In this document: piece by piece, positions 1 to 64,000 of the stretch
Position numbering within the stretch: the first letter of the stretch is position 1
Layout of the letters: the number at the start of each line of letters is the position of its first letter
From: Deltaproteobacteria bacterium GWA2_38_16
GTDB lineage: Bacteria > Bdellovibrionota > JACOXK01 > 2-02-FULL-40-11
Length of the DNA: 64,000 nucleotides
Assembly: GCA_001797335.1 (NCBI GenBank)
Contig: MGPE01000009.1
Location: 246-64,245, forward strand
Direction: 5' to 3'
The notes under the pieces: generated by a model
Databases searched by the model: none
Seen by the model: the letters and a program-made list of their open reading frames with translations, nothing else
What the model was told of the DNA's origin: nothing
Made by a program: the position numbers and the translations under genes

Positions 1-2072
<2,072 letters not shown>

Positions 2073-2100
2073 CCAAGTTCTGGGCTTTTTGTTATAAGGG

Positions 2101-2580
2101 ATGACAAAGGAGGGTATCGTTATGAAAAAGGGCATTTATTTTTCTTTTCTTTTCCTGTTATTTTCTTCTGTTTTGTTTGCTTCTCCAGTTCCGAGTCAAC
2201 TTCAACGACAACTCATGGCAAAAGCATGGAGTGGTTTTTTAACCACGGATTTCGGTGCGGATGGATATAAACAAATCACGCTTAATTTCACTCAAGACGA
2301 AAGTAATAAACTCACTGGAATGATCACCATTTATGGGGTTCAAGTAGGCAATGGTGTTTTTAACCCTTCAGAATTTTTAACGATTGACTACCAACCAATC
2401 AATAGCACTGATGGATTTTTATCTTTAGCTTATTTGGATCCACAAACTCGCGTGGACCGATCAACCTATACGTTAAAAGCAACGTATATTAATGAAGCCA
2501 CTCATATTATTTCTGGACTTTTATATTTGACGACCGTTCAGGGAGAGATCTTCAAAATCGGAACCTTCCGCGTAGAATAA
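2101..2580 (+). CDS. Small secreted hypothetical protein. True start may be the Met at 2122.
   Basis: Signal peptide KKGIYFSFLFLLFSSVLFASPV. No recognisable domain. Confidence 0.5.
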   Translation: MTKEGIVMKKGIYFSFLFLLFSSVLFASPVPSQLQRQLMAKAWSGFLTTDFGADGYKQITLNFTQDESNKLTGMITIYGVQVGNGVFNPSEFLTIDYQPINSTDGFLSLAYLDPQTRVDRSTYTLKATYINEATHIISGLLYLTTVQGEIFKIGTFRVE

Positions 2581-3825
2581 TTATTGATCGACATCTGTAG
2601 TCTGTCGACGAATGAAGGTAGGGATGTCGTATTCATCATCGTCAAACCCCAGTGTTCCCATATCTTTAATCGGTCGACGGGAAGGCTTAGCAGCCGCTGG
2701 GGGTTCTTCTTTTGAAGCACTGGGGGGAGCTACCGTAGTTTGTTGAGGTTGAGCCGGTTTTACACCAAAACGCTCTTCTTGTTTTGGAAGAACTTGAGCA
2801 ATTTTGTCTCTTTCTTCTGCTCTCTTAAAGCCTGTGGCAATCACTGTAACTCTCACATCTTCTTTGAGTGCATTATCAATGACCGCACCAAAAATAATTT
2901 CTGCTTCCTCATGGGCAGCTTGTTGAATGAGAGAAGAAGCTTCATTGACCTCATAGAGGCTAAGCGATGGTCCACCGGTAATGTTGATGATAATACCGGT
3001 AGCCCCATCAATAGTAATATCTTCTAAGAGAGGACTTGAAATGGCCGAGGTCGCTGCTTGAATAGCTCTATTTTCACCCGATCCAACACCGGTTCCCATG
3101 AGCGCCATTCCTTTATTTTGCATAATGGTTCTAATATCGGCAAAATCGAGGTTAATTAGCCCTCGAATATTAATTAAATCTGAAATTCCTTGAACGGCAT
3201 TGAGCAACACTTCATCACATTTTTTAAACGTCTCTAAAAGCGGCATTTGTTGAGTAGCAATAGTTAAAAGTCTTTGATTGGGAATAACAATTAAAGTATC
3301 TACATTTTGCCTAAGCTCTTTAATTCCCGCTTCGGCTTGTCTCATTCTCTTTTTACCTTCAAACGTAAAAGGCTTGGTGACCACTCCTACCGTCAGAGCT
3401 CCCAGGTCTTTGGCAATTTGGGCAATAACCGGTGCTCCTCCGGTCCCTGTTCCTCCTCCCATGCCTGCTGTAACAAACACCATATCTGCCCCTTCCAACA
3501 CTTGAGCAATTTTTGAATGATCTTCCAGCGCGGCATTCTTCCCCACTTCTGGATTAGCTCCAGCCCCCAGTCCCTTCGTTAATCCCATTCCTAATTGTAC
3601 TTTATGAGGAACTTTAGCTGCTTCCAACGCCTGCCGATCCGTATTGGCAATAATAAATTCAACGCCTTCTAATCCTCCACTCACCATGGTTTCAACAGCG
3701 TTACTCCCGCCGCCACCGACACCCATGACTTTAATTTTTGCCCCTAACGTTGGATTATCATCAAATTCAAACATAAGATTTTCTCCTTTGGCCTTTTTTG
3801 CCATTAAAAGATCTCTGCGATCCAT
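2581..3825 (-). CDS. ftsZ: Cell division GTPase FtsZ.
   Basis: GGGGSNAV tubulin signature and [10 protein letters not shown]. Disordered Pro-rich C-terminal linker plus conserved C-terminal peptide DIPTFIRR. Last gene of the dcw cluster. Confidence 0.97.
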
Positions 3826-5030
3826 TCCACCATTCGTGATTTAACTTTATGATAAATATTGTGTTCTCTAATTTTAAACTTGGTATTAGACGTATCTTTA
3901 CTTCCGTAAAGAACAAGCCCCACACCGGTTGCATAAATCGGAGAACTCACAATATCCAGTAATCCTCCAAAGCCTTTTGGAACGCCTTTTTTGACAGGCA
4001 AATCAAATGTCATTTCTGCCAATTCTTGCATTCCATTTAATAATGTTGAACCTCCGGTAATCACAACACCGGACGCTAACAAATCTTCATAACCACTTTT
4101 TACAATTTCTCGTTGTACGAGAGATAAAATTTCTTCCACTCTGGGCTCAATAATTTGAGCAATTTCTTTTTTTGAAAATGTTCGAGATTTTCTTCCACCA
4201 ACGGTTTGTACTTCAATCAGTTCATCTTTTTGCACTAAGGATGTCATGGCACACCCGTATTGAATTTTAAGTTTTTCAGCATCAGGGGTAGGCGTTCTTA
4301 ATCCTACGGCCAGATCATTGGTAATATGATTTCCGCCTAACGATAAAACGGCGGTATGAACAATGCTCCCCCCAGAAAAAATAGCAATATCGGTAGTCCC
4401 CCCTCCGATATCAATGAGAGCTACTCCTAATTCTTTTTCATCGGCTTCTAACACAGCTTCAGAAGAAGCAATTTGTTGAAGAACAATGTCAGAAACATTA
4501 AGACCTGTTCGATTGGCACATTTAATAATATTTTGGGCCGAAGATACTGCTCCAGTCACAATATGAACTTTGGCTTCAAGACGAACACCACTCATCCCTA
4601 AAGGTTCTTTAATACCATCTTGATCATCAATAATATATTCTTGAGGAATAATGTGAATAACTTCGCGATCTAAAGGAATGGCCACCGCTTTTGCAGCGTC
4701 AATGACACGCCGGATATCGGTTTCTTTCACTTCTTTTTCTTTAACAGCCACAATGCCATGGCTATTGAATCCTTTGATATGTCCGCCGGCAATCCCACAA
4801 TAAACAGAACTAATTTCAACTCCTGCCATGAGTTCTGCTTCTTCAACTGCTTTTTTAATGGATTCAACCGTAGAATCGATATTAATGACAACGCCTTTTC
4901 GAAGACCTGTGGAAACTGAGGTCCCAATACCGACAATATCTACACCGATATCTGTTTTTTCACCGACAATTGCACAGATTTTTGTTGTTCCGATATCCAA
5001 CCCAACAATGATCTCGCCTTTTTTGGCCAC
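3804..5030 (-). CDS. ftsA: Cell division protein FtsA, actin-like ATPase.
   Basis: [25 protein letters not shown]-terminus. DIGGGTTD phosphate-2 motif. Sits immediately upstream of ftsZ. Confidence 0.95.
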
Positions 5031-5131
5031 AAAACGTCCTTGCTACAATAAACTACATTACATCTATTTTAATGTACTGCAATAGACACAATACCCCACC
5101 CCATAAAATGGGAATTTTCTATAGATTACAA

Positions 5132-5917
5132 CTATTTCGCAACCTTTACAACAACTTTTTTGGTGAAATTAAGATCAATTAGCGTCGGGGTGACTGTTTT
5201 TTGTGCAAGGTCTTTTAAGACCCTTTCCAGACGAGAAAACTTTTTAAGAAAATCTTCTTTTCCGAGTCTAATTTCAAAAGAAGGCCCCTCAGTAAAAAAA
5301 GTAAATCCTACGCTTTCTTTCCAATGGATTTCAGAAAGACGAATGTCCTTTAAAAAATTATTTTGATGATAAAGAGCCATCACGTCATACGCTTCTAAAA
5401 TCAAACGCTCTTCTTTTTCACTTACTTGAGGCCCACTCACTCCAGAAATAATGGGAAAATCCACATTTTCCCGAGGTCGAATGGGTGCAATTCTTATCCC
5501 TTTTGAATCTAAAAAATATAATTTTCCATAAGATTCATCGGAAGATAAAAGAGCTACTGGTTTTTTTTCTTCTACTTCGATTCTAAGTTTATTGGGAAGC
5601 AGTCGAAACACATGTGCTTTTTCTACCCAGGGATGTTTTTTAACATTAGCCGTTAATGCATTAAGATCAATTTCAAAAATATTTTCTCCTAGTGGAGCGT
5701 GAATTAATCCTTTTATTTCTTCTTCAGAAATATGTTCAGTGGATTGCGCCACCATTTCTTGAAATTTAAAAATAGGTAACCGTTGAATTCGTGGAAGCAT
5801 TTTTTGAGTAACTACCCATCCTCCTCCCACTAAAACAATAAGGAGGATAGCATACACGATAAGTTTTTTTTGAAGACTTCTATCTTTGGGGATTTCTTGT
5901 TTAATCTTTGTGTACAA
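5132..5917 (-). CDS. ftsQ: Cell division protein FtsQ/DivIB. Single TM plus POTRA domain.
   Basis: N-terminal TM helix (LIVYAILLIVLVGGGWVV). Size and position between murB and ftsA. Confidence 0.8.
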   Translation of the reverse strand: MYTKIKQEIPKDRSLQKKLIVYAILLIVLVGGGWVVTQKMLPRIQRLPIFKFQEMVAQSTEHISEEEIKGLIHAPLGENIFEIDLNALTANVKKHPWVEKAHVFRLLPNKLRIEVEEKKPVALLSSDESYGKLYFLDSKGIRIAPIRPRENVDFPIISGVSGPQVSEKEERLILEAYDVMALYHQNNFLKDIRLSEIHWKESVGFTFFTEGPSFEIRLGKEDFLKKFSRLERVLKDLAQKTVTPTLIDLNFTKKVVVKVAK

Positions 5918-6857
5918 TAATCACTTCTTCTTCTAAGGTTACACCATGAACTTCTTTAACTCTCTTTTTAGCATGCTCAATAATAGCCACAATATCTTTG
6001 GCCGCTGCTCCACCCAAATTCACAATAAAATTTCCATGTTTTGTCGAAATTTGTGCATGCCCTACTCGATAGCCTTTCAGTCCCGCATCTTCAATAAGCT
6101 TTCCGGCATAGTACCCTTTGGGATTTTTAAAAACAGATCCACAGTTAGGAAAATTTAAAGGTTGAATGGCTTTTCTTTCGGCAATTACCGTTTTAACCAC
6201 TTCCATCATTTTTTCCTTATCTCCATAATGAAGACGAAGAATAGCTCCCATCATAATCTTATTTTTACAAAAATTTTGAGAACGATATGAAAAATTTTCT
6301 TTCGTTACAAGTTGTTCTTCCAATTCTCCATTGGTATTAATCATAAATATTTTTTCTGTAATATCGCAAAAGCTGCCCCCTTTTGTCCCCGCATTCATAA
6401 AAATACCACCGCCCACTTGTCCAGGAACCCCTGCTAAAAATTCTAACCCAGAAAAACCCTGCTCTATCGACCAAAATAATAGTTTTTGTTTTAAGACGCC
6501 CGCTCCTACTTTCACTAAAATTTTTTCATCATCTTTGTGAATAATTTTTATCTCATCAAACAAAGACAAATTAATCACAACGCCTCGATATCCTTCATCA
6601 GGCATGACGAGGTTGGACCCATCTCCTAAAACAAAATAAGGAATTTTATGTTCATCAATTTTTTTCATGAGCTGAGAAAGCTCTACACTGTTTTTAGGAT
6701 AAATAAATGCATCGGCAGGCCCTCCTACTTTAAAAGAGGTGTGAAGGGCTAAGGGCTCATTCCATAAAATCTTACTTTGAAGCCCACTTAAAATATCCAC
6801 GAGTTTCACCGGTATTGTTTTTTTAAAACTTCTAAAAATTCTAAGCCACTCTTCCAA
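5901..6857 (-). CDS. murB: UDP-N-acetylenolpyruvoylglucosamine reductase MurB.
   Basis: FAD-binding region FKVGGPADAFIYPKN...YFVLGDGSNLV. C-terminal MurB domain. dcw context. Confidence 0.92.
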   Translation of the reverse strand: MEEWLRIFRSFKKTIPVKLVDILSGLQSKILWNEPLALHTSFKVGGPADAFIYPKNSVELSQLMKKIDEHKIPYFVLGDGSNLVMPDEGYRGVVINLSLFDEIKIIHKDDEKILVKVGAGVLKQKLLFWSIEQGFSGLEFLAGVPGQVGGGIFMNAGTKGGSFCDITEKIFMINTNGELEEQLVTKENFSYRSQNFCKNKIMMGAILRLHYGDKEKMMEVVKTVIAERKAIQPLNFPNCGSVFKNPKGYYAGKLIEDAGLKGYRVGHAQISTKHGNFIVNLGGAAAKDIVAIIEHAKKRVKEVHGVTLEEEVIIVHKD

Positions 6858-8185
6858 ATATCTCCAGCCCCTAAGAGTAATACAACATCCTTTGGCCTCA
6901 CATGTTTTTCCAGTTCATGAGAGATATTTCGACGACTTGCTACTAAACAAGCATGTTTATGTTTTTTTCGAAGAAGACGATATAATTTTTCTGAACTCAC
7001 CCCTTTAATGGGTTTTTCTCCAGCTGAATAAATTTCTGTGAGTAATAAAACATCTGCTCTTTGAAAAGCCCCAGAAAACTCTTTCATTAAATCCCGAGTT
7101 CGAGTGTAGCGATGCGGTTGAAAAACAGCCAGCAGTCGTCTTTTAGGCCACACTTTCTTACAGGCTTCAAGCGTGGCTTTAATTTCTGTGGGATGATGCC
7201 CATAATCATCCATGACCGTAATGCCATTCACCTCTCCTCGAATATGAAAGCGCCGCTGTACGCCACTATACGCTAAAATGCCTTTTTTTATTTTTGAAAG
7301 ACTTAACCCTAATTCAAGCCCCATAATAATGCAGGCCAAGGTATTTTTAACGTTATGAATCCCTGGAGCTTTTACTGAAAATCGTCCTAATTTTTTACGT
7401 TTAACATAGACATCAAAGGAACTGGTAATGCCTTTTAATTCAATGTGCCTGGCTTGAAAGTCACATCTTGAACTTATTCCATAGGTAATAATTCTTTTAT
7501 TCACCCGAGGGAGAATAGATAAAATATTTTTTTCATCTCCACAAACAATGCCTACCCCATAAAAAGGTAAACGATTTAAAAATGTTACAAAGGCATCTTT
7601 AATAGCCTCCATATTTTTATAATAGTCCAGGTGATCCGCATCGATATTGGTGACAATGGCAATCGTCGGAGTTAATAAATTAAAAGATCCATCACTTTCA
7701 TCGGCTTCAGCCACCAAAAATTTTCCTTGTCCCAATTTAGCATTGGTCCCCCACTTATTGAGTCTTCCTCCAATCACAACGGTTGGATCCACTTTACACG
7801 TAGCCAAAAGCGTTCCAGAGATTGAAGTCGTTGTTGTTTTTCCGTGAGTGCCAGCAATGGCAATGGCATATTTCATTTTCATAAGCTCTGCCAACATTTC
7901 TGCTCTTGGAATTACAGGAATTTTTAATTTTTTAGCTTTTAAAACTTCAGGATTACTTTTGGATACAGCAGAAGAAATAACAACCACATCAGGTTTTTTA
8001 ATATTCAAAGACCTATGACCTAGATAAATCGTAGCTCCTAATTGATTTAATCTTTTAGTAATTTCTGTAGTGGCAAGATCAGAGCCACTGATTTTATAGC
8101 CCAGGTTTAATAAAACCTCCGCAATCCCACTCATCCCAATCCCACCAATGCCTACAAAATGCACATGCCTAAAGCTTTTCTGCAT
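6806..8185 (-). CDS. murC: UDP-N-acetylmuramate--L-alanine ligase MurC.
   Basis: HFVGIGGIGMSGIAEVL N-terminus and GTHGKTTTTS P-loop. The first Met may be upstream of the real start; the ORF overlaps the murB end. Confidence 0.92.
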   Translation of the reverse strand: MQKSFRHVHFVGIGGIGMSGIAEVLLNLGYKISGSDLATTEITKRLNQLGATIYLGHRSLNIKKPDVVVISSAVSKSNPEVLKAKKLKIPVIPRAEMLAELMKMKYAIAIAGTHGKTTTTSISGTLLATCKVDPTVVIGGRLNKWGTNAKLGQGKFLVAEADESDGSFNLLTPTIAIVTNIDADHLDYYKNMEAIKDAFVTFLNRLPFYGVGIVCGDEKNILSILPRVNKRIITYGISSRCDFQARHIELKGITSSFDVYVKRKKLGRFSVKAPGIHNVKNTLACIIMGLELGLSLSKIKKGILAYSGVQRRFHIRGEVNGITVMDDYGHHPTEIKATLEACKKVWPKRRLLAVFQPHRYTRTRDLMKEFSGAFQRADVLLLTEIYSAGEKPIKGVSSEKLYRLLRKKHKHACLVASRRNISHELEKHVRPKDVVLLLGAGDIWKSGLEFLEVLKKQYR

Positions 8186-8227
8186 AAAATATTCTTTATC
8201 ACATGTTGAGATAGGATTTAAAGAACT

Positions 8228-9280
8228 TTACGCGAGTAATTGATCCACAATGGCTTGGGCGGCGTAGGGATGAGAAAATTGAAGAATGTTTTTTCTCATG
8301 TGGTCAAGTTCTCTAGGATGCTCATAGGCATACTGAATTTCTTTAGCCAATTGCTGGCCATTGAGTTGCCAGTCTAAAAGTACCCGGGTCGCTCCTTTTT
8401 TTTCAAATGCACGAGCATTGGCTTCCTGATGATTATGGGCCGCATAGGGATACGGTACAAAAAGGCATGCTTTTCCTAAGACAGCAAGTTCTGCTACTGA
8501 GGATGCGCCAGCTCGACAAATGACATAATCAGATTGGGCATAAATTCTATCAATGTCGTCAATAAAATCATACACATCTGCTTTCCAATGTTGCTGAAAA
8601 TAAGTGGAAGCTACCCATTTTAAATCTGTTTTTCCGGTTTGATGAATAAGATGAATGCGATTTTTAAGCGTTTCTAAATAGGGGAGTGCTTCTAAGAGCG
8701 CTCGATTTAAGGAATGAGCTCCTTGGCTTCCTCCAAAAATAAAGACAGTAAATTTTTCATGAGGAATACTACTTGTACTCTTAAATTTTCGGACGGGATT
8801 TCCCGTTACAACACTTTTTTGAGAAGGAAAGTAGTGAACGGATTCATCAAAACTAACAAAAATTTTTTGAACCAATAAAGAAAGAATTTTATTGGTTAGC
8901 CCTGGCCTAAAATTTTGTTCTTGAATGGCTCTTTTTTTTCTCAATACCCATGCCATCCATAAAATAGGGAAACTGGCATAGCCTCCCACTCCTAAAATCA
9001 CATCAGGATTAAATTGCCGAATAATAAAAAAAGACTGAATTAAAGAAATAGGAATTAGACAAAGAGTAATAAATTTTTCTAAAGGATTTTTCCCTTTTAA
9101 CCCATCGATAGAAACAAATTTTAAGGGATAATGAAGACTGGGTAATACTTTGGCTTCAATTCCTTTTTTGGTCCCAACAAAAAGAATTTCATGATGGCCA
9201 CGACTTAAAAATTCTTGGGCAATCGCAACTCCTGGGAATAAATGCCCTCCGGTACCACCCCCTGCAATGAGTAACTTCAT
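8228..9280 (-). CDS. murG: Undecaprenyldiphospho-muramoylpentapeptide beta-N-acetylglucosaminyltransferase MurG.
   Basis: MKLLIAGGGTGGHLFPG N-terminus. GT28 fold. dcw context. Confidence 0.93.
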   Translation of the reverse strand: MKLLIAGGGTGGHLFPGVAIAQEFLSRGHHEILFVGTKKGIEAKVLPSLHYPLKFVSIDGLKGKNPLEKFITLCLIPISLIQSFFIIRQFNPDVILGVGGYASFPILWMAWVLRKKRAIQEQNFRPGLTNKILSLLVQKIFVSFDESVHYFPSQKSVVTGNPVRKFKSTSSIPHEKFTVFIFGGSQGAHSLNRALLEALPYLETLKNRIHLIHQTGKTDLKWVASTYFQQHWKADVYDFIDDIDRIYAQSDYVICRAGASSVAELAVLGKACLFVPYPYAAHNHQEANARAFEKKGATRVLLDWQLNGQQLAKEIQYAYEHPRELDHMRKNILQFSHPYAAQAIVDQLLA

Positions 9281-10395
9281 CGATACGTACTCGTTGAAAC
9301 ATCTTGTTGTTGAGCAGAAATATTTAACAATATTCCTACCCCCGCTAAATTACAAATAACAGAAGTACCTCCATAACTTAAAAAAGGAAGCGCTAAACCT
9401 TTTGTTGGAAGAAGCCCCATGACAACAGCAATATTGGTAATGGCTTGAAAACTAATAAGAGAGGTAATCCCCAAGGCTAAATAAGTTCCAAATAAATCGG
9501 GTGCTTTTAAACTAATGCGAATCCCTCGATATAAAAAGAGCACAAAAAGAATAATGACTGCCATGACTCCCATAAAACCCAATTCTTCTCCAATCACCGA
9601 AAAAATAAAATCTGTATGCGCTTCAGGAAGATAAAAAAGTTTTTGGCGCCCATCTCCAAGCCCTAATCCTAAAATATTTCCTGAATAAAATGCTAAAAAA
9701 GATTGAATAATTTGAAATCCCGTATTGGCTGGATCTTCCCAAGGATTTAAAAAAGCTAAAATTCTTTTTTTCCGATAGGGAGTACTCATCATCAGATAAC
9801 ACGCCGTTGGCACTAAAACGATTAGCGCAGAAATAATATATGAAAGACGGGTGCCTGCAGCAAAGAGCATTAAAAAAACAATAAAGGCAATAGAGACCGC
9901 TGTTCCAAAATCCGGTTGAAGAAGAAGAAGCCCCAAAAATAATCCTGTAACGATAAGATGAGGGACAAAACCAATGGCAAATGATTTCATGCTGCCTTCT
10001 TTTTTAGACAGTGAATAAGCCAGATAAAAAATAAGCGCATATTTAGCAAATTCCGATGGTTGAAATCGAAAAAATCCTAAATTTAGCCATCGTCTGGCTC
10101 CTCCTACTCGATGTCCAATGCCAGGAATCAAAAGGGCAATCATTAAGACTAAACAGATAAATAAAAAGGGATAAATGATTTTATAATAAGAATGATAATC
10201 AATGAGTAAAAAAACGATAAGAGCAATAAAGCCTAAAGAAGCAAAGAGAAATTGTTTTTTTAAAAAAAAATAACTGTCATGATAATTTTGGAGGGCATAA
10301 ATAGAACTGGAGCTATAGACCATGACAATACCAGAGAGCACTAAAACAAAAGTAATAACCAACAACCAATAATCAAAAGGAATCTTTCGACTCAT
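9277..10395 (-). CDS. ftsW: Peptidoglycan glycosyltransferase FtsW, SEDS family.
   Basis: About 10 TM helices and SEDS motifs. Sits between murD and murG. Confidence 0.9.
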   Translation of the reverse strand: MSRKIPFDYWLLVITFVLVLSGIVMVYSSSSIYALQNYHDSYFFLKKQFLFASLGFIALIVFLLIDYHSYYKIIYPFLFICLVLMIALLIPGIGHRVGGARRWLNLGFFRFQPSEFAKYALIFYLAYSLSKKEGSMKSFAIGFVPHLIVTGLFLGLLLLQPDFGTAVSIAFIVFLMLFAAGTRLSYIISALIVLVPTACYLMMSTPYRKKRILAFLNPWEDPANTGFQIIQSFLAFYSGNILGLGLGDGRQKLFYLPEAHTDFIFSVIGEELGFMGVMAVIILFVLFLYRGIRISLKAPDLFGTYLALGITSLISFQAITNIAVVMGLLPTKGLALPFLSYGGTSVICNLAGVGILLNISAQQQDVSTSTYR

Positions 10396-11750
10396 TATAA
10401 ATCACGCAAGAGTTCTTTAAACGTATCCCCCCTGTGCTCATAATTTTTAAACATATCGAAACTGGCACATCCTGGGGAAAATAAAATCACATCTCCGGCT
10501 CTAGATTTTTGATACGCCATAAAAATGGCTTCCTCTAACGTTCCCACAATAAAAGTTTCTGTATAATCCCCCACGGCTCGATTAATTTTTTCCTTGGCTT
10601 CCCCTAATAAAATAAGATTTTTTACTTTCTTTTGAACCAAAGGACGCAAGAGCTCAAAGTTGGCGTCTTTGTCTCTGCCTCCCATAATTAAAATTAATGG
10701 TTTATCAAAGCTTTCTAATGATCGAATGACCGAATAGACATTTGTTGCTTTAGAATCATTATAAAAATCCACATAACCTCGAGTTTTGACATATTCTAAC
10801 CGATGCGCCACTCCTTGAAATGAATTTAATGTTTGTTGAATTGATTCTGGAGAACATTTTAAAATTTTAGCAGCTAAAAGAGCAGCCATAAAGTTTTCTT
10901 TATTATGATCCCCTTTTAGTTTTATTTGATCCGTTAGGTATTGCTCATGCCAATCCTTGGTTTTTAAATAAAACCGATTGTCCTTATAATAAATTCCCTC
11001 TTGTCCATGGGCTAAATTCCCTTTAGTAAAATATAAGACTTTAGCTTTGGTTTCTTCGGCATAAGTTCTAATTAAATCATCTTGGGCATTTAAAATTAAA
11101 TAATCTGTCCCTTTTTGATTTTCAAAAATTCTTCCTTTAATTTTTCTATAATTTTCCATAGATCCATGACGATCTAGATGATCAGGCGTTAAATTCAGCA
11201 CAAGAGCAATCTTCGGATGAAAGGTTTCTATGGTTTCTAATTGAAAGCTGCTTACTTCTGAAACCACATATTGATATTCTTCCTTGGTTAATAAAATATT
11301 AGTTAGAGCATTCCCAATATTCCCTCCAACAAATGCTTTTTTCTTTGCATTTTGTAAAAATTGTCCCACCATCATGGTTGTCGTTGTTTTTCCGTTGGTA
11401 CCTGTAATGGCAACAATGGGTTCTTTAATAAAATGATATGCAAATTCAATTTCACTCATGATCTTTTTATTTTTCTTTTTGGCTTGTTCAATGAGAGGAT
11501 TTGTTATCCAAACTCCAGGGCTTACAATAAAAATATCATTAGAAAGTAATGTTTTAATGGGGTGACGTCCCAATTCATATTTTATTTTTTTATACGACCC
11601 TAAGAGTTTTAAATAAGGCTGCAACTCTGTTTTAGTTTTAATATCGGTAACGGTTACCTTAGCCCCACGAGAAGCTAAAAACTGAGCCACCGAAACACCA
11701 CTTCTGGCCAATCCCACAACCACTATTTTTTTTCCTTTTAGTTGGATCAT
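10395..11750 (-). CDS. murD: UDP-N-acetylmuramoylalanine--D-glutamate ligase MurD.
   Basis: KKIVVVGLARSGVSVAQFL N-terminus and GTNGKTTTT P-loop. Confidence 0.93.
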   Translation of the reverse strand: MIQLKGKKIVVVGLARSGVSVAQFLASRGAKVTVTDIKTKTELQPYLKLLGSYKKIKYELGRHPIKTLLSNDIFIVSPGVWITNPLIEQAKKKNKKIMSEIEFAYHFIKEPIVAITGTNGKTTTTMMVGQFLQNAKKKAFVGGNIGNALTNILLTKEEYQYVVSEVSSFQLETIETFHPKIALVLNLTPDHLDRHGSMENYRKIKGRIFENQKGTDYLILNAQDDLIRTYAEETKAKVLYFTKGNLAHGQEGIYYKDNRFYLKTKDWHEQYLTDQIKLKGDHNKENFMAALLAAKILKCSPESIQQTLNSFQGVAHRLEYVKTRGYVDFYNDSKATNVYSVIRSLESFDKPLILIMGGRDKDANFELLRPLVQKKVKNLILLGEAKEKINRAVGDYTETFIVGTLEEAIFMAYQKSRAGDVILFSPGCASFDMFKNYEHRGDTFKELLRDL

Positions 11751-11754
11751 GTGT

Positions 11755-12831
11755 TCACCTTAATTTGAGTGTTGATAATGCAATAATGGCTAAAATAATA
11801 GAAATAATCCAAAATCGAACCACAATTTTAGGCTCTGGCCACCCCAAAAGTTCAAAATGATGGTGAATAGGAGCCATTTTAAAAATACGTTTTTTGGTTA
11901 ATTTAAAGCTCATGACCTGCCCAATGACAGAAATAGCTTCCATAACAAAAATTCCACCGACCAATACCAATAAAATTTCTTGTTTTACCATCACCGCCAC
12001 TGTTCCTAACGCTCCTCCCAATGCCAGTGATCCTACATCTCCCATAAATACGGCTGCCGGATAAGTTGAAAACCATAAAAATCCCAACCCTGCCGTCACC
12101 ATGGCTCCACAAAAAATTGCAAGTTCCCCGGTCCGAGGGATAAACATCACTTGAAGATATTGCGCAATTTTGGCATGGCCTGTCACATAACATAAGAGTA
12201 GAAACGTCCCTGCTACCGTCATTACAGGACCAATAGCTAGCCCATCTAGCCCATCTGTTAAATTCACCGCATTTGAGGTCCCCACAATCACAAACACCAC
12301 AAAGGGAATATAAAACCACCCTAACGGTAAAACGAAATTTTTAAAGAGCGGAAAAGTCAAATCAGAACTAATAGAAACATTTTGGTAGAGAAAAATAGCC
12401 ACCACCAAGGCAAAAATGATTTGGAAAAAAAGTTTTGTTTTCCCAGAAATTCCCTTAGAATTTTTTTGTGCAATTTTTTTGTAATCATCCAAAAATCCAA
12501 TCAGCCCATACCCAACCATAATACCAATGGCACACCAAATATAACTATTGGTTAAATCCGCCCACAAAAGAGTTGAAAAAAGAGTACAAAAAAGAATTAA
12601 AAGCCCTCCCATGGTGGGGGTCCCCTTTTTTATAAAATGACTGGAAGGCCCATCTGTACGAATAGCTTGTTCAAATTGTTTGATCTTTAAAATCTTAATG
12701 AAGGATGGCCCCACAATAAAACTTAAAAAAAGAGCCGTTAGGCCCGCTCCAAAAATACGAAAAGTAATATACTTAAAAACATTAAATGCATTTACATATT
12801 CATAAAGCGGATATAAAAAATGATATAACAT
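11755..12831 (-). CDS. mraY: Phospho-N-acetylmuramoyl-pentapeptide transferase MraY.
   Basis: Polytopic membrane protein with [13 protein letters not shown] and MGDVGS motifs. Confidence 0.95.
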
Positions 12832-14237
12832 TAAGCATCCTTACCAAAAGCTTCGATGAGGGCTACTACCACCTTATCCATACGCATCCCATGAGAGCCT
12901 TTGATTAATACTACTCCTGGATTTTTTATAAGCTCTTGTTTTAATTGAAGAATAAGCTCATTTTGATCTAATGTCCAAAATGATACACCTTTCTTCTTAT
13001 TTTTAACTTCTTTTATAATATACTGAGAAAGCAAACCAAAGGTCAATACATTATCAATGTTATTTTCCTCAATGATTCTACCAATTTCCCGATGATACTC
13101 AATTTCTTTAGCACCCAGCTCCAACATATCCCCCAATACGGCATAGGTTTGTTGATTTTTTGATATTTTTTTAAGCATTTGAATGGCTGCAGTCATTGAA
13201 TTTGGATTTGCATTGTAACTATCATCAATCAGGGTTACTCCCTTTTTTAATCGAATAAAGGTAGAACGACCAGAGGTGGGGATAAAAGATTCCATAGCTT
13301 TTTGAATATGAGAAACACGAATGCCAAAAGATAATGCCACAGTGACAGCCGCCAAAGCATTCATGGCGTTATGTTCTCCTGAAAGTGGAAGATGAAAGGT
13401 AACAGATTCTTTTTTTTGCTTTCCCCACTGACAGGTCATCTCTATTCCTTCTAATCCACACTCTTCTTTAATTTTTCCAAACACATGTGCTTTAGAATCT
13501 TTTAAACTATAGGTTATGACTTCACAGGTTAATTTTTTTTGATAGGGTTTTAAATATGGGTCATCCATATTAATAAATGCTTTTCCTTTTTTGGGGAGTG
13601 CTTCTAAGAGCGCTCCTTTCGCATGGGCAATGGTACTTAAAGATTTCATGGTTAAAAGATGGGCCCTTCCAATATTGGTAATAAGTCCTGCGGTGGGATG
13701 AGCAATTTGACACAGCCTTTTAATTTCAAAGGGAATCGACATCCCCATTTCTAAAAGGGCAAGGGTGTGTGAGGTATTTAACCCAAAAATAGTAAAGGGA
13801 AGCCCAATGAGGTTATTTAAATTTCCCTCGGTTTTTAACACTTTAAATTGAGTTTCCAAAAGATGGGCTATTAAATCCTTGGTGGTTGTTTTTCCATTAG
13901 ATCCGGTAATACCGATGATAGGAATTAAGAATTTTTTTCGATGAAAAAGAGCCAATTGCCCCAATGCTTTTAGGGTATCTGGTACCACAAAAAATATTTT
14001 AGTGGGAAACTCTTTGGGATTATATTTTCCTTTTTGAACAATGGCTGCTTTTACTCCTTTTTCAAAGACTTCTTTTAAAAAAGAATGCCCATCAAATCGT
14101 TCCCCTTGAATAGCAATAAAAATTTGAGAGGGATCAATGGTTTTAGAATGTTGAGAAATACTGTCAAAAGATAAAGCGGTTTTAGGTCCTAAACGTTTGG
14201 CTTTGGTTGCCTTTAGGATTTCTTGAGTTGTAAACAT
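12831..14237 (-). CDS. murF: UDP-MurNAc-tripeptide--D-Ala-D-Ala ligase MurF.
   Basis: [13 protein letters not shown]-loop. Mur ligase middle and C-terminal domains. dcw order. Confidence 0.92.
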
Positions 14238-15691
14238 ATGGCCTCATGTGCAACTTCTCGATCATCAAAATGAATTTTTGTTTTTCCTAAAATTTGGTAA
14301 TCCTCATGCCCTTTTCCAGCGATTAAAATAATATCTTTGGGTTTAGCTAGGGCAATGGCTTTTTGAATGGCACGCTTTCGATCTATTTCCACACTATAAT
14401 TTTTTTGAGTAAATCCTCCTAAAATTTCTTCAATAATTTTTTGTGGCTCTTCAGTTCTAGGATTATCAGAGGTTACAATTACCTGATTGCTAAAATTTTC
14501 GGCGGCTTTAGCCATCAGTGGCCGTTTTTTTCGATCGCGATCTCCTCCGCATCCAAAAACCGTAATAATTCTATTTTTCTTTAACTTTTGAAGGGCTTGG
14601 CCTACGTTTTTTAGCGCATCATCGGTATGTGCATAATCGACCAGCACCAAATAGGGTTGGCCAGCATCTACCCGCTCAAGCCTTCCTGGAACCCTTTTTA
14701 AATTCCACACCCCTTGCTCAATAATTTTTTGAGAAATACCTAAAGCGCTGGCTACTCCTATAACTCCTATAATATTGGATAAATTATGTTCTCCTAAAAG
14801 CTGAGAACGAATAGAAAATATTTTTTCTCCTACCTTTATTTCCGCTTTTAACCCTTCCAAATTAAATTCAAAACTTTTTACAACGATATCAGCCCCCGTA
14901 GAATGAGTGGTAAAGCACTGGGCTACTTGTTTATTTTTTTTAAGTTCTTCATATAATTTTACTCCGTAAGGATCATCGATATTAATAATGGAAGTAGGCA
15001 TTTTTTTTTGACTGTGTTTTAAAAGATCTAAAAATAATCTTTTTTTCGACGAAAAATAATCATTAAAATCCTTATGAAAATCTAAATGATCTTGGGTTAA
15101 ATTGGTAAAAAGCCCCACATTAAAGTGGCTTCCATCCACCCGTTTTAATTTTAAGGCATGAGACGATACTTCCATAACCACGTGCCCTACTCCTTCTTTT
15201 TTCATGTCATAGAGCATTTTTTGAAAATCTAAGGATTCAGGTGTGGTATTAGGAGCAGGGATTTCTTTTCCCCCATATCGGTAATTAACAGTCCCAATGA
15301 CGCCCGGATTAAATCCAGCTTCTTTAAAGATAGATTCTAAAATATAGGTAGAAGTTGTCTTTCCATTCGTCCCCGTCACGCCTACTAACACTAAATTTTT
15401 TGTGGGATGGCCAAAAAATTCACACGATAACAGGGCCAAGGCTTCCCGGGTATCTGGGACAATAATTTGAATAATGCCTGGAGAGATATCTTGTTTTTTT
15501 TGAACCACAACAGCTTTAATACCCTTTTTAACAACATCATTGATATACTGGTGTCCATCGCAAACAAATCCTGGAACAGCCACGTATAAAGAAGAGGGAG
15601 TTACGGTTCTTGAATCTGCCGTTAAATGTTGAATTTCGATATCTTTATTTATTTTAACTTTTAAACTTCGAATAAGTGTAGAAAGTTTCAT
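14213..15691 (-). CDS. murE: UDP-MurNAc-L-Ala-D-Glu--2,6-diaminopimelate ligase MurE.
   Basis: GVTGTNGKTTST P-loop and DNPR motif (VTSDNPRTEEP). Confidence 0.92.
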   Translation of the reverse strand: MKLSTLIRSLKVKINKDIEIQHLTADSRTVTPSSLYVAVPGFVCDGHQYINDVVKKGIKAVVVQKKQDISPGIIQIIVPDTREALALLSCEFFGHPTKNLVLVGVTGTNGKTTSTYILESIFKEAGFNPGVIGTVNYRYGGKEIPAPNTTPESLDFQKMLYDMKKEGVGHVVMEVSSHALKLKRVDGSHFNVGLFTNLTQDHLDFHKDFNDYFSSKKRLFLDLLKHSQKKMPTSIINIDDPYGVKLYEELKKNKQVAQCFTTHSTGADIVVKSFEFNLEGLKAEIKVGEKIFSIRSQLLGEHNLSNIIGVIGVASALGISQKIIEQGVWNLKRVPGRLERVDAGQPYLVLVDYAHTDDALKNVGQALQKLKKNRIITVFGCGGDRDRKKRPLMAKAAENFSNQVIVTSDNPRTEEPQKIIEEILGGFTQKNYSVEIDRKRAIQKAIALAKPKDIILIAGKGHEDYQILGKTKIHFDDREVAHEAICLQLKKS

Positions 15692-17751
15692 TATGGAGAA
15701 TGTGTTTTAAATGTCACACTACATTTTTGTCCTGCTTGTAAAGCACTTCCTACTTTTAAAGACTGTTCTACGGCTACCCCACTGCCTTTAACAGTTAAAA
15801 TAAGCCCTGCTTGGCGTGCAAACTCTAGTACTTCTCGCATGGATTTACCGCGAAGATCTGGCATCTGAGAAGGGTTCTGGTCTACTCTTCGAGACACGCT
15901 ATCAAATTTCCCTGCGAGAAATTTGCGCTCCCTCTCGGACTCGCTCCCCTCAGGGACAAGTCCCTTCGGGACCATGCCCGCTCGTCCTGCGAGAGGGTCT
16001 CTTAGAATAGACCAGAACCCTTCTCTTGTAACAGTATCTTCTTCGGTGCCACCCACCCACCTGCTTGGAAAAAGTCGTAACGTATGCAACGCCACGGATT
16101 TAAATAAGGGCGCAGCCACTTGGCTTGCATAATAATATTTTTTAGGTTCATCGATTAAGACTAAAATCGTAAATTTTTCCCCTTTATGATCAGCCGGGGT
16201 AAATCCCAAAAAAGAAGCTAAAAATTTATTCGGATAATAGCCCCCCCGTTCTAAGTTTGGTTTTTGGGCGGTCCCTGTTTTCCCAGCCACCGCATATTCA
16301 TCTAAAGCGGCCAAATATCCCGTCCCATCTTCTTCTATCACCCTCATAAGTATTGCGGTTAGCTTTTGAGATACCTCCTGGGTAATCACTTGTCTTAAAA
16401 TTTGTGGCTCTGTCTCTTTTATTTCTCCTGTTTCACTTTCAATAATCTTTTTTACCACAAATGGCCGCATGAGTTTTCCACCATTGGCAATAGCCGACAT
16501 AGCAGAAATAAGTTGAATGGGCGTTACAGAAATTCCTTGTCCAAAAGCTATATTGCTTACATCAATTTTTTCCCATGTTTTAAAAGGCCGAATAATGCCA
16601 GATGCCTCACCAGGCACATCAATACCCGTTTTATTTCCAAATCCAAACTCTAATATTTTTCGATGGAATGGAATTTTCCCTAATTGAAGCGCTACTTTTG
16701 CAGCCCCAATGTTACTTGAATATTTAAGAACATCCGCTAAGGTTAGCCATCCATATTTGTGTTTTTGTGCTTCTCGAATAGAATCTTTGCTATTCACCTG
16801 AAAGTGTCCATTTTCACAAAAAAATTGTTCTGAGGGCAAAATTCCTTCTTCTAGAGCTAGCGCTGTTAAAAAAACTTTAAAAGTAGATCCAGGTTCCACA
16901 CTTTCTGTCACCGCTTGATTTTTCCATACAGATTCAGGATATTTTTTAAACTCATTGGGATTAAAATAGGGATACTGGGCTAAAGATAAAATTTCTCCCG
17001 TTATGCTATTTTGAACAATAGCTAATCCCCGACGTGCTTGAAACTTATGAACCTGATTTTCCAGTTCTCTTTCAATAAAAAACTGTAAAGATTTATCTAA
17101 AGATAAAATAAGAGAATTCCCCTCTTGTGCTTCTAAAAACTGAGTTTCATCCACAGAGATGGTTCTTCCCCGGGCATCTCTCATTAAGGCTAAAGATTTT
17201 TTTTGCCCCTGAAGAATAGCATCGTACCCATATTCCAAGCCTTCGATTCCTTGCGAATCAATCCCTGTCATTCCTAAAAGTTGTCCCGCCAATTCTTGAT
17301 TATTATAAAATCGCTGATACTCATAAATAATGCCCACGCCTTCCAAAGGGTGTTGAGTCAGTTTCGCCGTCACAGAATCATTCACTAACCGATCAATCCA
17401 CACAAAAGATTTTTTAGATTTTAACTTTGAATAGATTTTAGAATAAGAAATCCCCGTAAGATGACTTAATTTTTGAGCCATCTGTTTAGAATTTCGAATC
17501 GTTTTAGGATTAGCAAAAATGGAGCCCACCTTGCGACTCATGGCCAACTCATTCATATTCCGATCGTAAATAACCCCTCTTTTAGGAAAAAGGGTAATGG
17601 CAGCGCGATATTGACGTGAGGCTAATTCCAAAAGCCTTTGATTGGGAACCATTTGAAGTTGCAGAGCTCGTCCAACGATAAAAAGAAAGAAAAAGATCCC
17701 AATAAAAAAAATAATGAGTACTCGAAATCGTAAAAATCCCAAATGAATCAT
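15691..17751 (-). CDS. ftsI: Class B penicillin-binding protein FtsI (PBP3) with a C-terminal PASTA domain. A roughly 55-aa low-complexity insertion is encoded by the embedded palindromic element.
   Basis: N-terminal TM. Transpeptidase motifs STFK, SSN and KTGT. C-terminal PASTA-like segment MPDLRGKSMREVLEFARQAGLILTVKGSGVAVEQS. Confidence 0.9.
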   Translation of the reverse strand: MIHLGFLRFRVLIIFFIGIFFFLFIVGRALQLQMVPNQRLLELASRQYRAAITLFPKRGVIYDRNMNELAMSRKVGSIFANPKTIRNSKQMAQKLSHLTGISYSKIYSKLKSKKSFVWIDRLVNDSVTAKLTQHPLEGVGIIYEYQRFYNNQELAGQLLGMTGIDSQGIEGLEYGYDAILQGQKKSLALMRDARGRTISVDETQFLEAQEGNSLILSLDKSLQFFIERELENQVHKFQARRGLAIVQNSITGEILSLAQYPYFNPNEFKKYPESVWKNQAVTESVEPGSTFKVFLTALALEEGILPSEQFFCENGHFQVNSKDSIREAQKHKYGWLTLADVLKYSSNIGAAKVALQLGKIPFHRKILEFGFGNKTGIDVPGEASGIIRPFKTWEKIDVSNIAFGQGISVTPIQLISAMSAIANGGKLMRPFVVKKIIESETGEIKETEPQILRQVITQEVSQKLTAILMRVIEEDGTGYLAALDEYAVAGKTGTAQKPNLERGGYYPNKFLASFLGFTPADHKGEKFTILVLIDEPKKYYYASQVAAPLFKSVALHTLRLFPSRWVGGTEEDTVTREGFWSILRDPLAGRAGMVPKGLVPEGSESERERKFLAGKFDSVSRRVDQNPSQMPDLRGKSMREVLEFARQAGLILTVKGSGVAVEQSLKVGSALQAGQKCSVTFKTHSP
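15862..16028. repeat. GC-rich, nested-palindromic element inserted in frame inside ftsI. RPE/MITE-like. Terminal imperfect inverted repeats GAGAAGGGTTCTGGTCTA / TAGACCAGAACCCTTCTC.
   Basis: Inverted repeats at 15866-15883 and 16008-16025. Internal direct repeat CCTGCGAGA (15911-15919, 15987-15995). GUCCC-UUC-GGGAC hairpin at about 15957-15970. Local GC far above the flanking coding sequence. Reading frame preserved. Confidence 0.65.
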
Positions 17752-17761
17752 AGATGAAAAA

Positions 17762-18118
17762 TCATTTCATATAAATGACTTGATGTTGTGATGGATCTTT
17801 TAATTTTAACTGATTTTTTGCCAAATAAGAAAGCCTGGAAGGAGACATTAGAGTCGCCAGTTCCACTTTAAACCGTTCATTTTTTAAATAGAGCCTTTTT
17901 TCTTCTTTAGAAGCTTCTAAAATAGCGTAATTTAATCTCACCACTTCAAGTCTACTCCATACATAAAATAATACTGTTCCAGTTAAAAGAATCCCCAGCA
18001 TCATCAGCGTTCCTAGCCCTCGCAATAAAGCTTTTTTATCAGTAATCACCGGACGTTTTTGAGAAAGTAAAAAATGTTGCTGCTGATTTCGCCTTTTTAT
18101 TTTTTGTGGTCTCATCAC
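17762..18118 (-). CDS. ftsL: Cell division protein FtsL.
   Basis: Small bitopic protein (TM LGTLMMLGILLTGTVLFYVW) with a coiled-coil periplasmic part. Sits between rsmH and ftsI. Confidence 0.8.
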   Translation of the reverse strand: MMRPQKIKRRNQQQHFLLSQKRPVITDKKALLRGLGTLMMLGILLTGTVLFYVWSRLEVVRLNYAILEASKEEKRLYLKNERFKVELATLMSPSRLSYLAKNQLKLKDPSQHQVIYMK

Positions 18119-19038
18119 TTAACTCTTTCAATCACTCTTAATTTTGCACTCCGAGATCTTGGATTTTTCCTAATTTCTTCATCAGATGGTACAGCTGGTT
18201 TTTGAGTGATGCGTTTTCCAACAGGCTTTTTTCCACACACACACTTTGGAAAATCCGAAGGACAAGTACACGGATTTTCAAAACTATAAAAGGTTTGTTT
18301 TACAATTCTATCTTCCAAAGAATGAAAACTAATAACACCTAGCCTTCCTCCCTCTTTCAAACACTGAAAAATATCTTTTAAGGCTTGATCCAATCCCTCT
18401 AATTCTTCATTGACAGCGATTCGAAGCGCTTGAAAGACACGGGTTGCCGGGTGGATCGATTGCCCCCATCGAGGGGAAATTTCACAAATCAAATTTGAAA
18501 GCTGAAGGGTTGTTTGAATAGGGTCCTTTTTTCGTCTTTGACAAATGGCTTTTGCAATTTGACGACTTAATCTTTCTTCTCCAAATTGAAAAAAAATATC
18601 TGCTAATTTTTCTTCTGAAAGTGTATTTACAATATCAAAAGCTTTTTCTTTTTGGGAGCTATCCATCCTCATATCCAAAGGGCCTTCTTGCTGAAAACTA
18701 AATCCTCTCTCACTATCCGCCAATTGAAAAGAAGAAAAACCTAAATCCAGTAAAGCTCCCTGAAATTTTTGTACTGGAAATTTTTTCTTCATCGTCATAA
18801 TATCTTTAAAATTTCCTTTATAGAGATACAGTCTCTTATTAAGTTCTTCTTTAAATTTTTTTTTTACTTCTTCTAATGCTTTTTTATCCCGATCAATGCC
18901 AATCACTCTAATAGAAGGGGCTATTTTTAAAATTGCTTTTGTATGTCCCCCCAGCCCTACCGTTCCATCCAAATAAATACCTTTTTCTTTAACTCCCAAT
19001 AATTGAATCACTTCATTCACTAAGACTGGCTCATGCAT
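18115..19038 (-). CDS. rsmH: 16S rRNA (cytosine1402-N4)-methyltransferase RsmH (MraW).
   Basis: MHEPVLVNEVIQLL...DGTVGLGGHTKAIL SAM-binding motif and C-terminal RSRSAKLRV. First gene of the dcw cluster here; no mraZ upstream. Confidence 0.93.
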   Translation of the reverse strand: MHEPVLVNEVIQLLGVKEKGIYLDGTVGLGGHTKAILKIAPSIRVIGIDRDKKALEEVKKKFKEELNKRLYLYKGNFKDIMTMKKKFPVQKFQGALLDLGFSSFQLADSERGFSFQQEGPLDMRMDSSQKEKAFDIVNTLSEEKLADIFFQFGEERLSRQIAKAICQRRKKDPIQTTLQLSNLICEISPRWGQSIHPATRVFQALRIAVNEELEGLDQALKDIFQCLKEGGRLGVISFHSLEDRIVKQTFYSFENPCTCPSDFPKCVCGKKPVGKRITQKPAVPSDEEIRKNPRSRSAKLRVIERVK

Positions 19039-19088
19039 TTCATTGAAATCATATCACTTTTCGGCATATTCTCCAAAATTCTTTAACG

Positions 19089-19113
19089 TGTCATCCCCAC
19101 GAAAGCGAGGATC
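19089..19113 (-). repeat. Degenerate copy, in reverse orientation, of the REP-like hairpin family GGATYCCCGC-N4-5-GCGGGGATGAC.
   Basis: GTCATCCCCACGAAAGCGAGGATCT is the reverse complement of the consensus with two G-to-A changes. Located in the rsmH upstream intergenic region. Confidence 0.5.
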
Positions 19114-19169
19114 TCTCACTAGAATCTATATATAGTGTATATTAAATTTTATAACGCAAGATATAGCAC

Positions 19170-20873
19170 TTGATTGCAACTTTTCTTCACGATACAGCTA
19201 TGATTACATCTATGAAAATCGCGTATATCTATGATGCTATTTACCCTTATATAAAAATTCTTCCTTGCCTAAAAAAAGATATTTCTCCTTTTCTCTCAGG
19301 CTTATTTGGAGCTATCTTAGGAGGTTCATTTTTTCTATTACTATTTGATTTTTCTTTATTAAATCCCTTGAATATCGAGTGGCTGATGGGCGATCAAGGA
19401 GACATAACACAATCTTTTCTGGGGTGGCATTTCTTTAGAAATAGTGAATGGACATTTCCACTAGGCAAGATTTTGCAATACAATTTTCCGCAAGGTACTT
19501 CAATTGGTTTCACTGATTCAATACCTTTTTTAGCTTTATTATTTAAGACTATGAATCCACTCCTTTCAGATTCGTTTCAATATCTAGGTCCTTGGTTGTT
19601 CTTTTGTTATATTTTACAAGGCTTCACATCTGCTTTGCTCATTAGGGCTCATTGTAAAAATGTCGTGCTCATAATTCTGGGAACTCTTTTTTTTGTTATA
19701 AATCCAGTACTCCTTAATAGAATAGGTCATGTAGCGCTAGTTGGACATTGGATTTTATTAGCGGCTTTATGGTTTTATTCATCTTTAAAAACCTTCCAAA
19801 CAAAAAAATATTTTTCTTTTTGGTTGATTCTCTTCTTCTTTAGCTGTGGAACACACCCCTATTTAACTATTATGGTATTTTGCTTATTCTTAGCCCATAA
19901 TTTTCATCTTAAAATCATTGATAAAAATTATTTAATAAAACAACTACTTTTGAATCATGTTTTTTTTATTTTCATAATTTTGATTCTATGGTGGAATTTT
20001 GGCTATTTCTCTCGAGGATATGGCGTTTCAAATTATACAGCTGAAGGTTATGGCTATTTTTCACTAAATCTAAATGCATTGTTTAATTTTCATTCTTCAT
20101 CTCTCTTTAAGGGATTACCTTACGCAACAAAAGGTCAGTACGAGGGCTTCAGTTACTTAGGTCTGGGCGGCATTATTTTATGCATATTATCTTTTCTAGC
20201 TCTCATTTCAAAACCAGGGCTAAAACAATATCTAAAGAAACATTCTCCTTTAATTGCAGTTTGTATCATTCTAACCTTATATGCCCTAAGTCACAAAATC
20301 ACATTTGGAGATAAAGTCTTAATAAACATCCCCTTACCCTCTTTTCTAGGTGATTTTTTTTCGATATTTAGAAGCAGCGGCCGTTTTTTTTGGGTTCCTT
20401 ATTATATACTTCTTACAATACCTTTTTTTATTTTAGCGGAAAGACTTAAATTGAGCTTTATGATTTTAATTCTAATTTTTACACTATGTCTGCAAGTTCT
20501 AGACTTGAAACAACTCTATCAGCAAAAAACATTTACTAAAAGATGGAGCTACACATTAGTGTCCCATGAATGGGAAACATTGGCTAAACAATATGAACAT
20601 ATTGTGCTCTTGCCCCCGAGAAAATGTGCTCATCCACCACAAATTCCAATACATGATCTTATTTTTTTTTCTGCCAAAAATCGTTTTTCACTTAATACAG
20701 GTCTTTATGCCCACCCATATATTGATTCTGAATATTGTAATTCACTGGTTCAATTAATTACAAATCACACTTTTGATTCAAAGACTCTTTATATTCCTGT
20801 TCCGAGATTATTAAGATTTCTTGACTTAAATTGTACAAAAATAGATGCCATATTAGTATGTAGAAAAATTTGA
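19170..20873 (+). CDS. Polytopic integral membrane protein, more than 10 TM helices, with a C-terminal soluble region. Likely glycan-polymer related. The real start may be the Met at 19210.
   Basis: Many hydrophobic helices. Its first residues, MKIAYIYDAIYPYIK, duplicate the N-terminus of the adjacent GT4 gene at 20933. Sits in the glycan locus. Confidence 0.6.
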   Translation: MIATFLHDTAMITSMKIAYIYDAIYPYIKILPCLKKDISPFLSGLFGAILGGSFFLLLFDFSLLNPLNIEWLMGDQGDITQSFLGWHFFRNSEWTFPLGKILQYNFPQGTSIGFTDSIPFLALLFKTMNPLLSDSFQYLGPWLFFCYILQGFTSALLIRAHCKNVVLIILGTLFFVINPVLLNRIGHVALVGHWILLAALWFYSSLKTFQTKKYFSFWLILFFFSCGTHPYLTIMVFCLFLAHNFHLKIIDKNYLIKQLLLNHVFFIFIILILWWNFGYFSRGYGVSNYTAEGYGYFSLNLNALFNFHSSSLFKGLPYATKGQYEGFSYLGLGGIILCILSFLALISKPGLKQYLKKHSPLIAVCIILTLYALSHKITFGDKVLINIPLPSFLGDFFSIFRSSGRFFWVPYYILLTIPFFILAERLKLSFMILILIFTLCLQVLDLKQLYQQKTFTKRWSYTLVSHEWETLAKQYEHIVLLPPRKCAHPPQIPIHDLIFFSAKNRFSLNTGLYAHPYIDSEYCNSLVQLITNHTFDSKTLYIPVPRLLRFLDLNCTKIDAILVCRKI

Positions 20874-20932
20874 TATTTCTTTAGACAATAAATTGCATTG
20901 ATGAATCATCATGCCATTATTATAGTTAGCCC

Positions 20933-21919
20933 ATGAAAATAGCATATATCTATGATGCCATTTATCCCTATATTAAAGGGGGAGTTGAAAAAAGAATTTA
21001 TGGTGAAGCACAAAAACAAGCAGGGCTTGGAAATGAAGTTCATATCTATGGCTACCAATATTGGGAAAGCCCCTCTGTAAAAAAAGAAAATAATATTACT
21101 TATCATGGCTTAATTAAAGCACCTCCCTTGGCCACAAAAACAGGAAAAAGAAGCTTAAAAGGATTATTTTCTTACAATTATTTTTTGGTCTACTCTCTTT
21201 TAAAAAATAACTACGATACAATTGAATGCCAAAACATTCCCTATCTTCCCATTTTTATTTGCTTCTTCATTAGTTTTATTAAAAAAACAAGAATCCAGGT
21301 TGTTTGGCATGAAATTTTGGGACATCATTGGTTTTCTTTTTATCCCATACTTGGATTTTTGGGGTTTTTAATAGAAAAAATGGCTTTAACTTTACCTTTA
21401 GAACACATCGCCATTTCAAACTTTATATTCCAAAAAATTCCCTCAAAAAATAAAAAATTAATCTCTTTTTACCCAAATCAAGATGAAATTTTTCATGCCC
21501 CTACTCTAAATGACCATTTTGATATCATCTTTGCTGGACGATTTGTTCGCCACAAACAACCAGAACTTCTGATTCAAACCCTGGACATGTTAGCTCAGAA
21601 AAATTTTTATCCTAAAACACTTTTTATTGGCGAAGGTCCTTTAAAGTCTCAGGTTCAAGCTGTAGCTCAAGAAAAGAAATTAAAAAATGTTCAATTTATT
21701 AATTTTGTGCCTAATATTTATTCTTATCTTAAATCCACAAAGCTTCTGGTTCTACCTTCTTTAAGAGAAGGATGTAGCTTTTTAACACTGGAAAGCCAAG
21801 CCTGTAATGCAAAAGTTATTACCATCGATGCACCCCTTAACGCTGCCAAAACACTCACCCCCTATGTGTGTAAAAATAGCCCTCAAGATCTCGCTACAAA
21901 AATTATGGAAAATTATTAA
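20933..21919 (+). CDS. Glycosyltransferase family 4 (GT-B, GT1-like).
   Basis: MKIAYIYDAIYPYIKGGVEKRIY N-terminus. C-terminal FAGRFVRHKQPELLI...LVLPSLREGCSFLTLESQACNAKVI motif typical of GT4. Confidence 0.8.
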   Translation: MKIAYIYDAIYPYIKGGVEKRIYGEAQKQAGLGNEVHIYGYQYWESPSVKKENNITYHGLIKAPPLATKTGKRSLKGLFSYNYFLVYSLLKNNYDTIECQNIPYLPIFICFFISFIKKTRIQVVWHEILGHHWFSFYPILGFLGFLIEKMALTLPLEHIAISNFIFQKIPSKNKKLISFYPNQDEIFHAPTLNDHFDIIFAGRFVRHKQPELLIQTLDMLAQKNFYPKTLFIGEGPLKSQVQAVAQEKKLKNVQFINFVPNIYSYLKSTKLLVLPSLREGCSFLTLESQACNAKVITIDAPLNAAKTLTPYVCKNSPQDLATKIMENY

Positions 21920-23184
21920 TGTTCACACTATTTTCCATAAAAAAACTAATAATAAACATTGTGCTATGCTCGACCACTTTCTTATTTATTTTTTGCTTAA
22001 TTGAAACGACACTACATATATTTAAATATCCAAAATATGCTTATGAAAACGTTCAACAAGAAAGAGTCAAGCTTATTCAAACAATACTCAACTTAAAAAA
22101 GAATGGACTTAAAGCCTATCCTCGCTTATCCCCAGAGTTTATTCGATCACAATCTCAAAAAGAAGATGAACTATTTTTATCTAATATCGGAAATGTTTTT
22201 ATTATTGGTAATGAAGAAGATGATGGTCGACTTATCACTAAAACAGATAAATATGGTTTTAGAAATCCAGTAGATATATATGATAAGCACTCAAATTTTG
22301 ATATTTTCTTATTAGGAGAATCCCATACAGCTGGAGATGAGGTTCCAGATGGATACACACCATCAGATCTGCTTCGTAAAAAAATAAATTACTTAGTTTA
22401 TAATGCAGGCATGGGTGGATCTGGCCTATTACATCAAATGGCCATTTTTTTAAAATATGGTTTACCTAAAAAACCAAAAAATGTTGTCCTTACCATCGTA
22501 GAAGGACTAACATTAAATAGAGGTTACAAAGAACTATCTGATAATCATCTCGTTCATTGGATCAATAACTTTAAACCGGATTATAGCAATATAGATCTAT
22601 CTATAGATTCAAATAAAAAAGATCACCTCTTGAAAGATGCAACCTTGGAATTATCTTCAAACTACGAATTATCTTTATTAACTCACACTAACAATGATCC
22701 CCCTCATTTAAGATTACCCTCACATTGGCCTTATTTGCACAATTCATTTAGAATATTTAGATTTCTAAATTTATATTTTGCTAAGTCTAGTGAATTTGAA
22801 GGATATCCGGCATGCCTCAAAATACAAGAGGGGAAAAAATTAATTTCAGGCATATTTCATAATATAAAAACAATGGTTTCTACTTATGACGGCCATTTTA
22901 CAGTTGTATATCTCCCCAGTTCAAGATGGTTATATCCAAAAAACCAATGGCCAGAATGTGAGAGAGAAATGATTTCTTCCACATCTAAAGAAATGGATAT
23001 TATGTATTTGGATCTTGTGGAAAAATTTTCCAATCTAAATAATCCAAAAGATCTCTATGCCCACGTACATTTTTTTATACATCTCAATAATAGCTATGGG
23101 CACCTAAATCGTGCTGGTTATGATTTCGCAACAAACCAACTTATTTCTTTTTTAAGTTCCAATCCCAATTCAAAAAAACAATAA
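21919..23184 (+). CDS. Membrane-anchored hypothetical protein, possibly an SGNH/DUF1574-like fold.
   Basis: N-terminal TM helix. ...LLGESHTAGDEV segment. No firm family assignment. Confidence 0.45.
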   Translation: MFTLFSIKKLIINIVLCSTTFLFIFCLIETTLHIFKYPKYAYENVQQERVKLIQTILNLKKNGLKAYPRLSPEFIRSQSQKEDELFLSNIGNVFIIGNEEDDGRLITKTDKYGFRNPVDIYDKHSNFDIFLLGESHTAGDEVPDGYTPSDLLRKKINYLVYNAGMGGSGLLHQMAIFLKYGLPKKPKNVVLTIVEGLTLNRGYKELSDNHLVHWINNFKPDYSNIDLSIDSNKKDHLLKDATLELSSNYELSLLTHTNNDPPHLRLPSHWPYLHNSFRIFRFLNLYFAKSSEFEGYPACLKIQEGKKLISGIFHNIKTMVSTYDGHFTVVYLPSSRWLYPKNQWPECEREMISSTSKEMDIMYLDLVEKFSNLNNPKDLYAHVHFFIHLNNSYGHLNRAGYDFATNQLISFLSSNPNSKKQ

Positions 23185-23195
23185 CCTATTTTTCA

Positions 23196-23927
23196 CTAAA
23201 ATCTTAAATTATTAATCAACTGAATTTTATCCCTATCTACATATAAAATTTTATTACACATACTATTAATTAAATTAATATCATGCGAAACAAATAAGAT
23301 AGTTTTGTGATTACGATATGAATTCATGATTTCTAAAATACATTTTTTTTGAAAATTTTCATCTCCAACAGCCAATACTTCATCAGCAATCAAAATGTCA
23401 TAATCTACATGGATTGCTACAGAAAATGCTAAGCGCATAACCATACCTGATGAGTAATACTTAATCTTTGTATCGATAAACTTTCCAATTTCAGAAAAAT
23501 CTACCATTTTAAGAAAATGTTTCTGAATTTCTCTTTTTTTCATCCCCAAAATAGCCCCATAAAGAAATACATTTTCTCTTCCAGTAAGCTCAGGATGAAA
23601 TCCCGCTCCTAATTCTAAAAGAGGAGAAATCTTACCTTTTACAAATATTCTACCTTGATTTGGTTTTAAAATATTACATATTAATTTTAAAATTGTACTC
23701 TTTCCACAACCATTGGGACCAGTAATTCCAACAAAATCTCCTTTAAAAATAGAAAAATTAAGATCCGTAAACACATTATAAACCTGGGAATTTTTCTTTT
23801 TAAGAAATTTCGGAAAAGAAACAATCATTTCTTGAAATGTTAAATTTTTCTCAAAGTTTACTTTAAAAAATTTTTCAACTGACTCAAATTTAATAATAGA
23901 TTCTTGCATTTTATGCTCTTTCAACAA
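23196..23927 (-). CDS. ABC transporter ATP-binding protein of a polysaccharide/O-antigen exporter, Wzt/KpsT/TagH-like.
   Basis: Walker A GPNGCGKST. ABC signature YSSGMVMRL. Walker B ILIADEVLAVGD. Paired with the ABC-2 permease upstream. Confidence 0.88.
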   Translation of the reverse strand: MLKEHKMQESIIKFESVEKFFKVNFEKNLTFQEMIVSFPKFLKKKNSQVYNVFTDLNFSIFKGDFVGITGPNGCGKSTILKLICNILKPNQGRIFVKGKISPLLELGAGFHPELTGRENVFLYGAILGMKKREIQKHFLKMVDFSEIGKFIDTKIKYYSSGMVMRLAFSVAIHVDYDILIADEVLAVGDENFQKKCILEIMNSYRNHKTILFVSHDINLINSMCNKILYVDRDKIQLINNLRF

Positions 23928-24687
23928 ATTCCCATTCTTTTCTTTTAAAAAGGAAATATGAAATATACATGACTAAGAAAGAAAAAAAGCACACATAGAA
24001 CACATGGCCATTAAACTCAAAATTATTAAAAATAATAACTTGATGATAAAGATGGATGATTAAAGCAAATGGATTTAATAAATATAAGGTTCGATATTTT
24101 TGTGGAACTGCTTCAAGATGATATGCGATAGGGCACAGAAAAAACAAGAACTGAAAAACAACATTTAATATTAAGGGAACGTCCTTCAAATAAACCATTA
24201 ACATACTAAATAAAAAAGAACTTCCTAGGATTAAAAAAAACTGGACCATCATTAAAAATGGTAAAATAAAATAATAACTTGAAATATGAATATGAGTAAA
24301 ACAAATAATTGCTATTAACAGTATTGTCATAGAAATTAAGAAATGAATAAATTGACCTACTGCTATTGCAATGGGGAAAATCTCTCGCGGAAAGTACACT
24401 TTGTTAAGCAAGTGAAAATTATGAACTATTGATTCCGATGAATTGGTAATTGCAGTTGTGAAAAAAATCCAAGGGATAAGACCGCTTAATAAATAAATGA
24501 CATAGTGATCAATTTGAACCTTAAAAACATATTTAAAAACAAACGTATAGGTAACAACAAGACTTAAAGGATGTAAAATAGTCCAAAAGAATCCAAGATA
24601 TGAAGATTTATAACGATCCTTTAGATCTCTAACAACAAAACCTTCGATAACACCATAATATGAAATAATATTTTCAAATAATTGCAT
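23911..24687 (-). CDS. ABC-2 type polysaccharide export permease, Wzm/KpsM-like.
   Basis: Six TM helices. Overlaps the ATPase gene. Typical Wzm size. Confidence 0.8.
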   Translation of the reverse strand: MQLFENIISYYGVIEGFVVRDLKDRYKSSYLGFFWTILHPLSLVVTYTFVFKYVFKVQIDHYVIYLLSGLIPWIFFTTAITNSSESIVHNFHLLNKVYFPREIFPIAIAVGQFIHFLISMTILLIAIICFTHIHISSYYFILPFLMMVQFFLILGSSFLFSMLMVYLKDVPLILNVVFQFLFFLCPIAYHLEAVPQKYRTLYLLNPFALIIHLYHQVIIFNNFEFNGHVFYVCFFSFLVMYISYFLFKRKEWEFVERA

Positions 24688-24731
24688 TTTAAATACAAGA
24701 TTTTAAAGAATAAACAAAATTTTCTCTGCAC

Positions 24732-25031
24732 CTACATAGGCTTGTATTGTAAATTTAACCTATCTACCACACGAACATAAATGGGCATAACAGTTTTAGA
24801 AAGATACCGATTTCGCTGAAAAAAGAAAAATAAAGAAAGAGCAAATTTATTTTTTTTTAGAGCATAAAATAAATGCTGACGACTTGTCAAACTCATCTCT
24901 TGATAAGATTTAGTAGAGGCATCTATTCGCTCTTGTAATGTCTCAATGGTCTGAATCATATTTTGCTGCATATAAACCAGTTTTTCTTCATAATATTTAA
25001 CTTTTTTCTCTAGTTCTTCAATAGTTGCCAT
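24732..25031 (-). CDS. Small coiled-coil hypothetical protein.
   Basis: Heptad-rich N-terminus (EELEKKVKYYEEKLVYMQQNMIQTIETLQERID). Overlaps the upstream gene end by about 20 nt. Uncertain. Confidence 0.3.
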   Translation of the reverse strand: MATIEELEKKVKYYEEKLVYMQQNMIQTIETLQERIDASTKSYQEMSLTSRQHLFYALKKNKFALSLFFFFQRNRYLSKTVMPIYVRVVDRLNLQYKPM

Positions 25032-27277
25032 ATTTTATTCCTTTCTTCGCAATAAATCATGTTAACTTGTGGATTAACATATGAAACCACCGTTGCAATG
25101 TTACTTGTAACATGCATCAGATAATGACTTTTTGCCAAGAGTAACATATCTATTATAACTTGTTCTGCTAAACGAGTATCCCAATTATTGGGATCTAATG
25201 CCAACCTATGCTGAATTTGATGCCCATCGCATAATTGTTCTTCTCTGGATAATAAAGAAAAATGAGCATCTTGCTCAAGCGTTGTTCGAGGCACTACACT
25301 TACAAAAGTAAGATTTCTACCAAAGTGTTTTTGAAAAAGCTGAATAGTAGCCTCATGATCAGTAGCGAGAAAAACCACACAATTATTATTTGAAAAATCT
25401 TTAGCTTTTATAAGTCTATGAATTTTATCAATATATAAATTAACATCAGGCATGGTTTTATTAATCTGCTCCATGGCATGACTGGGATGGCGAACATGTG
25501 CTGCTATGACAATCTTATTGGTAAAATATTGCTGAGAAAAACATTCCACCTCATTCAAAATACTTTCTCTAATTCTAACATATTTTCTAAAATAAAAATG
25601 GTACCAATTGCGCCATTCTTGAAAATCTTTTCTCTTATACAACTCATACGCCTGGATATATGTTAATAAAGGTTCTCGTTTCTCATTAAAATCATCCACT
25701 AAAACTCCATCTGCATAAAGCCCTTCATCAGAATTATATACATCTTCACTTATATCTACAAAAGGAAGTGGTTTAAATAATTTTAGCCAAATATTTCCAT
25801 CTTCAGGCTTTCCATAACAAAAACTTTTTATTCCTTGTCCGTAAATTTTTTTGATTTGAGTAGGTCGCCAGTCAGGCAATACAATAGCTTTGGGATCTTC
25901 GTATAACTCCCAGACAAGATAAGACATAAATCTATTAAATAAAGAGAAAAAACCTCCATCATGTCCTGGAATAATTACTTTTTTGGGTTTATTTGTAATT
26001 TTCTTGCAATTTTCTCTAGAATGACTTTCCTGAATATCATAAATTTTAGTTTTTCCCTGGAGAAATAAATATTTTGAATACAGTTTTTTATTATTAGTTA
26101 CAAGTTTATCATCATCAATTCTATTGTGTTCCCCAAGTTCTATGGTGCATGGAGCAATAAGAGTCAGGTATTTTCTCTTTAAAAATTTATAAGAAAAATT
26201 TTTTGCCCATTCTTTTCGTTGCGCGATTAAATCATCTTTATAAAGAGCATGACGATTTTGATAACATACCTTTAAAGTAGAAATAATATCATCCAGAAAG
26301 GGTTTAAATTGAACTCCACTATATGTACCAAAAGACAGATGCTTACAATGAATTTGAGAATAATAAGCCGATACAGGAATATCACACACTACGGGTTGTA
26401 CTATTCCAGATTGACAAATTTCTTCTTGAGCAAATGCATGCGCAACAAGGAGAGGCTTGCCCAAGGCCAATGCTTCTCGAGGAATAATTGAATAACCCTC
26501 CCCACCACCTAAAGCAACATAACAATCAATGGAATCTAAATCATCATAATACTCTTCTTTTCGATTATAGTGCCCCGTTGAAATAGAAATGCTGGATGTT
26601 TTACTAAATTTTTTATTAGAGAAATATTTTTGATAATAACTTTGCTCCAAATATCCTGAAAAACGCAGCGTTAGCTGGACATGCGCGCTATCAAGTGGAA
26701 ATGCTTTTAAAAAAGCTTCTGTCAGTAAATGAAAATTTTTTCTTTCCTCTAAAAAACCAATTGATCCAAAAGTAAATTTTTTAGAAAAAAATCTTGGTTT
26801 TCTATCTATAAGCACCGCTAAATCTAGTGCCAAAGGTAAATAAAAAATTGGTTTTGAAATACCAGAATTTTTAAATATCGGGATAAGACACTCGGAAGGT
26901 ACAAGTACGGCGTCAAAATAGTTTTCTATAATAGCTACCCATTCGGAAGGTATTTTTGTGGATTCAAAGACACAATAGGCTAGTTTTATAACGGAATCTG
27001 GAATTTTTGTATAATTAGCATCGCCGATACCATTCCATAAGACGTCTGTGAAAATAGATATACCTTCTTTCAATGAATAACTATGCAAGTTTTGTGAAGA
27101 AATAATATTTACATTTTTAGGAAGCCCTTTCAGATTACTTTCAGGCCGGGTATTAATGAAGTTTAACTTGTTAATAAATTGATCATTAGTAGAAATTAAA
27201 TCAATAAAAGATCTACTATGCTGGCCAATACTGGTTATAGCATCAAACTTTCCAACTACATTGATACAATAATCCAT
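25010..27277 (-). CDS. Large multidomain glycosyltransferase, GT4-like domain plus a second C-terminal transferase-like domain.
   Basis: VALGGGEGYSIIPREALALGKPLL (GT4 E-x7-E region) in the N-terminal half. Long C-terminal extension. Adjacent to the Wzm/Wzt exporter. Confidence 0.6.
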   Translation of the reverse strand: MDYCINVVGKFDAITSIGQHSRSFIDLISTNDQFINKLNFINTRPESNLKGLPKNVNIISSQNLHSYSLKEGISIFTDVLWNGIGDANYTKIPDSVIKLAYCVFESTKIPSEWVAIIENYFDAVLVPSECLIPIFKNSGISKPIFYLPLALDLAVLIDRKPRFFSKKFTFGSIGFLEERKNFHLLTEAFLKAFPLDSAHVQLTLRFSGYLEQSYYQKYFSNKKFSKTSSISISTGHYNRKEEYYDDLDSIDCYVALGGGEGYSIIPREALALGKPLLVAHAFAQEEICQSGIVQPVVCDIPVSAYYSQIHCKHLSFGTYSGVQFKPFLDDIISTLKVCYQNRHALYKDDLIAQRKEWAKNFSYKFLKRKYLTLIAPCTIELGEHNRIDDDKLVTNNKKLYSKYLFLQGKTKIYDIQESHSRENCKKITNKPKKVIIPGHDGGFFSLFNRFMSYLVWELYEDPKAIVLPDWRPTQIKKIYGQGIKSFCYGKPEDGNIWLKLFKPLPFVDISEDVYNSDEGLYADGVLVDDFNEKREPLLTYIQAYELYKRKDFQEWRNWYHFYFRKYVRIRESILNEVECFSQQYFTNKIVIAAHVRHPSHAMEQINKTMPDVNLYIDKIHRLIKAKDFSNNNCVVFLATDHEATIQLFQKHFGRNLTFVSVVPRTTLEQDAHFSLLSREEQLCDGHQIQHRLALDPNNWDTRLAEQVIIDMLLLAKSHYLMHVTSNIATVVSYVNPQVNMIYCEERNKIWQLLKN

Positions 27278-27300
27278 ATTATATCACATCTAACTAATCA

Positions 27301-28290
27301 TCATAACATATTCTTAAAATATAATAATATACGTCCTATGCCTTCTTCTAAATTTATACTTGGACTAAAACCTAATTCTTTTTGAAGCGCCACATCCCCG
27401 CCTCTCGCAAATACACCTTCAGGCATTTCTGACATTCCTGAAATAATTGGATCATGGTATCCTAATAATTTTATCACCACTTTTGAAAAGTGGACAAAAG
27501 ACGTTAAAATACCCGTTGATAGATTTATAGCTCTTCCATTATTTATTTTATCTTTTGTAATCAAGATACCTCTCACACAGTCATCAATATGAATAAAATC
27601 CCTCATCTGATAACCAGATCCCCAAACTTTAAATAATTTTTGTTGCTTGTTTTGAAGCTCCAATGCACGCAAACATAATGAAGGTACTGGATATGACCAA
27701 TCTTGATCTTCCCCATATCCAGAAAAAGGTCTATAGATCACACTCTTTAAATCATGCCTTTCATAAGCCAAGTGGGCTAGAAATTCTCCTGTTAACTTAG
27801 CCCAACCATAGGTTAAATCAGGAACACCAATAGTTTGAGAAAAATTAATATCATCTTCTTTTAAAAGACGAAAATTATCTTTCTCTTGAAGTTTTATTGG
27901 ATAGGCTGCGCTTGAGCTAAAATAAATAGTTTTTGGAATTTTATTTTGTTTAGCCCATTGCCAATAAGCCGAATCTATAGACAAATCCTCGGCTATGGCC
28001 AACGGATTTTTTTCTATCATCATTCTTCCACCCACAACAGCCGCTAAATGATACACCTCATCAAAGTATTCATTAGCGCATTGTACAAAAAAATTCCGAC
28101 AATCCTCTTGATAAAAAACAAAATTATGAAAATCGAGTGGATTAAATTGATACCATCCTTCTTGAGGATGCTTCCCTCCACATTCTTTCATCAAATTATC
28201 TACACAAACAACATCATAACCTTTTTCCAAAAAAATCTTACAAAAGCGCCGTCCAACAAATCCTGCACCCCCTGTTATAAGAACTCTCAT
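27301..28290 (-). CDS. NAD-dependent epimerase/dehydratase, extended SDR (nucleotide-sugar modifying).
   Basis: MRVLITGGAGFVGRRF Rossmann motif and a YxxxK-containing core. Confidence 0.85.
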   Translation of the reverse strand: MRVLITGGAGFVGRRFCKIFLEKGYDVVCVDNLMKECGGKHPQEGWYQFNPLDFHNFVFYQEDCRNFFVQCANEYFDEVYHLAAVVGGRMMIEKNPLAIAEDLSIDSAYWQWAKQNKIPKTIYFSSSAAYPIKLQEKDNFRLLKEDDINFSQTIGVPDLTYGWAKLTGEFLAHLAYERHDLKSVIYRPFSGYGEDQDWSYPVPSLCLRALELQNKQQKLFKVWGSGYQMRDFIHIDDCVRGILITKDKINNGRAINLSTGILTSFVHFSKVVIKLLGYHDPIISGMSEMPEGVFARGGDVALQKELGFSPSINLEEGIGRILLYFKNML

Positions 28291-29432
28291 GATTGTACTA
28301 CCTTTTCATAAATTTTTACGGTCTGCAAAGCACAATTTTCCCAAGAAAATTGTTTTGCTCTTATATACCCTTTTTCAATTAAACGTTGACGAAGGCTAGA
28401 ATCATTTAAAACTTGCCACATTCCATCTGCTATATCTTCCACATCCTCTGGATCTACAAAATAAGCGGCATCCCCTGAAATTTCTTTTGGGGCACTACAA
28501 TTTGAAGCTACCACAGGAGTTCCACATGACATTGCTTCTAAAAGTGGCAAACCAAAGCCTTCTATCAGTGAAGGAAAGACAAAAAGAGAAGCCTTTTCAT
28601 AAAAAGACTTAAGTTGTGAAAATGAAGGATTTTCAATAAACATAATATGCTGTTTCAAACCTAATTCTTTAACTTTTTCTATAATTTTAGAATAATAAGT
28701 TCCCTTCATGCCTACAAGATAAAGAAGATGCCCTAAGCCTTTTTTATTTACAAGAAAATGATATGCTTGAATAAGACGAATCAAATTCTTATGGGAAGCG
28801 GTTCTTCCTACCCACAAAATATAACTTTGAGACATAGAGGGTAAAAATTTCGGGGGACTCAACATAAAAGATGGGAGACCATTATAAATTACTTTAATTT
28901 TTCCCTCCGGAATTCTTATGTGCTCTAAGATATCTGTTTTAGAAGTTTCTGAAACGGTAATCACATAGGAGGATTGCATTGCTCCTCTTCTAATAGCTCC
29001 TTGCCAAAATTTTCTATCATAAAACGCTGTAACTGAAGAAGCTGCTTTAAAAGAAATGGCATCATGAACAGTAATTACAAAAGGACAGGGCACAAATAAA
29101 ACTCCCTGATTTGCTGGAAAATGTAATACATCGATATTAAATTGTTTTAAAAATGAATAAAAAAAAAGATTTCTCCAAAGTAGGGTCAACTTCAAATATT
29201 GATGAGAAACGGGGCATTTAACATAACAAAAATTTGGTGCAGAAACCCCATAGTAGTCTCCTGCATCATGATGAACAAAAATCGTATATTGGTTTTGTTG
29301 ATCAATAGCAGCTAAGGCAGAAATAAGTTCTTTTGTATATATCTGGAGGCCTCCTGTATCACCAATCCTCATTCCTAAAGTATCAATCCCGATATGCATA
29401 CAGTAAAGCCATAGCAGAGAGCAAGAAAACAC
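28287..29432 (-). CDS. Glycosyltransferase family 4. The likely real start is the internal MHIGIDTLG at about 29399.
   Basis: C-terminal ...ASLFVFPSLIEGFGLPLLEAMSCGTPVVASN GT4 motif. MHIGID resembles the canonical GT4 start MRIGID. Confidence 0.8.
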   Translation of the reverse strand: MFSCSLLWLYCMHIGIDTLGMRIGDTGGLQIYTKELISALAAIDQQNQYTIFVHHDAGDYYGVSAPNFCYVKCPVSHQYLKLTLLWRNLFFYSFLKQFNIDVLHFPANQGVLFVPCPFVITVHDAISFKAASSVTAFYDRKFWQGAIRRGAMQSSYVITVSETSKTDILEHIRIPEGKIKVIYNGLPSFMLSPPKFLPSMSQSYILWVGRTASHKNLIRLIQAYHFLVNKKGLGHLLYLVGMKGTYYSKIIEKVKELGLKQHIMFIENPSFSQLKSFYEKASLFVFPSLIEGFGLPLLEAMSCGTPVVASNCSAPKEISGDAAYFVDPEDVEDIADGMWQVLNDSSLRQRLIEKGYIRAKQFSWENCALQTVKIYEKVVQS

Positions 29433-29433
29433 C
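29387..29433. repeat. Left copy of a roughly 47-bp direct repeat flanking the AAA ATPase gene. It spans the GT4 start region.
   Basis: CCCGATATGCATACAGTAAAGCCATAGCAGAGAGCAAGAAAACACCC versus the copy at 30707-30753. About 83% identity. Confidence 0.6.
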
Positions 29434-29447
29434 CAAGATGAAAATAA

Positions 29448-30629
29448 TTAAAAAATATGCCCTTTAAAAAGTTTTTCTAAAAATGTTAAAATGGGCAACA
29501 CTTGTAAATCATGATAGGTTAAGATTTCTTTTCCCATATATACTCCATAAGCCTTAATGATATTAATCCCTTTTCGTCCCTGTAGAGATAAGATAGGCTT
29601 AAACCATTCTGATTTCCACTTTTTACTATATTTTACTTCAATACAGATAATTTCAGCTGGTTTATTTATCTTTTGTTTTGTTAATTCTATAATAAAATCA
29701 ATTTCACTCCCTTGAGTTGTCCGATAAAAAAAAAGTCCCCGATGTTTCTTACTATATTCATTATAAACTCTAAGTTCATGAAAAAAAATTGTCTCTAATG
29801 CCGTACCTGCCCATATTTCATCCATCGGTTCATACACAAGGTTTGAAGCTGCCCGGGCAACACCAGGATCAAACCAGTAAAACTTAGAATGTGTTACTTC
29901 GCGAACTTTAAGATTCGGTCTATAGGAAGATAAAAAATGTCCCAAAAGAGTATCACTTAATATGCCAAAATAATTATCTACATTACTCCTTGAAATCATT
30001 GCATCTCGTGAAATATTAGAGGCATTGATCTGCTGACCATTGAGTTTACCTGCCACTTCTAAAAATCTTAAAAATGGGTCTAGTTTTCTCACTACCCCTT
30101 CTTCTTTAATTTCTTCTTTTATATAGGTATGAACATAGGTCTGTAAGGTTTCAGCTGCATCTTCTGGATAAAGATGTACAAGGGGTAATAAACCATATTG
30201 AATGGCTCGACCAAGATTATATTGATGACCTAATTCACCGTAAGAAAATTGTTCCATATTTTTTGTCAGTGCACGTCCAGCCAATAAATTAGCTCCCTCT
30301 CGCTTCAGTTTACGGGCAGACGAACCACTTAAAGCAAATTTTAAATGCCGCTCTTCCATAAGGCGATGTACCTCATCCAAGAGGCGAGGCACTTTTTGTA
30401 CTTCATCGATCCATATCCATTCAGGAGGATTATTCCCAATAAGAGATTCTAATTCCTCAGGATGAGCACTAAGACGAACTTGAAGGTCTGTTTTCAATAA
30501 ATCAAATCTTTGAGCATTCAACAAAGCGTGGTCAAGCCAGGTACTTTTTCCTACTCCCCTGGGACCAAATAAAAAAAAGGACCTATTGGGCACTGTCAAA
30601 AGACGAGAGATAGAATGCAGTTTCTTCAT
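29448..30629 (-). CDS. AAA-family ATPase of the DUF4143 type (AAA_14 + DUF4143 architecture).
   Basis: Walker A LFGPRGVGKST and Walker B IWIDEVQ. Typical architecture of the widespread stand-alone ATPase family. Flanked by direct repeats. Has its own palindromic upstream region. Confidence 0.75.
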   Translation of the reverse strand: MKKLHSISRLLTVPNRSFFLFGPRGVGKSTWLDHALLNAQRFDLLKTDLQVRLSAHPEELESLIGNNPPEWIWIDEVQKVPRLLDEVHRLMEERHLKFALSGSSARKLKREGANLLAGRALTKNMEQFSYGELGHQYNLGRAIQYGLLPLVHLYPEDAAETLQTYVHTYIKEEIKEEGVVRKLDPFLRFLEVAGKLNGQQINASNISRDAMISRSNVDNYFGILSDTLLGHFLSSYRPNLKVREVTHSKFYWFDPGVARAASNLVYEPMDEIWAGTALETIFFHELRVYNEYSKKHRGLFFYRTTQGSEIDFIIELTKQKINKPAEIICIEVKYSKKWKSEWFKPILSLQGRKGINIIKAYGVYMGKEILTYHDLQVLPILTFLEKLFKGHIF

Positions 30630-30630
30630 A

Positions 30631-30664
30631 ATTGCATTTTAACATTATAATATAAAAATGCAAT
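30631..30664. promoter_or_regulatory. Palindrome ATTGCATTTT-N14-AAAATGCAAT directly upstream of the AAA ATPase gene. The spacer contains TATAAT. Candidate promoter/operator.
   Basis: Perfect 10-bp inverted repeat read directly. A third half-site, AAAATGCATT, follows at about 30686. Confidence 0.4.
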
Positions 30665-30851
30665 GCAAATTTACATCATAGCATAAAAATGCATTAACCC
30701 TTGTTCCGATACGCATAGGGTAAGGCGATAGCAGAGAGCGAGAAAACACCCAAAACAAAAGTAAAGAGAATAAGTCGAAAGGTAAACCTTTCCCTAGGAT
30801 AAACATAAATAGCCTTAACAAACCAAAGATTAAAAATGTTATCATCTGCAT
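30645..30851 (-). pseudogene. Remnant duplicate of the GT4 5' end (MRIGT...) within the right-hand direct repeat. Not a functional gene.
   Basis: Encodes ...PMRIGTRVNAF, matching the GT4 start MHIGIDTLG of the left repeat copy. Overlaps the 3' end of the 510-aa membrane protein gene. Confidence 0.4.
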
Positions 30852-32226
30852 TTTTATCTAACACTTCTTTTAAAGCCGTTTTATCAATAATTTCTGTATT
30901 TCTGGCATATAATTTTTTCAAACTATCCTCTGAAACATGCCTCCATTCAAATGTTTTCATCCGTTTCAAAAAATAGGGAATCCCCTTCCCTAATTGATAA
31001 ATCGCATTTAATTTTGGATCGTTATAGTAACGAACCGCGTCTAGCTTATGATAAAAATATTGGGGTAAATCATACCTATAATTAGTCATATGTACATAAT
31101 AAGTATAGCCTACTAATACTCCAACCATTTGAAATAGTATCCCTATAGACACCAAAATAGAGCAGATATATTTAATATATCGATTTAAAAAATTAAAGCT
31201 CTCTGCAAGAAATAATAAACAAAAAGGAATTATGACCAATAAATATCTGGGTCCCCAGACAGGATCTCCAGCAAAAAAACGAACATTGGCATAAAAAATA
31301 ATATAGCTTGTACTTAGCAAGAAAATCGTCATAGCTTCCGTTTTAAATTTTTTATAGAAAAAGGGGAATAAAAAAACGCTCAAAAGTAAAATAGGATTAA
31401 AAATAAAAATACTTTTCCCAGGACTCAATAAAAGTCCTCGTAAACCATTTAAAAATGGTTTTAAAGAAACCATTTCAAAATAGGCATTCGCCCACCAAGA
31501 AAAATTGGCCCATGTAATAGAAAGTTTAAAAAATAAAAAAATAATGATGGGCATCAAAATAAAAGCCGGATATATAAATACTTTTTTAACATCGGCTTTT
31601 GTTTGAATGAGCAAAAAAATCCATGCTGGTAGTGTGAGTACAAACGTATATCGGGTTATAAATCCTAGAATCATCATCATTAAAGAAATATAAAAATAAC
31701 GATACAACTTTAATTTTTGAAATTTTAAGAGAAAATAAAATGTGGCCAATGCAAAAAAACCTTCCTGAACAGCATCATGCATGGATTTTGAATACACCCA
31801 CACCATCGTTGAAAAAGCCAAGATAAAGGTCATTGTAAAACTTATTTTTTTAGAATAATTGAGGAGCAGTAAAAGATTAAAAAAGAAAAGACATAGGCCT
31901 GCCGCAAAAAAAGCATTTAAAAAAGTACTAAAAAAGTGCCCTCCGTGTAAAATACCAGGCCCTAACCAATTTCCTAAAGCATAAAGAGGAATAAATCCAA
32001 ATACCTGTCCCCAATGCATATTTGGAAATTGAGATAATCTAATCAGATCTTGCTCATGATATCCTGTATAACGAAAACCTTCTTGAAAATCAGGAGGACT
32101 TTTAATAACTAAAGATTGAGCTTGTTTATAACGCACCCATCCATCTAGACAATCAAAATCACCCGCAGCTGTTAAAAGAAAACAAGAAAGCAAGAAAAGA
32201 AATAAGATAAGGTTACGTAACATCAA
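30694..32226 (-). CDS. Polytopic membrane protein. Possible GT-C type glycosyltransferase (ArnT/PMT-like) or polymerase.
   Basis: More than 10 predicted TM helices. Located in the glycan locus. No strong motif identified. Confidence 0.5.
   Translation of the reverse strand: MMLRNLILFLFLLSCFLLTAAGDFDCLDGWVRYKQAQSLVIKSPPDFQEGFRYTGYHEQDLIRLSQFPNMHWGQVFGFIPLYALGNWLGPGILHGGHFFSTFLNAFFAAGLCLFFFNLLLLLNYSKKISFTMTFILAFSTMVWVYSKSMHDAVQEGFFALATFYFLLKFQKLKLYRYFYISLMMMILGFITRYTFVLTLPAWIFLLIQTKADVKKVFIYPAFILMPIIIFLFFKLSITWANFSWWANAYFEMVSLKPFLNGLRGLLLSPGKSIFIFNPILLLSVFLFPFFYKKFKTEAMTIFLLSTSYIIFYANVRFFAGDPVWGPRYLLVIIPFCLLFLAESFNFLNRYIKYICSILVSIGILFQMVGVLVGYTYYVHMTNYRYDLPQYFYHKLDAVRYYNDPKLNAIYQLGKGIPYFLKRMKTFEWRHVSEDSLKKLYARNTEIIDKTALKEVLDKNADDNIFNLWFVKAIYVYPRERFTFRLILFTFVLGVFSLSAIALPYAYRNKG
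30707..30753. repeat. Right copy of the roughly 47-bp direct repeat flanking the AAA ATPase gene. It lies in the 3' end of the membrane protein gene.
   Basis: TCCGATACGCATAGGGTAAGGCGATAGCAGAGAGCGAGAAAACACCC. Confidence 0.6.
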
Positions 32227-32263
32227 AAAAATTTAACCTAAAACCAAGAACCTTAACTAAGCG

Positions 32264-33163
32264 TTAGGGATTATTCCCTGGAGCAGGATTATCCGGATTA
32301 GCAGCTCCTTCGGTTGTACCACCAGCTTGTATGTCTTGAGCAGCACTCGTCCCCGACGAAATCGCTGCAGCTACTTGAGTGCTATCTGCCGCACCAGCTG
32401 GGTTAGTACTGGGACTTGTTGTTTCAGTTGCGGTTTGAGCCGTCGTCGCAGGAGTAGCAAGAGGTGCAGTAGGCGTTGCAATGCTAGGAATCTTATTCTC
32501 AGGTGGTGCAGTAATAGTTACTGTTGTTATAGTATTTCCTTTTTCATCAACAATCGCAGCCATTCCATTTTGAACTCTTTCAGGATTTAAAAATGCGCTA
32601 TCTGAGGGTTTATATACAGTGATATATCCATCATAACTATTCACTTTTACGCTCCCCATTGCGAGGTGCTCGGTTATAACATCAGATCCTCGCACACCTA
32701 CGGTTACCGCAGGTGTTACAACCCGTATTTCATCTCCTGTTTTTAATCCCTTGGCTAAGGTTCTTAAAATTCCTTGGGTATGCTGAACCACGACTTTTTT
32801 ATTTCCAGCCTTATCAACAATGGCCTTATCAATTTTAAACTTAGAATTTTCATAAATAAAAAAAGCCAATTGCTCTTTTGATTTTTTGCCTTCATCTAAA
32901 AGCACTCGGACAGCACTATTAGGACCGGTTGTAATCCAATCATCATAAAACAAGGGGTCATTGAGTTTTAGAATAACTGTTTTAGCTTCTCTCGTATATT
33001 TTAGTTCATTGACCTTTCCCGAAACTTCAATCACCTTACCCGCTGGGACCAAGGCTCCATGGAGTTGGTACTGATGATAGAGAAGTGTGGGTATGGTAAA
33101 TAACACCACCAACATAAAGATAACTGTATAGTGAATTTTCCCAAATTGATTAAGTTTTTTCAT
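32264..33163 (-). CDS. Membrane-anchored periplasmic protein with a FecR-like beta domain and a Pro/Thr/Ala-rich low-complexity C-terminal tail.
   Basis: N-terminal TM (TVIFMLVVLFTIPTLLY). Middle beta-rich domain. C-terminal ATPTAPLATPATTAQTATETTSPSTNPAGAAD tail. Confidence 0.5.
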   Translation of the reverse strand: MKKLNQFGKIHYTVIFMLVVLFTIPTLLYHQYQLHGALVPAGKVIEVSGKVNELKYTREAKTVILKLNDPLFYDDWITTGPNSAVRVLLDEGKKSKEQLAFFIYENSKFKIDKAIVDKAGNKKVVVQHTQGILRTLAKGLKTGDEIRVVTPAVTVGVRGSDVITEHLAMGSVKVNSYDGYITVYKPSDSAFLNPERVQNGMAAIVDEKGNTITTVTITAPPENKIPSIATPTAPLATPATTAQTATETTSPSTNPAGAADSTQVAAAISSGTSAAQDIQAGGTTEGAANPDNPAPGNNP

Positions 33164-33175
33164 GATCGATCCTCC

Positions 33176-34543
33176 CTAAAAGTTGTAAAACACGTTGGTT
33201 GAAACCGTAAATAAATTATAAGAAGTTGTAGCGGGCTCAGCTGTATTTCTAGCCACCGTAGTATTGAAAGATGCTCCCACCAAGTTATCAAATACCCTCA
33301 CCACCGTTAACCCATAATTTTGCCCAAAATCACGTCTGGCATTGGCATGATTAAAGAATTTCTTCAGTGCCAATTGGCTGGTTAAATTGACATTGGTTCT
33401 AAACCAAAAGGGGAAATTAGTATTGAGATGAAAGGCATGGGTATCTGAATCATAGTTTTTTCCTTCTGCACTAAAGTAAGCATAGTGGTATCCCCCATTC
33501 CAGTGCATTCCTAAGGCATGTACCCCTTCACTTAATCCCCCACTGTATTTAAACCCATCTCTGGAATTAGGTCCTCGGCCTTCTTTATAGTCTTCATAAT
33601 CATAAATGGCATCAATCGTTGTATCCCATCTGGAAGAACAGATAAATTGGATAGAAGGACTAAAAGTATATGCATTTGAAATTTGATCAAAAAATCCTTT
33701 ATTTACGGTACCCGTATTATTAGAAACTGTTTCAACCCCAGAAAAAGCAACATCGTACCCCAAAGGCAAAGAAAGATAGAAAGGGGTATTTTTCCAGGTT
33801 CCTGGAATTTTAACCGCGGAAGCTATTTTATATTTATACGTATCATAGGCTCTGTGATCTGACGTTAGGTTAAAGTTACTAAATAAAGTATTGCTAAAAG
33901 TAAAAACCGATCGATTTCCCAAAAAAGTGGCGTAATTAGGTTCTAATAAAATGTTTACAGCATGACCTTGCTGTTCCCTAACATTAGTATCATTCACAGC
34001 ACCACTGAGAGGATGAAGAGGAACGTTGTTACTAAACATATATCCTAAAGAACTAAACATAGAAAATTTCTTTTCTTTTAAATTTTTGGTCCGATTTAAG
34101 AAGAGTTTTGAAAGCTCTGTTATGCCGCTTTGAAATCCGACATCCGTAGCAACAGCTTTTTGAAGATGATCTTGGGCTAAAGCTTTATTCCTTTTGGCAT
34201 AATAACAAAGACCTGTATAATAATGAAGTTCTTGAGAAAGTTTCGTTTGACCATTTAAACTCTTCGATTTTTCAAAAGAGTCTAAGGCACTGTCCCATTG
34301 ACCCATTTGATAAAACCCCAATCCTTTATGAAAATAGGCTTTGGCTTGGGCATCTTTATCTGTAAATTTTTTGGCTGCTTTTCCATAGTAACCAGCAGCA
34401 TCATCAAATTTTCCAGCTTGCCAAGCTTCATCTCCTTTTTTCATGAATTCATCGCCGGTTATTTCCTTTGAGGCCGCTAACGCGGTGGACATTGAAAAAG
34501 CCATTAAAAACAAAATAACAAAATAAGATAAAGTTTTATTCAT
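33176..34543 (-). CDS. Secreted TPR-repeat protein fused to a putative C-terminal outer-membrane beta-barrel. Candidate polysaccharide export or scaffold component.
   Basis: Signal peptide. TPR-like helices (WQAGKFDDAAGYYGKAAKKF..., YYTGLCYYAKRNKALAQDHLQKA). Aromatic/Gly-rich C-terminal half ending ...NVFYNF. Confidence 0.55.
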   Translation of the reverse strand: MNKTLSYFVILFLMAFSMSTALAASKEITGDEFMKKGDEAWQAGKFDDAAGYYGKAAKKFTDKDAQAKAYFHKGLGFYQMGQWDSALDSFEKSKSLNGQTKLSQELHYYTGLCYYAKRNKALAQDHLQKAVATDVGFQSGITELSKLFLNRTKNLKEKKFSMFSSLGYMFSNNVPLHPLSGAVNDTNVREQQGHAVNILLEPNYATFLGNRSVFTFSNTLFSNFNLTSDHRAYDTYKYKIASAVKIPGTWKNTPFYLSLPLGYDVAFSGVETVSNNTGTVNKGFFDQISNAYTFSPSIQFICSSRWDTTIDAIYDYEDYKEGRGPNSRDGFKYSGGLSEGVHALGMHWNGGYHYAYFSAEGKNYDSDTHAFHLNTNFPFWFRTNVNLTSQLALKKFFNHANARRDFGQNYGLTVVRVFDNLVGASFNTTVARNTAEPATTSYNLFTVSTNVFYNF

Positions 34544-34563
34544 AAGATTAGCCCCCTTATTAT

Positions 34564-34588
34564 GGATTCCCGCCTTCGCGGGAATGAC
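34564..34588 (+). repeat. REP-like hairpin, copy A: GGATTCCCGCCTTCGCGGGAATGAC.
   Basis: Stem TCCCGC/GCGGGA with CTTC loop. Family consensus. Confidence 0.6.
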
Positions 34589-34681
34589 CTGTACGAAAGA
34601 GTGTAAAGGATTTTGGAAAACAAAGTCAACAATAATTGAACAATAATTTGCAAAAAACGTAATGATATTATAGTTTTTTCT

Positions 34682-34707
34682 GGATCCCCGCTCTTGGCGG
34701 GGATGAC
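34682..34707 (+). repeat. REP-like hairpin, copy B: GGATCCCCGCTCTTGGCGGGGATGAC. It directly abuts the ATG of the gene at 34708.
   Basis: Stem CCCCGC/GCGGGG. Ends 1 nt before the start codon. Confidence 0.6.
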
Positions 34708-35520
34708 ATGAAAAAATATTCTCTATTTCTGATCTACTTCATCCTTTTTAATACCGCCCTGGCCGAAGATCGCTGGTCGTATACTTTTTTACCCAATAAA
34801 GGGCGGCTTTTCCCAGGGCTTGTCTCAGACCCCTGGGAAACACAGTGGGCTCTTATTGCATTGAATCGCTACCGACAACATGGAAAGATTGGAGTGGTTG
34901 TTCCCCTCTATAGGGCCCGGAGTGACAAGAAAATAGTACAAATAGGAGTGGATCTTTTAAGTTTTAACCAAACCCGCTATAGAATCCAAGAAGGAGGTGG
35001 ATTTTCTTTAGAAACAACCGATACTAAATTTGGAATCCACACAGAGTATCAAAAAACCCCATGGAATGGGAGAATTGGTCTAGAACATATCAGTGCACAT
35101 CTGGCTGATGGGCTTTTGTGGCCAACCGTTAAAAAAACCAAACAATATTATAGTAGAGAATTTATACAGCTAAATATTTCTTATGATTTTTTGTGGATAC
35201 GTCCCTATTTTGGATTCTTTCAAGCCTTTCACCAAAACTATCCCCCCGATGAAAAACTCTCTACCACCTTTCAGGTGGGGGGAGAACTTTTTTGGCCCTT
35301 ATCCAAAAAAATTTCTTACTTTATTGCACCTGATTGGAAAGCTGGCACAGAATATGATTTTTTTATAAATCAAAGTTACTCTACCGGTTTTCGAATTCAG
35401 GGAGAATATCCCCAGCCTTTCCGGATTTTATTTAACTTTTATGACGGCTATGACCCTAGAGGTGAATTTGCCAATTCACGAACGCGTTTTTGGGGATTTG
35501 GGTTTCAATACTTTATTTAA
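34708..35520 (+). CDS. Secreted hypothetical protein, possibly an outer-membrane beta-barrel.
   Basis: Signal peptide MKKYSLFLIYFILFNTALA. Aromatic-rich sequence ending GFGFQYFI. Confidence 0.5.
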   Translation: MKKYSLFLIYFILFNTALAEDRWSYTFLPNKGRLFPGLVSDPWETQWALIALNRYRQHGKIGVVVPLYRARSDKKIVQIGVDLLSFNQTRYRIQEGGGFSLETTDTKFGIHTEYQKTPWNGRIGLEHISAHLADGLLWPTVKKTKQYYSREFIQLNISYDFLWIRPYFGFFQAFHQNYPPDEKLSTTFQVGGELFWPLSKKISYFIAPDWKAGTEYDFFINQSYSTGFRIQGEYPQPFRILFNFYDGYDPRGEFANSRTRFWGFGFQYFI

Positions 35521-36519
35521 CTGAGTTTGAATATCATCTGTATATAAAACCAAAGGATCAATTTCTAGCGCCTTCTTAAAAAATTCTTGCGCCTTTGCAT
35601 CATTTTTTAAAGCCTTATAATTTTTGCCTAAATAATAATACACTTCTGCTAAATCCACATGAATTCCAGAAGGAGATTTCTCTAAAGCAGAAGTTAAAGT
35701 TAAAATAGAATCTTCAAATTTTTCTTCTTTATATAAAAACATCCCTTTTAAATGAGGCAAATAAAAATCTAACCAAATTTGTTTTTCTTCAGGTTTATCA
35801 GAATCTTCAACAATACGTTTAGCTTTATCCAAAAGTCTTAAGACTTCTCCATTATTTTTGTCACTATATAAATATAAATAAGCCAATTCTATAAAGGCTT
35901 GTTCATCATCTGGATTATTCTTCATAATTTCTCGGTAACTCTCTTCGGCTTTTACAAATTGTTTTTGAGCCAGATCTTCTTTTTTTAATAGTTTATAGGC
36001 AATCCCAAGATAAAGCTCTACCGAAGGCTCAGCATCTTGAAATTCATCTGCTTTTTGAAAATGTTCTATGGCGTTTTGAAATTTCCCCTGCCAGAGATAT
36101 GCCAATGCTGCATTCATATAGGACTTCCAGTAGTCAGGTTTTTCATTGATCAAAAGAAGCGCCAAATTTTGGGCATCTTTGTACCGTCCGGTAGCCAAAT
36201 AGCAATAATTTAAAGAAAGCTTTCTCCAAAACTGCATTTTTTGGGAATTTAAAAGTTCTCCCGTTTCAAATCCAATAATGGCATCTTCATATTTTCCATT
36301 TAAGTAGGATTGATAGGCATTATCATAGAGATTATCCACTGTTTTTTCTAAAGTAAGTGTTTGAGAAATTTCTTTCACCACCACATCTTCTTCCTCTAAC
36401 CCTTTTTGGCCATTTTCACCATTTTCAGAAGAAGGAAGAGCTTCTGGTTCAGGTTTAGAAACGGTGGCGCAACTAACTGCGAGGAAACACACAAAAAAAA
36501 CTTGTAAAATCAACGACAT
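35476..36519 (-). CDS. TPR-repeat lipoprotein. The start is probably the Met giving MSLILQVFFVCFLAVSC; the ORF track extends further upstream.
   Basis: Lipobox LAVSC. Multiple TPR motifs (AIIGFETGELL, ALAYLWQGKFQNAIEHFQKA, ...ALKNDAKAQEFFKKALEIDP). Confidence 0.7.
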   Translation of the reverse strand: MSLILQVFFVCFLAVSCATVSKPEPEALPSSENGENGQKGLEEEDVVVKEISQTLTLEKTVDNLYDNAYQSYLNGKYEDAIIGFETGELLNSQKMQFWRKLSLNYCYLATGRYKDAQNLALLLINEKPDYWKSYMNAALAYLWQGKFQNAIEHFQKADEFQDAEPSVELYLGIAYKLLKKEDLAQKQFVKAEESYREIMKNNPDDEQAFIELAYLYLYSDKNNGEVLRLLDKAKRIVEDSDKPEEKQIWLDFYLPHLKGMFLYKEEKFEDSILTLTSALEKSPSGIHVDLAEVYYYLGKNYKALKNDAKAQEFFKKALEIDPLVLYTDDIQTQLNKVLKPKSPKTRS

Positions 36520-36545
36520 TGATAAAGACTGTAGCAAATAAAAAC

Positions 36546-37478
36546 ATGATTGTCTACCGGACATCAAAAGATTTTCCAAAAACATTACCAAAACCCATTG
36601 TGGCTATTGGAAATTTTGATGGCGTGCACCTAGGACATAAAGAAATTTTTAGTGACGTTGTTAAAAAAGCATCGATGATTCAAGGCACTTCTGTTGTTTA
36701 TACTCTTTACCCCCATCCCTCTTGTATTATTCATCCAGAAACCTGCGAACCACAAATTAATTCTATCGAAGAACGCCTGACCCTTATTGAAAATCAAGGG
36801 ATTGATATAACGGTAGTTGAAAATTTTAATCGGGAATTTTCAGAAAAAACAGCCCAAGATTTTTTTAAAGAAATTATTTTAACTCACTTAAAAACAAAAA
36901 TTCTCTATGTAGGATATAATTTTTTCTTTGGGAAAGGAAGAAGCGGCAATACAGAGCTTTTAAAAAAATGGTGTGATAAAGAAAATATTGAACTCCATAT
37001 TACCTCCCCTTTTAAAATCGAAGAAGAAGTGGTGAGTTCTTCCAAAATTAGAATGTTCATTAAAGAAGGTGAAGTCAAAAAAGCCCAAGAGTTTTTAGGC
37101 CGCCATTATTTTATTCAAGGAGTTACTGTAAAAGGAGAAGGGCGGGGGAAAAAATTAGGAATTCCCACCGCTAACATTGAAACTCATGCAGAGCTCATTC
37201 CTAAAATTGGGGTTTATATAACGCTTACAGAATATAAAAATATTCTTTACCCCAGTGTGACAAACGTCGGCCATGCACCGACCTTTTTGGAAAAAAGTCC
37301 CTTTTCCATTGAAACCCACATGATGGATTTTCATCACACACTTTATGGAGAATCCTTGATTATTCATTTTGTCGATTGGATCCGTCCGATTAAAAAATTT
37401 GATTCTCCCAAGCATTTAGTAGCGCAAATAAAATGTGATATTGAAACCGCTCAAAAACATTTTAAAAAAATTTCATGA
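36546..37478 (+). CDS. ribF: Bifunctional riboflavin kinase / FMN adenylyltransferase RibF.
   Basis: AIGNFDGVHLGHKEIF nucleotidyltransferase motif and C-terminal riboflavin kinase domain (GEGRGKKLGIPTANI). Start chosen at MIVYRT; the ORF track extends to 36519. Confidence 0.9.
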   Translation: MIVYRTSKDFPKTLPKPIVAIGNFDGVHLGHKEIFSDVVKKASMIQGTSVVYTLYPHPSCIIHPETCEPQINSIEERLTLIENQGIDITVVENFNREFSEKTAQDFFKEIILTHLKTKILYVGYNFFFGKGRSGNTELLKKWCDKENIELHITSPFKIEEEVVSSSKIRMFIKEGEVKKAQEFLGRHYFIQGVTVKGEGRGKKLGIPTANIETHAELIPKIGVYITLTEYKNILYPSVTNVGHAPTFLEKSPFSIETHMMDFHHTLYGESLIIHFVDWIRPIKKFDSPKHLVAQIKCDIETAQKHFKKIS

Positions 37479-38605
37479 ATAAAACTGTTTCCGTTGTCAT
37501 GCCTTGCCTAAACGAAGCCTCTACCGTTGGCCCGTGCGTTTCAAGTACTCGCGAGATTTTAAATAAACACCAACTCCAAGGAGAAATTATTGTCGTGGAT
37601 AATGGTTCCACGGATGACTCTGCTGTTATTGCACAAAAATGTGGAGCTTCTGTTATTTTTGAACCTATTCAAGGGTATGGCTCTGCCTATTTGAAAGGCT
37701 TACAGGCTATAAAAGGTGATTTTATTGTCATGGGAGATAGCGATGGCACCTATGATTTTCGTGAAATTCCAAAACTCATTGAACCTCTTTATAAAGGATA
37801 CGATATGGTCATTGGTTCTAGAACGAAGGGGAATATCCAACCCGGGGCCATGCCCTGGCTCCACAGATATTTGGGCACCCCTCTTCTTTCAAGGTTACTT
37901 AACTTTTTTTATAAATTGAACCTGTCCGATATTAATTCTGGAATGCGGGCCTTTACAAAATCTGCCTACCAAAAAATGTCTCTAACGTCATCTGGGATGG
38001 AATTTGCTTCAGAAATGCTCATTAAAGCAAGACACGTTCATTTAAAAATTGCAGAGGTTCCCATTGCTTATTCTGTTAGAAAAGGGAAATCAAAACTAAA
38101 TTCTTTTAGTGATGGATGGCGTCATTTAAGTCTCATCTTGGCCTATAGTTCCACCCGACGATTTATGCTTCCGGGATTTTTATGTTTAATGGGAGGAACC
38201 GCTATCTCTGGCCTATTGGCACTGGGGCCTCTTAAAATCGGCACTTTTAAATTTGACTACCATTATATGATGGCAGCAACACTCACTACTATTTTAAGTT
38301 TTCAAATATTGAGTTTTTTATTCCTAGCTAAAACTTTTTTGGCCAAGAAACATCAATCTTCCCAAGATGTTCTTTTTCATGTTATCCACCGCTTTATTTC
38401 TCTTCACGGAATAAAAAGCAGTATGATCAGTATAAGCGTAGGTTTTTTGCTGGGACTATCTATTATATATAGCTGGGTTCACACCCATTTTGGAGAACTC
38501 AATAAGGTACGAACAGGGTTACTCTGCTTTACTTTTTTAATTATGGGACTTCAGCTTTTATTTGCTACGCTCTTTCTAAAAATAATAGATTCTAGAGATA
38601 GTTGA
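37475..38605 (+). CDS. GT2 family glycosyltransferase with a C-terminal multi-TM domain. Polyprenyl-phosphate sugar transferase-like (ArnC/GtrB/DPM1-like).
   Basis: VSVVMPCLNE...VVDNGSTDDS...GDSDGTY (GT2 DxD region) followed by 4-5 TM helices. Confidence 0.8.
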   Translation: MNKTVSVVMPCLNEASTVGPCVSSTREILNKHQLQGEIIVVDNGSTDDSAVIAQKCGASVIFEPIQGYGSAYLKGLQAIKGDFIVMGDSDGTYDFREIPKLIEPLYKGYDMVIGSRTKGNIQPGAMPWLHRYLGTPLLSRLLNFFYKLNLSDINSGMRAFTKSAYQKMSLTSSGMEFASEMLIKARHVHLKIAEVPIAYSVRKGKSKLNSFSDGWRHLSLILAYSSTRRFMLPGFLCLMGGTAISGLLALGPLKIGTFKFDYHYMMAATLTTILSFQILSFLFLAKTFLAKKHQSSQDVLFHVIHRFISLHGIKSSMISISVGFLLGLSIIYSWVHTHFGELNKVRTGLLCFTFLIMGLQLLFATLFLKIIDSRDS

Positions 38606-38712
38606 CAAAAAGTGTCACCGCAGTTACCATTATAGATAAGTGATATCAGTACGTAAGTGGAAAATGTTAATGACAGAATAAAAAATATAGTAATTACAAG
38701 AAGTTAGAACAT

Positions 38713-40365
38713 ATGGGAATGCCGGAAAAGCGGGGGGAACTTCTCGCTAAAAACATTCAGTTAAAAAGTGTCTTACCTCAGCTCAAAGCTAAGGAAAATA
38801 CGCTATGGTTTATGTTTTTAAGGGCTGTGGTTAATACCCTTTTACTCACCATCACCCTTATCTACCAAATTAAAGATAGCTCCGTCATTCGCCCTCAGGA
38901 TCTTTTACCCATCTATTCCCTCATTGGTTTTACCTATTTCATTACCATCGCAGGCACTCTTCTTATGCCTAAAATAAAAGATCTCACTTACTTTATTTCG
39001 AGCCAAATTGCCTATGACGTTTTATTTATTACGGCCCTTATTTATATTACCGGCACCCAAGAAGCCGTCTTTACCTTTCTTTATCTTTTTACCATTGCCT
39101 TTTCTTCTATCTTGTATCTTAAAACTGGCTCTCTTTACACCGCCGCTTTTAGCAGCATTTGTTTTAGTACGCTTCTTATTTTAGATCCCATTGAAAATAG
39201 AGAAAAGCATTTGATGACCTTATTTTTTAATAATGTTGCTTTCTTTTTAGTGGCTCTGTTAAGCGGCTATCTTTCAGACCAATTTAAAACCTTTCGCATG
39301 AGACTTAAAGAAGAAGAAGAAAGTGTAAAAGAATTAGAAGATCTCAATAAAATCATTATTGACAATATGACCAGTGGCCTTTTAACCACGGACCTTCAAA
39401 ATAATATTATTTATTTTAATCAGGCAGCTGAAAAAATAACAGGCCTTCATTTTTCTACGATTTATAAAAAGAATATTTTTGATATTTTCCCTGATCTTAA
39501 AAAACACTGGATTAAAAAAGCCCCCTCTAAAAAAGAAGTTCCTGTGCGAAAAATTTTTCATTTCAAAAATGCTTCTACGATAGAACTGACGTTGGGCTTT
39601 GCACTTTCCGATTTAAAAGATGCTTATAATCAAAAGTGCGGGAATATCCTTATATTTGAAGATCTCACCAAAACCATTGAAATGGAACAACACGTACAAC
39701 GCACCGATAAATTAGCAGCTATTGGAAAATTAGCGGCTGGCATTGCCCACGAAATTAGAAACCCCCTGGCTTCGGTCAGTGGATCTATTGAAATGTTGAG
39801 CCGTGAAATTGAGGTAAAAGACGAAAATAAAAAACTCATGAATATTATTTTAAAAGAAACAGACCGGCTTAATTCTTTGGTTAACGAATTTTTAGACTAT
39901 GTGAGACCTTCTGAAAAAAAACAAACCCTCTTTAAAATTAATCACATTATTGAAGACACCCTGATGGCTTTTTCCATGGATAAGCAAGCTTCAAAACACA
40001 TTGAGATGAAATTTACTCCTGAAAATAAAAATCTAGAAATTAAAGGCGATAAAGAAAAAATAAAACAAATTTTTTGGAATTTATTCTTAAATGCAGCGCA
40101 AGCCATGCCAGAAGGTGGGAAAATCAATATTCGAAGTTATGCACAGGATGAACAGCTCTATATTGATATTGAAGACACCGGAGAAGGCATTGATGAAGAA
40201 AATATTAAAAAAATTTTTGATCCCTTTTTTACAACAAAGCCCAAAGGAACGGGGCTTGGACTTTCGATGGTTCATAAAATCATCGAAGCCCATCAAGGAA
40301 GAATCAGCGTTAATTCAAAAGTGGGCAAAGGAACCACGTTTACGTTGATTTTTCCATTAACTTAA
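38713..40365 (+). CDS. Sensor histidine kinase with an N-terminal polytopic membrane domain, PAS, HisKA and HATPase domains. PilS/NtrB-like.
   Basis: About 6 TM helices. H-box IAHEIRNPLASVSG. N, G1 and G2 boxes (DTGEGI, GTGLGLS). Confidence 0.85.
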   Translation: MGMPEKRGELLAKNIQLKSVLPQLKAKENTLWFMFLRAVVNTLLLTITLIYQIKDSSVIRPQDLLPIYSLIGFTYFITIAGTLLMPKIKDLTYFISSQIAYDVLFITALIYITGTQEAVFTFLYLFTIAFSSILYLKTGSLYTAAFSSICFSTLLILDPIENREKHLMTLFFNNVAFFLVALLSGYLSDQFKTFRMRLKEEEESVKELEDLNKIIIDNMTSGLLTTDLQNNIIYFNQAAEKITGLHFSTIYKKNIFDIFPDLKKHWIKKAPSKKEVPVRKIFHFKNASTIELTLGFALSDLKDAYNQKCGNILIFEDLTKTIEMEQHVQRTDKLAAIGKLAAGIAHEIRNPLASVSGSIEMLSREIEVKDENKKLMNIILKETDRLNSLVNEFLDYVRPSEKKQTLFKINHIIEDTLMAFSMDKQASKHIEMKFTPENKNLEIKGDKEKIKQIFWNLFLNAAQAMPEGGKINIRSYAQDEQLYIDIEDTGEGIDEENIKKIFDPFFTTKPKGTGLGLSMVHKIIEAHQGRISVNSKVGKGTTFTLIFPLT

Positions 40366-40381
40366 GAAGGAGGAACGTACC

Positions 40382-41773
40382 ATGGACGATCACAAACCTA
40401 AAATTCTCGTCGTAGATGATGAGGAAAGCTTAAGGGAATTTTTGGAAATTATGCTAAAACGAGAGGGCTATGACATTGCTACCGCCCCCGATGGAGATCA
40501 GGCCATTAAGCTTTTAACGAAAAAAAGCTTTGATATGGTCATTACTGATCTTCAAATGCCTAAAATTCACGGCATGCAGGTTTTAGCCAAAGCCAAAGAA
40601 ATTGACCCAGAACTCGTGGTTTTGGTTATTACGGCTTTTGGCTCCACAGAATCGGCTGTTGAAGCCATGAAACTAGGTGCTTATGACTACATCACCAAAC
40701 CTTTTAAAATAGATGAAATTAAACTCATCATTAAAAAGGCATTGGAAAAAAGGATCTTAGCCAGAGAAAATATTTTCTTAAAGAAAGAATTGGGTGCAAA
40801 GTTTAACTTTGGAAATTTGGTAGGAAGTGCCCAATCCATGCTTAAGATCTATGATTTAATCCAGCGGGTGTGTGAAACCAAAACCAATGTGCTCATTACC
40901 GGCGAAAGCGGAACCGGAAAAGAGCTCGTGGCTAAAGCCATTCATTATAATGGCCCTTTAAAAGATAAGCCCTTTGTAACGGTAAACTGTGGAGCCATTC
41001 CAGAAAACCTCATGGAAAGTGAAATGTTTGGGCATAAAAAAGGCTCCTTTACTGGCGCTATTTCCGATAAACTCGGCCTTTTTGAAGTAGCCAACAATGG
41101 AACTATTTTCTTAGATGAGATTGGAGAATTACCGCTTCATATTCAAGTAAAACTGCTTCGAGTTTTGCAAGATAAAACCTTTCGAAAAGTCGGAGGCACA
41201 GAAGACATTACGGTGAATGTCCGCATTATGGCAGCTACGAATAAAGAACTTGGACAGGAAGTATCTAAAGGCAATTTTAGAGAAGATCTCTACTATAGGC
41301 TCAATGTCATTCACATCCAACTTCCCCCGCTTCGCGAGAGGAAAGAAGATGTCTCTATTTTAGCTCAACACTTTTTAGAAAAGTTCAATAAGCAGCTTGG
41401 GAAAGACATTAAGAAAATTTCTAAAGAAGCCATGGATGCTCTGAGCCAGTACGATTATCCTGGAAATGTGAGAGAACTTGAGAATATTATTGAGCGAACG
41501 GTATCTTTGGAAAGAGGAGCGGCTATTTTGCCAGAAAGTTTGCCACCGGTTATTTTTCATCCGGGTGCATTGTTAAGCAGGCGAGCTTCTCATTCAGACT
41601 TATCGGTGACAACCGATGGAGTTAATCTAGAAGAAATTGTGGGAAATCTGGAGAAAGATCTTATTGAAAAAGCATTGAAAAAAGCCGGAGGGGTAAAGAA
41701 AAAAGCAGCTAAGCTTTTAGGCATTAGCTTTAGATCGATGCGATACCGACTTGAAAAATATGGAATGGAGTAA
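40382..41773 (+). CDS. Sigma-54-dependent response regulator, NtrC/PilR family (REC + AAA+ + HTH).
   Basis: REC with ILVVDDE and D-53 region. Walker A GESGTGKE. GSFTGA (GAFTGA-type) motif. ESELFGH-like MESEMFGH. C-terminal Fis-type HTH. Confidence 0.9.
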   Translation: MDDHKPKILVVDDEESLREFLEIMLKREGYDIATAPDGDQAIKLLTKKSFDMVITDLQMPKIHGMQVLAKAKEIDPELVVLVITAFGSTESAVEAMKLGAYDYITKPFKIDEIKLIIKKALEKRILARENIFLKKELGAKFNFGNLVGSAQSMLKIYDLIQRVCETKTNVLITGESGTGKELVAKAIHYNGPLKDKPFVTVNCGAIPENLMESEMFGHKKGSFTGAISDKLGLFEVANNGTIFLDEIGELPLHIQVKLLRVLQDKTFRKVGGTEDITVNVRIMAATNKELGQEVSKGNFREDLYYRLNVIHIQLPPLRERKEDVSILAQHFLEKFNKQLGKDIKKISKEAMDALSQYDYPGNVRELENIIERTVSLERGAAILPESLPPVIFHPGALLSRRASHSDLSVTTDGVNLEEIVGNLEKDLIEKALKKAGGVKKKAAKLLGISFRSMRYRLEKYGME

Positions 41774-42521
41774 TTTCTTCTATTTGATGTTTGGGGCACT
41801 CCTTGGAAGTTTTTTAAATGTTTGTATCGTTCGTCTTCCAAAAGAAGAATCCATTATTTGGCCTTCTTCTCATTGTAGACACTGTAACAAAACACTTCCG
41901 TGGTATGATCTCATCCCTATTTTAAGTTATCTCTATCTTTTGGGACGGTGCCAATTTTGTAAGGAAAAAATTTCTGTTGAATACCCCCTCATAGAACTCA
42001 TCACAGCTTTTCTTGCGCTTTGGGTATTTCATGAATTTGGATTTAGGACGCAGGGATTTGCATACCTTATTTTTGTCTCAGCACTTCTGGTTACAACTGT
42101 CATTGATATTCACTATCGTATTATTCCAGATTCTATCAGTATCGGAGGAACGATTTTAGGATTTCTCCTCTCCTTTCATTTTTTACAAATTTCTTATATA
42201 GACTCCAGTCTGGGTATTTTACTGGGAGGAGGCGTTTTATTTATTATTGCGTATCTATATCTCAAATTTACTGGACGAGAAGGTATGGGAGGAGGAGATA
42301 TTAAATTAGCCGCCATGATAGGTGCTTTTTTAGGATATAAATTTGTCTTTTTAGTGCTCTTTATTAGCTCAATTGCAGGATCTTTGGTGGGGATTGGCCT
42401 TATCCTTATACAAAGACAAGATTTAAAATCGGCGTTACCTTTTGGTCCTTTTTTAGCCGTAGGAGCTCTTTCTTCTCTTTTTTACGGAGAGCCACTCCTC
42501 TATTGGTTAGGATATTTTTAG
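41751..42521 (+). CDS. pilD: Prepilin peptidase (type IV leader peptidase / N-methyltransferase), PilD/A24 family.
   Basis: Cys tetrad CRHC...CQFC. Polytopic membrane region and acidic catalytic residues. Follows the PilSR-like pair. Confidence 0.8.
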   Translation: MKNMEWSNFFYLMFGALLGSFLNVCIVRLPKEESIIWPSSHCRHCNKTLPWYDLIPILSYLYLLGRCQFCKEKISVEYPLIELITAFLALWVFHEFGFRTQGFAYLIFVSALLVTTVIDIHYRIIPDSISIGGTILGFLLSFHFLQISYIDSSLGILLGGGVLFIIAYLYLKFTGREGMGGGDIKLAAMIGAFLGYKFVFLVLFISSIAGSLVGIGLILIQRQDLKSALPFGPFLAVGALSSLFYGEPLLYWLGYF

Positions 42522-43267
42522 TCTCTCATATGAAACACGCTCCTGCTTCCCAATACCATCTTAAAGACCGCCAAGAGTTTTATGATAAAACATTTAAAAC
42601 CAAAGACATTCAAGATCACCCTTCTAATTACCGCTCCATTTTAAAAATACTAGAGATCCTTCGCTATGCTCAGGATGACCATTTTAAGTTTTTAGATATT
42701 TCCTGTGGCAGCGGAAGACTACTTCAAGAAATAAAAGATCTCACGCTTAAAACCTTTGGAGGAGATTTTTCAAAAACTGCCTTGGATCTTGCTAAAGCAC
42801 GCTGCCCAAAAACAAATTTTATCCTTTTTAATGGTGAAAAACTCCCTTTCAAAAATGATACCTTCTATATGGCTACAAACTGTGGTTCCCTTGAACATTA
42901 TGAACATCCCCAGATGGGAATAAGTGAAATGTCTCGTGTTCTTAAAAAGGGGGGAAAAGCGTTGATTATTGTTCCCAATAGTTTTCAATGGAGACATATT
43001 GTAGAAGTATTTTGGCGAGGCGGGCTAAAAGATTCTTGGCAAACGTATGATTTACATCTTACGAAAAGCGATTGGATAAAACTTATTCAAGAAAATGGTC
43101 TAAAAGTTTTAAAAACGTATAAATTTGAAGATGTCCCAGAGCTCATTCAATGGAACAAGGGACAGATTAAACTAAAATCTTTTAAAAAATTCCTGCGAGA
43201 TCTTTTGGCAAAATACCTATTTCCACTTAATTTTACGAAACAATTCATGTTTTTGTGTGCTAAATAG
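42503..43267 (+). CDS. Class I SAM-dependent methyltransferase.
   Basis: Motif I FLDISCGSGRLL and post-I/II acidic residues. Confidence 0.75.
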   Translation: MVRIFLVSHMKHAPASQYHLKDRQEFYDKTFKTKDIQDHPSNYRSILKILEILRYAQDDHFKFLDISCGSGRLLQEIKDLTLKTFGGDFSKTALDLAKARCPKTNFILFNGEKLPFKNDTFYMATNCGSLEHYEHPQMGISEMSRVLKKGGKALIIVPNSFQWRHIVEVFWRGGLKDSWQTYDLHLTKSDWIKLIQENGLKVLKTYKFEDVPELIQWNKGQIKLKSFKKFLRDLLAKYLFPLNFTKQFMFLCAK

Positions 43268-43276
43268 GACTTCTTA

Positions 43277-43365
43277 GACAGGAGATGTCTTCCTAGTATT
43301 TCTGAGGTAAAGCGCAGGCCTTCGGGGCCGAGCCACGAAGAAATACTAGGAAGACATCTCCTGTC
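43277..43365. repeat. 27-bp perfect inverted repeat, GACAGGAGATGTCTTCCTAGTATTTCT / AGAAATACTAGGAAGACATCTCCTGTC, with a 35-nt spacer containing a GGCC-UUCGG-GGCC sub-hairpin. MITE-like element and/or bidirectional terminator between convergent genes.
   Basis: Read directly. Fills the 108-bp gap between two convergent stop codons. Confidence 0.7.
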
Positions 43366-43375
43366 CTGATGTTTA

Positions 43376-44200
43376 TTAGTCTTGAATTAAGCTTTCATTA
43401 ATGGTGATTTTGGCGTTCTTTTTGAGTTTAGAAAAAAATCCTTCGTAAATTTCCTTTTGTTTTTGCACACGAATTTGATTCTCAAGCCTTCTCTTATCTG
43501 CACTTTTAAAATCGCGCACCCCGGTGAGTTTAATAATATGATAGCCATATTTGGTTCTCACCAGATCACTCACATCCCCTACTTTTTTAAGCTTAAAAGC
43601 AACTTCAGAAAATTCTGGAACCATACTGTCCCTCGTAAAAAAATCCAAATCTCCTCCATTTTTAGCCGAGGGACCTTCAGAATATTTTTTAGCAAGCTCC
43701 GTAAAATCTTCCCCTTTTTTAATTTTATCCAAAATCTCTTGTGCTTTTTTCTTTATCTCTTCTTCTTTTTTGGCATCGGCATTGGCTTCTAACTTAAATA
43801 AAATATGACTGGCCCGAATTTCTGGACTTTCTTTAAAAGATTTTTTTAAATCTCTATCTGAAATTTTAATTTTATCAAATTGCCCATAGACTTCTTTTTC
43901 TAAAAGATGCTGAGATAAAAGTACTTTATAGTCGTATTTCATTTTTTCTTCATTGGAAACACCTTGCTTCATAGCTTCTTGAGAAGAAACTTCTAAATCA
44001 ATTAGATTTTTTAAAAATTCTTTTTTGGGCATTTTAAATTTAAACCGCTCCACATACCAATTATATCGCTGATTAAATTGCTCAAGCGTAATGGCTTGCC
44101 CATTCACTTCTGCAACTACTTGAGTGGGTTTAGCCGCTTGAGCAGAACTCATCGCCCCTATTAGAAATAATCCCAAAATATAGTGAAATCTATTTTTCAT
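43376..44200 (-). CDS. Parvulin-type peptidyl-prolyl cis-trans isomerase with SurA/PrsA-like N-terminal chaperone region.
   Basis: Signal peptide. PpiC domain ...ASHILFKL...GGDLDFFTRDSMVPEF...YGYHIIKL. Confidence 0.8.
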   Translation of the reverse strand: MKNRFHYILGLFLIGAMSSAQAAKPTQVVAEVNGQAITLEQFNQRYNWYVERFKFKMPKKEFLKNLIDLEVSSQEAMKQGVSNEEKMKYDYKVLLSQHLLEKEVYGQFDKIKISDRDLKKSFKESPEIRASHILFKLEANADAKKEEEIKKKAQEILDKIKKGEDFTELAKKYSEGPSAKNGGDLDFFTRDSMVPEFSEVAFKLKKVGDVSDLVRTKYGYHIIKLTGVRDFKSADKRRLENQIRVQKQKEIYEGFFSKLKKNAKITINESLIQD

Positions 44201-45522
44201 GTTTCATGCTCCTTCGACATCAACCTATTAAACCTAAGGCTTAAAAGCAATCCCTTTAGTCCTGTCGATATAGAAATGGCCCACCAAATGGAAGACACAC
44301 CAAAACCACACATATTTACAAAAAAATATGCCAGCGGATATCGCCCCAGAGTGAGGGGAATAGAAATAAGCATATAAGGACGCGTTTTCCCTATTCCATT
44401 AAAAGCCCCTTCAAAAATCATCTCCCATCCTAAAAAAAGTTCTAAAATTCCAATGATTCTTAAATACGAAGCGCCGAACGAGATCACCTGGGGATCATTG
44501 GCGCCAAAACGTACTAAAAATTCTGGAATGAGAAGAAACATCAGGCTTAAAGGAATAATGACCGCGGTAATTAAAAATCGCCCTTCATAAGCAATACGTT
44601 TCACCATTTCAAAATCTCGTCTACCCGTGTTTTGTCCCACTAAGGTTGAAACAGCGGTTGAAAATCCACCTGCAGCAAAATAGGCAAAGCCTTCTACCCG
44701 ATGTGCTACCGTCACTCCAGCTAAAGGCTCCATCCCAAAACGAGTAATAATCGTAGACAGTAGGGGATAAACCATAGACCAAATGACTCGTGCAGAGGCA
44801 GTTGGAATTCCAATACTTAAAATTTTATAAAAATATGTTGTGCTAAACGTAAAAAATGTTTTTAAAGAATCAATATAGTTTTTTCGTCTTAAAAACCAAA
44901 AACGCAAAAAGAGACTTAAAAAGAAACTTAAAACTGTAGCAAAAGAAGCCCCACTCACTCCCCATTTAGGAAAAGGTCCCCACCCAAAAATAAAAAAGGG
45001 ATCTAAAATCGCATTTAAAACCAAGGCCACAGATAAAATTCCCACGGCTGTTTTTGAATCTCCATGGGCATAAAAAATTTGCCCCGTAAGCATAAAAATA
45101 TAAAAAATAGGAAGTCCCAAAATAATGACTTTAAAATAATTATACCCTGCCTGAAAGGCCGAGGGATTAAGCCCCATCCAAAGAAGTAGTGAAGGAGTTA
45201 CACAAAATAAAAGGAGCATTAAAAAAAGTGCAATGAAAAGACTCAACTGAATGGCTTCTCTGGCCACATCAAATGCCATTTTTTGATTTTTAGCCCCAAC
45301 CGCTTGAGAGATAAGACTGCTGCATCCCACATAAGTGACTCCCATAAAGGATCCCAAGGCCCAATCTAAAAATCCAGCAGATGCCACTCCAGCTACCGTA
45401 TCTGTGCCCAAGGAAGAAATCCAAAAAATATCGATAATATCAAATAGTAAAAATCCTAAATTGCCAATAAATACAGGAATAGCAATTCGAATCATTTCTT
45501 TATGTAATTCTTTATTGGTCAT
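44197..45522 (-). CDS. MATE family efflux transporter.
   Basis: 12-TM topology and size of about 440 aa, with typical MATE duplicated halves. Confidence 0.8.
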   Translation of the reverse strand: MTNKELHKEMIRIAIPVFIGNLGFLLFDIIDIFWISSLGTDTVAGVASAGFLDWALGSFMGVTYVGCSSLISQAVGAKNQKMAFDVAREAIQLSLFIALFLMLLLFCVTPSLLLWMGLNPSAFQAGYNYFKVIILGLPIFYIFMLTGQIFYAHGDSKTAVGILSVALVLNAILDPFFIFGWGPFPKWGVSGASFATVLSFFLSLFLRFWFLRRKNYIDSLKTFFTFSTTYFYKILSIGIPTASARVIWSMVYPLLSTIITRFGMEPLAGVTVAHRVEGFAYFAAGGFSTAVSTLVGQNTGRRDFEMVKRIAYEGRFLITAVIIPLSLMFLLIPEFLVRFGANDPQVISFGASYLRIIGILELFLGWEMIFEGAFNGIGKTRPYMLISIPLTLGRYPLAYFFVNMCGFGVSSIWWAISISTGLKGLLLSLRFNRLMSKEHET

Positions 45523-45525
45523 GGA

Positions 45526-48500
45526 TTAAATAACACTCGTTAAGTTTCTAACGAAGGGCAGAATATGTTTCCAGTCCTCTAGATATGCAACAAATTTATT
45601 ATCCACTTTTAATTGATAGTGCTTTGGATCTTTTTTAATGAAGGTAAGTAAAACTTGAGGATCTAATGGGGTTGTCTCAGAAAATGTTAGCACCGCTTTT
45701 TGATTTCCAAAATCAAGAGCTTTTACATGTAATTTTTTTAAATAAAACTTGATCGCCATCAGTTCAAAGAGATTATATACTTGGGAAGGAAGTTCACCAA
45801 AGCGATCTTTCATTTCTGCTTCAATATCTTGAAGTTCTTCTTCAGATTCCAGAGAGGCCAACTGTCGATAAAAAGAAATTTTATCTCCCATTTCTGAAAT
45901 ATAATCTTGGGGTATATAAGCAGCAATTTTAATATTCATTTCAGGCTCAATAGCTTCTTTGATGTCTTCTCCCTTTAATTCCCGAACGGTTTCTTCTAAA
46001 AGATCCGTATAAAGTTCAAATCCAATAGCTGAAATCATACCGGACTGATCTTTTCCTAAAATATTTCCTCCACCTCTAATTTCTAAATCGTGACTGGCAA
46101 TTTTAAATCCAGATCCCAGTTCCGAGGCTCCTTGAATTACTTGAAGACGTTTCTTGGCATCGTCCGATAATCGCCCTTCTTCCGGAATTAAAAGATACGC
46201 ATAGGCTCGTTCTCGTGAGCGCCCTACTCTGCCTCGAAGTTGATAGAGCTGTGCCAACCCAAAAGTATCGGCTCGATCAATAATAATGGTATTGGCAGAT
46301 GGAATATCAATTCCACTCCCAACAATGGTAGTACAGACTAATACTTGAAATTCTTTATTTAAAAAATCGAGCATGATTTTTTCAATTGATGATTCTTTCA
46401 TTTGCCCATGCGCAAAATGAATTTTGGCCTCCGGGACGAGCTTTTGAAGATGTTTGGTCACACCCGCAATGGTTTCTACCCGATTATGAATAAAAAAGAC
46501 TTGCCCTCCTCGATGAATCTCTTGAAGCAGGGCTTCTCGAATGGTTTCATCATTAAACTGCGTCAAATAGGTTCGAATAGAAAGCCGATCTTGCGGAGGG
46601 GTATTAATAATACTGATATCTCGAATTCCCAATAGTGCCATGTGAAGAGTCCGAGGAATGGGGGTGGCTGAAAGTGTTAAAACATCCAGTGTTTTTTTTA
46701 TTTTTTTAATTTTTTCTTTATGTACCACTCCAAAACGCTGCTCTTCATCGATAATAAGAAGTCCCAAATCAAAAAATTCCACATCAGAAGATAAAAGTCT
46801 GTGGGTTCCAATAATAATATCGACTTCTCCCTTTTTTAATTTTTGAACGGTTTTAAGTTGTTCTTTTTTATTTTTAAATCGGCTTAATGCATCAACCGTC
46901 ACCGGAAATTGTTCCAGGCGCTTCATAAATACACGATGGTGTTGATCTACAAGCAACGTCGTGGGTGCTAAAACAGCTACTTGTTTTTTATCCATCACCG
47001 CTTTAAAAGCCGCTCGGATGGCCACTTCTGTTTTTCCATATCCCACATCGCCACAAATAATTCGATCCATGGGTTTAGAAGAACACATGTCAGAAAGTAC
47101 TTCTTCAATGGCTTTAAACTGATCAGTCGTTTCTTCATACGGAAAGGTGGCTTCTAACTCATGAAAATAAGAATCTGCTGGGCCAAACGAAAAACCATTA
47201 TACGTTTTTCGCGTGGCATAAATATTTAAAAGTTCATGAGCAATTTCTTGAATCCCTTGTTTTACTTTTTTCTTTGTCTTAATCCATTCCTTGCCGCCCA
47301 GTTTATCTAAATTAACTTTATTTTTATCTGCACCCGAATAACGATTAACGACATTAAGCCGATGCACTGGTAAATACAGTTTATCCCCTCCAGCATATTC
47401 AATAACCATGTAATCGCTTTCATGTTCATCAATTTTAAGACGAGTCAACCCTTGGTAAAGCCCAATCCCATGATCCACATGAACCAGGGGATCCCCAACG
47501 ATAAGTTCAGCTAAATTGGTAACAAAGGGGGCTTTTTTAGAAATGGAAATTTTAGGAATTTTCTTTCTCTCTCCAAAAATTTCTTCTTCCGCTATAAACA
47601 TTATTTTTTCTTCTTCAAATCGAAATCCCTTGGAAAGAATTCCAGACACCAACACCACATCGTACATTAAAAAAGATTGATCTTGCTTTGCTTGAGCTAT
47701 GGATTCCATCGAAAACACACTCTTTAATTCAAAAAATCTAAGCCCATAATGCTCCATAAGTTCTCGAAAGCGTTTTCGTTGTACCTGAGTATGTGCCACA
47801 AAGAAGATGGCCCATCCTTCTTGTCTTAAAGATTTTAATTTGACAGCCAAAGGATGAAGAATTTCAAGACTGGTTATTTTAAGACGTTTTAAATCGTGGC
47901 GAATGTCATCATTGTCCTGGGTTTTTAACGCAAGGACCGAAGATTTTCCTTCTAAAAATTCTAAAGGAGAAATATTCCAATACGGTTGAGGTAAAATCTT
48001 CTTCGCCCACTCTTCAGAGGGCACATAAAACTCTGCTACTTTACAAGATATGCGTCCTTGCTCAATGGCCTTTTCATAGTCCAACTGACATTCTTTCTCA
48101 AATTCTTCTAAGTTTTTTTGAATGGCAGTTTTATCAAGATAAACCACATTAAAAGAATCTGAAAAATAATCTAAAAAATGATCTGTTTTTGAGTAGAAAA
48201 AAGGAAGATAGTAATCAACCCCTGGAAAATAAACACGATGTTCTAAATACTCTACAATCTGATCCCGTTTTAGCTTAGCCACTCCCATTTCATCCGCACT
48301 TTGTTTCACTCGATCCATGGCCAACTGTTGAGTGGTTTTGGTATAAATAATTTCTCGAACGGGAATAATAGAAACTTGAGAAACTTCCTCTTCAGATCGC
48401 TGAGAGGAAGCATCAAACAACCGAATGGTTTCAATAATATCGCCTAAAAACTCTAGTCGAAAAGGATTTTGGGTTAAAGGCGGGAAAATATCTACAATTC

Positions 48501-48984
48501 CCCCACGCACTGAAAACGTCCCCCGATCTTCTACGGTTGTTACCCGGCTATACCCACTTTCTATGAGTTTTAAAAACAATTGATCTCGGTTTATTTCTTC
48601 TTCTTTTTTTAAAAAGACCGTTTGCTCCATCAGCATTTCTTGGGGGATTAATCGCTGAGACAAAGCCTCAATCGTGGTCACCACACACATGTCTTTACGT
48701 TGAAGCAATCGATATAAAATTTCTAGCCGGGCAATGACGATATCTGGATGGGGTGAAAAAGTATCAAAGGGATGAGGTTCCCAGGCTGGGAAATAACCCA
48801 CTTCTTCTTTACGCTGCGGAGAAAAAAATAAAAAATCCGCTACAAGTTCTTCAGCCTGTATAGAAGAATTGGCAATGATTAAAAGCGCTTTTTTTCTGTC
48901 ATCCCGAGACGAAGACGAGGGATCTCTTAGAAATTTGGAGAGCCAATAAGATACACTTCCCCCCTTTAATCCACTAACAACCAC
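45526..48984 (-). CDS. mfd: Transcription-repair coupling factor Mfd.
   Basis: 1152 aa. SF2 helicase motifs GDVGYGKTEVA, DEEQRFG and QLRGRVGR. UvrB-homology N-terminal region. TRG and C-terminal domain. Confidence 0.95.
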   Translation of the reverse strand: MVVSGLKGGSVSYWLSKFLRDPSSSSRDDRKKALLIIANSSIQAEELVADFLFFSPQRKEEVGYFPAWEPHPFDTFSPHPDIVIARLEILYRLLQRKDMCVVTTIEALSQRLIPQEMLMEQTVFLKKEEEINRDQLFLKLIESGYSRVTTVEDRGTFSVRGGIVDIFPPLTQNPFRLEFLGDIIETIRLFDASSQRSEEEVSQVSIIPVREIIYTKTTQQLAMDRVKQSADEMGVAKLKRDQIVEYLEHRVYFPGVDYYLPFFYSKTDHFLDYFSDSFNVVYLDKTAIQKNLEEFEKECQLDYEKAIEQGRISCKVAEFYVPSEEWAKKILPQPYWNISPLEFLEGKSSVLALKTQDNDDIRHDLKRLKITSLEILHPLAVKLKSLRQEGWAIFFVAHTQVQRKRFRELMEHYGLRFFELKSVFSMESIAQAKQDQSFLMYDVVLVSGILSKGFRFEEEKIMFIAEEEIFGERKKIPKISISKKAPFVTNLAELIVGDPLVHVDHGIGLYQGLTRLKIDEHESDYMVIEYAGGDKLYLPVHRLNVVNRYSGADKNKVNLDKLGGKEWIKTKKKVKQGIQEIAHELLNIYATRKTYNGFSFGPADSYFHELEATFPYEETTDQFKAIEEVLSDMCSSKPMDRIICGDVGYGKTEVAIRAAFKAVMDKKQVAVLAPTTLLVDQHHRVFMKRLEQFPVTVDALSRFKNKKEQLKTVQKLKKGEVDIIIGTHRLLSSDVEFFDLGLLIIDEEQRFGVVHKEKIKKIKKTLDVLTLSATPIPRTLHMALLGIRDISIINTPPQDRLSIRTYLTQFNDETIREALLQEIHRGGQVFFIHNRVETIAGVTKHLQKLVPEAKIHFAHGQMKESSIEKIMLDFLNKEFQVLVCTTIVGSGIDIPSANTIIIDRADTFGLAQLYQLRGRVGRSRERAYAYLLIPEEGRLSDDAKKRLQVIQGASELGSGFKIASHDLEIRGGGNILGKDQSGMISAIGFELYTDLLEETVRELKGEDIKEAIEPEMNIKIAAYIPQDYISEMGDKISFYRQLASLESEEELQDIEAEMKDRFGELPSQVYNLFELMAIKFYLKKLHVKALDFGNQKAVLTFSETTPLDPQVLLTFIKKDPKHYQLKVDNKFVAYLEDWKHILPFVRNLTSVI

Positions 48985-49060
48985 CCCTGCCGTATCTTTT
49001 TTGTTCTCCAGATAAGTTCATTTTTAACAAAATTGGCCGTAGTTATCCAGTTGAAAGTTA

Positions 49061-49090
49061 TTGACTCGGACTCCCCTTCTATCTGATAAT
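49061..49090 (+). promoter_or_regulatory. Candidate sigma70 promoter, TTGACT-N17-TGATAAT, for the DsbA-like gene.
   Basis: Hexamers read directly, with an extended -10 TG. Confidence 0.35.
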
Positions 49091-49100
49091 GTTTTTTACT

Positions 49101-50141
49101 ATGAAAAAAACACTCTTTATTTTCTCTTTCCTATGGTTTCTTTCCTCTCACCTGTCTTTGGCAGAGGAAGCGACAAAAACCGATGCTTCTTGTGAAGGCA
49201 CTCCTGAAAAGGTAGTCGCCGAAGTCTATGGACGAAAAATCACCGAAGCCGAAGTTCAAAAGGAATTAAGCATTGATCTTTATGAACTTCAAAAAAATAT
49301 TTATAGCCTAAAGAAACGAAAACTCGATGAAATGATCGGCAATATTGTCTTAGAAAAAGAAGCCGCCCGTAAAAAAATCTCTGTCCAAGACCTTCTTGAA
49401 AAAGAAGTTCAACGAAATATTAAAAAAGTATCTGATAAAGATATTGATAAATTTTATAACCAACAAAAAGAATATTTAAAAGGCACCAAAGAACAATACT
49501 CTGAAAGAATTAAAAGTTTTCTGCAAAATGAACGCTATAATGAAGCACTCCAAAAATACTTAGACCGGTTAAAAAATCAAGCCAGAGCTAAAGTATATTT
49601 AGATAAACCCGAACGTCCTAGAATTGCTTTAAATCTTACCCCTGCACCCTTGTATGGAAAAGAAAATGCTAAAGTAAAAATAGTAGAATTTTCTGATTTT
49701 GAATGCCCTTTTTGCAGTGGGTTAGTCAAAACTTTAGATAAAGTGCTCAAAAAATATGGGCATACCGTAAACTTAACTTTTAAAGCCTTCCCTTTGAGTC
49801 GTCATCCCAATGCACCGCTGGCGCATCAGGCTTCTTTGTGTGCACATGACCAAGAAAAGTTTTGGCCTTATCATGATAAACTTTTTGAAAACCAACAGGC
49901 TTTGGATCGTACCAATCTTGAAAAACATGCAGAGTCCCTAAAGCTCGATATGACTAAATTTAAGCAATGCTTAGATAGTGGAGAAAAATTTGCCAAAGTC
50001 CAAAAAGAGATGTTGGAAGCTCAAGAAGCCGGGGTGAGATCCACTCCCACACTTTTTGTAAATGGAAAAATTTTAGTAGGCAATCTCCCTCAAGAAGCCA
50101 TTGAAGAAGTCATTAATGAAGAACTCGCCGCAAAGAAATAA
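49101..50141 (+). CDS. Secreted DsbA-family thiol:disulfide oxidoreductase with an N-terminal coiled-coil/SurA-N-like region. The ORF track start at 49089 is two Mets upstream.
   Basis: Signal peptide MKKTLFIFSFLWFLSSHLSLA. Thioredoxin-fold active site CPFC (FSDFECPFCSG). Confidence 0.8.
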   Translation: MKKTLFIFSFLWFLSSHLSLAEEATKTDASCEGTPEKVVAEVYGRKITEAEVQKELSIDLYELQKNIYSLKKRKLDEMIGNIVLEKEAARKKISVQDLLEKEVQRNIKKVSDKDIDKFYNQQKEYLKGTKEQYSERIKSFLQNERYNEALQKYLDRLKNQARAKVYLDKPERPRIALNLTPAPLYGKENAKVKIVEFSDFECPFCSGLVKTLDKVLKKYGHTVNLTFKAFPLSRHPNAPLAHQASLCAHDQEKFWPYHDKLFENQQALDRTNLEKHAESLKLDMTKFKQCLDSGEKFAKVQKEMLEAQEAGVRSTPTLFVNGKILVGNLPQEAIEEVINEELAAKK

Positions 50142-50191
50142 ACACCCCAACCATACTTGACTAGTCTGTCTAGGTATGAGATACTACTGTC

Positions 50192-50452
50192 ATGGCCAGA
50201 AATTATTCTATTTATGAAGCTAAAGCACACTTAAGTAAGCTGCTTCGCATTGTAAAGCAGGGGCATACGGTAACCGTATCTGAACGAGGAAAACCGATTG
50301 CAAAAGTTATTCCCATTTCTGAGGGAGAATCTGCTCTCAAGCGACTTAAAAATCTAGAAGAATGTGGCCTACTCATTCGCGCCAAATCCAAAACGTTTCC
50401 TAAGGGGACCAAAGTTTTAGGTGGCCTCGAAAGATTCCTGGAAGATCGATGA
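50192..50452 (+). CDS. Type II antitoxin, Phd/YefM family.
   Basis: MARNYSIYEAKAHLSKLLRIVKQGHTVTVSERGKPIAKVIPI matches the Phd/YefM N-terminal pattern. 4-nt overlap (ATGA) with the downstream PIN toxin. Confidence 0.8.
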   Translation: MARNYSIYEAKAHLSKLLRIVKQGHTVTVSERGKPIAKVIPISEGESALKRLKNLEECGLLIRAKSKTFPKGTKVLGGLERFLEDR

Positions 50453-50838
50453 ACGTCCTCTATTGTGATAGCTCAGCCATCGTCTGCCTTTTACTCGAAG
50501 AAGAAGCCCATGCTACCTATCGTCAATATCTTAAAAAGGCAGATGAAATTATCAGCTCCAATTTGATTGAGGCTGAAATTCTAGCAGTTGCAACCCGAGA
50601 AAAAATAAATCCATCGAAAGCTTCCCTATTTATTGAACCTATCACCATGATTACACCTGATCGAAGCCTTGCACTGGAGTATCAACAAATTTTTAAAATA
50701 GACTATTGTAGAGGCGCAGATGCTTATCATTTAGCCTGTGCATTATATTTAGATCCTCGCGCCAAAGAACTTCTTTTCTTAACAGCAGATCAACGTCAAA
50801 AAAAAATTGCACATAAGTTGGGTTTTCAAACCATTTAG
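50449..50838 (+). CDS. vapC: Type II toxin VapC (PIN-domain ribonuclease).
   Basis: PIN acidic residues: D in YCDSS, E in IEAEIL, D in GADAYHLA, D in TADQ. About 130 aa. Confidence 0.8.
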   Translation: MNVLYCDSSAIVCLLLEEEAHATYRQYLKKADEIISSNLIEAEILAVATREKINPSKASLFIEPITMITPDRSLALEYQQIFKIDYCRGADAYHLACALYLDPRAKELLFLTADQRQKKIAHKLGFQTI

Positions 50839-51779
50839 TCCGCACGCCTCATTAAATAAGCAAAAATAGCATCGGTTAAATGATAGCGAAAAGAGGATGG
50901 GGTATTGCTAGATGGCGATTCTAAGACCGTATCGGCATGATCGGCATCTATAATTCCCAAATCTGTTCCCACATTTAATAGTTTTTGCCGCTGAACTGTT
51001 ACCATTCCATCATTGTCACCAAAAGTATCTAAATATTTTGCTCCCCAACCAATTCCAATAGACATCCCTACTTTTTGGCTGGTTCGTAAAAAATAAATAG
51101 GGACGGGATGCCTGGCTAAAGCATCAATAACCTCTTTAGAAAAAATTCGATCAGACTCGTACGTGGTTAGGGATTTTAACCCTTCTTCCCCAAAAGGGAA
51201 AAAATTAACCAAAGAATTTTTCTCTTCGGCTCGGGAAGGATCCCCCATAAAAAAATCAGCTATTTCACTTCCAAAAGCAGCTTGAATCGTAAGCACAGCG
51301 GCTATCATCTGAGAAGTTTTTTGAGGTTCATGATACAGCATCTTTAAAACTTCCGGCCCTCCCTTGCTATGAGCCATCATGATGAGTTTTTTATGATGTC
51401 TTTCATAAATTTCTTGGCTTTGTTTGAGAAGAATTCCTGCATTTTCTTCAACAGAATTGCTTGAACTGGGTCTTAAAATATAGACTTCCTCACCGGGAAC
51501 ATATTCTTTTAATCGATCACGATTATCTCCAAAATATCGGCCCATCCAACCGGCTCCTTCATTTAAAAAGCCAGTCACAAATATCCACACATAACGCTGA
51601 CTAATTTCCTTATCTTCTTCCGTAATTTCTAAAGATCCTTTTTGGGCATTTTCATATAATTTTTGAAAGTCAGGCGTTTTTTCTTGTGCCACCAAAGTCA
51701 CACTTAAAAGCAATATAAAAATACACACGAATTTATTCATCCCGGGCATCTTACTTTTAGTGAACTTCATTGACAACAT
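50835..51779 (-). CDS. Secreted alpha/beta hydrolase. Putative lipase/esterase, LCAT/PGAP1-like.
   Basis: Signal peptide. GxSxG-type nucleophile elbow AHSKGG. Later Asp and His candidates. Confidence 0.55.
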   Translation of the reverse strand: MLSMKFTKSKMPGMNKFVCIFILLLSVTLVAQEKTPDFQKLYENAQKGSLEITEEDKEISQRYVWIFVTGFLNEGAGWMGRYFGDNRDRLKEYVPGEEVYILRPSSSNSVEENAGILLKQSQEIYERHHKKLIMMAHSKGGPEVLKMLYHEPQKTSQMIAAVLTIQAAFGSEIADFFMGDPSRAEEKNSLVNFFPFGEEGLKSLTTYESDRIFSKEVIDALARHPVPIYFLRTSQKVGMSIGIGWGAKYLDTFGDNDGMVTVQRQKLLNVGTDLGIIDADHADTVLESPSSNTPSSFRYHLTDAIFAYLMRRAD

Positions 51780-51824
51780 TTTTTACTTACGTTACATCCG
51801 GAGGAAGAGGCCAAAGAAATACCC

Positions 51825-52256
51825 ATGTATACGCAATTTACAACCATTCTTCTCTTCTTAATCATTGGTGCTTGTATGGTTCCTCTTATTCTTTTGGTAG
51901 GCCGATATCTCCGCCCGGCCAATCCGGATCCTAAAAAACTATCTACCTATGAGTGCGGGGAACTTCCTAAAGGAAACTCTTGGGTTCAATTTAATTTACG
52001 ATTTTATGTGATCGCCATTTTATTTTTGATTTTTGATGTTGAAATTGCCTTTATGTTTCCAGTGGCTGTAACATTTCGTCAATGGGTTACTTCTTCTCAA
52101 GCCAAAGGAGTGCTCATTTTTAGTGAAATTATTCTTTTTATTGCTATTTTACTAATTGGATTTGTCTACGCCTGGACAAAAGGCGATTTTGAATGGATTA
52201 AGGGTTTACAAAAAAAACAAATAGATCCCCGCTTTCGCGGGGATGACTTAAAATGA
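51825..52256 (+). CDS. nuoA: NADH-quinone oxidoreductase subunit A (ND3).
   Basis: YECGELPKG...LRFYVIAILFLIFDVEIAFMFP signature. The C-terminal residues DPRFRGDDLK are encoded by a REP-like element. Confidence 0.9.
   Translation: MYTQFTTILLFLIIGACMVPLILLVGRYLRPANPDPKKLSTYECGELPKGNSWVQFNLRFYVIAILFLIFDVEIAFMFPVAVTFRQWVTSSQAKGVLIFSEIILFIAILLIGFVYAWTKGDFEWIKGLQKKQIDPRFRGDDLK
52223..52247 (+). repeat. REP-like hairpin, copy C: AGATCCCCGCTTTCGCGGGGATGAC. It overlaps the nuoA 3' end and lies 5 nt before the nuoH ATG.
   Basis: Stem CCCCGC/GCGGGG with TTTC loop. Same family as the copies at 34564, 34682 and 19089. Confidence 0.6.
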
Positions 52257-53359
52257 CATCACTTCCTGAATTTTTAAAAGAATTATTTGAATCTTGGCCT
52301 CTCCTAGGAATCTTACCGGTTTGGTTTTATAGTATTGTGGCTATTTTTGGTCTTCTTTTTCTCTTTTTATTTCCCTTTGCCGGAGTGGCTGTTTACGTTG
52401 AACGAAAAATTGCAGGAGATATTCAAGCCCGCATTGGTCCCAATGTGGTTGGCCCCTATGGAATCTTGCAGTGGATTGCCGATGCATTAAAACTTCTTCT
52501 TAAAGAAGATATTATTCCTACCAACGCTGATAAAAAACTTTTTATTCTTTCTCCCATGCTTATTTTTATAAGTGGTGCCTGTGCCTATGCCGTTATTCCT
52601 TTTGCTGATAATGTTATTTTGGCCAATCTCAATATTGGTATCTTTTATCTCCTGGCTATTACCTCTATGGTTACTTTGGGACTTATCTTAGGAGGATGGG
52701 CATCCAATAACAAATGGTCTCTCTTGGGGGGACTTCGAGCCGCTGCCCAGGTAGTTTCTTATGAAATCCCTGTTGCTTTAAGTATTTTAACCGTTGTTTT
52801 GGTCACGGGAACTTTGGACATGGCTCAAATTGTAAAAATGCAAGGCCCTTTTTACTGGAATATTTTTCATAACCCCTTCTTATTTATTTCAGCCTGTATC
52901 TATTATATAGCAGCTCTGGCAGAAGCTAATCGAACCCCTTTTGATATCCCAGAAGCAGATTCGGAACTGGTTTCAGGCTATAATACTGAATATAGTGGCA
53001 TGCGATTTGCCATCTTTTTTCTCATTGAATACGCTGAGTGCTTTATTATTTGTGCGGTTGCAACCACTCTCTTTTTAGGAGGGTGGCATCTTCCCTTTTT
53101 TGATCTTTCCTCCTTAACCTTGGGACTTCGAATTCCTCTTCAAATCATGGTCTTTATGACAAAATCTATTCTACTACTCCTTACGATGATGTGGATTCGT
53201 TGGACATTACCTCGGTATCGGGTGGATCAGCTGATGAAACTTTGTTGGGAAGTGTTTGTTCCCTTTTCTTTTGCCTGTCTTATTGGAACTGCCTTTTGGA
53301 TGGTGCTATTTAAAGGAAAAGGAATTCCTGAACTTATTTTGGGATTATTTGTATCATGA
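52253..53359 (+). CDS. nuoH: NADH-quinone oxidoreductase subunit H (ND1).
   Basis: VERKIAGDIQARIGPNVVGPYGILQ and the conserved TM loops of NuoH. Confidence 0.93.
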   Translation: MTSLPEFLKELFESWPLLGILPVWFYSIVAIFGLLFLFLFPFAGVAVYVERKIAGDIQARIGPNVVGPYGILQWIADALKLLLKEDIIPTNADKKLFILSPMLIFISGACAYAVIPFADNVILANLNIGIFYLLAITSMVTLGLILGGWASNNKWSLLGGLRAAAQVVSYEIPVALSILTVVLVTGTLDMAQIVKMQGPFYWNIFHNPFLFISACIYYIAALAEANRTPFDIPEADSELVSGYNTEYSGMRFAIFFLIEYAECFIICAVATTLFLGGWHLPFFDLSSLTLGLRIPLQIMVFMTKSILLLLTMMWIRWTLPRYRVDQLMKLCWEVFVPFSFACLIGTAFWMVLFKGKGIPELILGLFVS

Positions 53360-53850
53360 CTTCATACGATAGTTTATTTTATGTATTTGCCGCTGTGACT
53401 ATCATTCCAGCCATTGTCACTGTTTTTCATCCCAATATCCTCTATGCTGCCTTGTCTTTATTTGGTTCTTTTTTTGGCGTTGCAGGAATTTATGTACTTT
53501 TAGGAGCAGATTTTATCGCTGCCACTCAAGTTTTAATTTATGTAGGGGGCATTCTAGTTCTTATTTTATTTGCCGTTATGCTTTCTAAAAATATTTATGG
53601 AATGACCTTTCAAGATGAAAAAAAGAAAAAAATACTCCCTACCCTCTTTGGTATATTGCTCTTGGGATTTCTCATTAAACTCATTACAACGGTTCACTGG
53701 AACACAACTCTTTCAGAAGAAGGTCCCCTTCCCACGACTGCAGCTTTAGGAAATTTACTATTAACAGAGTATCTACTGCCATTTGAACTGGCTTCTGTTT
53801 TATTGTTAGCGGCTTTAATTGGAGCCATCATTTTAGCGAGGAGCAAATGA
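53356..53850 (+). CDS. nuoJ: NADH-quinone oxidoreductase subunit J (ND6).
   Basis: Size, TM pattern and position between nuoH and nuoK. The nuoI gene normally found between nuoH and nuoJ is absent. Confidence 0.85.
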   Translation: MTSYDSLFYVFAAVTIIPAIVTVFHPNILYAALSLFGSFFGVAGIYVLLGADFIAATQVLIYVGGILVLILFAVMLSKNIYGMTFQDEKKKKILPTLFGILLLGFLIKLITTVHWNTTLSEEGPLPTTAALGNLLLTEYLLPFELASVLLLAALIGAIILARSK

Positions 53851-54155
53851 CCGTCGAACTACACCACTACTTAATTTTATCTTCTATCTTGTTTGTACTT
53901 GGTATTATTGGGATTATTTCTCGGAAAAATTCTATTGGAATTTTGATGGGCATTGAACTCGTGATGAATGCCTGTGGAATTAACTTTGTGGCCTTTTCAA
54001 AATACATTGCTTCTGACTTTTCAGGACAAATTTTTGCCTTATTCATTTTTGTCATTGCCGCTGCAGAAGTGGTCGTAGCATTGGCCATTGTGCTAAGAAT
54101 TTACCAAAATAAAGCAACCATCGATATTGAAGAGGTTAAAGATTTAAAATGCTAG
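53847..54155 (+). CDS. nuoK: NADH-quinone oxidoreductase subunit K (ND4L).
   Basis: About 100 aa, three TM helices, with GIELVMNA-type motif. Confidence 0.9.
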   Translation: MTVELHHYLILSSILFVLGIIGIISRKNSIGILMGIELVMNACGINFVAFSKYIASDFSGQIFALFIFVIAAAEVVVALAIVLRIYQNKATIDIEEVKDLKC

Positions 54156-56143
54156 ATCCTTTTATTGTAAAACTTTTCCCAACTTTAGACCCTATGCTTG
54201 TTATTATTTCGGCCATTCTTTTTTCTCCTTTGGTAGGTTTTGTAATTCAATTTTTTATGGGGGAAAAGCTCTTTCGAAAAGGCGATTGGGTATCTCTAGG
54301 CGCTATTTTTATTTCTTGGGTTTTAACTCTCTTTTTATTTTCAGATTTTGTACACTCCCAAAACGCCCATTTTAAGTGGGTCATGTCTTGGCCATGGATT
54401 GCTTTACCCAGTTTTTCTTTAGGAATGGGAATCCTTTTAGACAGCACTACTATTCTCATGCTTTTGGTCATTACAACGGTAAGCTTTCTCGTTCATCTTT
54501 ATTCCACCGGATACATGCAGGGGGATCCCAGATATAGTCGTTTTTTTGCTTATCTTTCTTTCTTTTCTTTTTCGATGATTGGGCTTGTGCTTTCAGATAA
54601 TCTTTTTGCTCTTTATGTTTTCTGGGAATTGGTTGGACTTTCTTCTTATCTTCTCATTGGTTTTTGGTTTGAAAAACCTTCTGCTGCCAATGCCAGTAAA
54701 AAAGCATTTATTGTCACGCGCGTTGGGGATGTAGGAATGTTTATTGGAATTTTAATTATCTTTTTTCAAACCAATGGACTTTTAAAATTTGAAGATATTT
54801 TTTCTTTTCTTTCCAAAAGTTCTTTTAACGGTGAATTTTTGGGTCTTTCTCTTCTAACGTTGGCGGGACTATGCATTTTTATGGGTGCTGTTGGAAAATC
54901 GGCCCAATTTCCCCTTCACATTTGGCTCCCAGATGCCATGGAAGGCCCCACGCCTGTTTCTGCTCTGATTCATGCGGCTACAATGGTGGCAGCAGGAGTT
55001 TATCTGGTTACCCGCATGTTTCCTTTTTTTACCCCAGAAGCTTTAACCTGCATTGCCTATGTAGGCGCCTTTACCGCTATTTTTTCAGCTACGATGGCCT
55101 TAACCCATAACGATATTAAAAAAGTATTGGCTTATTCGACGGTCAGTCAGCTGGGATATATGATGATGGGCCTAGGTGTTGGGGCAACCATAGCCGGATT
55201 TTTTCATTTGGTCACACATGCTGCTTTTAAAGCATGCCTCTTTTTATGTTCAGGAAGTGTTATTCATGCACTTCACACGCAGGATTTAAGAGAAATGGGG
55301 GGACTTCGCAAAAAAATGCCCATTACATTTGTCACCATGCTCATTGCTACATTGGCCATTTCAGGCGTTCCTCTTTTTTCTGGCTTTGTTAGTAAAGACA
55401 TGATTTTGGGAGGAACACTTTCTTTTGTCTCCAATCATCCAAATCACTTTTTAATCCCCATTTTTGGATTTTCCGCTGCGGCTTTAACGGCCTTTTACAT
55501 GTTTAGACTTATTTTTATGACTTTCTTTGGCACCGCTCGCGACTCCAAAAAATTTGAACATGCACATGAAAGCCCTTTTAATATGACGCTTCCTTTAATT
55601 ATTTTAAGTCTTTCATCTTTTGCCATTGTATTTACGCCCCTTCATTTTTGGATTGAACAAGAAGAAATACCTGAAAACATACATCATCTGGCCACCGTTC
55701 TTTCTCTTTTTGTGGCTGGAAGTGGCATTTTACTTTCATATCTTATGTATATGAAAAAAGTTTTAAACCCTGACACTCTGGCTCAACGTTTTAAATATAT
55801 CTATAACACCCTCATCCACCTTTATTGGATTGATGAACTCTATGAATGGGCTATTTTAAATAATGTCGTTCGTCTGAATAATCTTTTAGCTCATTTTGAT
55901 AACCGAGTTATTGATCAAGTGATGGTGGATGGCTGGGCTCCCGTGACCATTCAAACATCAAGAGGTTCTGGCAATTTTGATAATCGAGTTATTGATGAGC
56001 TCTTAGTCGATGGGACAGGACAAATGGTGGGAGCTTCAGGGAAACAAACGGTAAAAATTCAAACTGGGAAAGTGCAACAATATATTTTGGTAGGACTAGG
56101 GTCTGTCTGTGTATTATTAATTCTACTAACGCTTATTTTATGA
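54149..56143 (+). CDS. nuoL: NADH-quinone oxidoreductase subunit L (ND5), with a long C-terminal extension.
   Basis: WLPDAMEGPTPVSALIHAATMVAAGVYL antiporter-like core. 664 aa. C-terminal tandem FDNRVID-x4-VDG motifs. Confidence 0.93.
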   Translation: MLDPFIVKLFPTLDPMLVIISAILFSPLVGFVIQFFMGEKLFRKGDWVSLGAIFISWVLTLFLFSDFVHSQNAHFKWVMSWPWIALPSFSLGMGILLDSTTILMLLVITTVSFLVHLYSTGYMQGDPRYSRFFAYLSFFSFSMIGLVLSDNLFALYVFWELVGLSSYLLIGFWFEKPSAANASKKAFIVTRVGDVGMFIGILIIFFQTNGLLKFEDIFSFLSKSSFNGEFLGLSLLTLAGLCIFMGAVGKSAQFPLHIWLPDAMEGPTPVSALIHAATMVAAGVYLVTRMFPFFTPEALTCIAYVGAFTAIFSATMALTHNDIKKVLAYSTVSQLGYMMMGLGVGATIAGFFHLVTHAAFKACLFLCSGSVIHALHTQDLREMGGLRKKMPITFVTMLIATLAISGVPLFSGFVSKDMILGGTLSFVSNHPNHFLIPIFGFSAAALTAFYMFRLIFMTFFGTARDSKKFEHAHESPFNMTLPLIILSLSSFAIVFTPLHFWIEQEEIPENIHHLATVLSLFVAGSGILLSYLMYMKKVLNPDTLAQRFKYIYNTLIHLYWIDELYEWAILNNVVRLNNLLAHFDNRVIDQVMVDGWAPVTIQTSRGSGNFDNRVIDELLVDGTGQMVGASGKQTVKIQTGKVQQYILVGLGSVCVLLILLTLIL

Positions 56144-56153
56144 GGAGAGATAT

Positions 56154-57707
56154 ATGACATTGCCAAATATCATCATGGATCATTTACTGACAGGAATCGT
56201 CTTTTTACCTGTTATAGGAATATTAATTATCTTACTGCTCCCCAGCAATCGTCCTTCTCTCATCCGCTGGACATCAGCAGCATTCACGTTTCTCCCCTTA
56301 TGCATCGCTGCAGAACTTTTTTTACTTTTTAATCGCAATGAAGCTGGCTTTCAATTTGTAGAAAAATTTTCTTGGATCCCCACTTTTAATATCCATTATT
56401 ATATCGGAACCGATGGTCTTTCCATCACCATGCTTTTATTGACAGCACTTCTTTCTTTCCTTTGTGTTTTTGCCTCGTGGGGTATTACTCAAGGTGTAAA
56501 AGGCTACTTTACAATGTTTCTTCTCTTAGAAGCCGGCATGATGGGTGTGTTTGTTGCCCTTGATTTTTTCCTTTTTTATATTTTTTGGGAACTCATGCTT
56601 TTGCCTATGTATTTTCTCATTGGCATTTGGGGAGGTCCTAAAAAAGAATATGCTGCTATTAAATTCTTTTTATATACCCTCTTTGGTTCTGTCTTAATGC
56701 TCGTTGTCATGTTAGCCTTTTATTTTTACTCTGATCCGCATACGTTTGATTTAGTAGAACTGGCTAGGCCTGGAATCTTAAAAATAAAAGATTTAACCAT
56801 TTTTGGATTGCCTATCACCATTGCTCTTTTTAAAAAGATTTTATTTATTCTTCTTTTTATTGGCTTTGCGATTAAAGTCCCTATTTTCCCTTTTCATACA
56901 TGGTTACCGCTGGCCCACGTAGAAGCTCCTACTCCGATTTCAGTAATTCTTGCCGGAGTGCTTTTAAAAATGGGTGCTTATGGACTGCTTCGAATTAGTT
57001 TTCCTATTTTACCCCAAGAAACCTATTGGTTTTCTTATGCCTTGGCCATTTTAGGACTTATTAATATTGTTTATGGTGCTTTTTGTGCGATGGCTCAAAT
57101 TACGCTTCCTCAAGAAAAAGGAGGCAATGATTGGAAAAAACTCATTGCCTATTCTTCCATTAACCACATGGGCTACGTGCTTTTAGGAATGGCCGCCTTT
57201 ACCGTTGAAGGAATCAATGGGGCTGTCTTTCAAATGTTTAACCACGGCATTACTACCGGCATGCTCTTTCTATTAGTAGGCGTCATTTACGATCGTGTTC
57301 ACCATAGACGCATTGATGGATTTGGTGGGCTTCGAGTTAAAGCTCCTATTTACACATCGATTGTTGCTCTGGCTTTTTTTGCTTCTTTAGGACTTCCTGG
57401 CCTTTCAAGTTTTATTTCAGAAGCGTTGGTCTTTTTAGGATCTTTTAAAGTCTATCCATCTCTCACCATTCTAGCCACGATTGGTATTCTCATTAATGCT
57501 GCTTTTTTCCTGTGGGTTTTACAAAAAATATTCTTAGGGCCTCTGAATACTACGTATAAAGATCTCTCTGATATTAATTTTAGAGAGCTCGTTACCCTAG
57601 TTCCTTTAGCCGTATTGGTCATTTTTTTAGGGGTTTTTCCGATGCCTATTTTAGATTTAATGAAAATAACTTTAGATAAACTTTTAACCGTTATTCAATC
57701 TGTGTAA
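56154..57707 (+). CDS. nuoM: NADH-quinone oxidoreductase subunit M (ND4).
   Basis: Antiporter-like core (WLPLAHVEAPTPISVILAGVLLKMGAYG). Confidence 0.93.
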   Translation: MTLPNIIMDHLLTGIVFLPVIGILIILLLPSNRPSLIRWTSAAFTFLPLCIAAELFLLFNRNEAGFQFVEKFSWIPTFNIHYYIGTDGLSITMLLLTALLSFLCVFASWGITQGVKGYFTMFLLLEAGMMGVFVALDFFLFYIFWELMLLPMYFLIGIWGGPKKEYAAIKFFLYTLFGSVLMLVVMLAFYFYSDPHTFDLVELARPGILKIKDLTIFGLPITIALFKKILFILLFIGFAIKVPIFPFHTWLPLAHVEAPTPISVILAGVLLKMGAYGLLRISFPILPQETYWFSYALAILGLINIVYGAFCAMAQITLPQEKGGNDWKKLIAYSSINHMGYVLLGMAAFTVEGINGAVFQMFNHGITTGMLFLLVGVIYDRVHHRRIDGFGGLRVKAPIYTSIVALAFFASLGLPGLSSFISEALVFLGSFKVYPSLTILATIGILINAAFFLWVLQKIFLGPLNTTYKDLSDINFRELVTLVPLAVLVIFLGVFPMPILDLMKITLDKLLTVIQSV

Positions 57708-57710
57708 ATA

Positions 57711-59186
57711 ATGAGTAATTTAACCTCTAGTTTAATGCTCTATTCTAGCGAAATCATCTTAACGTTGACGCTCTCTTTTGTCTTAATCATCCACATGATT
57801 TCTCGGAATAATTTTCTGACATTTTTAACGGCTCTGGTGGGACTTGCTGCTGCAGCTCTTGCAGTGGGAACGTTATATAGCTATGCCCCTCAATTTTATT
57901 TTTCAAATCACTTAAGCCACGATCCTTTTAGTCTCTTTTTTAAACTCTTTTTCATTGTTGCTACTTTTTTTACGTTTCTTTTTAGCTACCGTTCCTATGA
58001 AATTGACTCCAATAGAACCGCTGAATTTTATCTTCTCACCCTTTCTGTTACCCTAGGCATGTGCACGCTGGTTTCTTCTTTAAATCTACTCACTCTTTAT
58101 CTTTCCTTAGAACTCGTAAGTATTGTTTCTTATGCCCTGGCTGGATTTAGAAAAGAACACCCCGCATCTAATGAAGCAGCCATTAAATATCTTTTATATG
58201 GAGCGTTTGCATCGGGGACCATGCTTTTTGGGATGTCTTTATTATATGGACTCACAGGCTCTTTAAATATTTATTCTATTAATGCTACCTTATCGACCGC
58301 CTTTTTAGATCCTTTGGTTTTATATTCAGTACTTTTGATGATTCTTTTTGGATTTGGATTTAAAATTTCCATGGCTCCCTTCCATATGTGGGCTCCGGAT
58401 GTGTATCATGGAGCGCCCACCCCAACGGCCGCTTTTTTTACCGTAGCCCCCAAGGCTGCCGGATTTGCTGTCTTCATTCGCTTTTTTTATACCGTTTTTG
58501 CCAACATGGGAACTACTCCCAATCAGTGGGATGAACTGACTAATCTCAATTGGGCACTTATTCTTTCTATTTTATCTGCCATTACGATGACCATTGGAAA
58601 TTTAAGTGCTCTTCGGCAAAAAAATGCCAAACGAATGTTGGCGTATTCCAGTATTGCACACGCAGGATATATGCTCATGGGATTTATTGTTTTAAATAAA
58701 CAAGGGCTTTCTTCCGTCTTATTTTATCTAGCTATTTATTTTTTCATGAATTTTGGTGCTTTTTTTGCCGTAGGATTAGCTTCTAACAAATTTAAAAATG
58801 AAGAAATTTCTAGTTTTAAAGGATTGGGGTGGACATCTCCCTTATTGGGAGTTTCTTTGGCCATATTTTTATTTTCTTTAACAGGCATTCCGCCTTTTGG
58901 CGGATTTATTGGGAAAGTATATTTATTTTCAGCACTGGTTCATAAAGAGTTATATTGGCTACTCCTTATTGCTATTTTAAATACCGTCATCTCGCTTTAT
59001 TACTATACGTATTTGGTCCGAGAAATGTTTTTACAAAAATCTAAGGATTCCGAAAGTGTAGCGCTTACCCCCCTTCATACAATAGCGCTACTTCTTTTGG
59101 TTATTCCAACCCTTGTCTTTGGCATTTACTGGGAACCTTTATTAGCCTTTGTCTCCCACTCACTTCAATTTATCGTCACTCCGTAA
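57711..59186 (+). CDS. nuoN: NADH-quinone oxidoreductase subunit N (ND2).
   Basis: MAPFHMWAPDVYHGAPTPTAAFF and AYSSIAHAGYML motifs. Confidence 0.92.
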   Translation: MSNLTSSLMLYSSEIILTLTLSFVLIIHMISRNNFLTFLTALVGLAAAALAVGTLYSYAPQFYFSNHLSHDPFSLFFKLFFIVATFFTFLFSYRSYEIDSNRTAEFYLLTLSVTLGMCTLVSSLNLLTLYLSLELVSIVSYALAGFRKEHPASNEAAIKYLLYGAFASGTMLFGMSLLYGLTGSLNIYSINATLSTAFLDPLVLYSVLLMILFGFGFKISMAPFHMWAPDVYHGAPTPTAAFFTVAPKAAGFAVFIRFFYTVFANMGTTPNQWDELTNLNWALILSILSAITMTIGNLSALRQKNAKRMLAYSSIAHAGYMLMGFIVLNKQGLSSVLFYLAIYFFMNFGAFFAVGLASNKFKNEEISSFKGLGWTSPLLGVSLAIFLFSLTGIPPFGGFIGKVYLFSALVHKELYWLLLIAILNTVISLYYYTYLVREMFLQKSKDSESVALTPLHTIALLLLVIPTLVFGIYWEPLLAFVSHSLQFIVTP

Positions 59187-59203
59187 AATTATATCCCCTT
59201 TAG

Positions 59204-59236
59204 GTGTTTCAAAAGCTTGAAACACTTTGTTATTTT
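59204..59236 (+). terminator. Rho-independent terminator of the nuo operon: 9-bp perfect stem GTGTTTCAA/TTGAAACAC, loop AAGC, then TTTGTTATTTT.
   Basis: Read directly, 18 nt after the nuoN stop. Confidence 0.65.
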
Positions 59237-59282
59237 ACCCTATTGAGTTTCTGAAACTTCCCTGTTATAGCCTTTCCCAACC

Positions 59283-60053
59283 ATGAATGACCAAAGAGCT
59301 ATACAAAGTGTACTTCAGTCGAAACTGACAGAGTTTCAATTAAAAAACACTGCCTTTTCACTTCGTGCTTTTTCAAATAGGCTTGGAATGAGCCCAGGGG
59401 CCGTTTCTCAAATTTTGAATGGAAAAAGATTTGTTTCTAAAAAGATAGCCCAAAAAATTTGTGATAAACTTCTCTTAGATCCTCAAGAAAAATCAGAGAT
59501 TGTTGGGCTTTTTCCTGAACAAAAAAAAGAACTCTTAAATAATACTGCTTTAGAACCCAATTATCTTCAACTTCAGTCAGACCAGTTTCGAGTGATTTCA
59601 GATTGGTATTATTTGGCCATTCTCTCTTTAATGAAAACCCGAGGGTTTAAACAAAGCCCACAATGGATATCTAAACGTCTTGGCATATCCCAGAAAGAAG
59701 CCAAAGAGGCCATGACCCGATTAAAAAGATTGGGGCTCATTGAGAAAGATAAAAAGGGTGGGTTAAAGCGTTCCGTTCCACGTTATCGAACCTCTGATGA
59801 CACAAAAGATGTATCTGTACAAAAATCTCATTTTCAAAGCTTGGAACTCGCACAAAAGTCATTAACAACGGATCCCGTTCAAGAAAGAGATTTTACTTCA
59901 ATCACCATGGCCATTAATTCTAAGAAATTGGCTGAAGCAAAAGTTTTGATTCGAAAATTTCAAGATGAATTAAGTGGTCTTTTAGAAGATTCCACCCCTG
60001 ATCAAGTGTATCGATTATGTGTTCAACTTTTTCCATTAAGTCAAGGGAGGTAA
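59283..60053 (+). CDS. Helix-turn-helix DNA-binding protein. From memory it resembles the TIGR02147-type family (N-terminal XRE-like HTH plus a second winged-helix-like segment).
   Basis: LRAFSNRLGMSPGAVSQILNGKR HTH, and DWYYLAILSLMKTRGFKQSPQWISKRLGIS. Its stop codon lies inside the RBS of the first paralog gene. Confidence 0.6.
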   Translation: MNDQRAIQSVLQSKLTEFQLKNTAFSLRAFSNRLGMSPGAVSQILNGKRFVSKKIAQKICDKLLLDPQEKSEIVGLFPEQKKELLNNTALEPNYLQLQSDQFRVISDWYYLAILSLMKTRGFKQSPQWISKRLGISQKEAKEAMTRLKRLGLIEKDKKGGLKRSVPRYRTSDDTKDVSVQKSHFQSLELAQKSLTTDPVQERDFTSITMAINSKKLAEAKVLIRKFQDELSGLLEDSTPDQVYRLCVQLFPLSQGR

Positions 60054-60058
60054 ATAAT

Positions 60059-61690
60059 ATGCGTAACTTATTCTATATCGGACTTTTAATGGCAGGGCTC
60101 ATCTCACCCACTTTTGCTGGAGATAAAGTAGGAAATGGGGGAGATGTCGTGGTTTGCCGGAATACAGTAAATGAAGTTACTTCGATTGAAGCCTTAGATA
60201 TTTATGAAGGGAGAGTGCGCTGGACTATCGAACTTGATTTGGGAGATGCTTCTTTGTCTCCTCTTCAAAAAGTGGAATTGGCTCTTTCAAGGTTAGGGCG
60301 AATTTCGTCTATCCGAGCAGAGAGGTATTTAGAAAAAGCCAAGCAGTTTGACGCTAACGCTCTCTTTTTAGATAATACCGAGCTTCCAGATATTTCTGAT
60401 TCTAACCATTTAATTTTTCCAAAAGGCTGTAAAGTCGAACAAATTATTGTCCAACGAACTCCTCATTTTTCAGATGATAGACGATATTTGGTCAGTAATG
60501 ATCTTTGGAAACAACTAGACTCTACAAATAAAGCTGCTCTTATACTTCATGAAATTATTTATGAAGAAGCATTAGAATTTGGGCATCAAGATTCTGTCCC
60601 TACCCGTTATTTTAATGCTCATCTCATGTCCCATCGATTTGAAACTTTTACGCCAAAAGAAATGGCTGCTTTTTTTAAGACAATTGATTTTAAGAAATTT
60701 GATTATCAAGGTTTTATTTATGCTTCTTCTAGACTTGAATGCCATCACCAATTCATCAAAGAAGAGATGTGGCCCATTCAATTTTTTGATAATGGCATGG
60801 TTGTTAAAAGTGGCTGTATTTTAAGTGGCTCTATCGAAGTTCAAGGACAAAAAGCAAATGTGGCAGGATTTATTTCTTTTCATGATAACGGACAGCCTCA
60901 TTCTTTCATGGCCAGTTCTCCCGATCCACAAAAACCACTCATGGTCAGAATTAATGAAAAAGATTATGCCCCATATGATGGGGGAGAAATCCAGCTCTAT
61001 CAAGATAGTAGTTTGAAAGCGGTCGTTTTGGCCTTAGATGATAAAAATGGATTAGTTTTTGAATCCACCAATTATTCTTTGAATACAGTCGCAGTCGATA
61101 ATCCATGGGGAAAGGGGAGTCGTCCCTTAACTGTAATCCTTTATCCGAATGGGGGCATAAGTAGCCTGATAGCCATAGAACCAGATAGGCATTATCCCAA
61201 ACAAATTAAAGGATGGGGAATGAGTCGAGGTCAAAGGATATATATTAGATCAAATCGTGTTGATTTTTTTTCAGATGAAACTGTAAAAATGGCAACCATC
61301 TCTTATGAAACACCTTTAACTTTTACGATTGATGAGCATCAGTTGAAATTTGCAGGGTATGTAGAGCTCTACGAAACAGGGGAATTAAAAAGTGGTATTT
61401 TCATTGCAGAACCTCAGAAATCGTTCTGGGGAAATACGTACTTTGAAAAAATAGCGATTCCTTTTTTGGTCGGAGATCAAAAAACTAAATTTTGGCTAAA
61501 AAAAGAAACAAATGATTGGTTTGAAGGAAGATATATTCACTTTTATCCTGGATATAAAGTTAAACAAGGAATGTTAGCGCAGTCCGCAACATTTAAAACT
61601 ACGGATGGGCAAACAATCGTTGTTCAAGAAGGACAGATAGTATCTTTAGATGAACAAGGACGATTATTACAGGGGCAAAGTGAATACTAA
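60059..61690 (+). CDS. Secreted paralog 1 of a tandem family. Conserved signal peptide plus GDKVGNGGD leader, with a C-terminal region of MORN_2/YwqK-like repeats. The ORF track begins at an upstream Met at 60017.
   Basis: RBS GGGAGG 8 nt upstream. MRNLFYIGLLMAGLISPTFA|GDKVGNGGDVVVCR. Repeated Y/F-x-NG-x-(L/V)KSG motifs (FFDNGMVVKSG, FHDNGQPHSF, LYPNGGISS, LYETGELKSG). Confidence 0.75.
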   Translation: MRNLFYIGLLMAGLISPTFAGDKVGNGGDVVVCRNTVNEVTSIEALDIYEGRVRWTIELDLGDASLSPLQKVELALSRLGRISSIRAERYLEKAKQFDANALFLDNTELPDISDSNHLIFPKGCKVEQIIVQRTPHFSDDRRYLVSNDLWKQLDSTNKAALILHEIIYEEALEFGHQDSVPTRYFNAHLMSHRFETFTPKEMAAFFKTIDFKKFDYQGFIYASSRLECHHQFIKEEMWPIQFFDNGMVVKSGCILSGSIEVQGQKANVAGFISFHDNGQPHSFMASSPDPQKPLMVRINEKDYAPYDGGEIQLYQDSSLKAVVLALDDKNGLVFESTNYSLNTVAVDNPWGKGSRPLTVILYPNGGISSLIAIEPDRHYPKQIKGWGMSRGQRIYIRSNRVDFFSDETVKMATISYETPLTFTIDEHQLKFAGYVELYETGELKSGIFIAEPQKSFWGNTYFEKIAIPFLVGDQKTKFWLKKETNDWFEGRYIHFYPGYKVKQGMLAQSATFKTTDGQTIVVQEGQIVSLDEQGRLLQGQSEY

Positions 61691-61717
61691 TTATTCTTTG
61701 CAAAGGAGGTAAATAAT

Positions 61718-62926
61718 ATGCGTAACTTATTCTATAGTGGACTTTTAATAATGAGCCTGCTCTCACCCACTTTTGCTGGAGATAAAGTAGGCAATGGGGG
61801 AGGCGCTGTTGTTTGTAGAAGTTTGACTGATAACAGCGTTTTTTCTTCAGAATTACTTGATTTATGGGAAGGTAAAGAATTCCTTGATCTTTCCATACCA
61901 GAATCATCAAAAGAGGTGAATGAACAGCATTTGTCTGCATTAGAGGTAATAAGAAATGTAGGAAAACCAGAGAAAAAGTTGTCTGACAAAAATCTTCTTA
62001 ATTCTATAAGTGATTTCACAGAAAGAATTTATTTAGATATTTTAGAGGCCACTCGTCATATCGATAATTCAACAAGCGATCTGCCTTTGGATATGGGTAT
62101 CAATTTAACCAATGATATTTATGCAGTCTACTATAAGAAGACATTACGAAGTATGAGCACGCCGAACCTTCGATGTGGATTAGAGATGGTGGCATATTAT
62201 AGGCCAGATGGCACTTTAGAGAGAGACACTGAAATCTATGACCATTTTACGTTAACCAGTAAAGCCGCTTTAAAAACACACGAATCTATTTACAAGGCAG
62301 CCCGAGAATTTTCAACCTTTGCTCATGGAAAGAAAAAAGTTTTAAATGATTCAAGAGACGTTAGAGAACTTGTTGCGTATTTATATTCTCAAGAACCAGA
62401 CCAGGGTAAAATTTTAAATAGTCTTCACGCTCTCTTCGGTTATCGCCCAACTGAGCAGAAATATGTTGATGTTAAACCCGATGATCATCAAGAAACAAAT
62501 CTCAGGATCTCAATTCTTACATCCAAAAGTCTCGAAAAAGGGGGATTTATAGATAGTTTTATAGATCGAGAAAGTTTAAGGGGAGTCCAACTCGGTTACA
62601 ATGCTTATTTATATGATGAAACACGCTCAAATCCTGTTAAAATTTCTGGGGCAACATTAGATTCAAAACAGAATCCAAAAGAACGCTTTTTGTTGTCTCA
62701 AAACATACAGGACTTACGTCATAAAATAATCTATATTGAGGGTTTTTTCTCACCTCGTCGTAATGCAACTGAGTACCTGAGAGAAGACTCGATAGAAATG
62801 ACCGTTGCGGTAAAACTTGAATTATTGGGTAACAATGATGTCGTTTTGGCGGAGAGGTCTGGCACATTAATCTTTTCAACAAATACGCTTGAACCCTTTG
62901 TCATGCTTTTCTGTGAACTATATTGA
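61718..62926 (+). CDS. Secreted paralog 2. Same leader as paralog 1, divergent body.
   Basis: AAGGAGGTAAATAATATGCGTAACTTATTCTATA 5' region near-identical to paralogs 1 and 3. MRNLFYSGLLIMSLLSPTFAGDKVGNGGGAVVCR. Shared internal motif AALKTHESIYKAAREF versus AALILHEIIYEEALEF in paralog 1. Confidence 0.75.
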   Translation: MRNLFYSGLLIMSLLSPTFAGDKVGNGGGAVVCRSLTDNSVFSSELLDLWEGKEFLDLSIPESSKEVNEQHLSALEVIRNVGKPEKKLSDKNLLNSISDFTERIYLDILEATRHIDNSTSDLPLDMGINLTNDIYAVYYKKTLRSMSTPNLRCGLEMVAYYRPDGTLERDTEIYDHFTLTSKAALKTHESIYKAAREFSTFAHGKKKVLNDSRDVRELVAYLYSQEPDQGKILNSLHALFGYRPTEQKYVDVKPDDHQETNLRISILTSKSLEKGGFIDSFIDRESLRGVQLGYNAYLYDETRSNPVKISGATLDSKQNPKERFLLSQNIQDLRHKIIYIEGFFSPRRNATEYLREDSIEMTVAVKLELLGNNDVVLAERSGTLIFSTNTLEPFVMLFCELY

Positions 62927-62942
62927 AGAGGAGGTAAATAAT

Positions 62943-64000
62943 ATGCGTAACTTATTTTATATAGGACTTTTAATAATGGGCCTCATCTCACCCACCTTTG
63001 CGGGAGATAAAGTGGGAAATGGGGGGGATGGCACGGCTTTGGAATTTAAGCATATAGCAATGGATTTGTATGATTACTTTAAAACTCTCCCTCCAGCTAT
63101 GTTACCTGAAAAAATGCAAGATATAGACCTTCTTGTATTTAAAAACTTTATAGATAATCTCAATGTTACTTCCAAGGCGCAATTTGATCCACCCCATGAA
63201 AATTTCACTGCTATGAATTTTAGTTACCCTCATGAAACAGATTTGGAAGGAGGACAAATTATTATCAATAGAAGTCGGTGGAGTGAAGAAACTCAAAAGA
63301 AAGCTGTTGTTTTGCATGAATTATTGGGATTGATGGGGAAAGATAGAAAATACGACGTGTCTCATGAGTTTGTAAATACCATCGTAGATAATGAAGCAGC
63401 CTTTTCTCAGATCTATGATCTTATACAGGGGATAAGATCAGCACACGGATTTTTTGAAACGGCCATGAGTTATTTTCAAAGTGTGCATAGCGGTAAAGCA
63501 TCGGAACTTACTCATCAATTGATGTGGACACATCCAAACAAAACGGCCATGAGTGAAATGCCAAAGAGAGAGGCCTTAGAAATGATCGAGCTATTTCAAG
63601 GTGGAGCTAGAGAGTATAAAACTTTTTATGAACAGTCATTTCAATTACAACATAGTATTTTGAGTTTGGCTTTAACCCTAATAGATTTAGAGGTATATCC
63701 AGAAATTCAAGCTGCTAAAAAAGCGTTGATTTGGGATGAAACTGTTGTTCCTGACCTTTTTTCTAGATGGGATAATGGAATGCAACTATACCTTAATCAA
63801 TTTAACAATACAGTCAGTGATACCGTTATGATTGATGTCAGACAATATACCCATGATCTTTGGGAATGGGTTCACTTGATCCATGAAATAAGAAATAGAG
63901 TGATGTCTTATTCAAAGCTTGTGACCGAGTTATATAATAGCCTTCCTGTTATAGAAAGTCGTCTTTATAAAACTGCTATTTTAAGTGGAGAATATCCAAA
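62943..64000 (+). CDS. Secreted paralog 3. Partial: it continues beyond the window end.
   Basis: Same RBS and leader (MRNLFYIGLLIMGLISPTFAGDKVGNGGDG). Open frame verified by eye to position 64000. Contains AVVLHELLGLMG. Not in the ORF track because no stop falls within the window. Confidence 0.7.
   Translation, partial: MRNLFYIGLLIMGLISPTFAGDKVGNGGDGTALEFKHIAMDLYDYFKTLPPAMLPEKMQDIDLLVFKNFIDNLNVTSKAQFDPPHENFTAMNFSYPHETDLEGGQIIINRSRWSEETQKKAVVLHELLGLMGKDRKYDVSHEFVNTIVDNEAAFSQIYDLIQGIRSAHGFFETAMSYFQSVHSGKASELTHQLMWTHPNKTAMSEMPKREALEMIELFQGGAREYKTFYEQSFQLQHSILSLALTLIDLEVYPEIQAAKKALIWDETVVPDLFSRWDNGMQLYLNQFNNTVSDTVMIDVRQYTHDLWEWVHLIHEIRNRVMSYSKLVTELYNSLPVIESRLYKTAILSGEYP

Follow-up and report, generated by a model that had tools for sequence, protein, structure and literature searches.

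In-frame palindromic repeats of housekeeping genes are best known in Rickettsia. Small palindromic units also include the PATEs, IS200/IS605-derived palindrome-associated elements that carry a subterminal hairpin at each end. The Rickettsia palindromic elements (RPEs) are ~150 bp long, with 44 integrations in R. conorii, nearly half of them within ORFs; prokaryotic MITEs are dispersed and multi-copy, mostly intergenic and in some cases intragenic (PMC10969869). In QMITE2 of Coxiella, terminal inverted repeats (TIRs) of 23-29 bp flank a core of 113-145 bp and a stable stem-loop is predicted.

The whole stretch of DNA analysed here (the window, 64 kb) carries the ftsI gene within the dcw cluster, and the encoded FtsI protein is 100% identical to OGP03965.1. 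An earlier note on this DNA had described a GC-rich island of roughly 165 bp inside ftsI, bounded by terminal inverted repeats. The island and its repeats were confirmed, with a corrected length of 159 nt (Table 1). The GC content of the element rises to 0.59 (120-nt window) versus a 64-kb mean of 0.36 (sd 0.057), which is 4 sd over the mean and the highest peak of the window. The inverted arms (15867-15900 and 15992-16025) are 34 nt long and 85% complementary, with perfect pairing of the outer 18 nt. This outer 18-mer occurs in the 64-kb window just at the two arm sites (expectation 0.02), and no second copy of the element was found within the window. The internal direct repeat CCTGCGAGA was located at 15911 and 15986, one unit in the P5 loop and the other in P3, and the internal hairpin sequence GTCCCTTCGGGAC at 15960-15972, both as originally noticed. 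Folding of the mRNA-sense RNA gave -91.6 kcal/mol, compared with -57.5 +/- 4.3 for shuffled controls (z = -7.9; none of 200 shuffles equalled it), and the opposite strand gave z = -7.2. The 159 nt contain no transposase ORF and are only read through in the host frame.

The ftsI ORF is uninterrupted and the element lies in the linker between the transpeptidase and PASTA domains, in agreement with the earlier note. AlphaFold2 assigned pLDDT <50 to FtsI residues 565-625, with confident domains on both sides. The predicted FtsI sequence includes the peptide DPLAGRAGMVPK. The insertion was, as had been anticipated, missing from FtsI orthologues (41-67% identity); their linkers measure about 20-45 aa and are unrelated. 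At the ftsI loci of three relatives the covariance model detected zero copies. With covariance model R1, the ftsI copy itself scored 158 bits (E = 1.7e-36). This copy was identical in 9/9 fetched loci, which cover several samples and assemblies of NCBI, ENA and JGI, and the identical FtsI protein is encoded on 14 contigs. A population SNP cluster of the ftsI copy is located in P4.

Table 1. Coordinates of the element, its parts, its host gene and the copies in the same organism (window positions unless a locus is given).
Feature	Position	Strand	Details	Basis
ftsI, host gene (class B PBP, 686 aa)	15691..17751	(-)	Pfam PBP_dimer, Transpeptidase 242-553, PASTA 629-680	open ORF; Pfam
Palindromic element, 159 nt (53 codons)	15867..16025	(-)	read on ftsI sense strand; FtsI residues 576-628	
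P1 outer stem, 5' arm	16004..16025	(-)	GAGAAGGGUUCUGGUCUAUUCU	MFE structure
P1 outer stem, 3' arm	15867..15888	(-)	AGAGUAGACCAGAACCCUUCUC	inverted repeat and MFE structure
Conserved core	15889..16003	(-)	AA/GA internal loop, P2, three-way junction with P3, P3b, P4, P5	alignments A4, A6 and pair counts
Unpaired stretch, 10 nt	15981..15990	(-)	GCAGGACGAG, between P3 and P3b	
P4 variable hairpin	15941..15971	(-)	15 nt longer in ftsI than in purL and kinase copies	
P5 hairpin	15903..15926	(-)	GCAAAUUUC-UCGCAGG-GAAAUUUG	inverted pair; compensatory change in 7/10 pairs
purL copy (P0140)	L070 11158-11299	antisense to its gene	in frame	
Kinase copy	L073 10842-10983		in frame in Ser/Thr kinase-TM-PEGA gene	

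The search for other copies was positive. In the same organism ('Deltaproteobacteria bacterium GWA2_38_16' and its sister assemblies) two more were found, one within purL and the other within a Ser/Thr kinase-TM-PEGA gene; on MGRH01000008.1 these two genes are separated by 49 kb and inverted. The kinase copy is identical in L077 (GCA_001798315.1), an assembly that also carries the ftsI locus L008. The copies in ftsI, purL and the kinase gene are all in frame and stop-free, with both orientations represented, which bears out the RPE-like behaviour proposed in the earlier note, and all three sites are inter-domain linkers. In the kinase, the element follows Pkinase (11-263) and precedes the TM/PEGA part, and PurL 378-434 does not align with T. 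thermophilus PurL (3viu), where 22 residues occupy that place. FtsI and the kinase have in common the peptide ...L[RK]DPLAGRAGMVP..ESESERERKFLAG.FDSVS. The PurL peptide TLSNSPARNLRSLSDSL..MPARPARGSLR is the opposite-strand product, in agreement with the + strand frame that is open in the ftsI copy. Over about 100 nt of core there is a 1-nt difference between the purL and kinase copies, and their mid-arm segments are unrelated; within the outer stem, what the copies have in common is confined to the extreme termini (AGAGA[AT]G in this genome) and the innermost 9 nt. An N-terminal in-frame copy in a 142-aa PEGA protein (P0125, L020) was withdrawn, because the contig fuses the purL copy to the kinase copy; the long contigs show this PEGA part as the C-terminal end of a kinase of 408 aa. 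The repeats yield alternative contig joins (L068, L020), and gene callers ran ORFs through the copies in both directions.

Six more copies (L021, L040, L022, L023, L041 and L034), intergenic or at gene ends, come from four further MAGs, of which three are possibly Patescibacteria. They were obtained by scanning with a core 19-mer, followed by blastn/covariance-model confirmation; 22 of the 29 loci matching the 19-mer share that word alone (a Comamonadaceae repeat, a Paenibacillus permease gene and singletons). In total, nine distinct copies of 142-159 nt were identified in five or more assemblies/MAGs. The frame of the intergenic copies elsewhere is often incompatible with coding, indicating that coding compatibility is a trait of the sub-lineage in this genome, or the result of survivorship, and not of the whole family. 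The type-B core of L021 and L040 is identical outside P4 to that of L041, which lies in a different MAG and at an unrelated locus. The exact 18-nt terminal repeat gave 0 matches in the genome collection, from which neither of two scans returned a contig of this organism (either masked or not part of the collection), and 5 single-arm chance matches with no wider similarity in the metagenome collection; since the arms are copy-specific, this repeat is the wrong probe. No copies were found in four viral-contig scans (three of them without any match, and 18 loci matching a shorter 16-mer with zero copies by covariance model) or by phage and plasmid BLAST, and the literature provided no match to the element. 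A second family with the same layout is present at 43277-43365 of the window and at L070 531-642.

The nine distinct copies support a single fold. Its outer stem is long and copy-specific, a purine-rich internal loop follows, and the conserved core forms a three-way junction whose junction nucleotides are themselves conserved. In the alignment of the copies 95.7% of the cells are paired and 37/57 pairs have a change on both sides, which was matched by 0/500 shuffles; the covariation score was 0.598 versus <=0.184 in slid registers, and 19/19 modelled pairs of P1 covary between copies. A local hairpin proposed by RNAalifold (columns 30-43) was dropped in favour of the long-range helix P3, since the only variable positions break the hairpin and are compensated in P3, which is backed by two such changes. 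Among the paired cells of the core, G·U occurs 25 times and A·C 0 times, which makes the core strand-specific. The outer stem measures 19-27 bp in all copies, its wobble pairs show no strand bias and it diverges far faster than the core; hence, its complementarity is probably kept by DNA-level palindrome correction and not by selection. Some core columns that were not forced by the search word are yet invariant, e.g. GAGCGAGUCCGAG and AUAGCGUGU. The invariance of GCAGGACGAG carries little weight, because 9/10 nt fall within the 19-mer probe that found most copies, and the copies found without this probe (ftsI, purL and kinase) are one sub-lineage.

We consider it probable that the island is a copy of a new family of non-autonomous, non-coding, hairpin-forming interspersed repeats of ~140-160 nt, RPE-like or MITE-like, which is tolerated in FtsI as an extra linker. 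An undescribed selfish family in coding sequence had been claimed in the earlier note; the family stands, with nine copies and no Rfam, phage, plasmid or literature match, and from the dispersal of these copies we infer that it is selfish and mobile. The copies would be insertions of a non-autonomous mobile element that was mobilised in trans, and the conserved core would be recognised by the moving machinery on a single-stranded RNA or DNA intermediate. In essential genes, the survivors would be only those insertions that lie at flexible linkers and in the single frame that is open in each orientation, to be translated as additional disordered linker peptide. A product of this kind may be the reason why the intragenic copies are tolerated.

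The genes that flank the copies are unrelated to one another, and all-vs-all blastp of the ORFs around seven loci revealed only the translations of the element itself as common to the loci. No transposase, reverse transcriptase or matching autonomous IS was found in ~150 kb around the copies, and inspection of the nine copies revealed neither a target-site duplication nor a common target motif. The absence of a target-site duplication is a weak result, since the flanking direct repeats of MITEs decay with age (review). Empty sites were not encountered within the species: every member of the FtsI cluster is filled, and so are both full-length members (749 aa) of the 90% PurL cluster. Tests for inverted duplication of the host flank gave significant values of p = 0.011 for the kinase copy, p < 0.002 for L022 and p = 0.002 for L023, and no significance for ftsI or purL.

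What speaks against a mobile repeat is that the core is far better conserved than the arms, a pattern that would fit a functional RNA family too. In that case the core would be a functional structured RNA (a multi-copy sRNA, protein-binding RNA or ribozyme), each copy would be under selection, and the intragenic copies would be incidental or exapted. We regard this as unlikely. The excess of core over arm conservation within one genome, the invariant columns outside the search word, the strong covariation with strand-specific G·U pairs and the agreement of the type-B cores between MAGs all favour it, but a mobile RNA-based element would show identical features, so that the two explanations overlap. 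Three copies, however, are buried in ORFs, and one of these three runs antisense to the host gene; the orientation to neighbour genes is mixed, about half antisense, and no neighbour gene is conserved. An independent sRNA gene was rejected because no consistent promoter or terminator was found flanking the intergenic copies. Rfam gave nothing at the gathering score for the ftsI copy (the sole match with E < 1 was mir-934, a generic hairpin, with 30 bits vs a gathering score of 80) and nothing at E <= 1 for seven other copies. An HDV-like ribozyme was discarded, since the 15-nt identity of the L023 copy to the HDV genomic ribozyme lies mostly in the variable P4 and is missing from the other copies. 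By-eye comparison with hammerhead, twister and attC core motifs gave no fit.

A decidedly speculative reading is that the three-way-junction core is an active RNA or ssDNA module, either a scaffold recognised by an enzyme (a reverse transcriptase or one of HUH/recombinase type) or a small ribozyme, of a new mobile-element class whose insertion or replication builds the copy-specific inverted repeat from flanking target DNA. It would account for the near-identical cores in unrelated arms, for the second family with the same layout, and for the palindromy of the kinase, L022 and L023 copies, which extends into the coding sequence of the host.

It is very improbable that the host uses the hairpin in cis within the ftsI mRNA, e.g. 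as an inter-domain translational pause or a stability element. The structure does lie on the sense strand exactly at the domain boundary, with the folding energy given above, but the purL copy is antisense, so that the purL mRNA carries the poorer-folding strand and lacks the good fold, which argues against a host mRNA function; moreover, the element also occurs at unrelated intergenic sites in other MAGs and is absent from FtsI orthologues. Scarcely credible is a native, fast-evolving FtsI linker that is palindromic by chance, or an assembly artefact: the orthologues have linkers of variable length at the same position, but this is contradicted by the fold relative to shuffles, the GC peak, the homologous copies in purL, the kinase gene and other MAGs, and the identity of all fetched loci.

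The behaviour described for Rickettsia is seen here in a free-living uncultured groundwater lineage and in three genes, one of which encodes FtsI, the essential division transpeptidase. This points to the gain of linker peptides via selfish repeats as a path of protein evolution that is more general. It is a puzzle that MAGs labelled as different higher taxa share a conserved core, with arms that differ between copies of one genome. In practical terms, such repeats inflate protein lengths, seed spurious ORFs and create alternative contig joins.

Among the known systems, PATEs resemble the present element in their strand-specific single-strand hairpins, the lack of target duplication and the small non-autonomous units; the present element differs in having one long closing stem, and neither a conserved 4-5-nt target beside the copies nor a TnpA was seen. 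With MITEs (QMITE2, Correia/NEMIS, ERIC) it shares the small size, the lack of a transposase gene, the TIRs around a core, a stem-loop predicted to be very stable and the dispersed, multi-copy occurrence. Unlike MITEs, the present element showed no target-site duplication; its core is GC-rich instead of AT-rich, it has no known parent insertion sequence, and the mid-part of its terminal repeats is unconserved between copies even in one genome. In a classical MITE the terminal repeats are the conserved part, the opposite of the conserved core observed here. ERIC sequences are reportedly conserved across species at differing locations, a likeness to the present family. RPEs are closest in behaviour: they too are ~150-bp palindromic repeats found in frame in unrelated housekeeping genes and also outside genes, adding a family-specific peptide at fold-compatible positions; here three genes are occupied and both orientations occur, each with its own conserved peptide. 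Unlike RPEs, the present element occurs in uncultured groundwater MAGs (the ftsI host is labelled Deltaproteobacteria) and not in Rickettsia, has a GC-rich core within a 36-40% GC genome, combines copy-specific outer stems with a conserved core, and belongs to a core family found in MAGs labelled as different higher taxa. Likened by behaviour and not by the RPE consensus sequence, the element is not classed as an RPE but appears to work like one.

The arms of the element in ftsI are complementary at 85% across 34 nt, the outermost 18 nt pairing perfectly, and between them lie the direct repeat CCTGCGAGA and the hairpin GTCCCTTCGGGAC. The reading frame stays open through the element, which encodes residues 576-628 of FtsI; by Pfam, the transpeptidase domain spans residues 242-553 and the PASTA domain 629-680. 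AlphaFold2, run on the FtsI orthologue alignment, gave pLDDT <50 over residues 565-625, with both domains modelled confidently. The GC content of a 120-nt stretch of the element reached 0.59 (window mean 0.36, sd 0.057) and, in the GC profile, this was the maximum of the whole 64 kb. The strand in ftsI mRNA sense had a predicted folding energy of -91.6 kcal/mol (z = -7.9 relative to dinucleotide shuffles, which gave -57.5 +/- 4.3), and the opposite strand gave z = -7.2. The palindromy is significant against shuffled controls, and the earlier description of the island (palindromic arms, GC peak, direct repeat, hairpin, open frame and position at the transpeptidase-PASTA junction) was correct in every feature.

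OGP03965.1, from Deltaproteobacteria bacterium GWA2_38_16, has 100% identity to the FtsI of the window. Since 14 contigs encode the same protein and the element showed no difference in any of the nine ftsI loci fetched, an assembly artefact is ruled out. No empty site was found within the species, every member of the 90% FtsI protein cluster having the element. In 17 orthologues (41-67% identity) this linker is unalignable and roughly 20-45 aa long, compared with 67 aa in the window, the longest of the set. The element peptide was present in none of the 17, and a covariance-model scan of the ftsI loci of three relatives detected no copy. This supports a lineage-specific insertion, the point that the earlier note asked to check.

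No second copy was detected within the 64-kb window by blastn, nhmmer or an unfiltered covariance-model scan, and the arm 18-mer did not recur there with up to 3 mismatches allowed (0.02 expected). The same 18-mer recovered no other family copies in sequence-collection scans. With the 54-aa element peptide as query, exhaustive HMMER searching gave one real match, the 'PEGA protein' P0125, which exposed a core conserved at ~95% alongside differing arms. The core 19-mer GCAGGACGAGCGGGCATGG was used as probe in a genome-collection scan. Twenty-nine loci matched, seven of which aligned over the whole core: L021 and L040 ('bacterium clean1852'), L022 ('Deltaproteobacteria nzgw280'), L023 and L041 ('bacterium WY2.bin70'), L034 ('Patescibacteria group bacterium FK_Sedi_B_Bin.358', orthologous to L041) and L020, the contig encoding P0125. 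The remaining 22 have only the 19-mer in common. A Comamonadaceae repeat of ~100 nt, located at gene ends, contains the 19-mer preceded by GCGTGTTTTG (L024, L026, L028, L030, L031, L033, L036, L044, L048 and L049; seven copies in Pseudacidovorax intermedius alone); it has no similarity to the family beyond the 19-mer and was treated as a chance match.

Further copies, which the earlier note suggested searching for, exist in purL and in a Ser/Thr kinase gene of the same organism as well as in other metagenome-assembled genomes. The P0125 protein cluster led to contig L068, whose flanking proteins match those of GWA2_38_16 exactly or nearly so. The full-length PurL of this organism (P0140, 749 aa, OGP05954.1) contains ...PNNIA-REDDSSTLLDTLSNSPARNLRSLSDSLSSGTMPARPARGSLRVDESSSL-EDIVKMLVASPN..., an insert that is the opposite-strand translation of the element and corresponds to what the ftsI copy encodes in its open + strand frame, EGFWSTLRDTLSNFPARNLRSLSDSLPSGTSPFGTMPARPARGSLRIDQNPSL. 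Alignment with Thermus thermophilus PurL (3viu) gave two blocks, leaving unaligned residues 378-434, the linker joining the two PurM-like halves, where the solved protein has 22 residues. P0125 is actually the C-terminal end of a 408-aa kinase reading ...KPKRTLILRDEGVLSILKDPLAGRAGMVPQESESERERKFLAGEFDSVSLGIDKILSS-LSIGVLLFICIFFG... at the element. The kinase copy is identical in L077, from assembly GCA_001798315.1, to which the ftsI locus L008 belongs as well. Each of the three known copies in this organism is therefore intragenic, in frame and in an inter-domain linker, with both orientations represented; the ftsI copy has exactly one stop-free frame per orientation, and precisely those frames are used.

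Three small contigs connect the purL copy to the kinase copy. In the two examined, L068 and L020, purF-purL(C-half)-element runs into the kinase gene at its PEGA end, and the 142-aa 'PEGA protein' and 367-aa 'half PurL' are spurious products of such joins. On MGRH01000008.1 the two copies are mutually inverted and 49 kb apart, and the junction is exactly that expected for inversion between them. The crossover points of L068 and L020 differ; the joins represent either genuine inversion isomers or assembly paths that the repeat induced. Near the purine operon of the same organism, purQ and a TPR gene flank a gene with an AbiEii domain, which is typical of toxin-antitoxin systems for abortive infection.

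Structure alignments of seven and then nine copies gave an outer stem, P1, of at least 19 bp and mostly copy-specific sequence, a purine-rich 2x2 or 3x3 internal loop (AA/GA, GAG/CGA, GAG/GAA and similar), and P2 with a three-way junction carrying P3, P3b, a variable hairpin P4 and a hairpin P5. The local hairpin proposed by RNAalifold at columns 30-43 was dropped and P3 adopted as a long-range helix, because the only variable positions there break the local pairing and compensate in the long-range one (G31C with C97G in the window sub-lineage; U34G with A95C in L022). In the nine-copy alignment, a small set that had been fitted to the covariance model, 95.7% of cells were paired and 37 of 57 pairs changed on both sides (P1, 19/19 covarying; P5, 7/10). 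None of 500 shuffles matched any pairing or covariation measure, and the covariation score of 0.598 fell to 0.184 or less when the register was shifted by 1-3 columns. Part of the invariance of the first core block follows from the use of the 19-mer as probe. Core cells included 25 G·U and no A·C, indicating good folding only for the strand that is sense in ftsI; P1 (7 G·U, 5 A·C) showed no strand bias. The strain variant L015 differs from L006 at 5 of 22,061 nt, four of them clustered in an 18-nt stretch of P4. This hairpin still forms in the prediction, if slightly less stable (-86.8 vs -90.1 kcal/mol), and the cluster may stem from a mutational hot spot, from conversion by another copy or from mixed reads.

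The purL and kinase copies, which belong to one genome, have cores that differ by 1 nt in ~100, whereas their arms are unrelated over the middle 8-12 nt, with complementarity retained; what the arms have in common is limited to the extreme termini, AGAGA[AT]G, and the inner 9 nt. L021 and L040 show the same contrast, and the type-B cores of clean1852 and WY2.bin70 are identical except in P4. Palindromy runs on into host sequence at the kinase copy (56-nt arms), L022 and L023, covering the kinase TM-helix codons and the N-terminal codons of uvrB; at the ftsI and purL copies it was not significant. These extensions may be a sign of palindrome creep or of target DNA being copied in inverted form. 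Such departures from a textbook MITE possibly arise from DNA-level quasipalindrome correction or from an insertion process in which target DNA is copied inverted. The window contains a second GC-rich hairpin element, whose 42-nt centre is found again (93% identity) between purC and purS of the same organism, inside different arms of 33 nt; in its inner arm and GAG/GAA loop it is similar to the ftsI family. Patescibacteria-labelled assemblies also contain other long inverted repeats with unrelated centres, ~1-6 kb from family copies.

Coordinates of the element, its relatives and associated features
Feature	Sequence	Position	Strand or orientation	Remarks
ftsI ORF	window	15691..17751	-	686 aa
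Palindromic island	window	15867-16025		159 nt, inside ftsI ORF
Arms	window	15867-15900 / 15992-16025		
L015 differences in P4	window	15941, 15950, 15953, 15958		versus L006
purL copy	L070	11158-11299	antisense to purL	covariance model
Kinase copy	L073	10842-10983	sense, in frame	between Pkinase (11-263) and TM helix + PEGA (347-407)
Join site	L068	2662-2803		
Join site	L020	186-330		
AbiEii-domain gene	L070	2252-3049		
Palindromy beyond outer stem	L073	10819-11006		
Palindromy beyond outer stem	L022	about 6700-6940		
Palindromy beyond outer stem	L023	about 6320-6575		
Second hairpin element	window	43277-43365		intergenic, between convergent genes; perfect 27-bp arms, 35-nt centre
Its purC-purS copy	L070	531-642		
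Other long inverted repeat	L021	5220-5399		
Other long inverted repeat	L034	5149-5326		
Other long inverted repeat	L023	402-547		same layout (long stem, GA loop, two hairpins); 29 bits with covariance model

No Rfam family matched any copy, the phage, plasmid and viral contigs searched did not contain the element, and a literature search for core strings found no paper containing them. The copies are flanked by unrelated genes (uvrB, arginine decarboxylase, cutA, a PAP2/LssY gene, a GGDEF regulator, the rplC operon), no neighbour protein is common to them, and their orientation relative to neighbouring genes is mixed. Intergenic copies have no consistent flanking promoter or terminator. A function of the element in host mRNA is argued against because the purL mRNA carries the poorly folding strand. 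Nor is the family as a whole adapted to coding sequence, since copy length is not a multiple of three in 4 of 7 copies and most copies outside the window have stops in the frame used in the window. The preferred reading of the family is a non-autonomous mobile repeat, because it is a dispersed, multi-copy, non-coding palindrome of foreign composition, at unrelated sites, in both orientations and missing from orthologues; mobility itself we infer, no empty site, target duplication, shared target motif or transposase having been found. The simplest reading of the ftsI copy is a passenger that is tolerated and adds 53 residues to a linker already variable and disordered.

With the ftsI, purL and kinase copies in frame and orthologues lacking the insert, the evidence supports the earlier proposal of an undescribed palindromic family able to sit in frame in coding sequence, analogous to Rickettsia palindromic elements (RPEs) and MITE-like. 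The conserved core with variable arms is an unusual pattern that merits follow-up: near-identical cores inside unrelated arm middles, even within one genome, fit a textbook MITE poorly. The layout of terminal repeats plus core is like that of prokaryotic MITEs such as QMITE2. Taking RPE behaviour as summarised in PMC10969869 as the standard of comparison, the behaviour of the element in the GWA2_38_16 genome matches that of the RPEs.

Follow-up and report, generated by a model that had tools for sequence, protein, structure and literature searches.

How does a single gene come to sit at the junction of two genes of a glycan operon and leave both of them whole? The question is raised by a gene for a DUF4143-type AAA+ ATPase in the window (the whole stretch of DNA analysed here, 64 kb), which lies between two copies of the end of the membrane-protein gene that precedes it. 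Proteins of this kind are grouped as PDC-S01 (COG1373; AAA_14 plus DUF4143), reported as the fourth most common defence candidate across prokaryotes and one without demonstrated function (PMC12988326). In the literature found on DUF4143, COG1373 and PDC-S01, no mention is made of mobility, cassette structure, a conserved operator or insertion scars.

The locus and its genes

The region is AT-rich (~34% GC). The genes at the locus are all on the minus strand, and upstream and downstream are used below in the sense of their transcription. Three of them are central to the question.

30694 to 32223, minus strand: gene for a polytopic GT-C-like membrane protein of 509 aa (open reading frame); its 3' end is the insertion target
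29448 to 30629, minus strand: gene for a 393-aa AAA+ ATPase / winged-helix / PD-(D/E)XK nuclease protein (Pfam; PADLOC PDC-S01)
28287 to 29399, minus strand: gene for a GT4 glycosyltransferase of 370 aa with the start MHIGID (Pfam Glycos_transf_1 and Glyco_transf_4; N-termini of homologs)

The membrane protein has no Pfam match of its own; its distant homologs (25-31% identity) carry PF13231, PF02366 or PF03901, all of them GT-C families. The start codon of the GT4 gene (ATG, 29399-29397) lies in the downstream copy of the duplicated sequence, where the original prediction had placed it, and the closest GT4 homologs begin with MHIGIN and MHVGIN. The operon contains genes for the GT-C membrane protein, the GT4 enzyme, an epimerase, a GT1-domain protein and an ABC-2 exporter. 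With these genes as its neighbours, the ATPase gene does not lie in a defence island, and no recombinase or integrase gene was found near it (Pfam, neighbour genes).

A duplicated gene end

The sequences that flank the ATPase gene form one ungapped direct repeat of 59 nt (29389-29447 and 30706-30764), with 49 of the 59 positions identical (83%) and a spacing of 1317 nt. The repeats of about 47 bp and 83% identity that were first described lie inside it, and it runs 12-14 nt further. A core of 48 nt is 87.5% identical (blastn E = 3.4e-7 against the whole window), and the 64 kb hold only these two copies. The local alignment score of 34 compares with a mean of 9.5 and a maximum of 14.5 in shuffled sequence (z = 18.8). 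The 1258 nt between the copies contain one DUF4143/AAA_14 gene, in agreement with the early reading of a single stand-alone ATPase gene. The parts of the duplication are as follows.

30706 to 30764, minus strand: upstream (live) repeat copy; codes for the C-terminal helix of the membrane protein, TFVLGVFSLSAIALPYAYR, and includes a copy of the GT4 start, ATGCGTATCGG
30694 to 30705, minus strand: new tail AAC AAG GGT TAA (NKG and a stop), which ends the membrane gene and is the spacer between the repeat and conserved cassette DNA (sequence; sister-cassette homology begins at 30692)
29389 to 29447, minus strand: downstream (relic) repeat copy, the old 3' end of the membrane gene, still in frame (IFILGVFLLSAMALLYAYR); includes the real GT4 start
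29383 to 29388, minus strand: last codon of the relic and old stop, GAT TGA, overlapping codons 4-6 of the GT4 gene (read from sequence)

The locus has the architecture of an insertion. In the live copy, the duplicate of the GT4 start is joined through the new tail to the present stop of the membrane gene (30694-30696), a fusion that the original prediction had also recognised. The relic copy starts right after the stop codon of the ATPase gene (29448-29450), with 0 nt between them. In the frame of the membrane protein it reads IFILGVFLLSAMALLYAYRD and a stop, while the live C-terminus reads TFVLGVFSLSAIALPYAYRNKG and a stop. The old stop (TGA, 29383-29385) falls inside codons 5-6 of the GT4 gene, which is typical of an overlapping junction, and the GT4 gene is the downstream partner of the membrane gene in this ancestral overlap. 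The overlap is reconstructed from the sequence rather than observed. A junction free of the ATPase gene was to be sought in syntenic loci, and no such empty site was found: exact-protein look-ups of the ATPase, the GT4 enzyme, the membrane protein and a close relative of the ATPase (P0012) gave the same structure only. For the membrane protein, the identity range from 30% to 91% contains no homolog. The nearest GT4 homologs have 53-54% identity; one lies on a contig without readable DNA and the other is non-syntenic.

Could the repeat be a chance similarity, a common protein motif or a mis-assembly? Short matches are inflated in AT-rich DNA such as this, but the distance from the shuffles and the E value of 3e-7 within the window make chance extremely improbable, and the other two sources fare no better. 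Except for 11 nt of the GT4 gene, the relic copy is non-coding, and hence the copies share no protein motif. ENA, JGI, Logan and NCBI assemblies together supply over 24 independent contigs with the same structure, at an identity of at least 99.7%, and it is therefore not an assembly artefact. All three explanations were rejected on these grounds.

The ATPase-nuclease protein

The encoded protein matches AAA_14 (PF13173; E = 1.8e-19, 70.5 bits against a cut-off of 27) and DUF4143 (PF13635; E = 1.5e-27, 96.7 bits against a cut-off of 28.1), as well as seven PDC-S01 models of PADLOC (best E = 8.3e-50). A Walker A motif, GPRGVGKST (G22-T30), and a Walker B motif, WIWIDE (D75 E76), are invariant in 25 homologs. 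Also invariant among homologs are D311 and E331-x-K333, which are found on consecutive strands of the structure model (pLDDT 89.6); the AAA+ part of the fold is closest to the AAA+ modules of RuvB, clamp loaders and ORC. DUF4143 has been assigned to the PD-(D/E)XK superfamily (PMC3424549), and the architecture of an ATPase joined to a PD-(D/E)XK domain has been described (PMC12988326; PMC3424549). According to Pfam, the protein has no transposase or recombinase domain, only AAA_14 and DUF4143.

The family spans many phyla, and among the matches listed nearly all homologs are within a few residues of 393 aa. No close relative of the gene was found on viral contigs. On plasmids there is one match at 45% identity (a Simkania negevensis plasmid), and the other relatives there have 23-29% identity. 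The protein is a candidate for phage defence. One PDC-S01 representative was challenged in E. coli B with T7, T5 and T4; protection was seen for four candidates, of which it was not one (bioRxiv 10.1101/2024.09.26.614923).

The promoter/operator region

The ATPase gene is preceded by a control region with the following features.

30630 to 30693, minus strand: cassette regulatory region, 83% identical to a sister cassette despite a dS of ~1
30664 to 30675 and 30651 to 30662, minus strand: half-sites TGTAAATTTGCA and TGCATTTTTATA, respectively, which form the palindrome of the family
30644 to 30649, minus strand: TATAAT, within the palindrome spacer
30636 to 30641, minus strand: family-conserved, TG-extended -10-like TAAAAT, followed by 6 nt to the ATG
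30631 to 30664, no strand: perfect palindrome with 10-nt arms, ATTGCATTTT-N14-AAAATGCAAT, absent in all 100 shuffles

Upstream of the gene, the family has the consensus TTGTAAAATTGCATTGCAATTTTACAA...TTGTATAATTGCAnTATG, which is conserved in 27 loci from many phyla; in these loci conservation ends ~68 nt before the ATG. Within the conserved block lie three or four half-sites; the final one overlaps the -10 box, which is 6 nt away from the ATG. The original prediction of a palindromic promoter/operator belonging to the gene was borne out as to the palindrome and the conserved region, but the -10 box conserved in the family is TAAAAT and not the TATAAT of the spacer. A sigma-70 scan misses the cassette promoter because it has no good -35 box, and no credible Rfam match to an RNA element was found in the cassette. 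The position of the TG-extended -10 box, 6 nt from the ATG, suggests that the mRNA is probably leaderless. Judging from the same sequences, the gene is probably autorepressed, with the winged-helix domain of the ATPase protein binding to the three or four TGTAAAATTGCA-like half-sites. No terminator is present downstream of the ATPase reading frame, and transcription should therefore continue into the GT4 gene.

Two independent assemblies were seen to end exactly at the palindrome arms: position 30631 is the first of the contigs behind L007/L025, and position 30664 that of the contigs behind L008/L024.

Sister cassettes and the age of the insertion

Two close relatives of the cassette, with 81-82.5% nucleotide identity, are found in other gene contexts, and in both of them homology to the window stops no more than 4 nt from the stop codon of the ATPase gene. 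By blastn, L011, L015 and L017 match the window at 30692-29444 only (1249 nt, 82.5%), which is the DNA between the repeats to within 3 nt on the 3' side and 13 nt on the 5' side; the homology of L099 reaches 29447. The neighbours of the cassette are the GT-C and GT4 genes in the window, a FecR-domain gene and a gene for a 748-aa protein in L017, and a Fic-like reading frame downstream in L099. Promoter/operator and reading frame are thus found together, as one unit, between different genes. Sharp homology edges are not by themselves proof of where a mobile unit ends, as at a dS of ~1 the neutral flanks of any gene would be unalignable. No flanking repeats were found around the sister cassette of L017.

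Selection acts on both the ATPase protein and its upstream region. Compared with the sister cassettes, the gene has a dN/dS of 0.06-0.08 at a dS of 1.0-1.3, and the 64 nt upstream of it are 83% identical. The two copies of the window repeat are separated by a Jukes-Cantor (JC) distance of 0.19, far below the dS of ~1 between the cassettes. A comparison of base composition between the ATPase gene and its neighbours, also considered at first, gave no difference in GC or GC3: its GC3 of 0.249 compares with 0.22-0.30 in the neighbours, so that either the insertion is old or the donor genome was similar. The insertion is an old one that has become fixed in this population, and its structure is common to all contigs of the species.

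Flanking repeats around other genes of the family

The scars recur in unrelated bacteria. Flanking direct repeats with a score of at least 20 surround 13 of 108 family genes (12%), against 3 of 240 other reading frames (~1%; Fisher p = 3e-5). They are 25-107 nt long and 82-92% identical, and most loci are without them. A clean layout, in which a segment B of host DNA stands on both sides of the cassette (A-B-cassette-B-C) and consists of the 3' end of a host gene in the same orientation, was found at five independent loci including the window; at the others the repeats measure 107 nt (L114), 96 nt (L111/L113), 31 nt (L091) and 29 nt (L175). At the window locus and in L114, L091 and L175, the ATPase stop codon is followed by the downstream copy at a distance of 0-20 nt; at the window locus and in L057 and L114, no more than about 3-15 nt separate the upstream copy from the conserved promoter block. 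The junction on the 3' side is not exact: the ATPase reading frame of L091 and of L175 runs into duplicated host sequence.

Strong repeats at L041, L120 and L165, and possibly, to judge by its sequence, the one at L144, proved to be dispersed or MITE-like and were rejected as target duplications. A stand-alone gene that has intergenic DNA to either side is likelier to acquire such repeats. As to the controls, two of the three repeat-flanked reading frames themselves encode AAA+ ATPases of the DUF4143 or a similar kind.

Where the copies of a repeat differ, the differences are biased towards silent sites. Of 47 differences, 30 fall at third codon positions, and of the 40 codons affected, 24 encode the same residue in both copies (p = 0.005, relative to a decay expectation of 0.44 that is a rough estimate). 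The window repeat contributes 1, 3 and 6 differences at codon positions 1, 2 and 3, with 5 of 19 residues changed; in the window alone the codon-position signal is weak, and a decayed true target duplication may be present there.

Terminal inverted repeats are absent from the family (5' region against the reverse complement of the 3' end, 94 loci; mean z 0.45); for the window z was 4.1, from nothing more than an AT-rich match of 12 points. No general preference for gene 3' ends or for any other type of target was found: distances to the upstream gene vary widely, and the upstream neighbour has the same orientation in 53 of 75 cases. Some relatives adjoin toxin-antitoxin genes or methylase fragments (L017, L111, L114). 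In L111 a like gene-end repeat also surrounds a toxin-antitoxin segment without an ATPase gene, which indicates that the scar is not specific to this gene, and several partial copies of one gene end stand there in tandem. Near-identical copies in different contexts were not seen; the 99% identical P0012 shares the context of the window gene.

How the cassette may have arrived

The gene-sized insertion into an overlapping junction, as originally predicted, is supported by the frame of the relic, the limits of homology with the sister cassettes, the conserved promoter/operator of the gene and the recurring flank duplications. The locus is probably best explained as an old insertion of a compact cassette, with a duplicated junction made by recombination that joined diverged alleles. 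A cassette of ~1.25 kb, made up of ~64-76 nt of promoter/operator and a reading frame of 393 codons, would have entered the glycan operon in the orientation of the operon, at a point two codons short of the GT-C gene's stop, where the end of this gene overlapped the GT4 start. After the event the final 59 nt of the membrane gene would have been present twice. The copy on the upstream side would complete the membrane gene with the new tail NKG and its stop, and the downstream copy would be a dead relic that keeps the original context of the GT4 start, so that both neighbouring genes survived. The gene family would spread horizontally as a compact unit of promoter and reading frame, and the duplicated gene end would come from recombination between two diverged alleles of the same gene end. 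We infer one of two routes for this recombination: a homologous crossover on one side with an illegitimate join on the other, or integration of the Campbell type, by a circular copy that included the gene end.

Could the gene instead have moved itself? The ATPase-nuclease would then be an autonomous single-gene element whose own nuclease makes staggered cuts tens of bases apart, with gap repair producing a long duplication that has since decayed to 83% identity. The roughly ten-fold enrichment of flanking repeats around family genes speaks for such an element, as do the closeness of the copies to the stop codon (window, L114, L091, L175) and to the promoter block (window, L057, L114), the invariant nuclease and ATPase motifs, and the spread over many phyla at a near-constant ~393 aa among the matches listed. 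Such an element is nevertheless unlikely: terminal inverted repeats and other common end motifs are lacking, the repeats vary from 25 to 107 nt with an imprecise 3' junction, no pair is more than 92% identical, and the differences are biased to synonymous sites. Near-identical copies in other contexts and a general target preference are likewise missing, and the L111 scar surrounds a toxin-antitoxin segment without the ATPase. The mostly synonymous repeat differences, taken with the lack of terminal inverted repeats and of a recombinase, favour recombination between diverged alleles over self-transposition, and a target duplication made by a transposase is the less likely source of the repeat. 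A broader version, in which DUF4143/PDC-S01 genes are a very large class of autonomous selfish elements and the protein recognises the operator-bearing 5' end and drives its own insertion through widely and variably spaced nicks or by stimulating recombination of the flanks, with long host-DNA duplications of variable length as the outcome, is improbable. The suggestion that the gene is mobile or defence-type cargo stands as far as a self-contained, horizontally moving cassette is concerned; nothing shows movement by its own means or defence against phages.

It is also conceivable, but quite improbable, that the ATPase gene was always here and that the downstream repeat is what a later deletion spared, the last 59 nt, of a second, paralogous membrane gene or of a tandem copy of the region. 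Its reading frame and intact stop are those expected of a gene remnant, and L111 illustrates that partial copies of a gene end can accumulate in tandem. The relic, however, begins exactly at the ATPase stop, and its other end is the point at which the live copy departs into the tail on the cassette side. Homology to the sister cassettes has the same limits, an agreement that random deletion is not expected to achieve. Furthermore, sister cassettes of 81-82.5% identity sit between unrelated genes, and the window contains no other fragment of the membrane protein.

Relation to known systems

The locus gives an unusually clean view of the entry of a PDC-S01 gene: a 1.25-kb unit with its own, probably autoregulated and leaderless promoter and with its neighbours undamaged. 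The operator conserved across phyla and the recurring scars at the 3' ends of unrelated host genes provide handles for experiments. Are the abundant DUF4143 genes immune genes, or are they mainly successful hitch-hikers? Were the selfish-element reading true, selfish spread and not immunity would account for how abundant they are in 'defence islands'. The window protein matches the PDC-S01 profile models and both Pfam domains, and its gene differs in lying in a glycan operon rather than a defence island.

Among mobile elements, several share features with the window cassette. Insertion sequences and DNA transposons are also flanked by direct repeats of host DNA, but they make short target duplications of fixed length, whereas those of this family measure 25-107 nt and come without terminal inverted repeats, a transposase domain or identical copies elsewhere. 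Free-standing homing endonuclease genes of phages are likewise stand-alone nuclease genes between conserved genes, neither of which is destroyed; in homing, however, double-strand-break repair carries a copy of the gene into an allelic site, and the target is not duplicated. Integron cassettes are single-gene mobile units in one orientation, as here, but are usually promoterless and end in attC, while the window unit has its own promoter and no 3' non-coding DNA; no attC was found at its 3' end, and no integrase or attI near it. Closer in layout are the islands and phages that insert at gene 3' ends (typically of tRNA genes), bring a replacement end and leave imperfect attL and attR direct repeats. 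The window likewise has imperfect direct repeats of tens of bases and a replacement end (59 nt plus NKG and a stop), a layout also met in L114, L111/L113, L091 and L175, with tandem accretion in L111. It differs from integrative islands in that the insert is a single 1.26-kb gene without an integrase, and the targets are protein-coding and vary by locus.

In naturally transformable bacteria, foreign DNA can be integrated through homology-facilitated illegitimate recombination, in which a one-sided homologous anchor is combined with an illegitimate join. For the window this process requires an earlier, first insertion beside the same gene in a relative, and no donor allele, transformation system or junction microhomology could be identified. 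It fits the variable length of duplicated host DNA, the combination of one imprecise and one constant junction, and repeat copies that differ with a synonymous bias, as two alleles of one gene do.

Anatomy of the insertion site

The ATPase gene lies within a run of minus-strand genes, ordered membrane protein, ATPase, GT4 glycosyltransferase, epimerase, GT1-domain protein and ABC-2 exporter genes.

Genes around the insertion
32264-33163, minus strand: 299-aa ORF directly upstream of the membrane gene, no Pfam match
30694-32223, minus strand: polytopic membrane protein, 509 aa
29448-30629, minus strand: ATPase with AAA_14 and DUF4143 domains (Pfam), 393 aa
28287-29399, minus strand: GT4 glycosyltransferase (Pfam), start MHIGID
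Downstream of GT4, minus strand: NAD-dependent epimerase gene
Downstream of the epimerase, minus strand: 755-aa protein with a GT1 domain
Downstream of the GT1-domain gene, minus strand: ABC-2 exporter genes

The membrane protein itself gave no Pfam match in a profile search, and its distant homologs belong to the GT-C families PMT_2, PMT and Glyco_transf_22. A database variant (P0002, 464 aa) is near-identical except for a missing internal 44-residue stretch (KLSITWANFSWW...SPGKSIFI), which may be a strain deletion or an artefact of assembly or gene calling. The 299-aa ORF has a Pro/Thr/Ala-rich, low-complexity C-terminus and a local GC content of 0.41-0.44 against about 0.33 around it.

The direct repeats that had been noticed on either side of the ATPase gene are real. 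When aligned, they extend over 59 nt (29389-29447 and 30706-30764) at 83% identity with a 48-nt core of 87.5% identity (E = 3e-7 within the window), stand out against shuffles (z = 18.8) and occur as only two copies in 64 kb. Because both copies read as the end of the membrane gene, with different tails, the layout is A-B-[1258 nt]-B-C. The downstream, relic copy reads IFILGVFLLSAMALLYAYR-D-stop in the membrane-protein frame, and its TGA (29383-29385) falls within GT4 codons 5-6, making this a classic junction of overlapping, translationally coupled genes. The upstream, live copy reads TFVLGVFSLSAIALPYAYR followed by a differing tail, NKG-stop (30694-30705). The insertion point is two codons ahead of the old membrane-gene stop, and the relic copy begins at the base immediately 3' of the ATPase stop codon. 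The original prediction placed the real GT4 start in the left copy; homologs starting MHIGIN or MHVGIN confirm this ATG at 29399.

Groundwater metagenome contigs and the NCBI MAG contig DOGW01000007.1 match the window at 100% identity. The identical structure is present in more than 24 independent contigs (at least 99.7% identity), which rules out an assembly artefact and shows that it is fixed in the population sampled.

A cassette with relatives in other contexts

The two closest ATPase relatives lie elsewhere: P0014 (85% amino acid identity, labelled Bdellovibrionota) between a FecR-domain gene and a 748-aa gene, and P0013 (88%) upstream of a Fic-like ORF. DNA similarity of the P0014 locus to the window is confined to 30692-29444 (1249 nt, 82.5%), and that of the P0013 locus reaches 29447; these limits match the inter-repeat DNA within 3 nt on the 3' side and 13 nt on the 5' side. 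The insert is thus a discrete unit that moves horizontally. Together, the relic frame and these limits uphold the proposed gene-sized insertion into a formerly overlapping membrane-gene/GT4 junction. Look-ups of ATPase, membrane-protein and GT4 homologs and of contigs found no cassette-free relative or empty site, and the suggested synteny comparison yielded no related genome with a GT-C/GT4 junction lacking the ATPase.

Among the three ORFs, dS is 1.0-1.3 and dN/dS 0.06-0.08, which indicates strong purifying selection on the ATPase protein. Despite this dS, the 64 nt upstream of the ORF are still 83% identical. The family is very large (7981 of 8000 candidates examined had E < 1e-10), and nearly all members differ from 393 aa by no more than a few residues; after P0013 and P0014 the next closest are 55-61% identical. 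Hosts include Nitrospinia, Aminicenantes, Desulfobacterales, Chlamydiae, Elusimicrobia, Latescibacterota and Planctomycetota. This spread is unlike that of the neighbouring membrane protein, for which a homolog search beyond its own species gave at most 31% identity.

A conserved control region

Aligned upstream regions of 27 family members from many phyla gave the consensus CAATTTTnCAnTnATnTTGTAAAATTGCATTGCAATTTTACAAnATAnTTGTATAATTGCAnTATG, with no conservation beyond about 68 nt. The conserved region has three or four TGTAAAATTGCA-like half-sites of alternating orientation, the last overlapping a TG-extended -10 box; 6 nt separate the end of this box from the ATG, and they contain no Shine-Dalgarno sequence.

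Control elements in the window, from the family alignment
30664-30675 and 30651-30662: half-sites of the family palindrome
30636-30641: -10 box equivalent, TAAAAT

The palindrome originally reported here, ATTGCATTTT-N14-AAAATGCAAT at 30631-30664, is genuine (matched in 0 of 100 shuffles); it consists of the family palindrome's right half together with the third half-site. From the geometry of half-sites, -10 box and ATG, we infer that the ATPase mRNA would be leaderless or nearly so and the ATPase autorepressed by its own winged-helix domain. Independent assemblies break exactly at the palindrome arms (window 30631 in the contigs behind L007/L025, 30664 in those behind L008/L024), and others (L027, L038, L039) within the ATPase ORF at about 29984-30049. 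These breaks were likely caused by the inverted repeat and by k-mers common to a sister cassette, which co-occurs in the same samples as the window organism.

Recurrence of the flanking repeats

For family genes with enough flank in 59 genome and 80 metagenome loci, the 250 nt on the upstream side were aligned with the 250 nt on the downstream side, to which the final 30 nt of the ORF were added; all other ORFs of at least 250 aa in these loci served as controls. Of the family genes, 13 of 108 had flanking repeats scoring at least 20, compared with 3 of the 240 other ORFs (odds ratio 10.8, p = 3e-5). Among these three control matches, two are ATPase genes in their own right. One is a second, distant DUF4143-type ATPase (L142:533-1795, minus strand), which shares its locus with a family member and has a gapped direct repeat of about 62 nt on its two sides. 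The other is an ATPase_2-type AAA+ gene in a Bdellovibrionota MAG (L078, 9218-10627, Walker A GRRRVGKS), which by eye we take to be ATPase_2/DUF234-like; it is flanked by 40-nt palindromic repeats, 97.5% identical (9158-9197, 10641-10680), with more copies at 9100-9139.

The clean layout of the window was found in four other independent loci, where B is the very 3' end of a host gene in the same orientation.

Duplicated host sequence (B) in the four loci
L114: 107 nt of a PIN/VapC-like gene; live tail K-stop, relic tail SRN-stop
L111/L113: 96 nt of a gene ending ...GEYRTRRLVLEAWDKL-stop
L091: 31 nt from a gene of PLP-dependent Cys/Met metabolism
L175: 29 nt, the host stop codon among them

The ATPase ORF of both L091 and L175 runs into the duplicated host sequence. 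In L111, direct copies of the gene 3' end lie at 208-303, 1721-1816 and 3060-3132, the third after a 1.2-kb segment of toxin-antitoxin-like genes, which the copies set apart from the DUF4143 cassette; scars of this type therefore delimit other small cassettes as well. That block presumably encodes UPF0175-like, DUF433-like and DUF5615-like proteins, as recognised by eye. L111 has the appearance of small cassettes that accumulated as an array at a single gene end in the absence of any integrase, and L113 is an orthologous, more decayed version.

The repeats of L041, L120 and L165 were rejected as insertion scars because they are dispersed genomic repeats; that of L144 is possibly another. In L120, the cassette has a MITE-like element of 131 nt on each side (2794-2924, 4243-4373); the 12-nt terminal inverted repeats of this element (GAGACCTTTGAA...TTCAAAGGTCTC) are perfect, and it contains GTCATTCCCGCG...CGGGAATCC hairpins. 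A similar hairpin motif was seen downstream of the cassette in L051. The gammaproteobacterial MAG L091 carries three DUF4143-type paralogs within 6 kb (3535-4512, minus strand; 5989-7188; 8588-9520), 21-23% identical to each other, adjoining the PLP-dependent gene. In a Bacteroidales MAG (L093), a 34%-identical family member lies between copies of a Bacteroidetes-type promoter region (TTTG...TACCTTTGCA) at 5870-5926 and 7107-7162, with a third partial copy at 7415-7450; of the two full copies, one would serve as promoter for the ATPase and the other for the gene downstream.

Origin of the duplication

The cassette family has no terminal inverted repeats, and no recombinase was found in the ATPase protein or among its window neighbours. 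Across loci, repeat lengths vary from 25 to 107 nt, no pair exceeds 92% identity, the 3' junction is imprecise and there is no general target preference. These observations argue against a transposase-type mechanism. In the five clean cases pooled, the two copies differ at 47 positions, 30 of which are third positions of codons; of the 40 codons affected, 24 differ synonymously (p = 0.005, against a rough neutral-decay expectation of ~44%). This pattern suggests that the copies diverged mostly while both were coding, as two alleles of one gene end joined by recombination. For the window repeat, a decayed true duplication is also possible, since its own 1, 3 and 6 differences at codon positions 1, 2 and 3 are a weak signal. 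Joining of two alleles could have occurred by a one-sided homologous crossover with an illegitimate join at the cassette's 3' side, or by Campbell-type integration of a circular cassette bearing the gene end.

The JC distance between the repeats (0.19) is far below the dS of ~1 between sister cassettes, and the proposed GC comparison revealed no contrast, the ATPase GC3 being the same as that of its neighbours. The insertion is therefore younger than the split of the cassette lineages, and it is not recent.

Relation to known systems

The finding was confirmed and its main interpretation supported: at this locus a DUF4143 cassette, which spreads horizontally and is probably self-regulated, was inserted as a single gene into an overlapping junction. 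The event duplicated the junction, and the insertion is old and fixed. It is quite improbable that the cassette moves itself, and a literature search returned nothing on mobility of DUF4143 genes. No description was found in the literature of the compact cassette, whose promoter/operator is conserved across phyla, or of the recurring duplications of host gene ends.

In the structure model (pLDDT 89.6), an AAA+ module is accompanied by a module of three helices plus a wing (residues 183-252) and by an alpha/beta nuclease module bearing the invariant D311, E331 and K333. [quoted passage not shown] When a PDC-S01 representative was assayed in E. coli B against T7, T5 and T4, it was outside the four systems that were reported as protective (bioRxiv 10.1101/2024.09.26.614923). 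The system itself is of a known kind, belonging to PDC-S01/COG1373.

Follow-up and report, generated by a model that had tools for sequence, protein, structure and literature searches.

The four hairpins that recur in the window, i.e., the whole 64-kb stretch of DNA analysed here, are best explained as copies of the Ssn-related motif (SRM): DNA-acting hairpin repeats of the SsnA family, which would have been inserted recently and have spread from SRM-ssnA-SRM units. We give this reading a probability of roughly 0.78. The repeat family is real and its kind is already known (SRM/NTS), the window copies being further members of it. A repeat of an uncultured groundwater bacterium is thereby placed in a family with a known biochemical partner, a placement that heads off mis-annotation of the element as a lineage-specific ribosome-binding or processing signal, or as a genuine C-terminal motif of NuoA. 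The earlier note on this DNA had called the hairpins REP-like, which was right in kind, in that they form a short, dispersed, mostly extragenic palindromic repeat.

A pattern search of the 64 kb recovered all four of the copies previously reported, three of them intact and one decayed, and dinucleotide shuffles of the sequence yielded no match to the hairpin pattern. The copies, and the genes that they adjoin, are as follows.

34565-34588, minus strand: SRM copy 1, T-variant; forward-strand letters GATTCCCGCcttcGCGGGAATGAC
34683-34707, minus strand: SRM copy 2, C-variant with a 5-nt loop; forward-strand letters GATCCCCGCtcttgGCGGGGATGAC
52224-52247, minus strand: SRM copy 3, C-variant; forward-strand letters GATCCCCGCtttcGCGGGGATGAC
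19090-19113, plus strand: decayed SRM copy, GTC-ATCCCCAC-GAAA-GCGAGGAT-C, with two broken stem pairs
33176-34543, minus strand: TPR-repeat gene, whose 5′ region carries copy 1
34708-35520, plus strand: DUF1207 gene, whose ATG abuts copy 2
51825-52256, plus strand: nuoA, 143 aa, with Pfam Oxidored_q4 at residues 21-124
52253-53359, plus strand: nuoH, immediately downstream of copy 3

When oriented, the unit spans ~28 nt and consists of GTC, an 8-bp stem (ATYCCCGC/GCGGGRAT) closing a loop of 4-5 nt, and a final C. Read on the minus strand, copy 1 is GTC-ATTCCCGC-GAAG-GCGGGAAT-C (stem arms at 34566-34573 and 34578-34585), copy 2 is GTC-ATCCCCGC-CAAGA-GCGGGGAT-C and copy 3 is GTC-ATCCCCGC-GAAA-GCGGGGAT-C. 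Between the window copies the stem has undergone a compensatory T:A to C:G change, and both variants occur in the window. Several details of the earlier description needed correction: the stem, given there as 6 bp, has 8 bp; the consensus as written exactly matches one copy only (copy 1 has GGGAATGAC and copy 3 begins AGATCC); and the invariant part of the supposedly invariant GATGAC tail is ATGAC. Its observations on position fared better. Copies 1 and 2 do share one divergent spacer, separated by 94 nt rather than 95 bp, with copy 1 lying 21 nt upstream of the TPR gene ATG (34543, minus strand) and the last base of copy 2 immediately preceding the DUF1207 gene ATG at 34708. The end of copy 3 is 5 nt short of the nuoH ATG (52253), so that two copies do sit 0-5 nt before an ATG, and copy 3 lies within the last 10 codons of nuoA, where it encodes DPRFRGDD as had been proposed. 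The decayed copy is found where rsmH and a DUF6311 gene diverge, in the spacer that separates them.

As DNA hairpins, the intact copies 1, 2 and 3 are predicted to fold with −9.2, −9.5 and −9.8 kcal/mol (z of −4.8, −4.6 and −4.8, respectively), whereas folding is lost in the decayed copy (−3.2 kcal/mol, z −0.7). A search for further copies in the window at up to 4 mismatches found none, and no SRM was present in the 10 kb beyond either window end, which sets the density at a modest 4 copies per 84 kb. We also looked for strain polymorphism: near-identical strains all carry every copy unchanged, copy 1 being identical in 6 strains and the decayed copy in 10. Because the 94 nt that separate copies 1 and 2 are unique sequence, the two were judged not to form a NIME-like composite.

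The family to which these hairpins can be compared was defined from the Neisseria Transformation Sequence (NTS), which contains the dRS3 repeat and has been generalized to Ssn-related motifs found in many phyla (Chenal et al., Nat Commun 2025, PMC11893778). The partner of the SRM is SsnA, a ~94-aa single-domain GIY-YIG nuclease (cd10448), whose biochemistry has been reported for the Neisseria and Wolbachia homologues: it binds the hairpin as ssDNA only and on one strand only, and cuts a few nt upstream, and mutagenesis indicated that the 5′ GTC and the 3′ C matter most for cleavage and binding (PMC11893778). Both of these features are kept in 4/4 window copies. Reverse-complemented, copy 1 reads gGTCATTCCCGCGAAGGCGGGAATCCAt and agrees with the NTS consensus, CGTCATTCCCGCGMAVGCGGGAATCYRG, at 26/28 positions. 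Under the strict Neisseria definition, in which that 28-mer may carry at most 1 mismatch, none of the window copies is an NTS, the best having 2 mismatches; those of copy 1 (2) are both outermost, those of copy 3 (4) include the compensatory pair, and copy 2 has the 5-nt loop. The published SRM expression, HGTCWYN(0-2)YYVSBRHN(0-5)WNVSBRGN(0-2)RNCYNB (PMC11893778), is matched in full by copy 2 (34680-34708) and copy 3 (52221-52248), against a random expectation of ~0.1 matches per window; copy 1 misses it at the first degenerate position only, and the decayed copy fails to match. A search of Rfam at gathering thresholds gave no family matches. Judged by their sequence, the window hairpins are members of the SRM/NTS class of ssDNA-hairpin repeats.

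The element had been thought specific to its lineage, a view overturned by the occurrence of the same 24-mer in at least 119 genome stretches from many phyla, and by its identity with the published NTS/SRM element. These stretches came from a scan of a genome collection with a C-variant pattern that included an AT-run, meant to favour the low-GC source organism; each carries the C-variant with an AT-rich flank, and the source organism was not among the matches listed. Applied to viral contigs, the C-variant pattern with the AT-run gave 0 matches. Motif hosts among the matches listed comprise Patescibacteria lineages, Fibrobacter, Planctomycetes, Omnitrophota, Ignavibacteria, Elusimicrobiota, Legionella, Micavibrio, Rickettsiales, several Bdellovibrionales and others. 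A broader pattern, GTCATYCCCGC-N4-5-GCGGGRATC, was used for scanning viral contigs, and among the matches listed the variable stem pair was T:A in 159, C:G in 24 and mismatched in only 3. Further covarying stems were seen elsewhere (e.g., ATGCCCGC and ATGCCAGC/GCTGGCAT), and the base that follows the palindrome was a C in 241/250 copies elsewhere, among the matches listed. We propose that the nuclease recognises the sequence of the element in addition to its shape, and that this keeps the sequence almost unchanged from phylum to phylum.

When all ORFs adjoining the motif were clustered without bias, the GIY-YIG family ranked first. Using as a phmmer query the GIY-YIG ORF that lies between two motif copies in locus L080 (Pfam PF01541, E = 1.7e-14), we found a ~95-aa GIY-YIG gene (ssnA) directly flanked by the motif in 17/239 loci, including two Bdellovibrionales MAGs. 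In the usual layout, a sense SRM lies just upstream of ssnA, no more than ~90 nt away, and an inverted SRM follows the gene at a distance of 7-92 nt. The published association of SRM with ssnA is thus independently reproduced in MAGs from many phyla. We observed that SRM-ssnA-SRM units often carry the T-variant (ATTCCCGC) on one side and the C-variant (ATCCCCGC) on the other (L164, L200, L151, L238, L214, L146 and L158), a pairing whose frequency is biased because those ssnA loci were chosen for having the C-variant; such T/C pairing would account for both variants coexisting in the window. In one Bdellovibrionales MAG (L175, 1135-1302), three identical SRMs stand in tandem, with a 72-nt period, directly downstream of ssnA.

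Searches by regular expression and phmmer detected no ssnA homologue in the window plus 10 kb on each side (84 kb in total), and among the more than 7,991 clusters that a Bdellovibrionales SsnA matched in a protein search, none could be assigned to the source MAG. In the protein collection, many SsnA homologues come from very short contigs, ~1 kb in length, as would be expected if assemblies break at SRMs, and MAGs may therefore under-report ssnA. We infer that a matching SsnA is, or once was, encoded in the source genome, and that solo copies derive from the ssnA unit.

Comparison with relatives bears on how the window copies arose. Proteins identical to those of the window bear the NCBI name Deltaproteobacteria bacterium GWA2_38_16, and the same genes were found on contigs of at least 4 groundwater MAGs. 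One relative (L254) shares the nuoAHJKLMN cluster and has a NuoA that is 74% identical; its sequence can be aligned to either side of the nuoA-nuoH junction but lacks the ~25 nt that form copy 3, and 17.5 kb of its DNA contain no SRM. DUF1207 orthologues of ~50% identity are present in two others (L255 and L257), the second of which also shares with the window the rsmH neighbourhood and the DUF1207-TPR-ribF-pilS gene order. In neither was an SRM found upstream of the DUF1207 gene, nor upstream of rsmH in L257; scanning metagenome contigs with the DUF1207 protein turned up no relative. The absence of the hairpin at the orthologous nuoA-nuoH, DUF1207 and rsmH sites marks the window copies as insertions, which would be recent. 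With the relatives, they show defined sites cleanly before and after an SRM went in, which is useful for studying the spread of solo SRMs.

The end of NuoA illustrates the consequence of one such event. The Oxidored_q4 domain stops at residue 124, and residues 125-143 (IKGLQKKQIDPRFRGDDLK) form a tail that reads through copy 3, the nuoA stop overlapping the nuoH ATG (ATGA). A NuoA paralogue ends one residue past the conserved W124, and 15 NuoA orthologues (53-75% identity) have short basic tails, DPRFRGDD occurring in 0/15. Comparing NuoA C-termini, as the earlier note had suggested, thus traces the tail to the element: it is the read-through product of the inserted hairpin and no feature of NuoA. 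Peptides like DPRFRGDD or IPAFAGMT at predicted protein ends should accordingly be taken as hairpin translations rather than as conserved protein features.

Placement relative to genes was assessed over 234 copies in at least 119 genome loci, with genes called crudely from long ORFs. Among the matches listed, 175/234 copies (75%) are intergenic, non-coding DNA making up ~16% of the sequence, and only 28/234 lie deep in an ORF; in the window, no copy lies deep in a gene. The intergenic preference is real and family-wide. Elsewhere, convergent spacers are enriched and divergent spacers depleted for SRMs, while 3/4 window copies occupy divergent spacers, which the family tends to avoid elsewhere. 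The strand of the element showed no bias with respect to local GC skew (113:121) or to majority gene orientation (71:68), and this balance lends no support to a replication-strand preference.

Given that two copies abut start codons, the hairpins could alternatively be RNA cis elements placed at cistron junctions, where they would contribute to the processing or stability of mRNA or to translational coupling, and where the GGGGATGAC tail would provide a ribosome-binding region. Copy 2 ends on the base that precedes the ATG at 34708 and copy 3 lies 5 nt before that of nuoH, where, given the overlap of the nuoA stop with the nuoH start, ribosomes finishing nuoA would melt the hairpin, making coupling plausible. 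As RNA, moreover, the window hairpins are predicted to be stable, at −15.7 to −19.3 kcal/mol (copy 2 being the −19.3), and the spacer between copies 1 and 2 contains two weak hexamer pairs of sigma-70-like type (34600-34674), from which divergent transcripts would each begin with one of the hairpins at the extreme 5′ end, although such promoter-like hexamers are at chance level (2 vs 1.1 ± 0.9 expected; not significant). Across the family, however, the start codon of an ORF 85 aa or more in length falls 0-5 nt past the GATGAC tail in only 2/234 copies (0.9%) among the matches listed, compared with 2.7% in a random intergenic control, and the G-run of the proposed ribosome-binding region is fully base-paired in the RNA stem, where it would block rather than promote ribosome binding. 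Nor does the element follow transcription: in tandem intergenic regions it lies sense and antisense at 54:46, even though its asymmetric flanks are conserved, a combination that points to a strand-specific reader of DNA and not of mRNA. Relatives have the same genes at these junctions without the hairpin, the same 24-mer stands beside unrelated genes in many phyla, and Rfam offers no family match. With no clustering at starts, no transcription-strand bias and absence at orthologous sites, a role in ribosome binding, processing or coupling is unsupported as the family's reason to exist, and the RNA-level functions that the earlier note had envisaged seem to us unlikely to explain it. The closeness of the copies to start and stop codons probably reflects instead their having landed in short spacers.

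Local effects are a separate matter. In the window, 2/3 intact copies abut a start codon (at 0 and 5 nt), a proximity that the control rate of 2.7% per copy would seldom produce, and local co-option is therefore possible. A side effect on nuoA/nuoH coupling or on 5′ UTRs is likewise possible, though the data need none. Intrinsic termination was considered and rejected: a terminator test detected none at copies 1 and 2 (scan of 34450-34800), and along the nuoA strand the letters after copy 3 are GACTTAAAATG, which supply no T-run. In the direction antisense to nuoA, CTATTTGTTTTTTTT comes after copy 3 (52224-52262, minus strand), and read that way the copy resembles an intrinsic terminator for antisense transcription.

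Other explanations place the hairpins among different mobile or repetitive elements. They might owe their persistence mainly to IS110-family or phage recombinases, which would use them for attachment or as targets, a reading that is compatible with the SRM explanation. In Neisseria, dRS3 is such a site for filamentous prophages. A ~326-aa ORF family that looks like a candidate IS110-type transposase lies near the motif in 7 loci (e.g., L008 1198-2178), and dRS3 has been reported as the target of a specific phage recombinase (PMC11893778). Near the window copies, by contrast, there is no phage, IS or recombinase gene, and each copy stands by itself as a 24-nt unit, no inserted element adjoining it, which leaves this reading distinctly unlikely. 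Still less probable, and in our view very unlikely, is that they are classical REP/REPIN elements mobilised by RAYT, an IS200/IS605-type tyrosine transposase. The overall look is alike, both being short GC-rich extragenic palindromes with an asymmetric 5′ head, other loci hold inverted doublets, and the analogy with REPs was drawn for SRM by PMC11893778 itself. Against this stand the near-exact match to the NTS sequence and the identity of the recurrent neighbour, which is a GIY-YIG nuclease; no recurrent cluster of neighbouring ORFs was Y1-type (RAYT)-like, most clusters being unnamed. Moreover, the typical REP head is GTAG or GTGG, and all copies have GTCA.

A degenerate CRISPR repeat of type I-E-like kind was also considered, together with chance palindromes. 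Type I-E repeats share the whole CCCCGC-N4-GCGGGGAT hairpin, and some published CRISPR repeats contain CGCGGGGATG, part of the same 3′ arm and tail core. The window copies, however, are solitary or 94 nt apart and form no regular array, no cas genes were found among the window ORFs examined, and chance is contradicted by the absence of any match in the shuffles. Copy spacing and the shuffle controls together refute both ideas, whose joint probability we regard as vanishingly small.

These considerations return us to SRM copies recognised by an SsnA-family nuclease, for which we propose the following mechanism. The SRM would act on DNA, not on RNA: whenever its sense strand becomes single-stranded, in replication, repair or DNA uptake, the hairpin would fold, and a small SsnA-family GIY-YIG endonuclease would bind the stem and the 3′ C and cut a few nt upstream of GTC. 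Copies would originate from IS-like SRM-ssnA-SRM units and be retained at sites where the damage is slight, for the most part intergenic ones; one such insertion would have extended nuoA and thereby brought its stop into overlap with the nuoH start. The identity of the motif, the stability and covariation of the hairpin, its spread across phyla, its adjacency to ssnA, its absence in relatives and its lack of start or strand preference come from our own analysis, and the binding and cleavage of ssDNA by SsnA are taken from PMC11893778.

A further-reaching version of this proposal, which we consider unlikely, would make the solo hairpins non-autonomous derivatives of an IS-like SRM-ssnA-SRM element that moves as ssDNA by means of its GIY-YIG nuclease, two of them (at nuoA-nuoH and at the DUF1207 gene) having been co-opted by the host. 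If true, this would constitute an undemonstrated class of transposon, moving through single-stranded DNA. Copy 3 would then enforce coupling of nuoA to nuoH, the nuoH ribosome-binding region being held in the stem and opened by upstream ribosomes only, and copy 2 would form the whole 5′ leader of the DUF1207 gene.

The genes around the copies presented features of their own. Two paralogous nuoA-H-J-K-L-M-N clusters lie a few kb apart, one in the window (51825-59186) and the other ~4.7 kb past its right end (L131 15958-21209), with NuoA proteins that are 41% identical; both clusters encode the membrane arm only, with no nuoB-G or nuoI between nuoA and nuoH. Just outside the window, upstream of its left end, ligA has beside it a locus for a bacterial microcompartment, comprising BMC and EutN/CcmL shell genes and an aldehyde dehydrogenase (L127 2122-5995). 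The dcw cluster begins at rsmH with no mraZ upstream (19039-19169); the divergent spacer at that point, which contains the decayed SRM instead, faces the DUF6311 gene.

Among known systems, the window hairpins most resemble the SRM/NTS elements (PMC11893778), with which they share a nearly identical sequence (26/28 for copy 1), the same 8-bp palindrome, a 4-nt loop, the 5′ GTC and the 3′ C, as well as rarity within genes, occurrence in many phyla and, in other genomes sampled, the SRM-ssnA-SRM layout. They differ from the Neisseria NTS in that no ssnA occurs in the 84 kb of the source genome examined, and from the Neisseria T-variant in that most window copies are of the C-variant (ATCCCCGC), one of them with a 5-nt loop. 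The density of SRMs in the source genome is low, unlike in pathogenic Neisseria, and the source itself, a free-living groundwater MAG of deltaproteobacterial type with 36% GC, is no host-associated bacterium.

The REP/REPIN elements and their RAYT transposases, reportedly described in E. coli and Pseudomonas by Nunvar in 2010 and by Bertels and Rainey in 2011, offer a second comparison. REPs and SRMs alike are short extragenic GC-rich hairpins with an asymmetric head, dispersed between genes and depleted from promoter-bearing spacers, and each is served by a single small enzyme that recognises an ssDNA hairpin and whose gene is flanked by the repeats. The SRM partner is a GIY-YIG nuclease, however, whereas RAYT is an HUH/Y1 transposase; the SRM head is GTCA and not GTAG, and the SRM sequence is conserved across phyla, whereas REPs are species-specific. 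Small palindromic elements that can alter the expression of neighbouring genes also include the Rickettsia palindromic elements (RPE) and the Correia elements and NIMEs of Neisseria. At ~28 nt, SRMs are unlike the RPE and Correia elements, which span 100-150 bp and have terminal inverted repeats; they are like them in that they can insert at gene ends and be translated there, as in the NuoA tail described here.

Follow-up and report, generated by a model that had tools for sequence, protein, structure and literature searches.

The DNA analysed here (the window) is a stretch of 64,000 nucleotides from a groundwater MAG that NCBI labels unclassified Deltaproteobacteria. An intact, tightly packed operon, nuoA-H-J-K-L-M-N, occupies window positions 51825-59186 on the + strand and comprises the following genes.

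51825-52256, + strand: nuoA, ND3 homologue, 143 aa (PF00507, 5e-34)
52253-53359, + strand: nuoH, ND1 homologue, 368 aa (PF00146, 3e-115)
53356-53850, + strand: nuoJ, ND6 homologue, 164 aa (PF00499, 2e-39)
53847-54155, + strand: nuoK, ND4L homologue, 102 aa (PF00420, 3e-26)
54149-56143, + strand: nuoL, ND5 homologue, 664 aa (NF005141, 6e-199)
56154-57707, + strand: nuoM, ND4 homologue, 517 aa (TIGR01972, 9e-175)
57711-59186, + strand: nuoN, ND2 homologue, 491 aa (TIGR01770, 7e-119)

The membrane (P) module of complex I is thus complete, with all seven hydrophobic core subunits recognised by Pfam and NCBIfam models (3e-26 to 6e-199). These results confirm both the gene content and the order in a first-pass annotation of the DNA, which had described an operon of membrane-arm genes only. 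That annotation also equated the gene set with the seven mitochondrially encoded ND subunits (ND3, 1, 6, 4L, 5, 4 and 2, in operon order), which agrees with established knowledge.

Adjacent genes overlap by 4 nt at nuoA/H, nuoH/J and nuoJ/K and by 7 nt at nuoK/L, and gaps of only 10 and 3 nt separate nuoL from nuoM and nuoM from nuoN. The nuoA stop and the nuoH start share the tetranucleotide ATGA (nuoA ends at 52256 and nuoH begins at 52253), in the 4-nt overlap that had been noted. A candidate for the terminator suggested to follow nuoN was also found.

59202-59237, + strand: terminator-like hairpin with a T-rich tail, 3' of nuoN (11-bp stem, -11.3 kcal/mol, z = -2.5)

The claim of a promoter-like region upstream fared less well. 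The region contains 18 sigma-70-like sites compared with 22 expected by chance, and none lies in the nuoA leader. By eye, a perfect TTGACA is present at ~51770, upstream of nuoA, but its -10 element is poor.

In the canonical order, nuoB, C and D reside between nuoA and nuoH, and nuoI between nuoH and nuoJ; the operon departs from this order at both places. No profile match to NuoB, NuoC, NuoD or NuoI occurs anywhere in the 64-kb window. Searches by tblastn with E. coli NuoB, CD, E, F, G and I likewise returned nothing from the window and its identical flanks, which together cover ~91 kb of contiguous source DNA (window coordinates ~-9.1 kb to +81.8 kb). A nuoB-CD-I block immediately outside the window was looked for specifically and is absent from this ~91 kb. 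These observations support the description of the operon as a self-contained unit that lacks Q- and N-module genes. The DNA of the locus is identical on 23 contigs from independent assemblies, and therefore the arrangement is not an assembly artefact.

The proteins retain nearly all positions expected of a working enzyme. With invariant positions defined as those conserved in at least 95% of canonical sequences, 316 of 319 are kept across the seven subunits. None is lost from NuoA (15/15), NuoJ (13/13), NuoK (14/14), NuoL (95/95) or NuoM (84/84), one is lost from NuoN (39/40), and the two changes in NuoH (56/58) are E218D and K303E in E. coli numbering. We also checked proton-channel and E-channel residues known from E. 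coli mutagenesis, after verifying the E. coli identities at these positions. Every E. coli proton-channel residue checked is present, including those in the two loops lining the quinone cavity (NuoH TM5-6 and NuoA). Specifically, equivalents were found of K46, E51, D79, E81 and the YECG loop in NuoA; E157, E216, E220 and E228 in NuoH; E36 and E72 in NuoK; E144, K229, K399, D400 and the His residues in NuoL; E144, K234, K265 and E407 in NuoM; and E133, K217, K247 and K395 in NuoN. The dN/dS ratios of the operon genes are 0.08-0.14, and NuoH shows the strongest conservation of all subunits (86% identity to its counterpart at locus L094, dN/dS 0.076). Because the proton-channel and quinone-site residues checked are kept and dN/dS is ~0.1, the predicted product of the genes is a functional membrane arm for which NuoB, C, D and I must be supplied in trans.

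A second cluster, nuoA'H'J'K'L'M'N', is present on the same contig, 8.5 kb downstream of the first and 3.7 kb beyond the window end, starting at ~67675 in window-equivalent coordinates. The overlapping loci L090 and L091 show 0 mismatches to the window over 12283 bases. The proteins of clusters 1 and 2 are 37-43% identical (41-43% for the NuoH paralogues). Both clusters are under purifying selection with catalytic residues intact, and cluster 1 is the better conserved of the two. The following features of the neighbourhood bear on the comparison with other genomes.

43376-44200, - strand: SurA-like PPIase gene, second synteny anchor (blastp synteny), found with mfd in Bacteriovoracia too
45526-48984, - strand: mfd, synteny anchor (Pfam; blastp synteny), common to the nuoAHJKLMN loci of Bacteriovoracia and Bdellovibrionales
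59283-64000, + strand: start of the 8.5-kb insert that separates clusters 1 and 2, with a DUF4423 regulator and paralogous secreted proteins

A Bdellovibrionota host would be compatible with the synteny and with the presence of the DUF4423 regulator and PilS/PilR genes.

The order nuoA-H-J is found in only 5 of 80 loci from GTDB species with the nearest NuoH proteins. In a neighbour-joining tree of the seven concatenated subunits (2257 columns), each cluster forms a single clade (100% bootstrap) that spans relatives from Bdellovibrionales and other groups. Cluster 1 groups with named Bdellovibrionota clusters at 100% in this tree, versus 61% by NuoH alone, and its NuoH is only 47-53% identical to those of the named loci. 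The sister groups of cluster 1 are canonical ABCDHIJKLMN operons. Cluster 1 also occurs in Bacteriovoracia, and mfd is its neighbour there and in Bdellovibrionales, as in the source. The order PPIase-mfd-nuoA is common to the source and three relatives (L013, L016, L022), two others have mfd-gpsA-x-nuoA (L087, L089), and the mfd linkage is absent at L097. Thus, a comparison of operon structure in related taxa, which had been proposed as a check, reveals a shared, monophyletic and mfd-linked A-H-J-K-L-M-N arrangement. This membrane-arm-only arrangement is old and far predates the source species. MAGs labelled Calditrichaceae and Ignavibacteria show the same seven-gene order independently.

Double clusters, in tandem or nearly so, are present at L094, L096, L087 and L089, and at least five lineages carry two complete, adjacent P-module operons with no Q or N genes. 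In a more distant relative (L097/L098), cluster 2 is arranged as A'-C-E-F-H'-J'-K', an intermediate state. A NuoC-seeded search and a DNA-pattern search gave matches in the L097 lineage only.

Clusters of this kind have been reported previously. All Bdellovibrionota studied carry nuoAHJKLMN at one site and also another nuo cluster, and the two are 37.5-41.5% identical; in Peredibacter starrii HCB2-198 the partner is one cluster of all 14 nuo genes (PMC13147790, 2026). An earlier report noted that Bdellovibrio has NuoD and a "split" nuo operon (PMC4758237, 2015). Cluster 1 has the same gene content, order, mfd-adjacent site and clade as these loci and likewise coexists with a divergent second cluster. 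The source differs from the published Bdellovibrionota in that its second cluster is also membrane-arm-only and is separated from the first by 8.5 kb of lineage-specific cargo, and in that its nuoA has a REP insertion (see below).

We consider it probable that the operon is functional and encodes the whole P module of a complex-I-type proton pump, that it stands first in a pair of anciently diverged, mfd-adjacent P-module operons in a Bdellovibrionota-related lineage, and that its Q module is encoded in trans. Cluster 1 would have descended from an 11-subunit-type nuoABCDHIJKLMN enzyme, and cluster 2 would represent a separate lineage closer to the Thermus/E. coli type, which in relatives retains some peripheral genes (nuoC-E-F in L097/L098; Peredibacter is reported to have all 14 genes). 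Translational coupling would link the synthesis of the seven proteins, which would then enter the membrane. We infer that the P module docks a quinone module of NuoB, C, D and I, alone or together with NuoE/F/G, encoded elsewhere; cluster 1 may have such a set to itself or use that of cluster 2. Reduction of quinone where NuoH, NuoA, NuoB and NuoD meet would power proton pumping via NuoH-J-K-A and the antiporter-like NuoL, M and N.

The first-pass annotation had placed the peripheral-arm genes elsewhere, perhaps in multiple versions. A location elsewhere in the genome is the best inference because the subunits keep every residue needed for the canonical enzyme, but the part seen to be duplicated is the membrane arm. 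One published point counts against the preferred reading. If each genome has a single B/C/D/I set, as PMC13147790 implies, cluster 1 would need to dock the Q module of a different complex I clade, and subunit mixing between clades is rare according to Spero et al. (PMC4453560).

A specific version of this explanation is that a single Q and N arm serves two alternative P modules, giving isoenzymes with different quinone preferences, ion specificity, stoichiometry or regulation. The adjacent pairs of P-module operons in at least five lineages and the selection acting on both members of the pair are in keeping with this idea, as is the finding that Peredibacter has only nuoAHJKLMN and one 14-gene cluster (PMC13147790). 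A precedent for module sharing exists in Syntrophobacter fumaroxidans, in which nuoEFG is single and the other genes are present twice (PMC4453560). However, the NuoH paralogues belong to different complex I clades, and one Q module would need to be co-adapted to both. We regard sharing as a real but minority possibility. Slightly more doubtful is the full form of the proposal, that two anciently diverged membrane arms, one 11-subunit/NDH-1-like and the other Thermus/E. coli-like, assemble alternately on the one Q and N arm.

Partial complex I operons have recruited flavodoxin in Campylobacter and F420H2 in archaea (PMC4453560), and the P module might analogously accept electrons from a non-Nuo donor, such as a hydrogenase-like, formate-dehydrogenase-like or novel Fe-S protein. 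An alternative electron-input module had also been suggested for this locus, but no redox protein gene lies in the window, between the two clusters, or adjoining them in any relative. Moreover, the NuoH and NuoA loops that contact NuoB and NuoD are fully conserved. To our knowledge, all NuoH homologues work with NuoB/NuoD-like partners, and an alternative donor seems improbable.

Slightly less probable again is a stand-alone, Mrp-like cation/proton antiporter formed by the seven subunits with no redox module. In Mrp (Mnh/Pha) systems, NuoL/M/N have homologues in MrpA and MrpD, and NuoK has one in MrpC. An "extra proton pump" has indeed been speculated for the partial operons of Salinispora, Streptomyces and Kocuria (PMC6676996). 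However, Mrp lacks NuoH and NuoA, and yet NuoH is the best-conserved subunit of the operon and keeps quinone-cavity loop residues that would be free to drift if there were no Q module. The operon also has a full NuoJ and lacks MrpB, E, F and G. Nuo models outscore Mrp models for NuoL, NuoM and NuoN, and every best family match is a Nuo model. An Mrp-type antiporter (an MrpA-G set with neither NuoH nor NuoA) was tried as a classification for the operon and set aside, as both proteins are present. Finally, the idea that the cluster is left over from a deleted operon and decaying, or that the MAG contig is chimeric, would account for the absence of B/C/D/I and nothing more, and is effectively refuted by the 23 identical contigs, the seven intact ORFs (7/7), the low dN/dS and an arrangement kept across class-level divergence with 100% bootstrap.

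Several other systems resemble the preferred arrangement in part. Cyanobacteria assemble NDH-1 isoforms (NDH-1L, NDH-1MS and others) by placing alternative membrane subunits on a common core. The closest solved structures to cluster-1 NuoH are those of chloroplast and cyanobacterial NdhA, a further likeness to NDH-1. However, cyanobacteria swap only NdhD and NdhF (homologues of NuoM and NuoL), whereas the source duplicates the whole P module, including the quinone-site subunits NuoH and NuoA. Rickettsia and cyanobacteria have scattered nuo genes, and myxobacteria have split operons, nuoEFJKLMN and nuoIHGDBA (PMC2330069). These organisms retain function with complex I genes spread over several loci, as in the predicted multi-locus layout of the source. 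Their splits involve a single gene set and do not cleanly follow the membrane/peripheral boundary, whereas the source is cut exactly between P and Q/N and has P twice.

Partial nuoAHJKLMN operons have also been described as "marine adaptation genes" of Salinispora, Kocuria flava and marine Streptomyces (PMC6676996, PMC8622039), with the same seven genes and order, present as an extra membrane-arm-only operon in genomes with other nuo clusters. These actinomycetes belong to a different phylum, and their operon is accessory and patchily distributed, whereas that of the source lineage is ancestral and outconserves its paralogue. The arrangement is therefore not new, having been reported for both Bdellovibrionota (PMC13147790) and marine actinomycetes (PMC6676996, PMC8622039). 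Considered only as a genome-scan finding, the locus is an ordinary, well-conserved member of a published group.

Its interest is as a test case. A complex I membrane arm of this "orphan" kind might work with a shared peripheral arm, with one of its own encoded elsewhere, or with none, and the source lineage provides a clean setting for this question, with two adjacent, strongly conserved P-module operons and relatives that keep cluster-2 intermediates. If one peripheral arm serves the membrane arms of two complex I clades, this would contradict the view that complex I is inherited and functions only as a co-adapted set. Swapping of whole P modules across clades might then serve to adjust the quinone site, the choice of pumped ion or the stoichiometry, for instance as predatory relatives pass from attack to growth phase.

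The nuoA/nuoH junction contains a short palindrome with three further copies in the window.

52223-52247, + strand: 25-bp REP-like palindrome, AGATCCCCGC-TTTC-GCGGGGATGAC, in the 3' end of nuoA, 5 nt upstream of the nuoH AUG
19090-19114, - strand: REP-like copy, intergenic
34564-34588, + strand: REP-like copy, intergenic
34682-34707, + strand: REP-like copy with a 5-nt loop, intergenic, directly before the ATG of ORF 34708-35520

Shuffled sequence yields 0.08 matches, whereas the 64 kb contain four copies, all but one intergenic, and the element has the properties of REP-like sequences in being short, imperfect, multicopy and mostly intergenic. The copy at the nuoA/nuoH junction is predicted to form a stable RNA hairpin (-15.7 kcal/mol, z = -4.7). 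A REP-like element marking a rearrangement had been proposed here. The element is real, but the junction predates it: the REP is absent from the A-H junction in 6 of 6 relatives examined (L094, L087, L089, L013, L016, L022). The element was accordingly rejected as the creator of the junction, which exists without it in relatives, in a cluster far older than the species. The REP is a recent, species-specific insertion that rewrote only the last 11 codons of nuoA (IDPRFRGDDLK), all of which come from the inserted element.

Seven ORFs on the plus strand of the window (51825-59186) encode NuoA, H, J, K, L, M and N, with Pfam and NCBIfam matches at E-values of 3e-26 to 6e-199. Successive genes overlap by 4 nt at A/H, H/J and J/K and by 7 nt at K/L; 10 nt separate L from M, and 3 nt separate M from N. 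So arranged, the seven genes (cluster 1) form one translationally coupled unit. Profiles for the Q-module subunits NuoB, C, D and I, made from 80 related loci, have no match elsewhere in the 64-kb window, and neither do E. coli NuoB, CD, E, F, G and I used as tblastn queries. Thus, the first-pass annotation was correct in describing an operon that encodes only membrane-arm subunits (the P module). Where it reported a terminator after nuoN, there is a terminator-like 11-bp hairpin whose tail is T-rich (59202-59237; -11.3 kcal/mol, z = -2.5). The promoter-like region it placed upstream finds no support, because sigma-70 sites for the operon are not above chance (18 versus 22 expected, and 0 in the leader). 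A scan of the window against Rfam gave 0 matches.

Four comparison loci (L001, L090, L091 and L095) have 0 mismatches to the window over their overlaps and are the basis for reading beyond its ends. L090 and L091 reveal, on the same contig, a second cluster, nuoA'-H'-J'-K'-L'-M'-N' (cluster 2), that starts 8,489 bp after nuoN and 3.7 kb beyond the window's end. Subunit by subunit, the two clusters are 37-43% identical.

Features at and beyond the 3' end of the window
59283-64000, continuing to L090 14499: DUF4423 (TIGR02147-type) HTH regulator, then four secreted paralogues
about 67675-74750 in window-equivalent numbering (L090 15958-21209 plus L092 876-7945): cluster 2

The four paralogues are proteins of 402-543 aa that have no Pfam match and share a near-identical signal peptide, MRNLFYIGLLMAGLISPTFAGDKVGNGG. 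A small ORF and an opposite-strand GT87 glycosyltransferase gene also lie between the clusters, and no redox protein is encoded among the inter-cluster genes. Cluster 2 is followed by a convergent gene for a SelB-like GTPase, then by genes for a TPR protein and serS. Searches by tblastn with E. coli queries found no nuoB, C, D, I, E, F or G in cluster 2 and its flank. No nuoB-CD-I set lies directly outside the window: peripheral-arm genes are absent from the 10 kb beyond either window end and from the DNA beyond cluster 2. In total, ~91 kb of contiguous DNA, including 10 kb upstream of the window, carries 14 nuo genes, all for membrane subunits. The source genome carries two membrane-arm-only nuo operons.

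NuoH is residue-for-residue identical on 23 contigs that come from independent assemblies of groundwater DNA. They include GCA_001798315.1, also named "Deltaproteobacteria bacterium GWA2_38_16" and listed by NCBI as an unclassified deltaproteobacterium. A scan of genome contigs with a NuoH alignment gave none above 56% identity among the matches listed, and 80 loci were used for gene order. The A-H-J-K-L-M-N order, for which the first-pass annotation proposed a comparison across related taxa, recurs in the relatives listed below.

Related loci and their gene order
L094 (GCA_040960315.1, 85% NuoH identity): AHJKLMN, trm112-like gene, A'H'J'K'L'M'N'
L096 (GCA_016198185.1): two clusters, with a toxin-antitoxin pair and one gene between
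L087 and L089 (a 2.98-Mb contig and a "Bdellovibrionales bacterium" MAG): mfd-gpsA, then both clusters in direct tandem
L013, L016 and L022 (Bacteriovoracia, including Bacteriovorax sp. BSW11_IV): PPIase-mfd-nuoAHJKLMN
L097, L098, L100 and L101 (more distant lineage, 57% NuoH identity): cluster 1, then A'-C-E-F-H'-J'-K'... (L097 15032-16765; L098 4357-8948; L100; L101)

The PPIase and mfd anchors of the Bacteriovoracia loci are also found in the window, at 43376-44200 and 45526-48984. B. bacteriovorus, too, carries its clusters in tandem. Between mfd/dsbA and nuoA, the window additionally has a Phd/YefM-PIN toxin-antitoxin pair (50192-50838, +) and a gene for a secreted protein of 304/314 aa that matches no Pfam family (50835-51779, -). 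Because both are missing there in relatives, they are lineage-specific insertions between mfd and nuo. In the L097 lineage, cluster 2 retains nuoC, E and F and is without B, D, G and I; QSWSGHGTED is an insert in its NuoC that is specific to this lineage.

In a neighbor-joining tree of the seven concatenated subunits (76 clusters, 2257 columns), cluster 1 of the window groups with those of L094, L097, Bacteriovoracia and Bdellovibrionales with 100% bootstrap support, and the cluster-2 clade likewise has 100% (61% and 100%, respectively, from NuoH only). Cluster 1 is sister to canonical ABCDHIJKLMN operons, and cluster 2 to A-C-D-H-J-K-L-M-N clusters without nuoB and nuoI. Among solved structures, the best relatives of cluster-1 NuoH are chloroplast and cyanobacterial NdhA (264 bits, versus 212 for Thermus and 206 for E. 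coli), and those of NuoH' are Thermus Nqo8 (289 bits) and E. coli NuoH (286 bits). The two membrane arms are therefore ancient paralogues or xenologues that stem from distinct complex I lineages, and both arrangements are older than the split of these groups.

The nuoA-C-D-H-J-K-L-M-N loci (L038, L071, L078, L081 and L083, in MAGs labelled NC10, Methylomirabilales, Vicinamibacterales and others) are missing exactly the Fe-S subunits nuoB and nuoI; in the tree of concatenated subunits, L078 and L081 are sister to cluster 2. A "delta proteobacterium" MAG (L008 7448-20519), in the sister group of cluster 1, has two complete nuoABCDHIJKLMN clusters in tandem.

Among the matches listed, nuoA directly precedes nuoH in 5 of the 80 GTDB species loci with the nearest NuoH. 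Two of the five are from MAGs labelled Calditrichaceae (L025 3699-7239) and Ignavibacteria (L077 9462-16714). Because these fall in other parts of the NuoH tree, outside the Bdellovibrionota clade, the nuoAHJKLMN order also arose independently. Six further loci (L045, L073, L017, L019, L053 and L082) have nuoH without another recognisable same-strand nuo gene within 10 kb.

The cluster 1 proteins were compared with canonical sequences at those positions that 95% or more of the latter conserve. We also aligned both clusters to E. coli K-12 at positions that we take, from the E. coli mutagenesis literature, to be proton-channel or E-channel residues; the E. coli identities were confirmed in the K-12 sequences.

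Invariant positions kept by window proteins, and channel residues checked
NuoA: 15/15; K46, E51, D79, E81
NuoH: 56/58; E36, R37, E157, D213, E216, E220, E228
NuoJ: 13/13
NuoK: 14/14; E36, E72
NuoL: 95/95; E144, K229, K399, D400 and His residues
NuoM: 84/84; E144, K234, K265, E407
NuoN: 39/40; E133, K217, K247, K395

All checked residues are present in both clusters, and the sole changes are E218D and K303E in NuoH of cluster 1. Relative to L094, cluster 1 has dN/dS values of 0.08-0.14 and cluster 2 has 0.09-0.23, so that cluster 1 is better conserved; the values are approximate because dS is above 1. Together, NuoH, NuoA, NuoB and NuoD form the quinone cavity. Because the cavity loops of NuoH and NuoA are intact in the window (PFDIPEA-D/E-SELV... 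and YECG), the P module would be expected still to dock to a canonical Q module.

Cluster 1 probably encodes the membrane arm of a complex-I-type enzyme, and the peripheral-arm genes of that enzyme would lie elsewhere in the genome. Such genes were sought with NuoC of the L097 lineage, which gave 55 matches, 0 from the source organism; a DNA pattern for this lineage-specific NuoC found two contigs in JGI metagenomes, both of the L097 lineage. The nuoAHJKLMN arrangement is already known in the literature. All Bdellovibrionota studied, whether predatory or not, carry it at one and the same chromosomal site (PMC13147790, 2026), alongside another nuo cluster that in Peredibacter has 14 genes and is 37.5-41.5% identical. 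The window operon is similar in having a second nuo cluster at ~37-43% identity. A Bdellovibrio nuo operon was termed "split" in a study that used a Bdellovibrio NuoD (PMC4758237, 2015), and nuoAHJKLMN are "marine adaptation genes" of Salinispora, Kocuria and marine Streptomyces (PMC6676996, PMC8622039). The question tied to cluster 1 is what use is made of orphan or duplicated membrane arms.

Each P module could have its own B/C/D/I set, or both could share one. The description of Peredibacter with 7 + 14 genes hints at a shared set, which, if true, is the interesting case. Spero et al. (PMC4453560) describe one genome with a single nuoEFG and two copies of the rest, and find subunit mixing between complex I clades to be rare. 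The first-pass annotation's other proposal, a non-Nuo electron-input module, is disfavoured by the conservation pattern and by the lack of a candidate gene: a search of the window and of DNA beside AH-type clusters of other phyla found no redox partner, only polysaccharide, pilus, toxin-antitoxin and secreted-protein genes. Similarly, L077 is flanked by genes for a peptidase and a MacB/HlyD exporter and by no redox partner. The same two grounds speak against a stand-alone antiporter and against a decaying remnant. The earlier interpretation is partly supported.

A 25-bp palindrome, AGATCCCCGC-TTTC-GCGGGGATGAC, lies inside nuoA at its junction with nuoH. Three more copies are intergenic, versus 0.08 expected by chance, and one of them abuts the ATG of an ORF (34708-35520). 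The family consensus is RGATYCCCGC-N4-5-GCGGGRATGAC (25-26 bp).

REP-like palindromes
52223-52247: inside nuoA
19090-19114: intergenic
34564-34588: intergenic
34682-34707: intergenic, before the ORF

The element has taken the place of the native nuoA end: the protein ends ...EWIKTIRSKKEP in L094 and ...EWIKGLQKKQIDPRFRGDDLK in the window, where the frame runs through the element to a TGA overlapping the nuoH ATG. The element had been read as consistent with a rearrangement at this point. Its presence holds, but 0/6 relatives have it at the junction and 6/6 have the A-H junction. Because of this, the insertion is recent and species-level, and is rejected as the cause of the gene order. In mRNA, the element is predicted to form a hairpin of -15.7 kcal/mol (z = -4.7). 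Because this hairpin ends 5 nt before the nuoH start, nuoH translation probably depends on coupling to nuoA termination.

Elsewhere in the window are a dcw cluster (2581-19038, -; ftsZ-ftsA-ftsQ-murB-murC-murG-ftsW-murD-mraY..., from Pfam matches in the identical DNA of L095) and genes for a PilS-like histidine kinase, a sigma-54-dependent PilR-like response regulator, a prepilin peptidase and a UbiE-family methyltransferase (38713-43267, +). The latter set would fit a lifestyle that relies on type IV pili, like that of Bdellovibrio-like organisms. Outside the window, about 4-8 kb upstream of its start and beside ligA, is a bacterial microcompartment locus (L095 2122-5995) that encodes BMC-H, CsoS1D-like and EutN/CcmL shell proteins and an aldehyde dehydrogenase.
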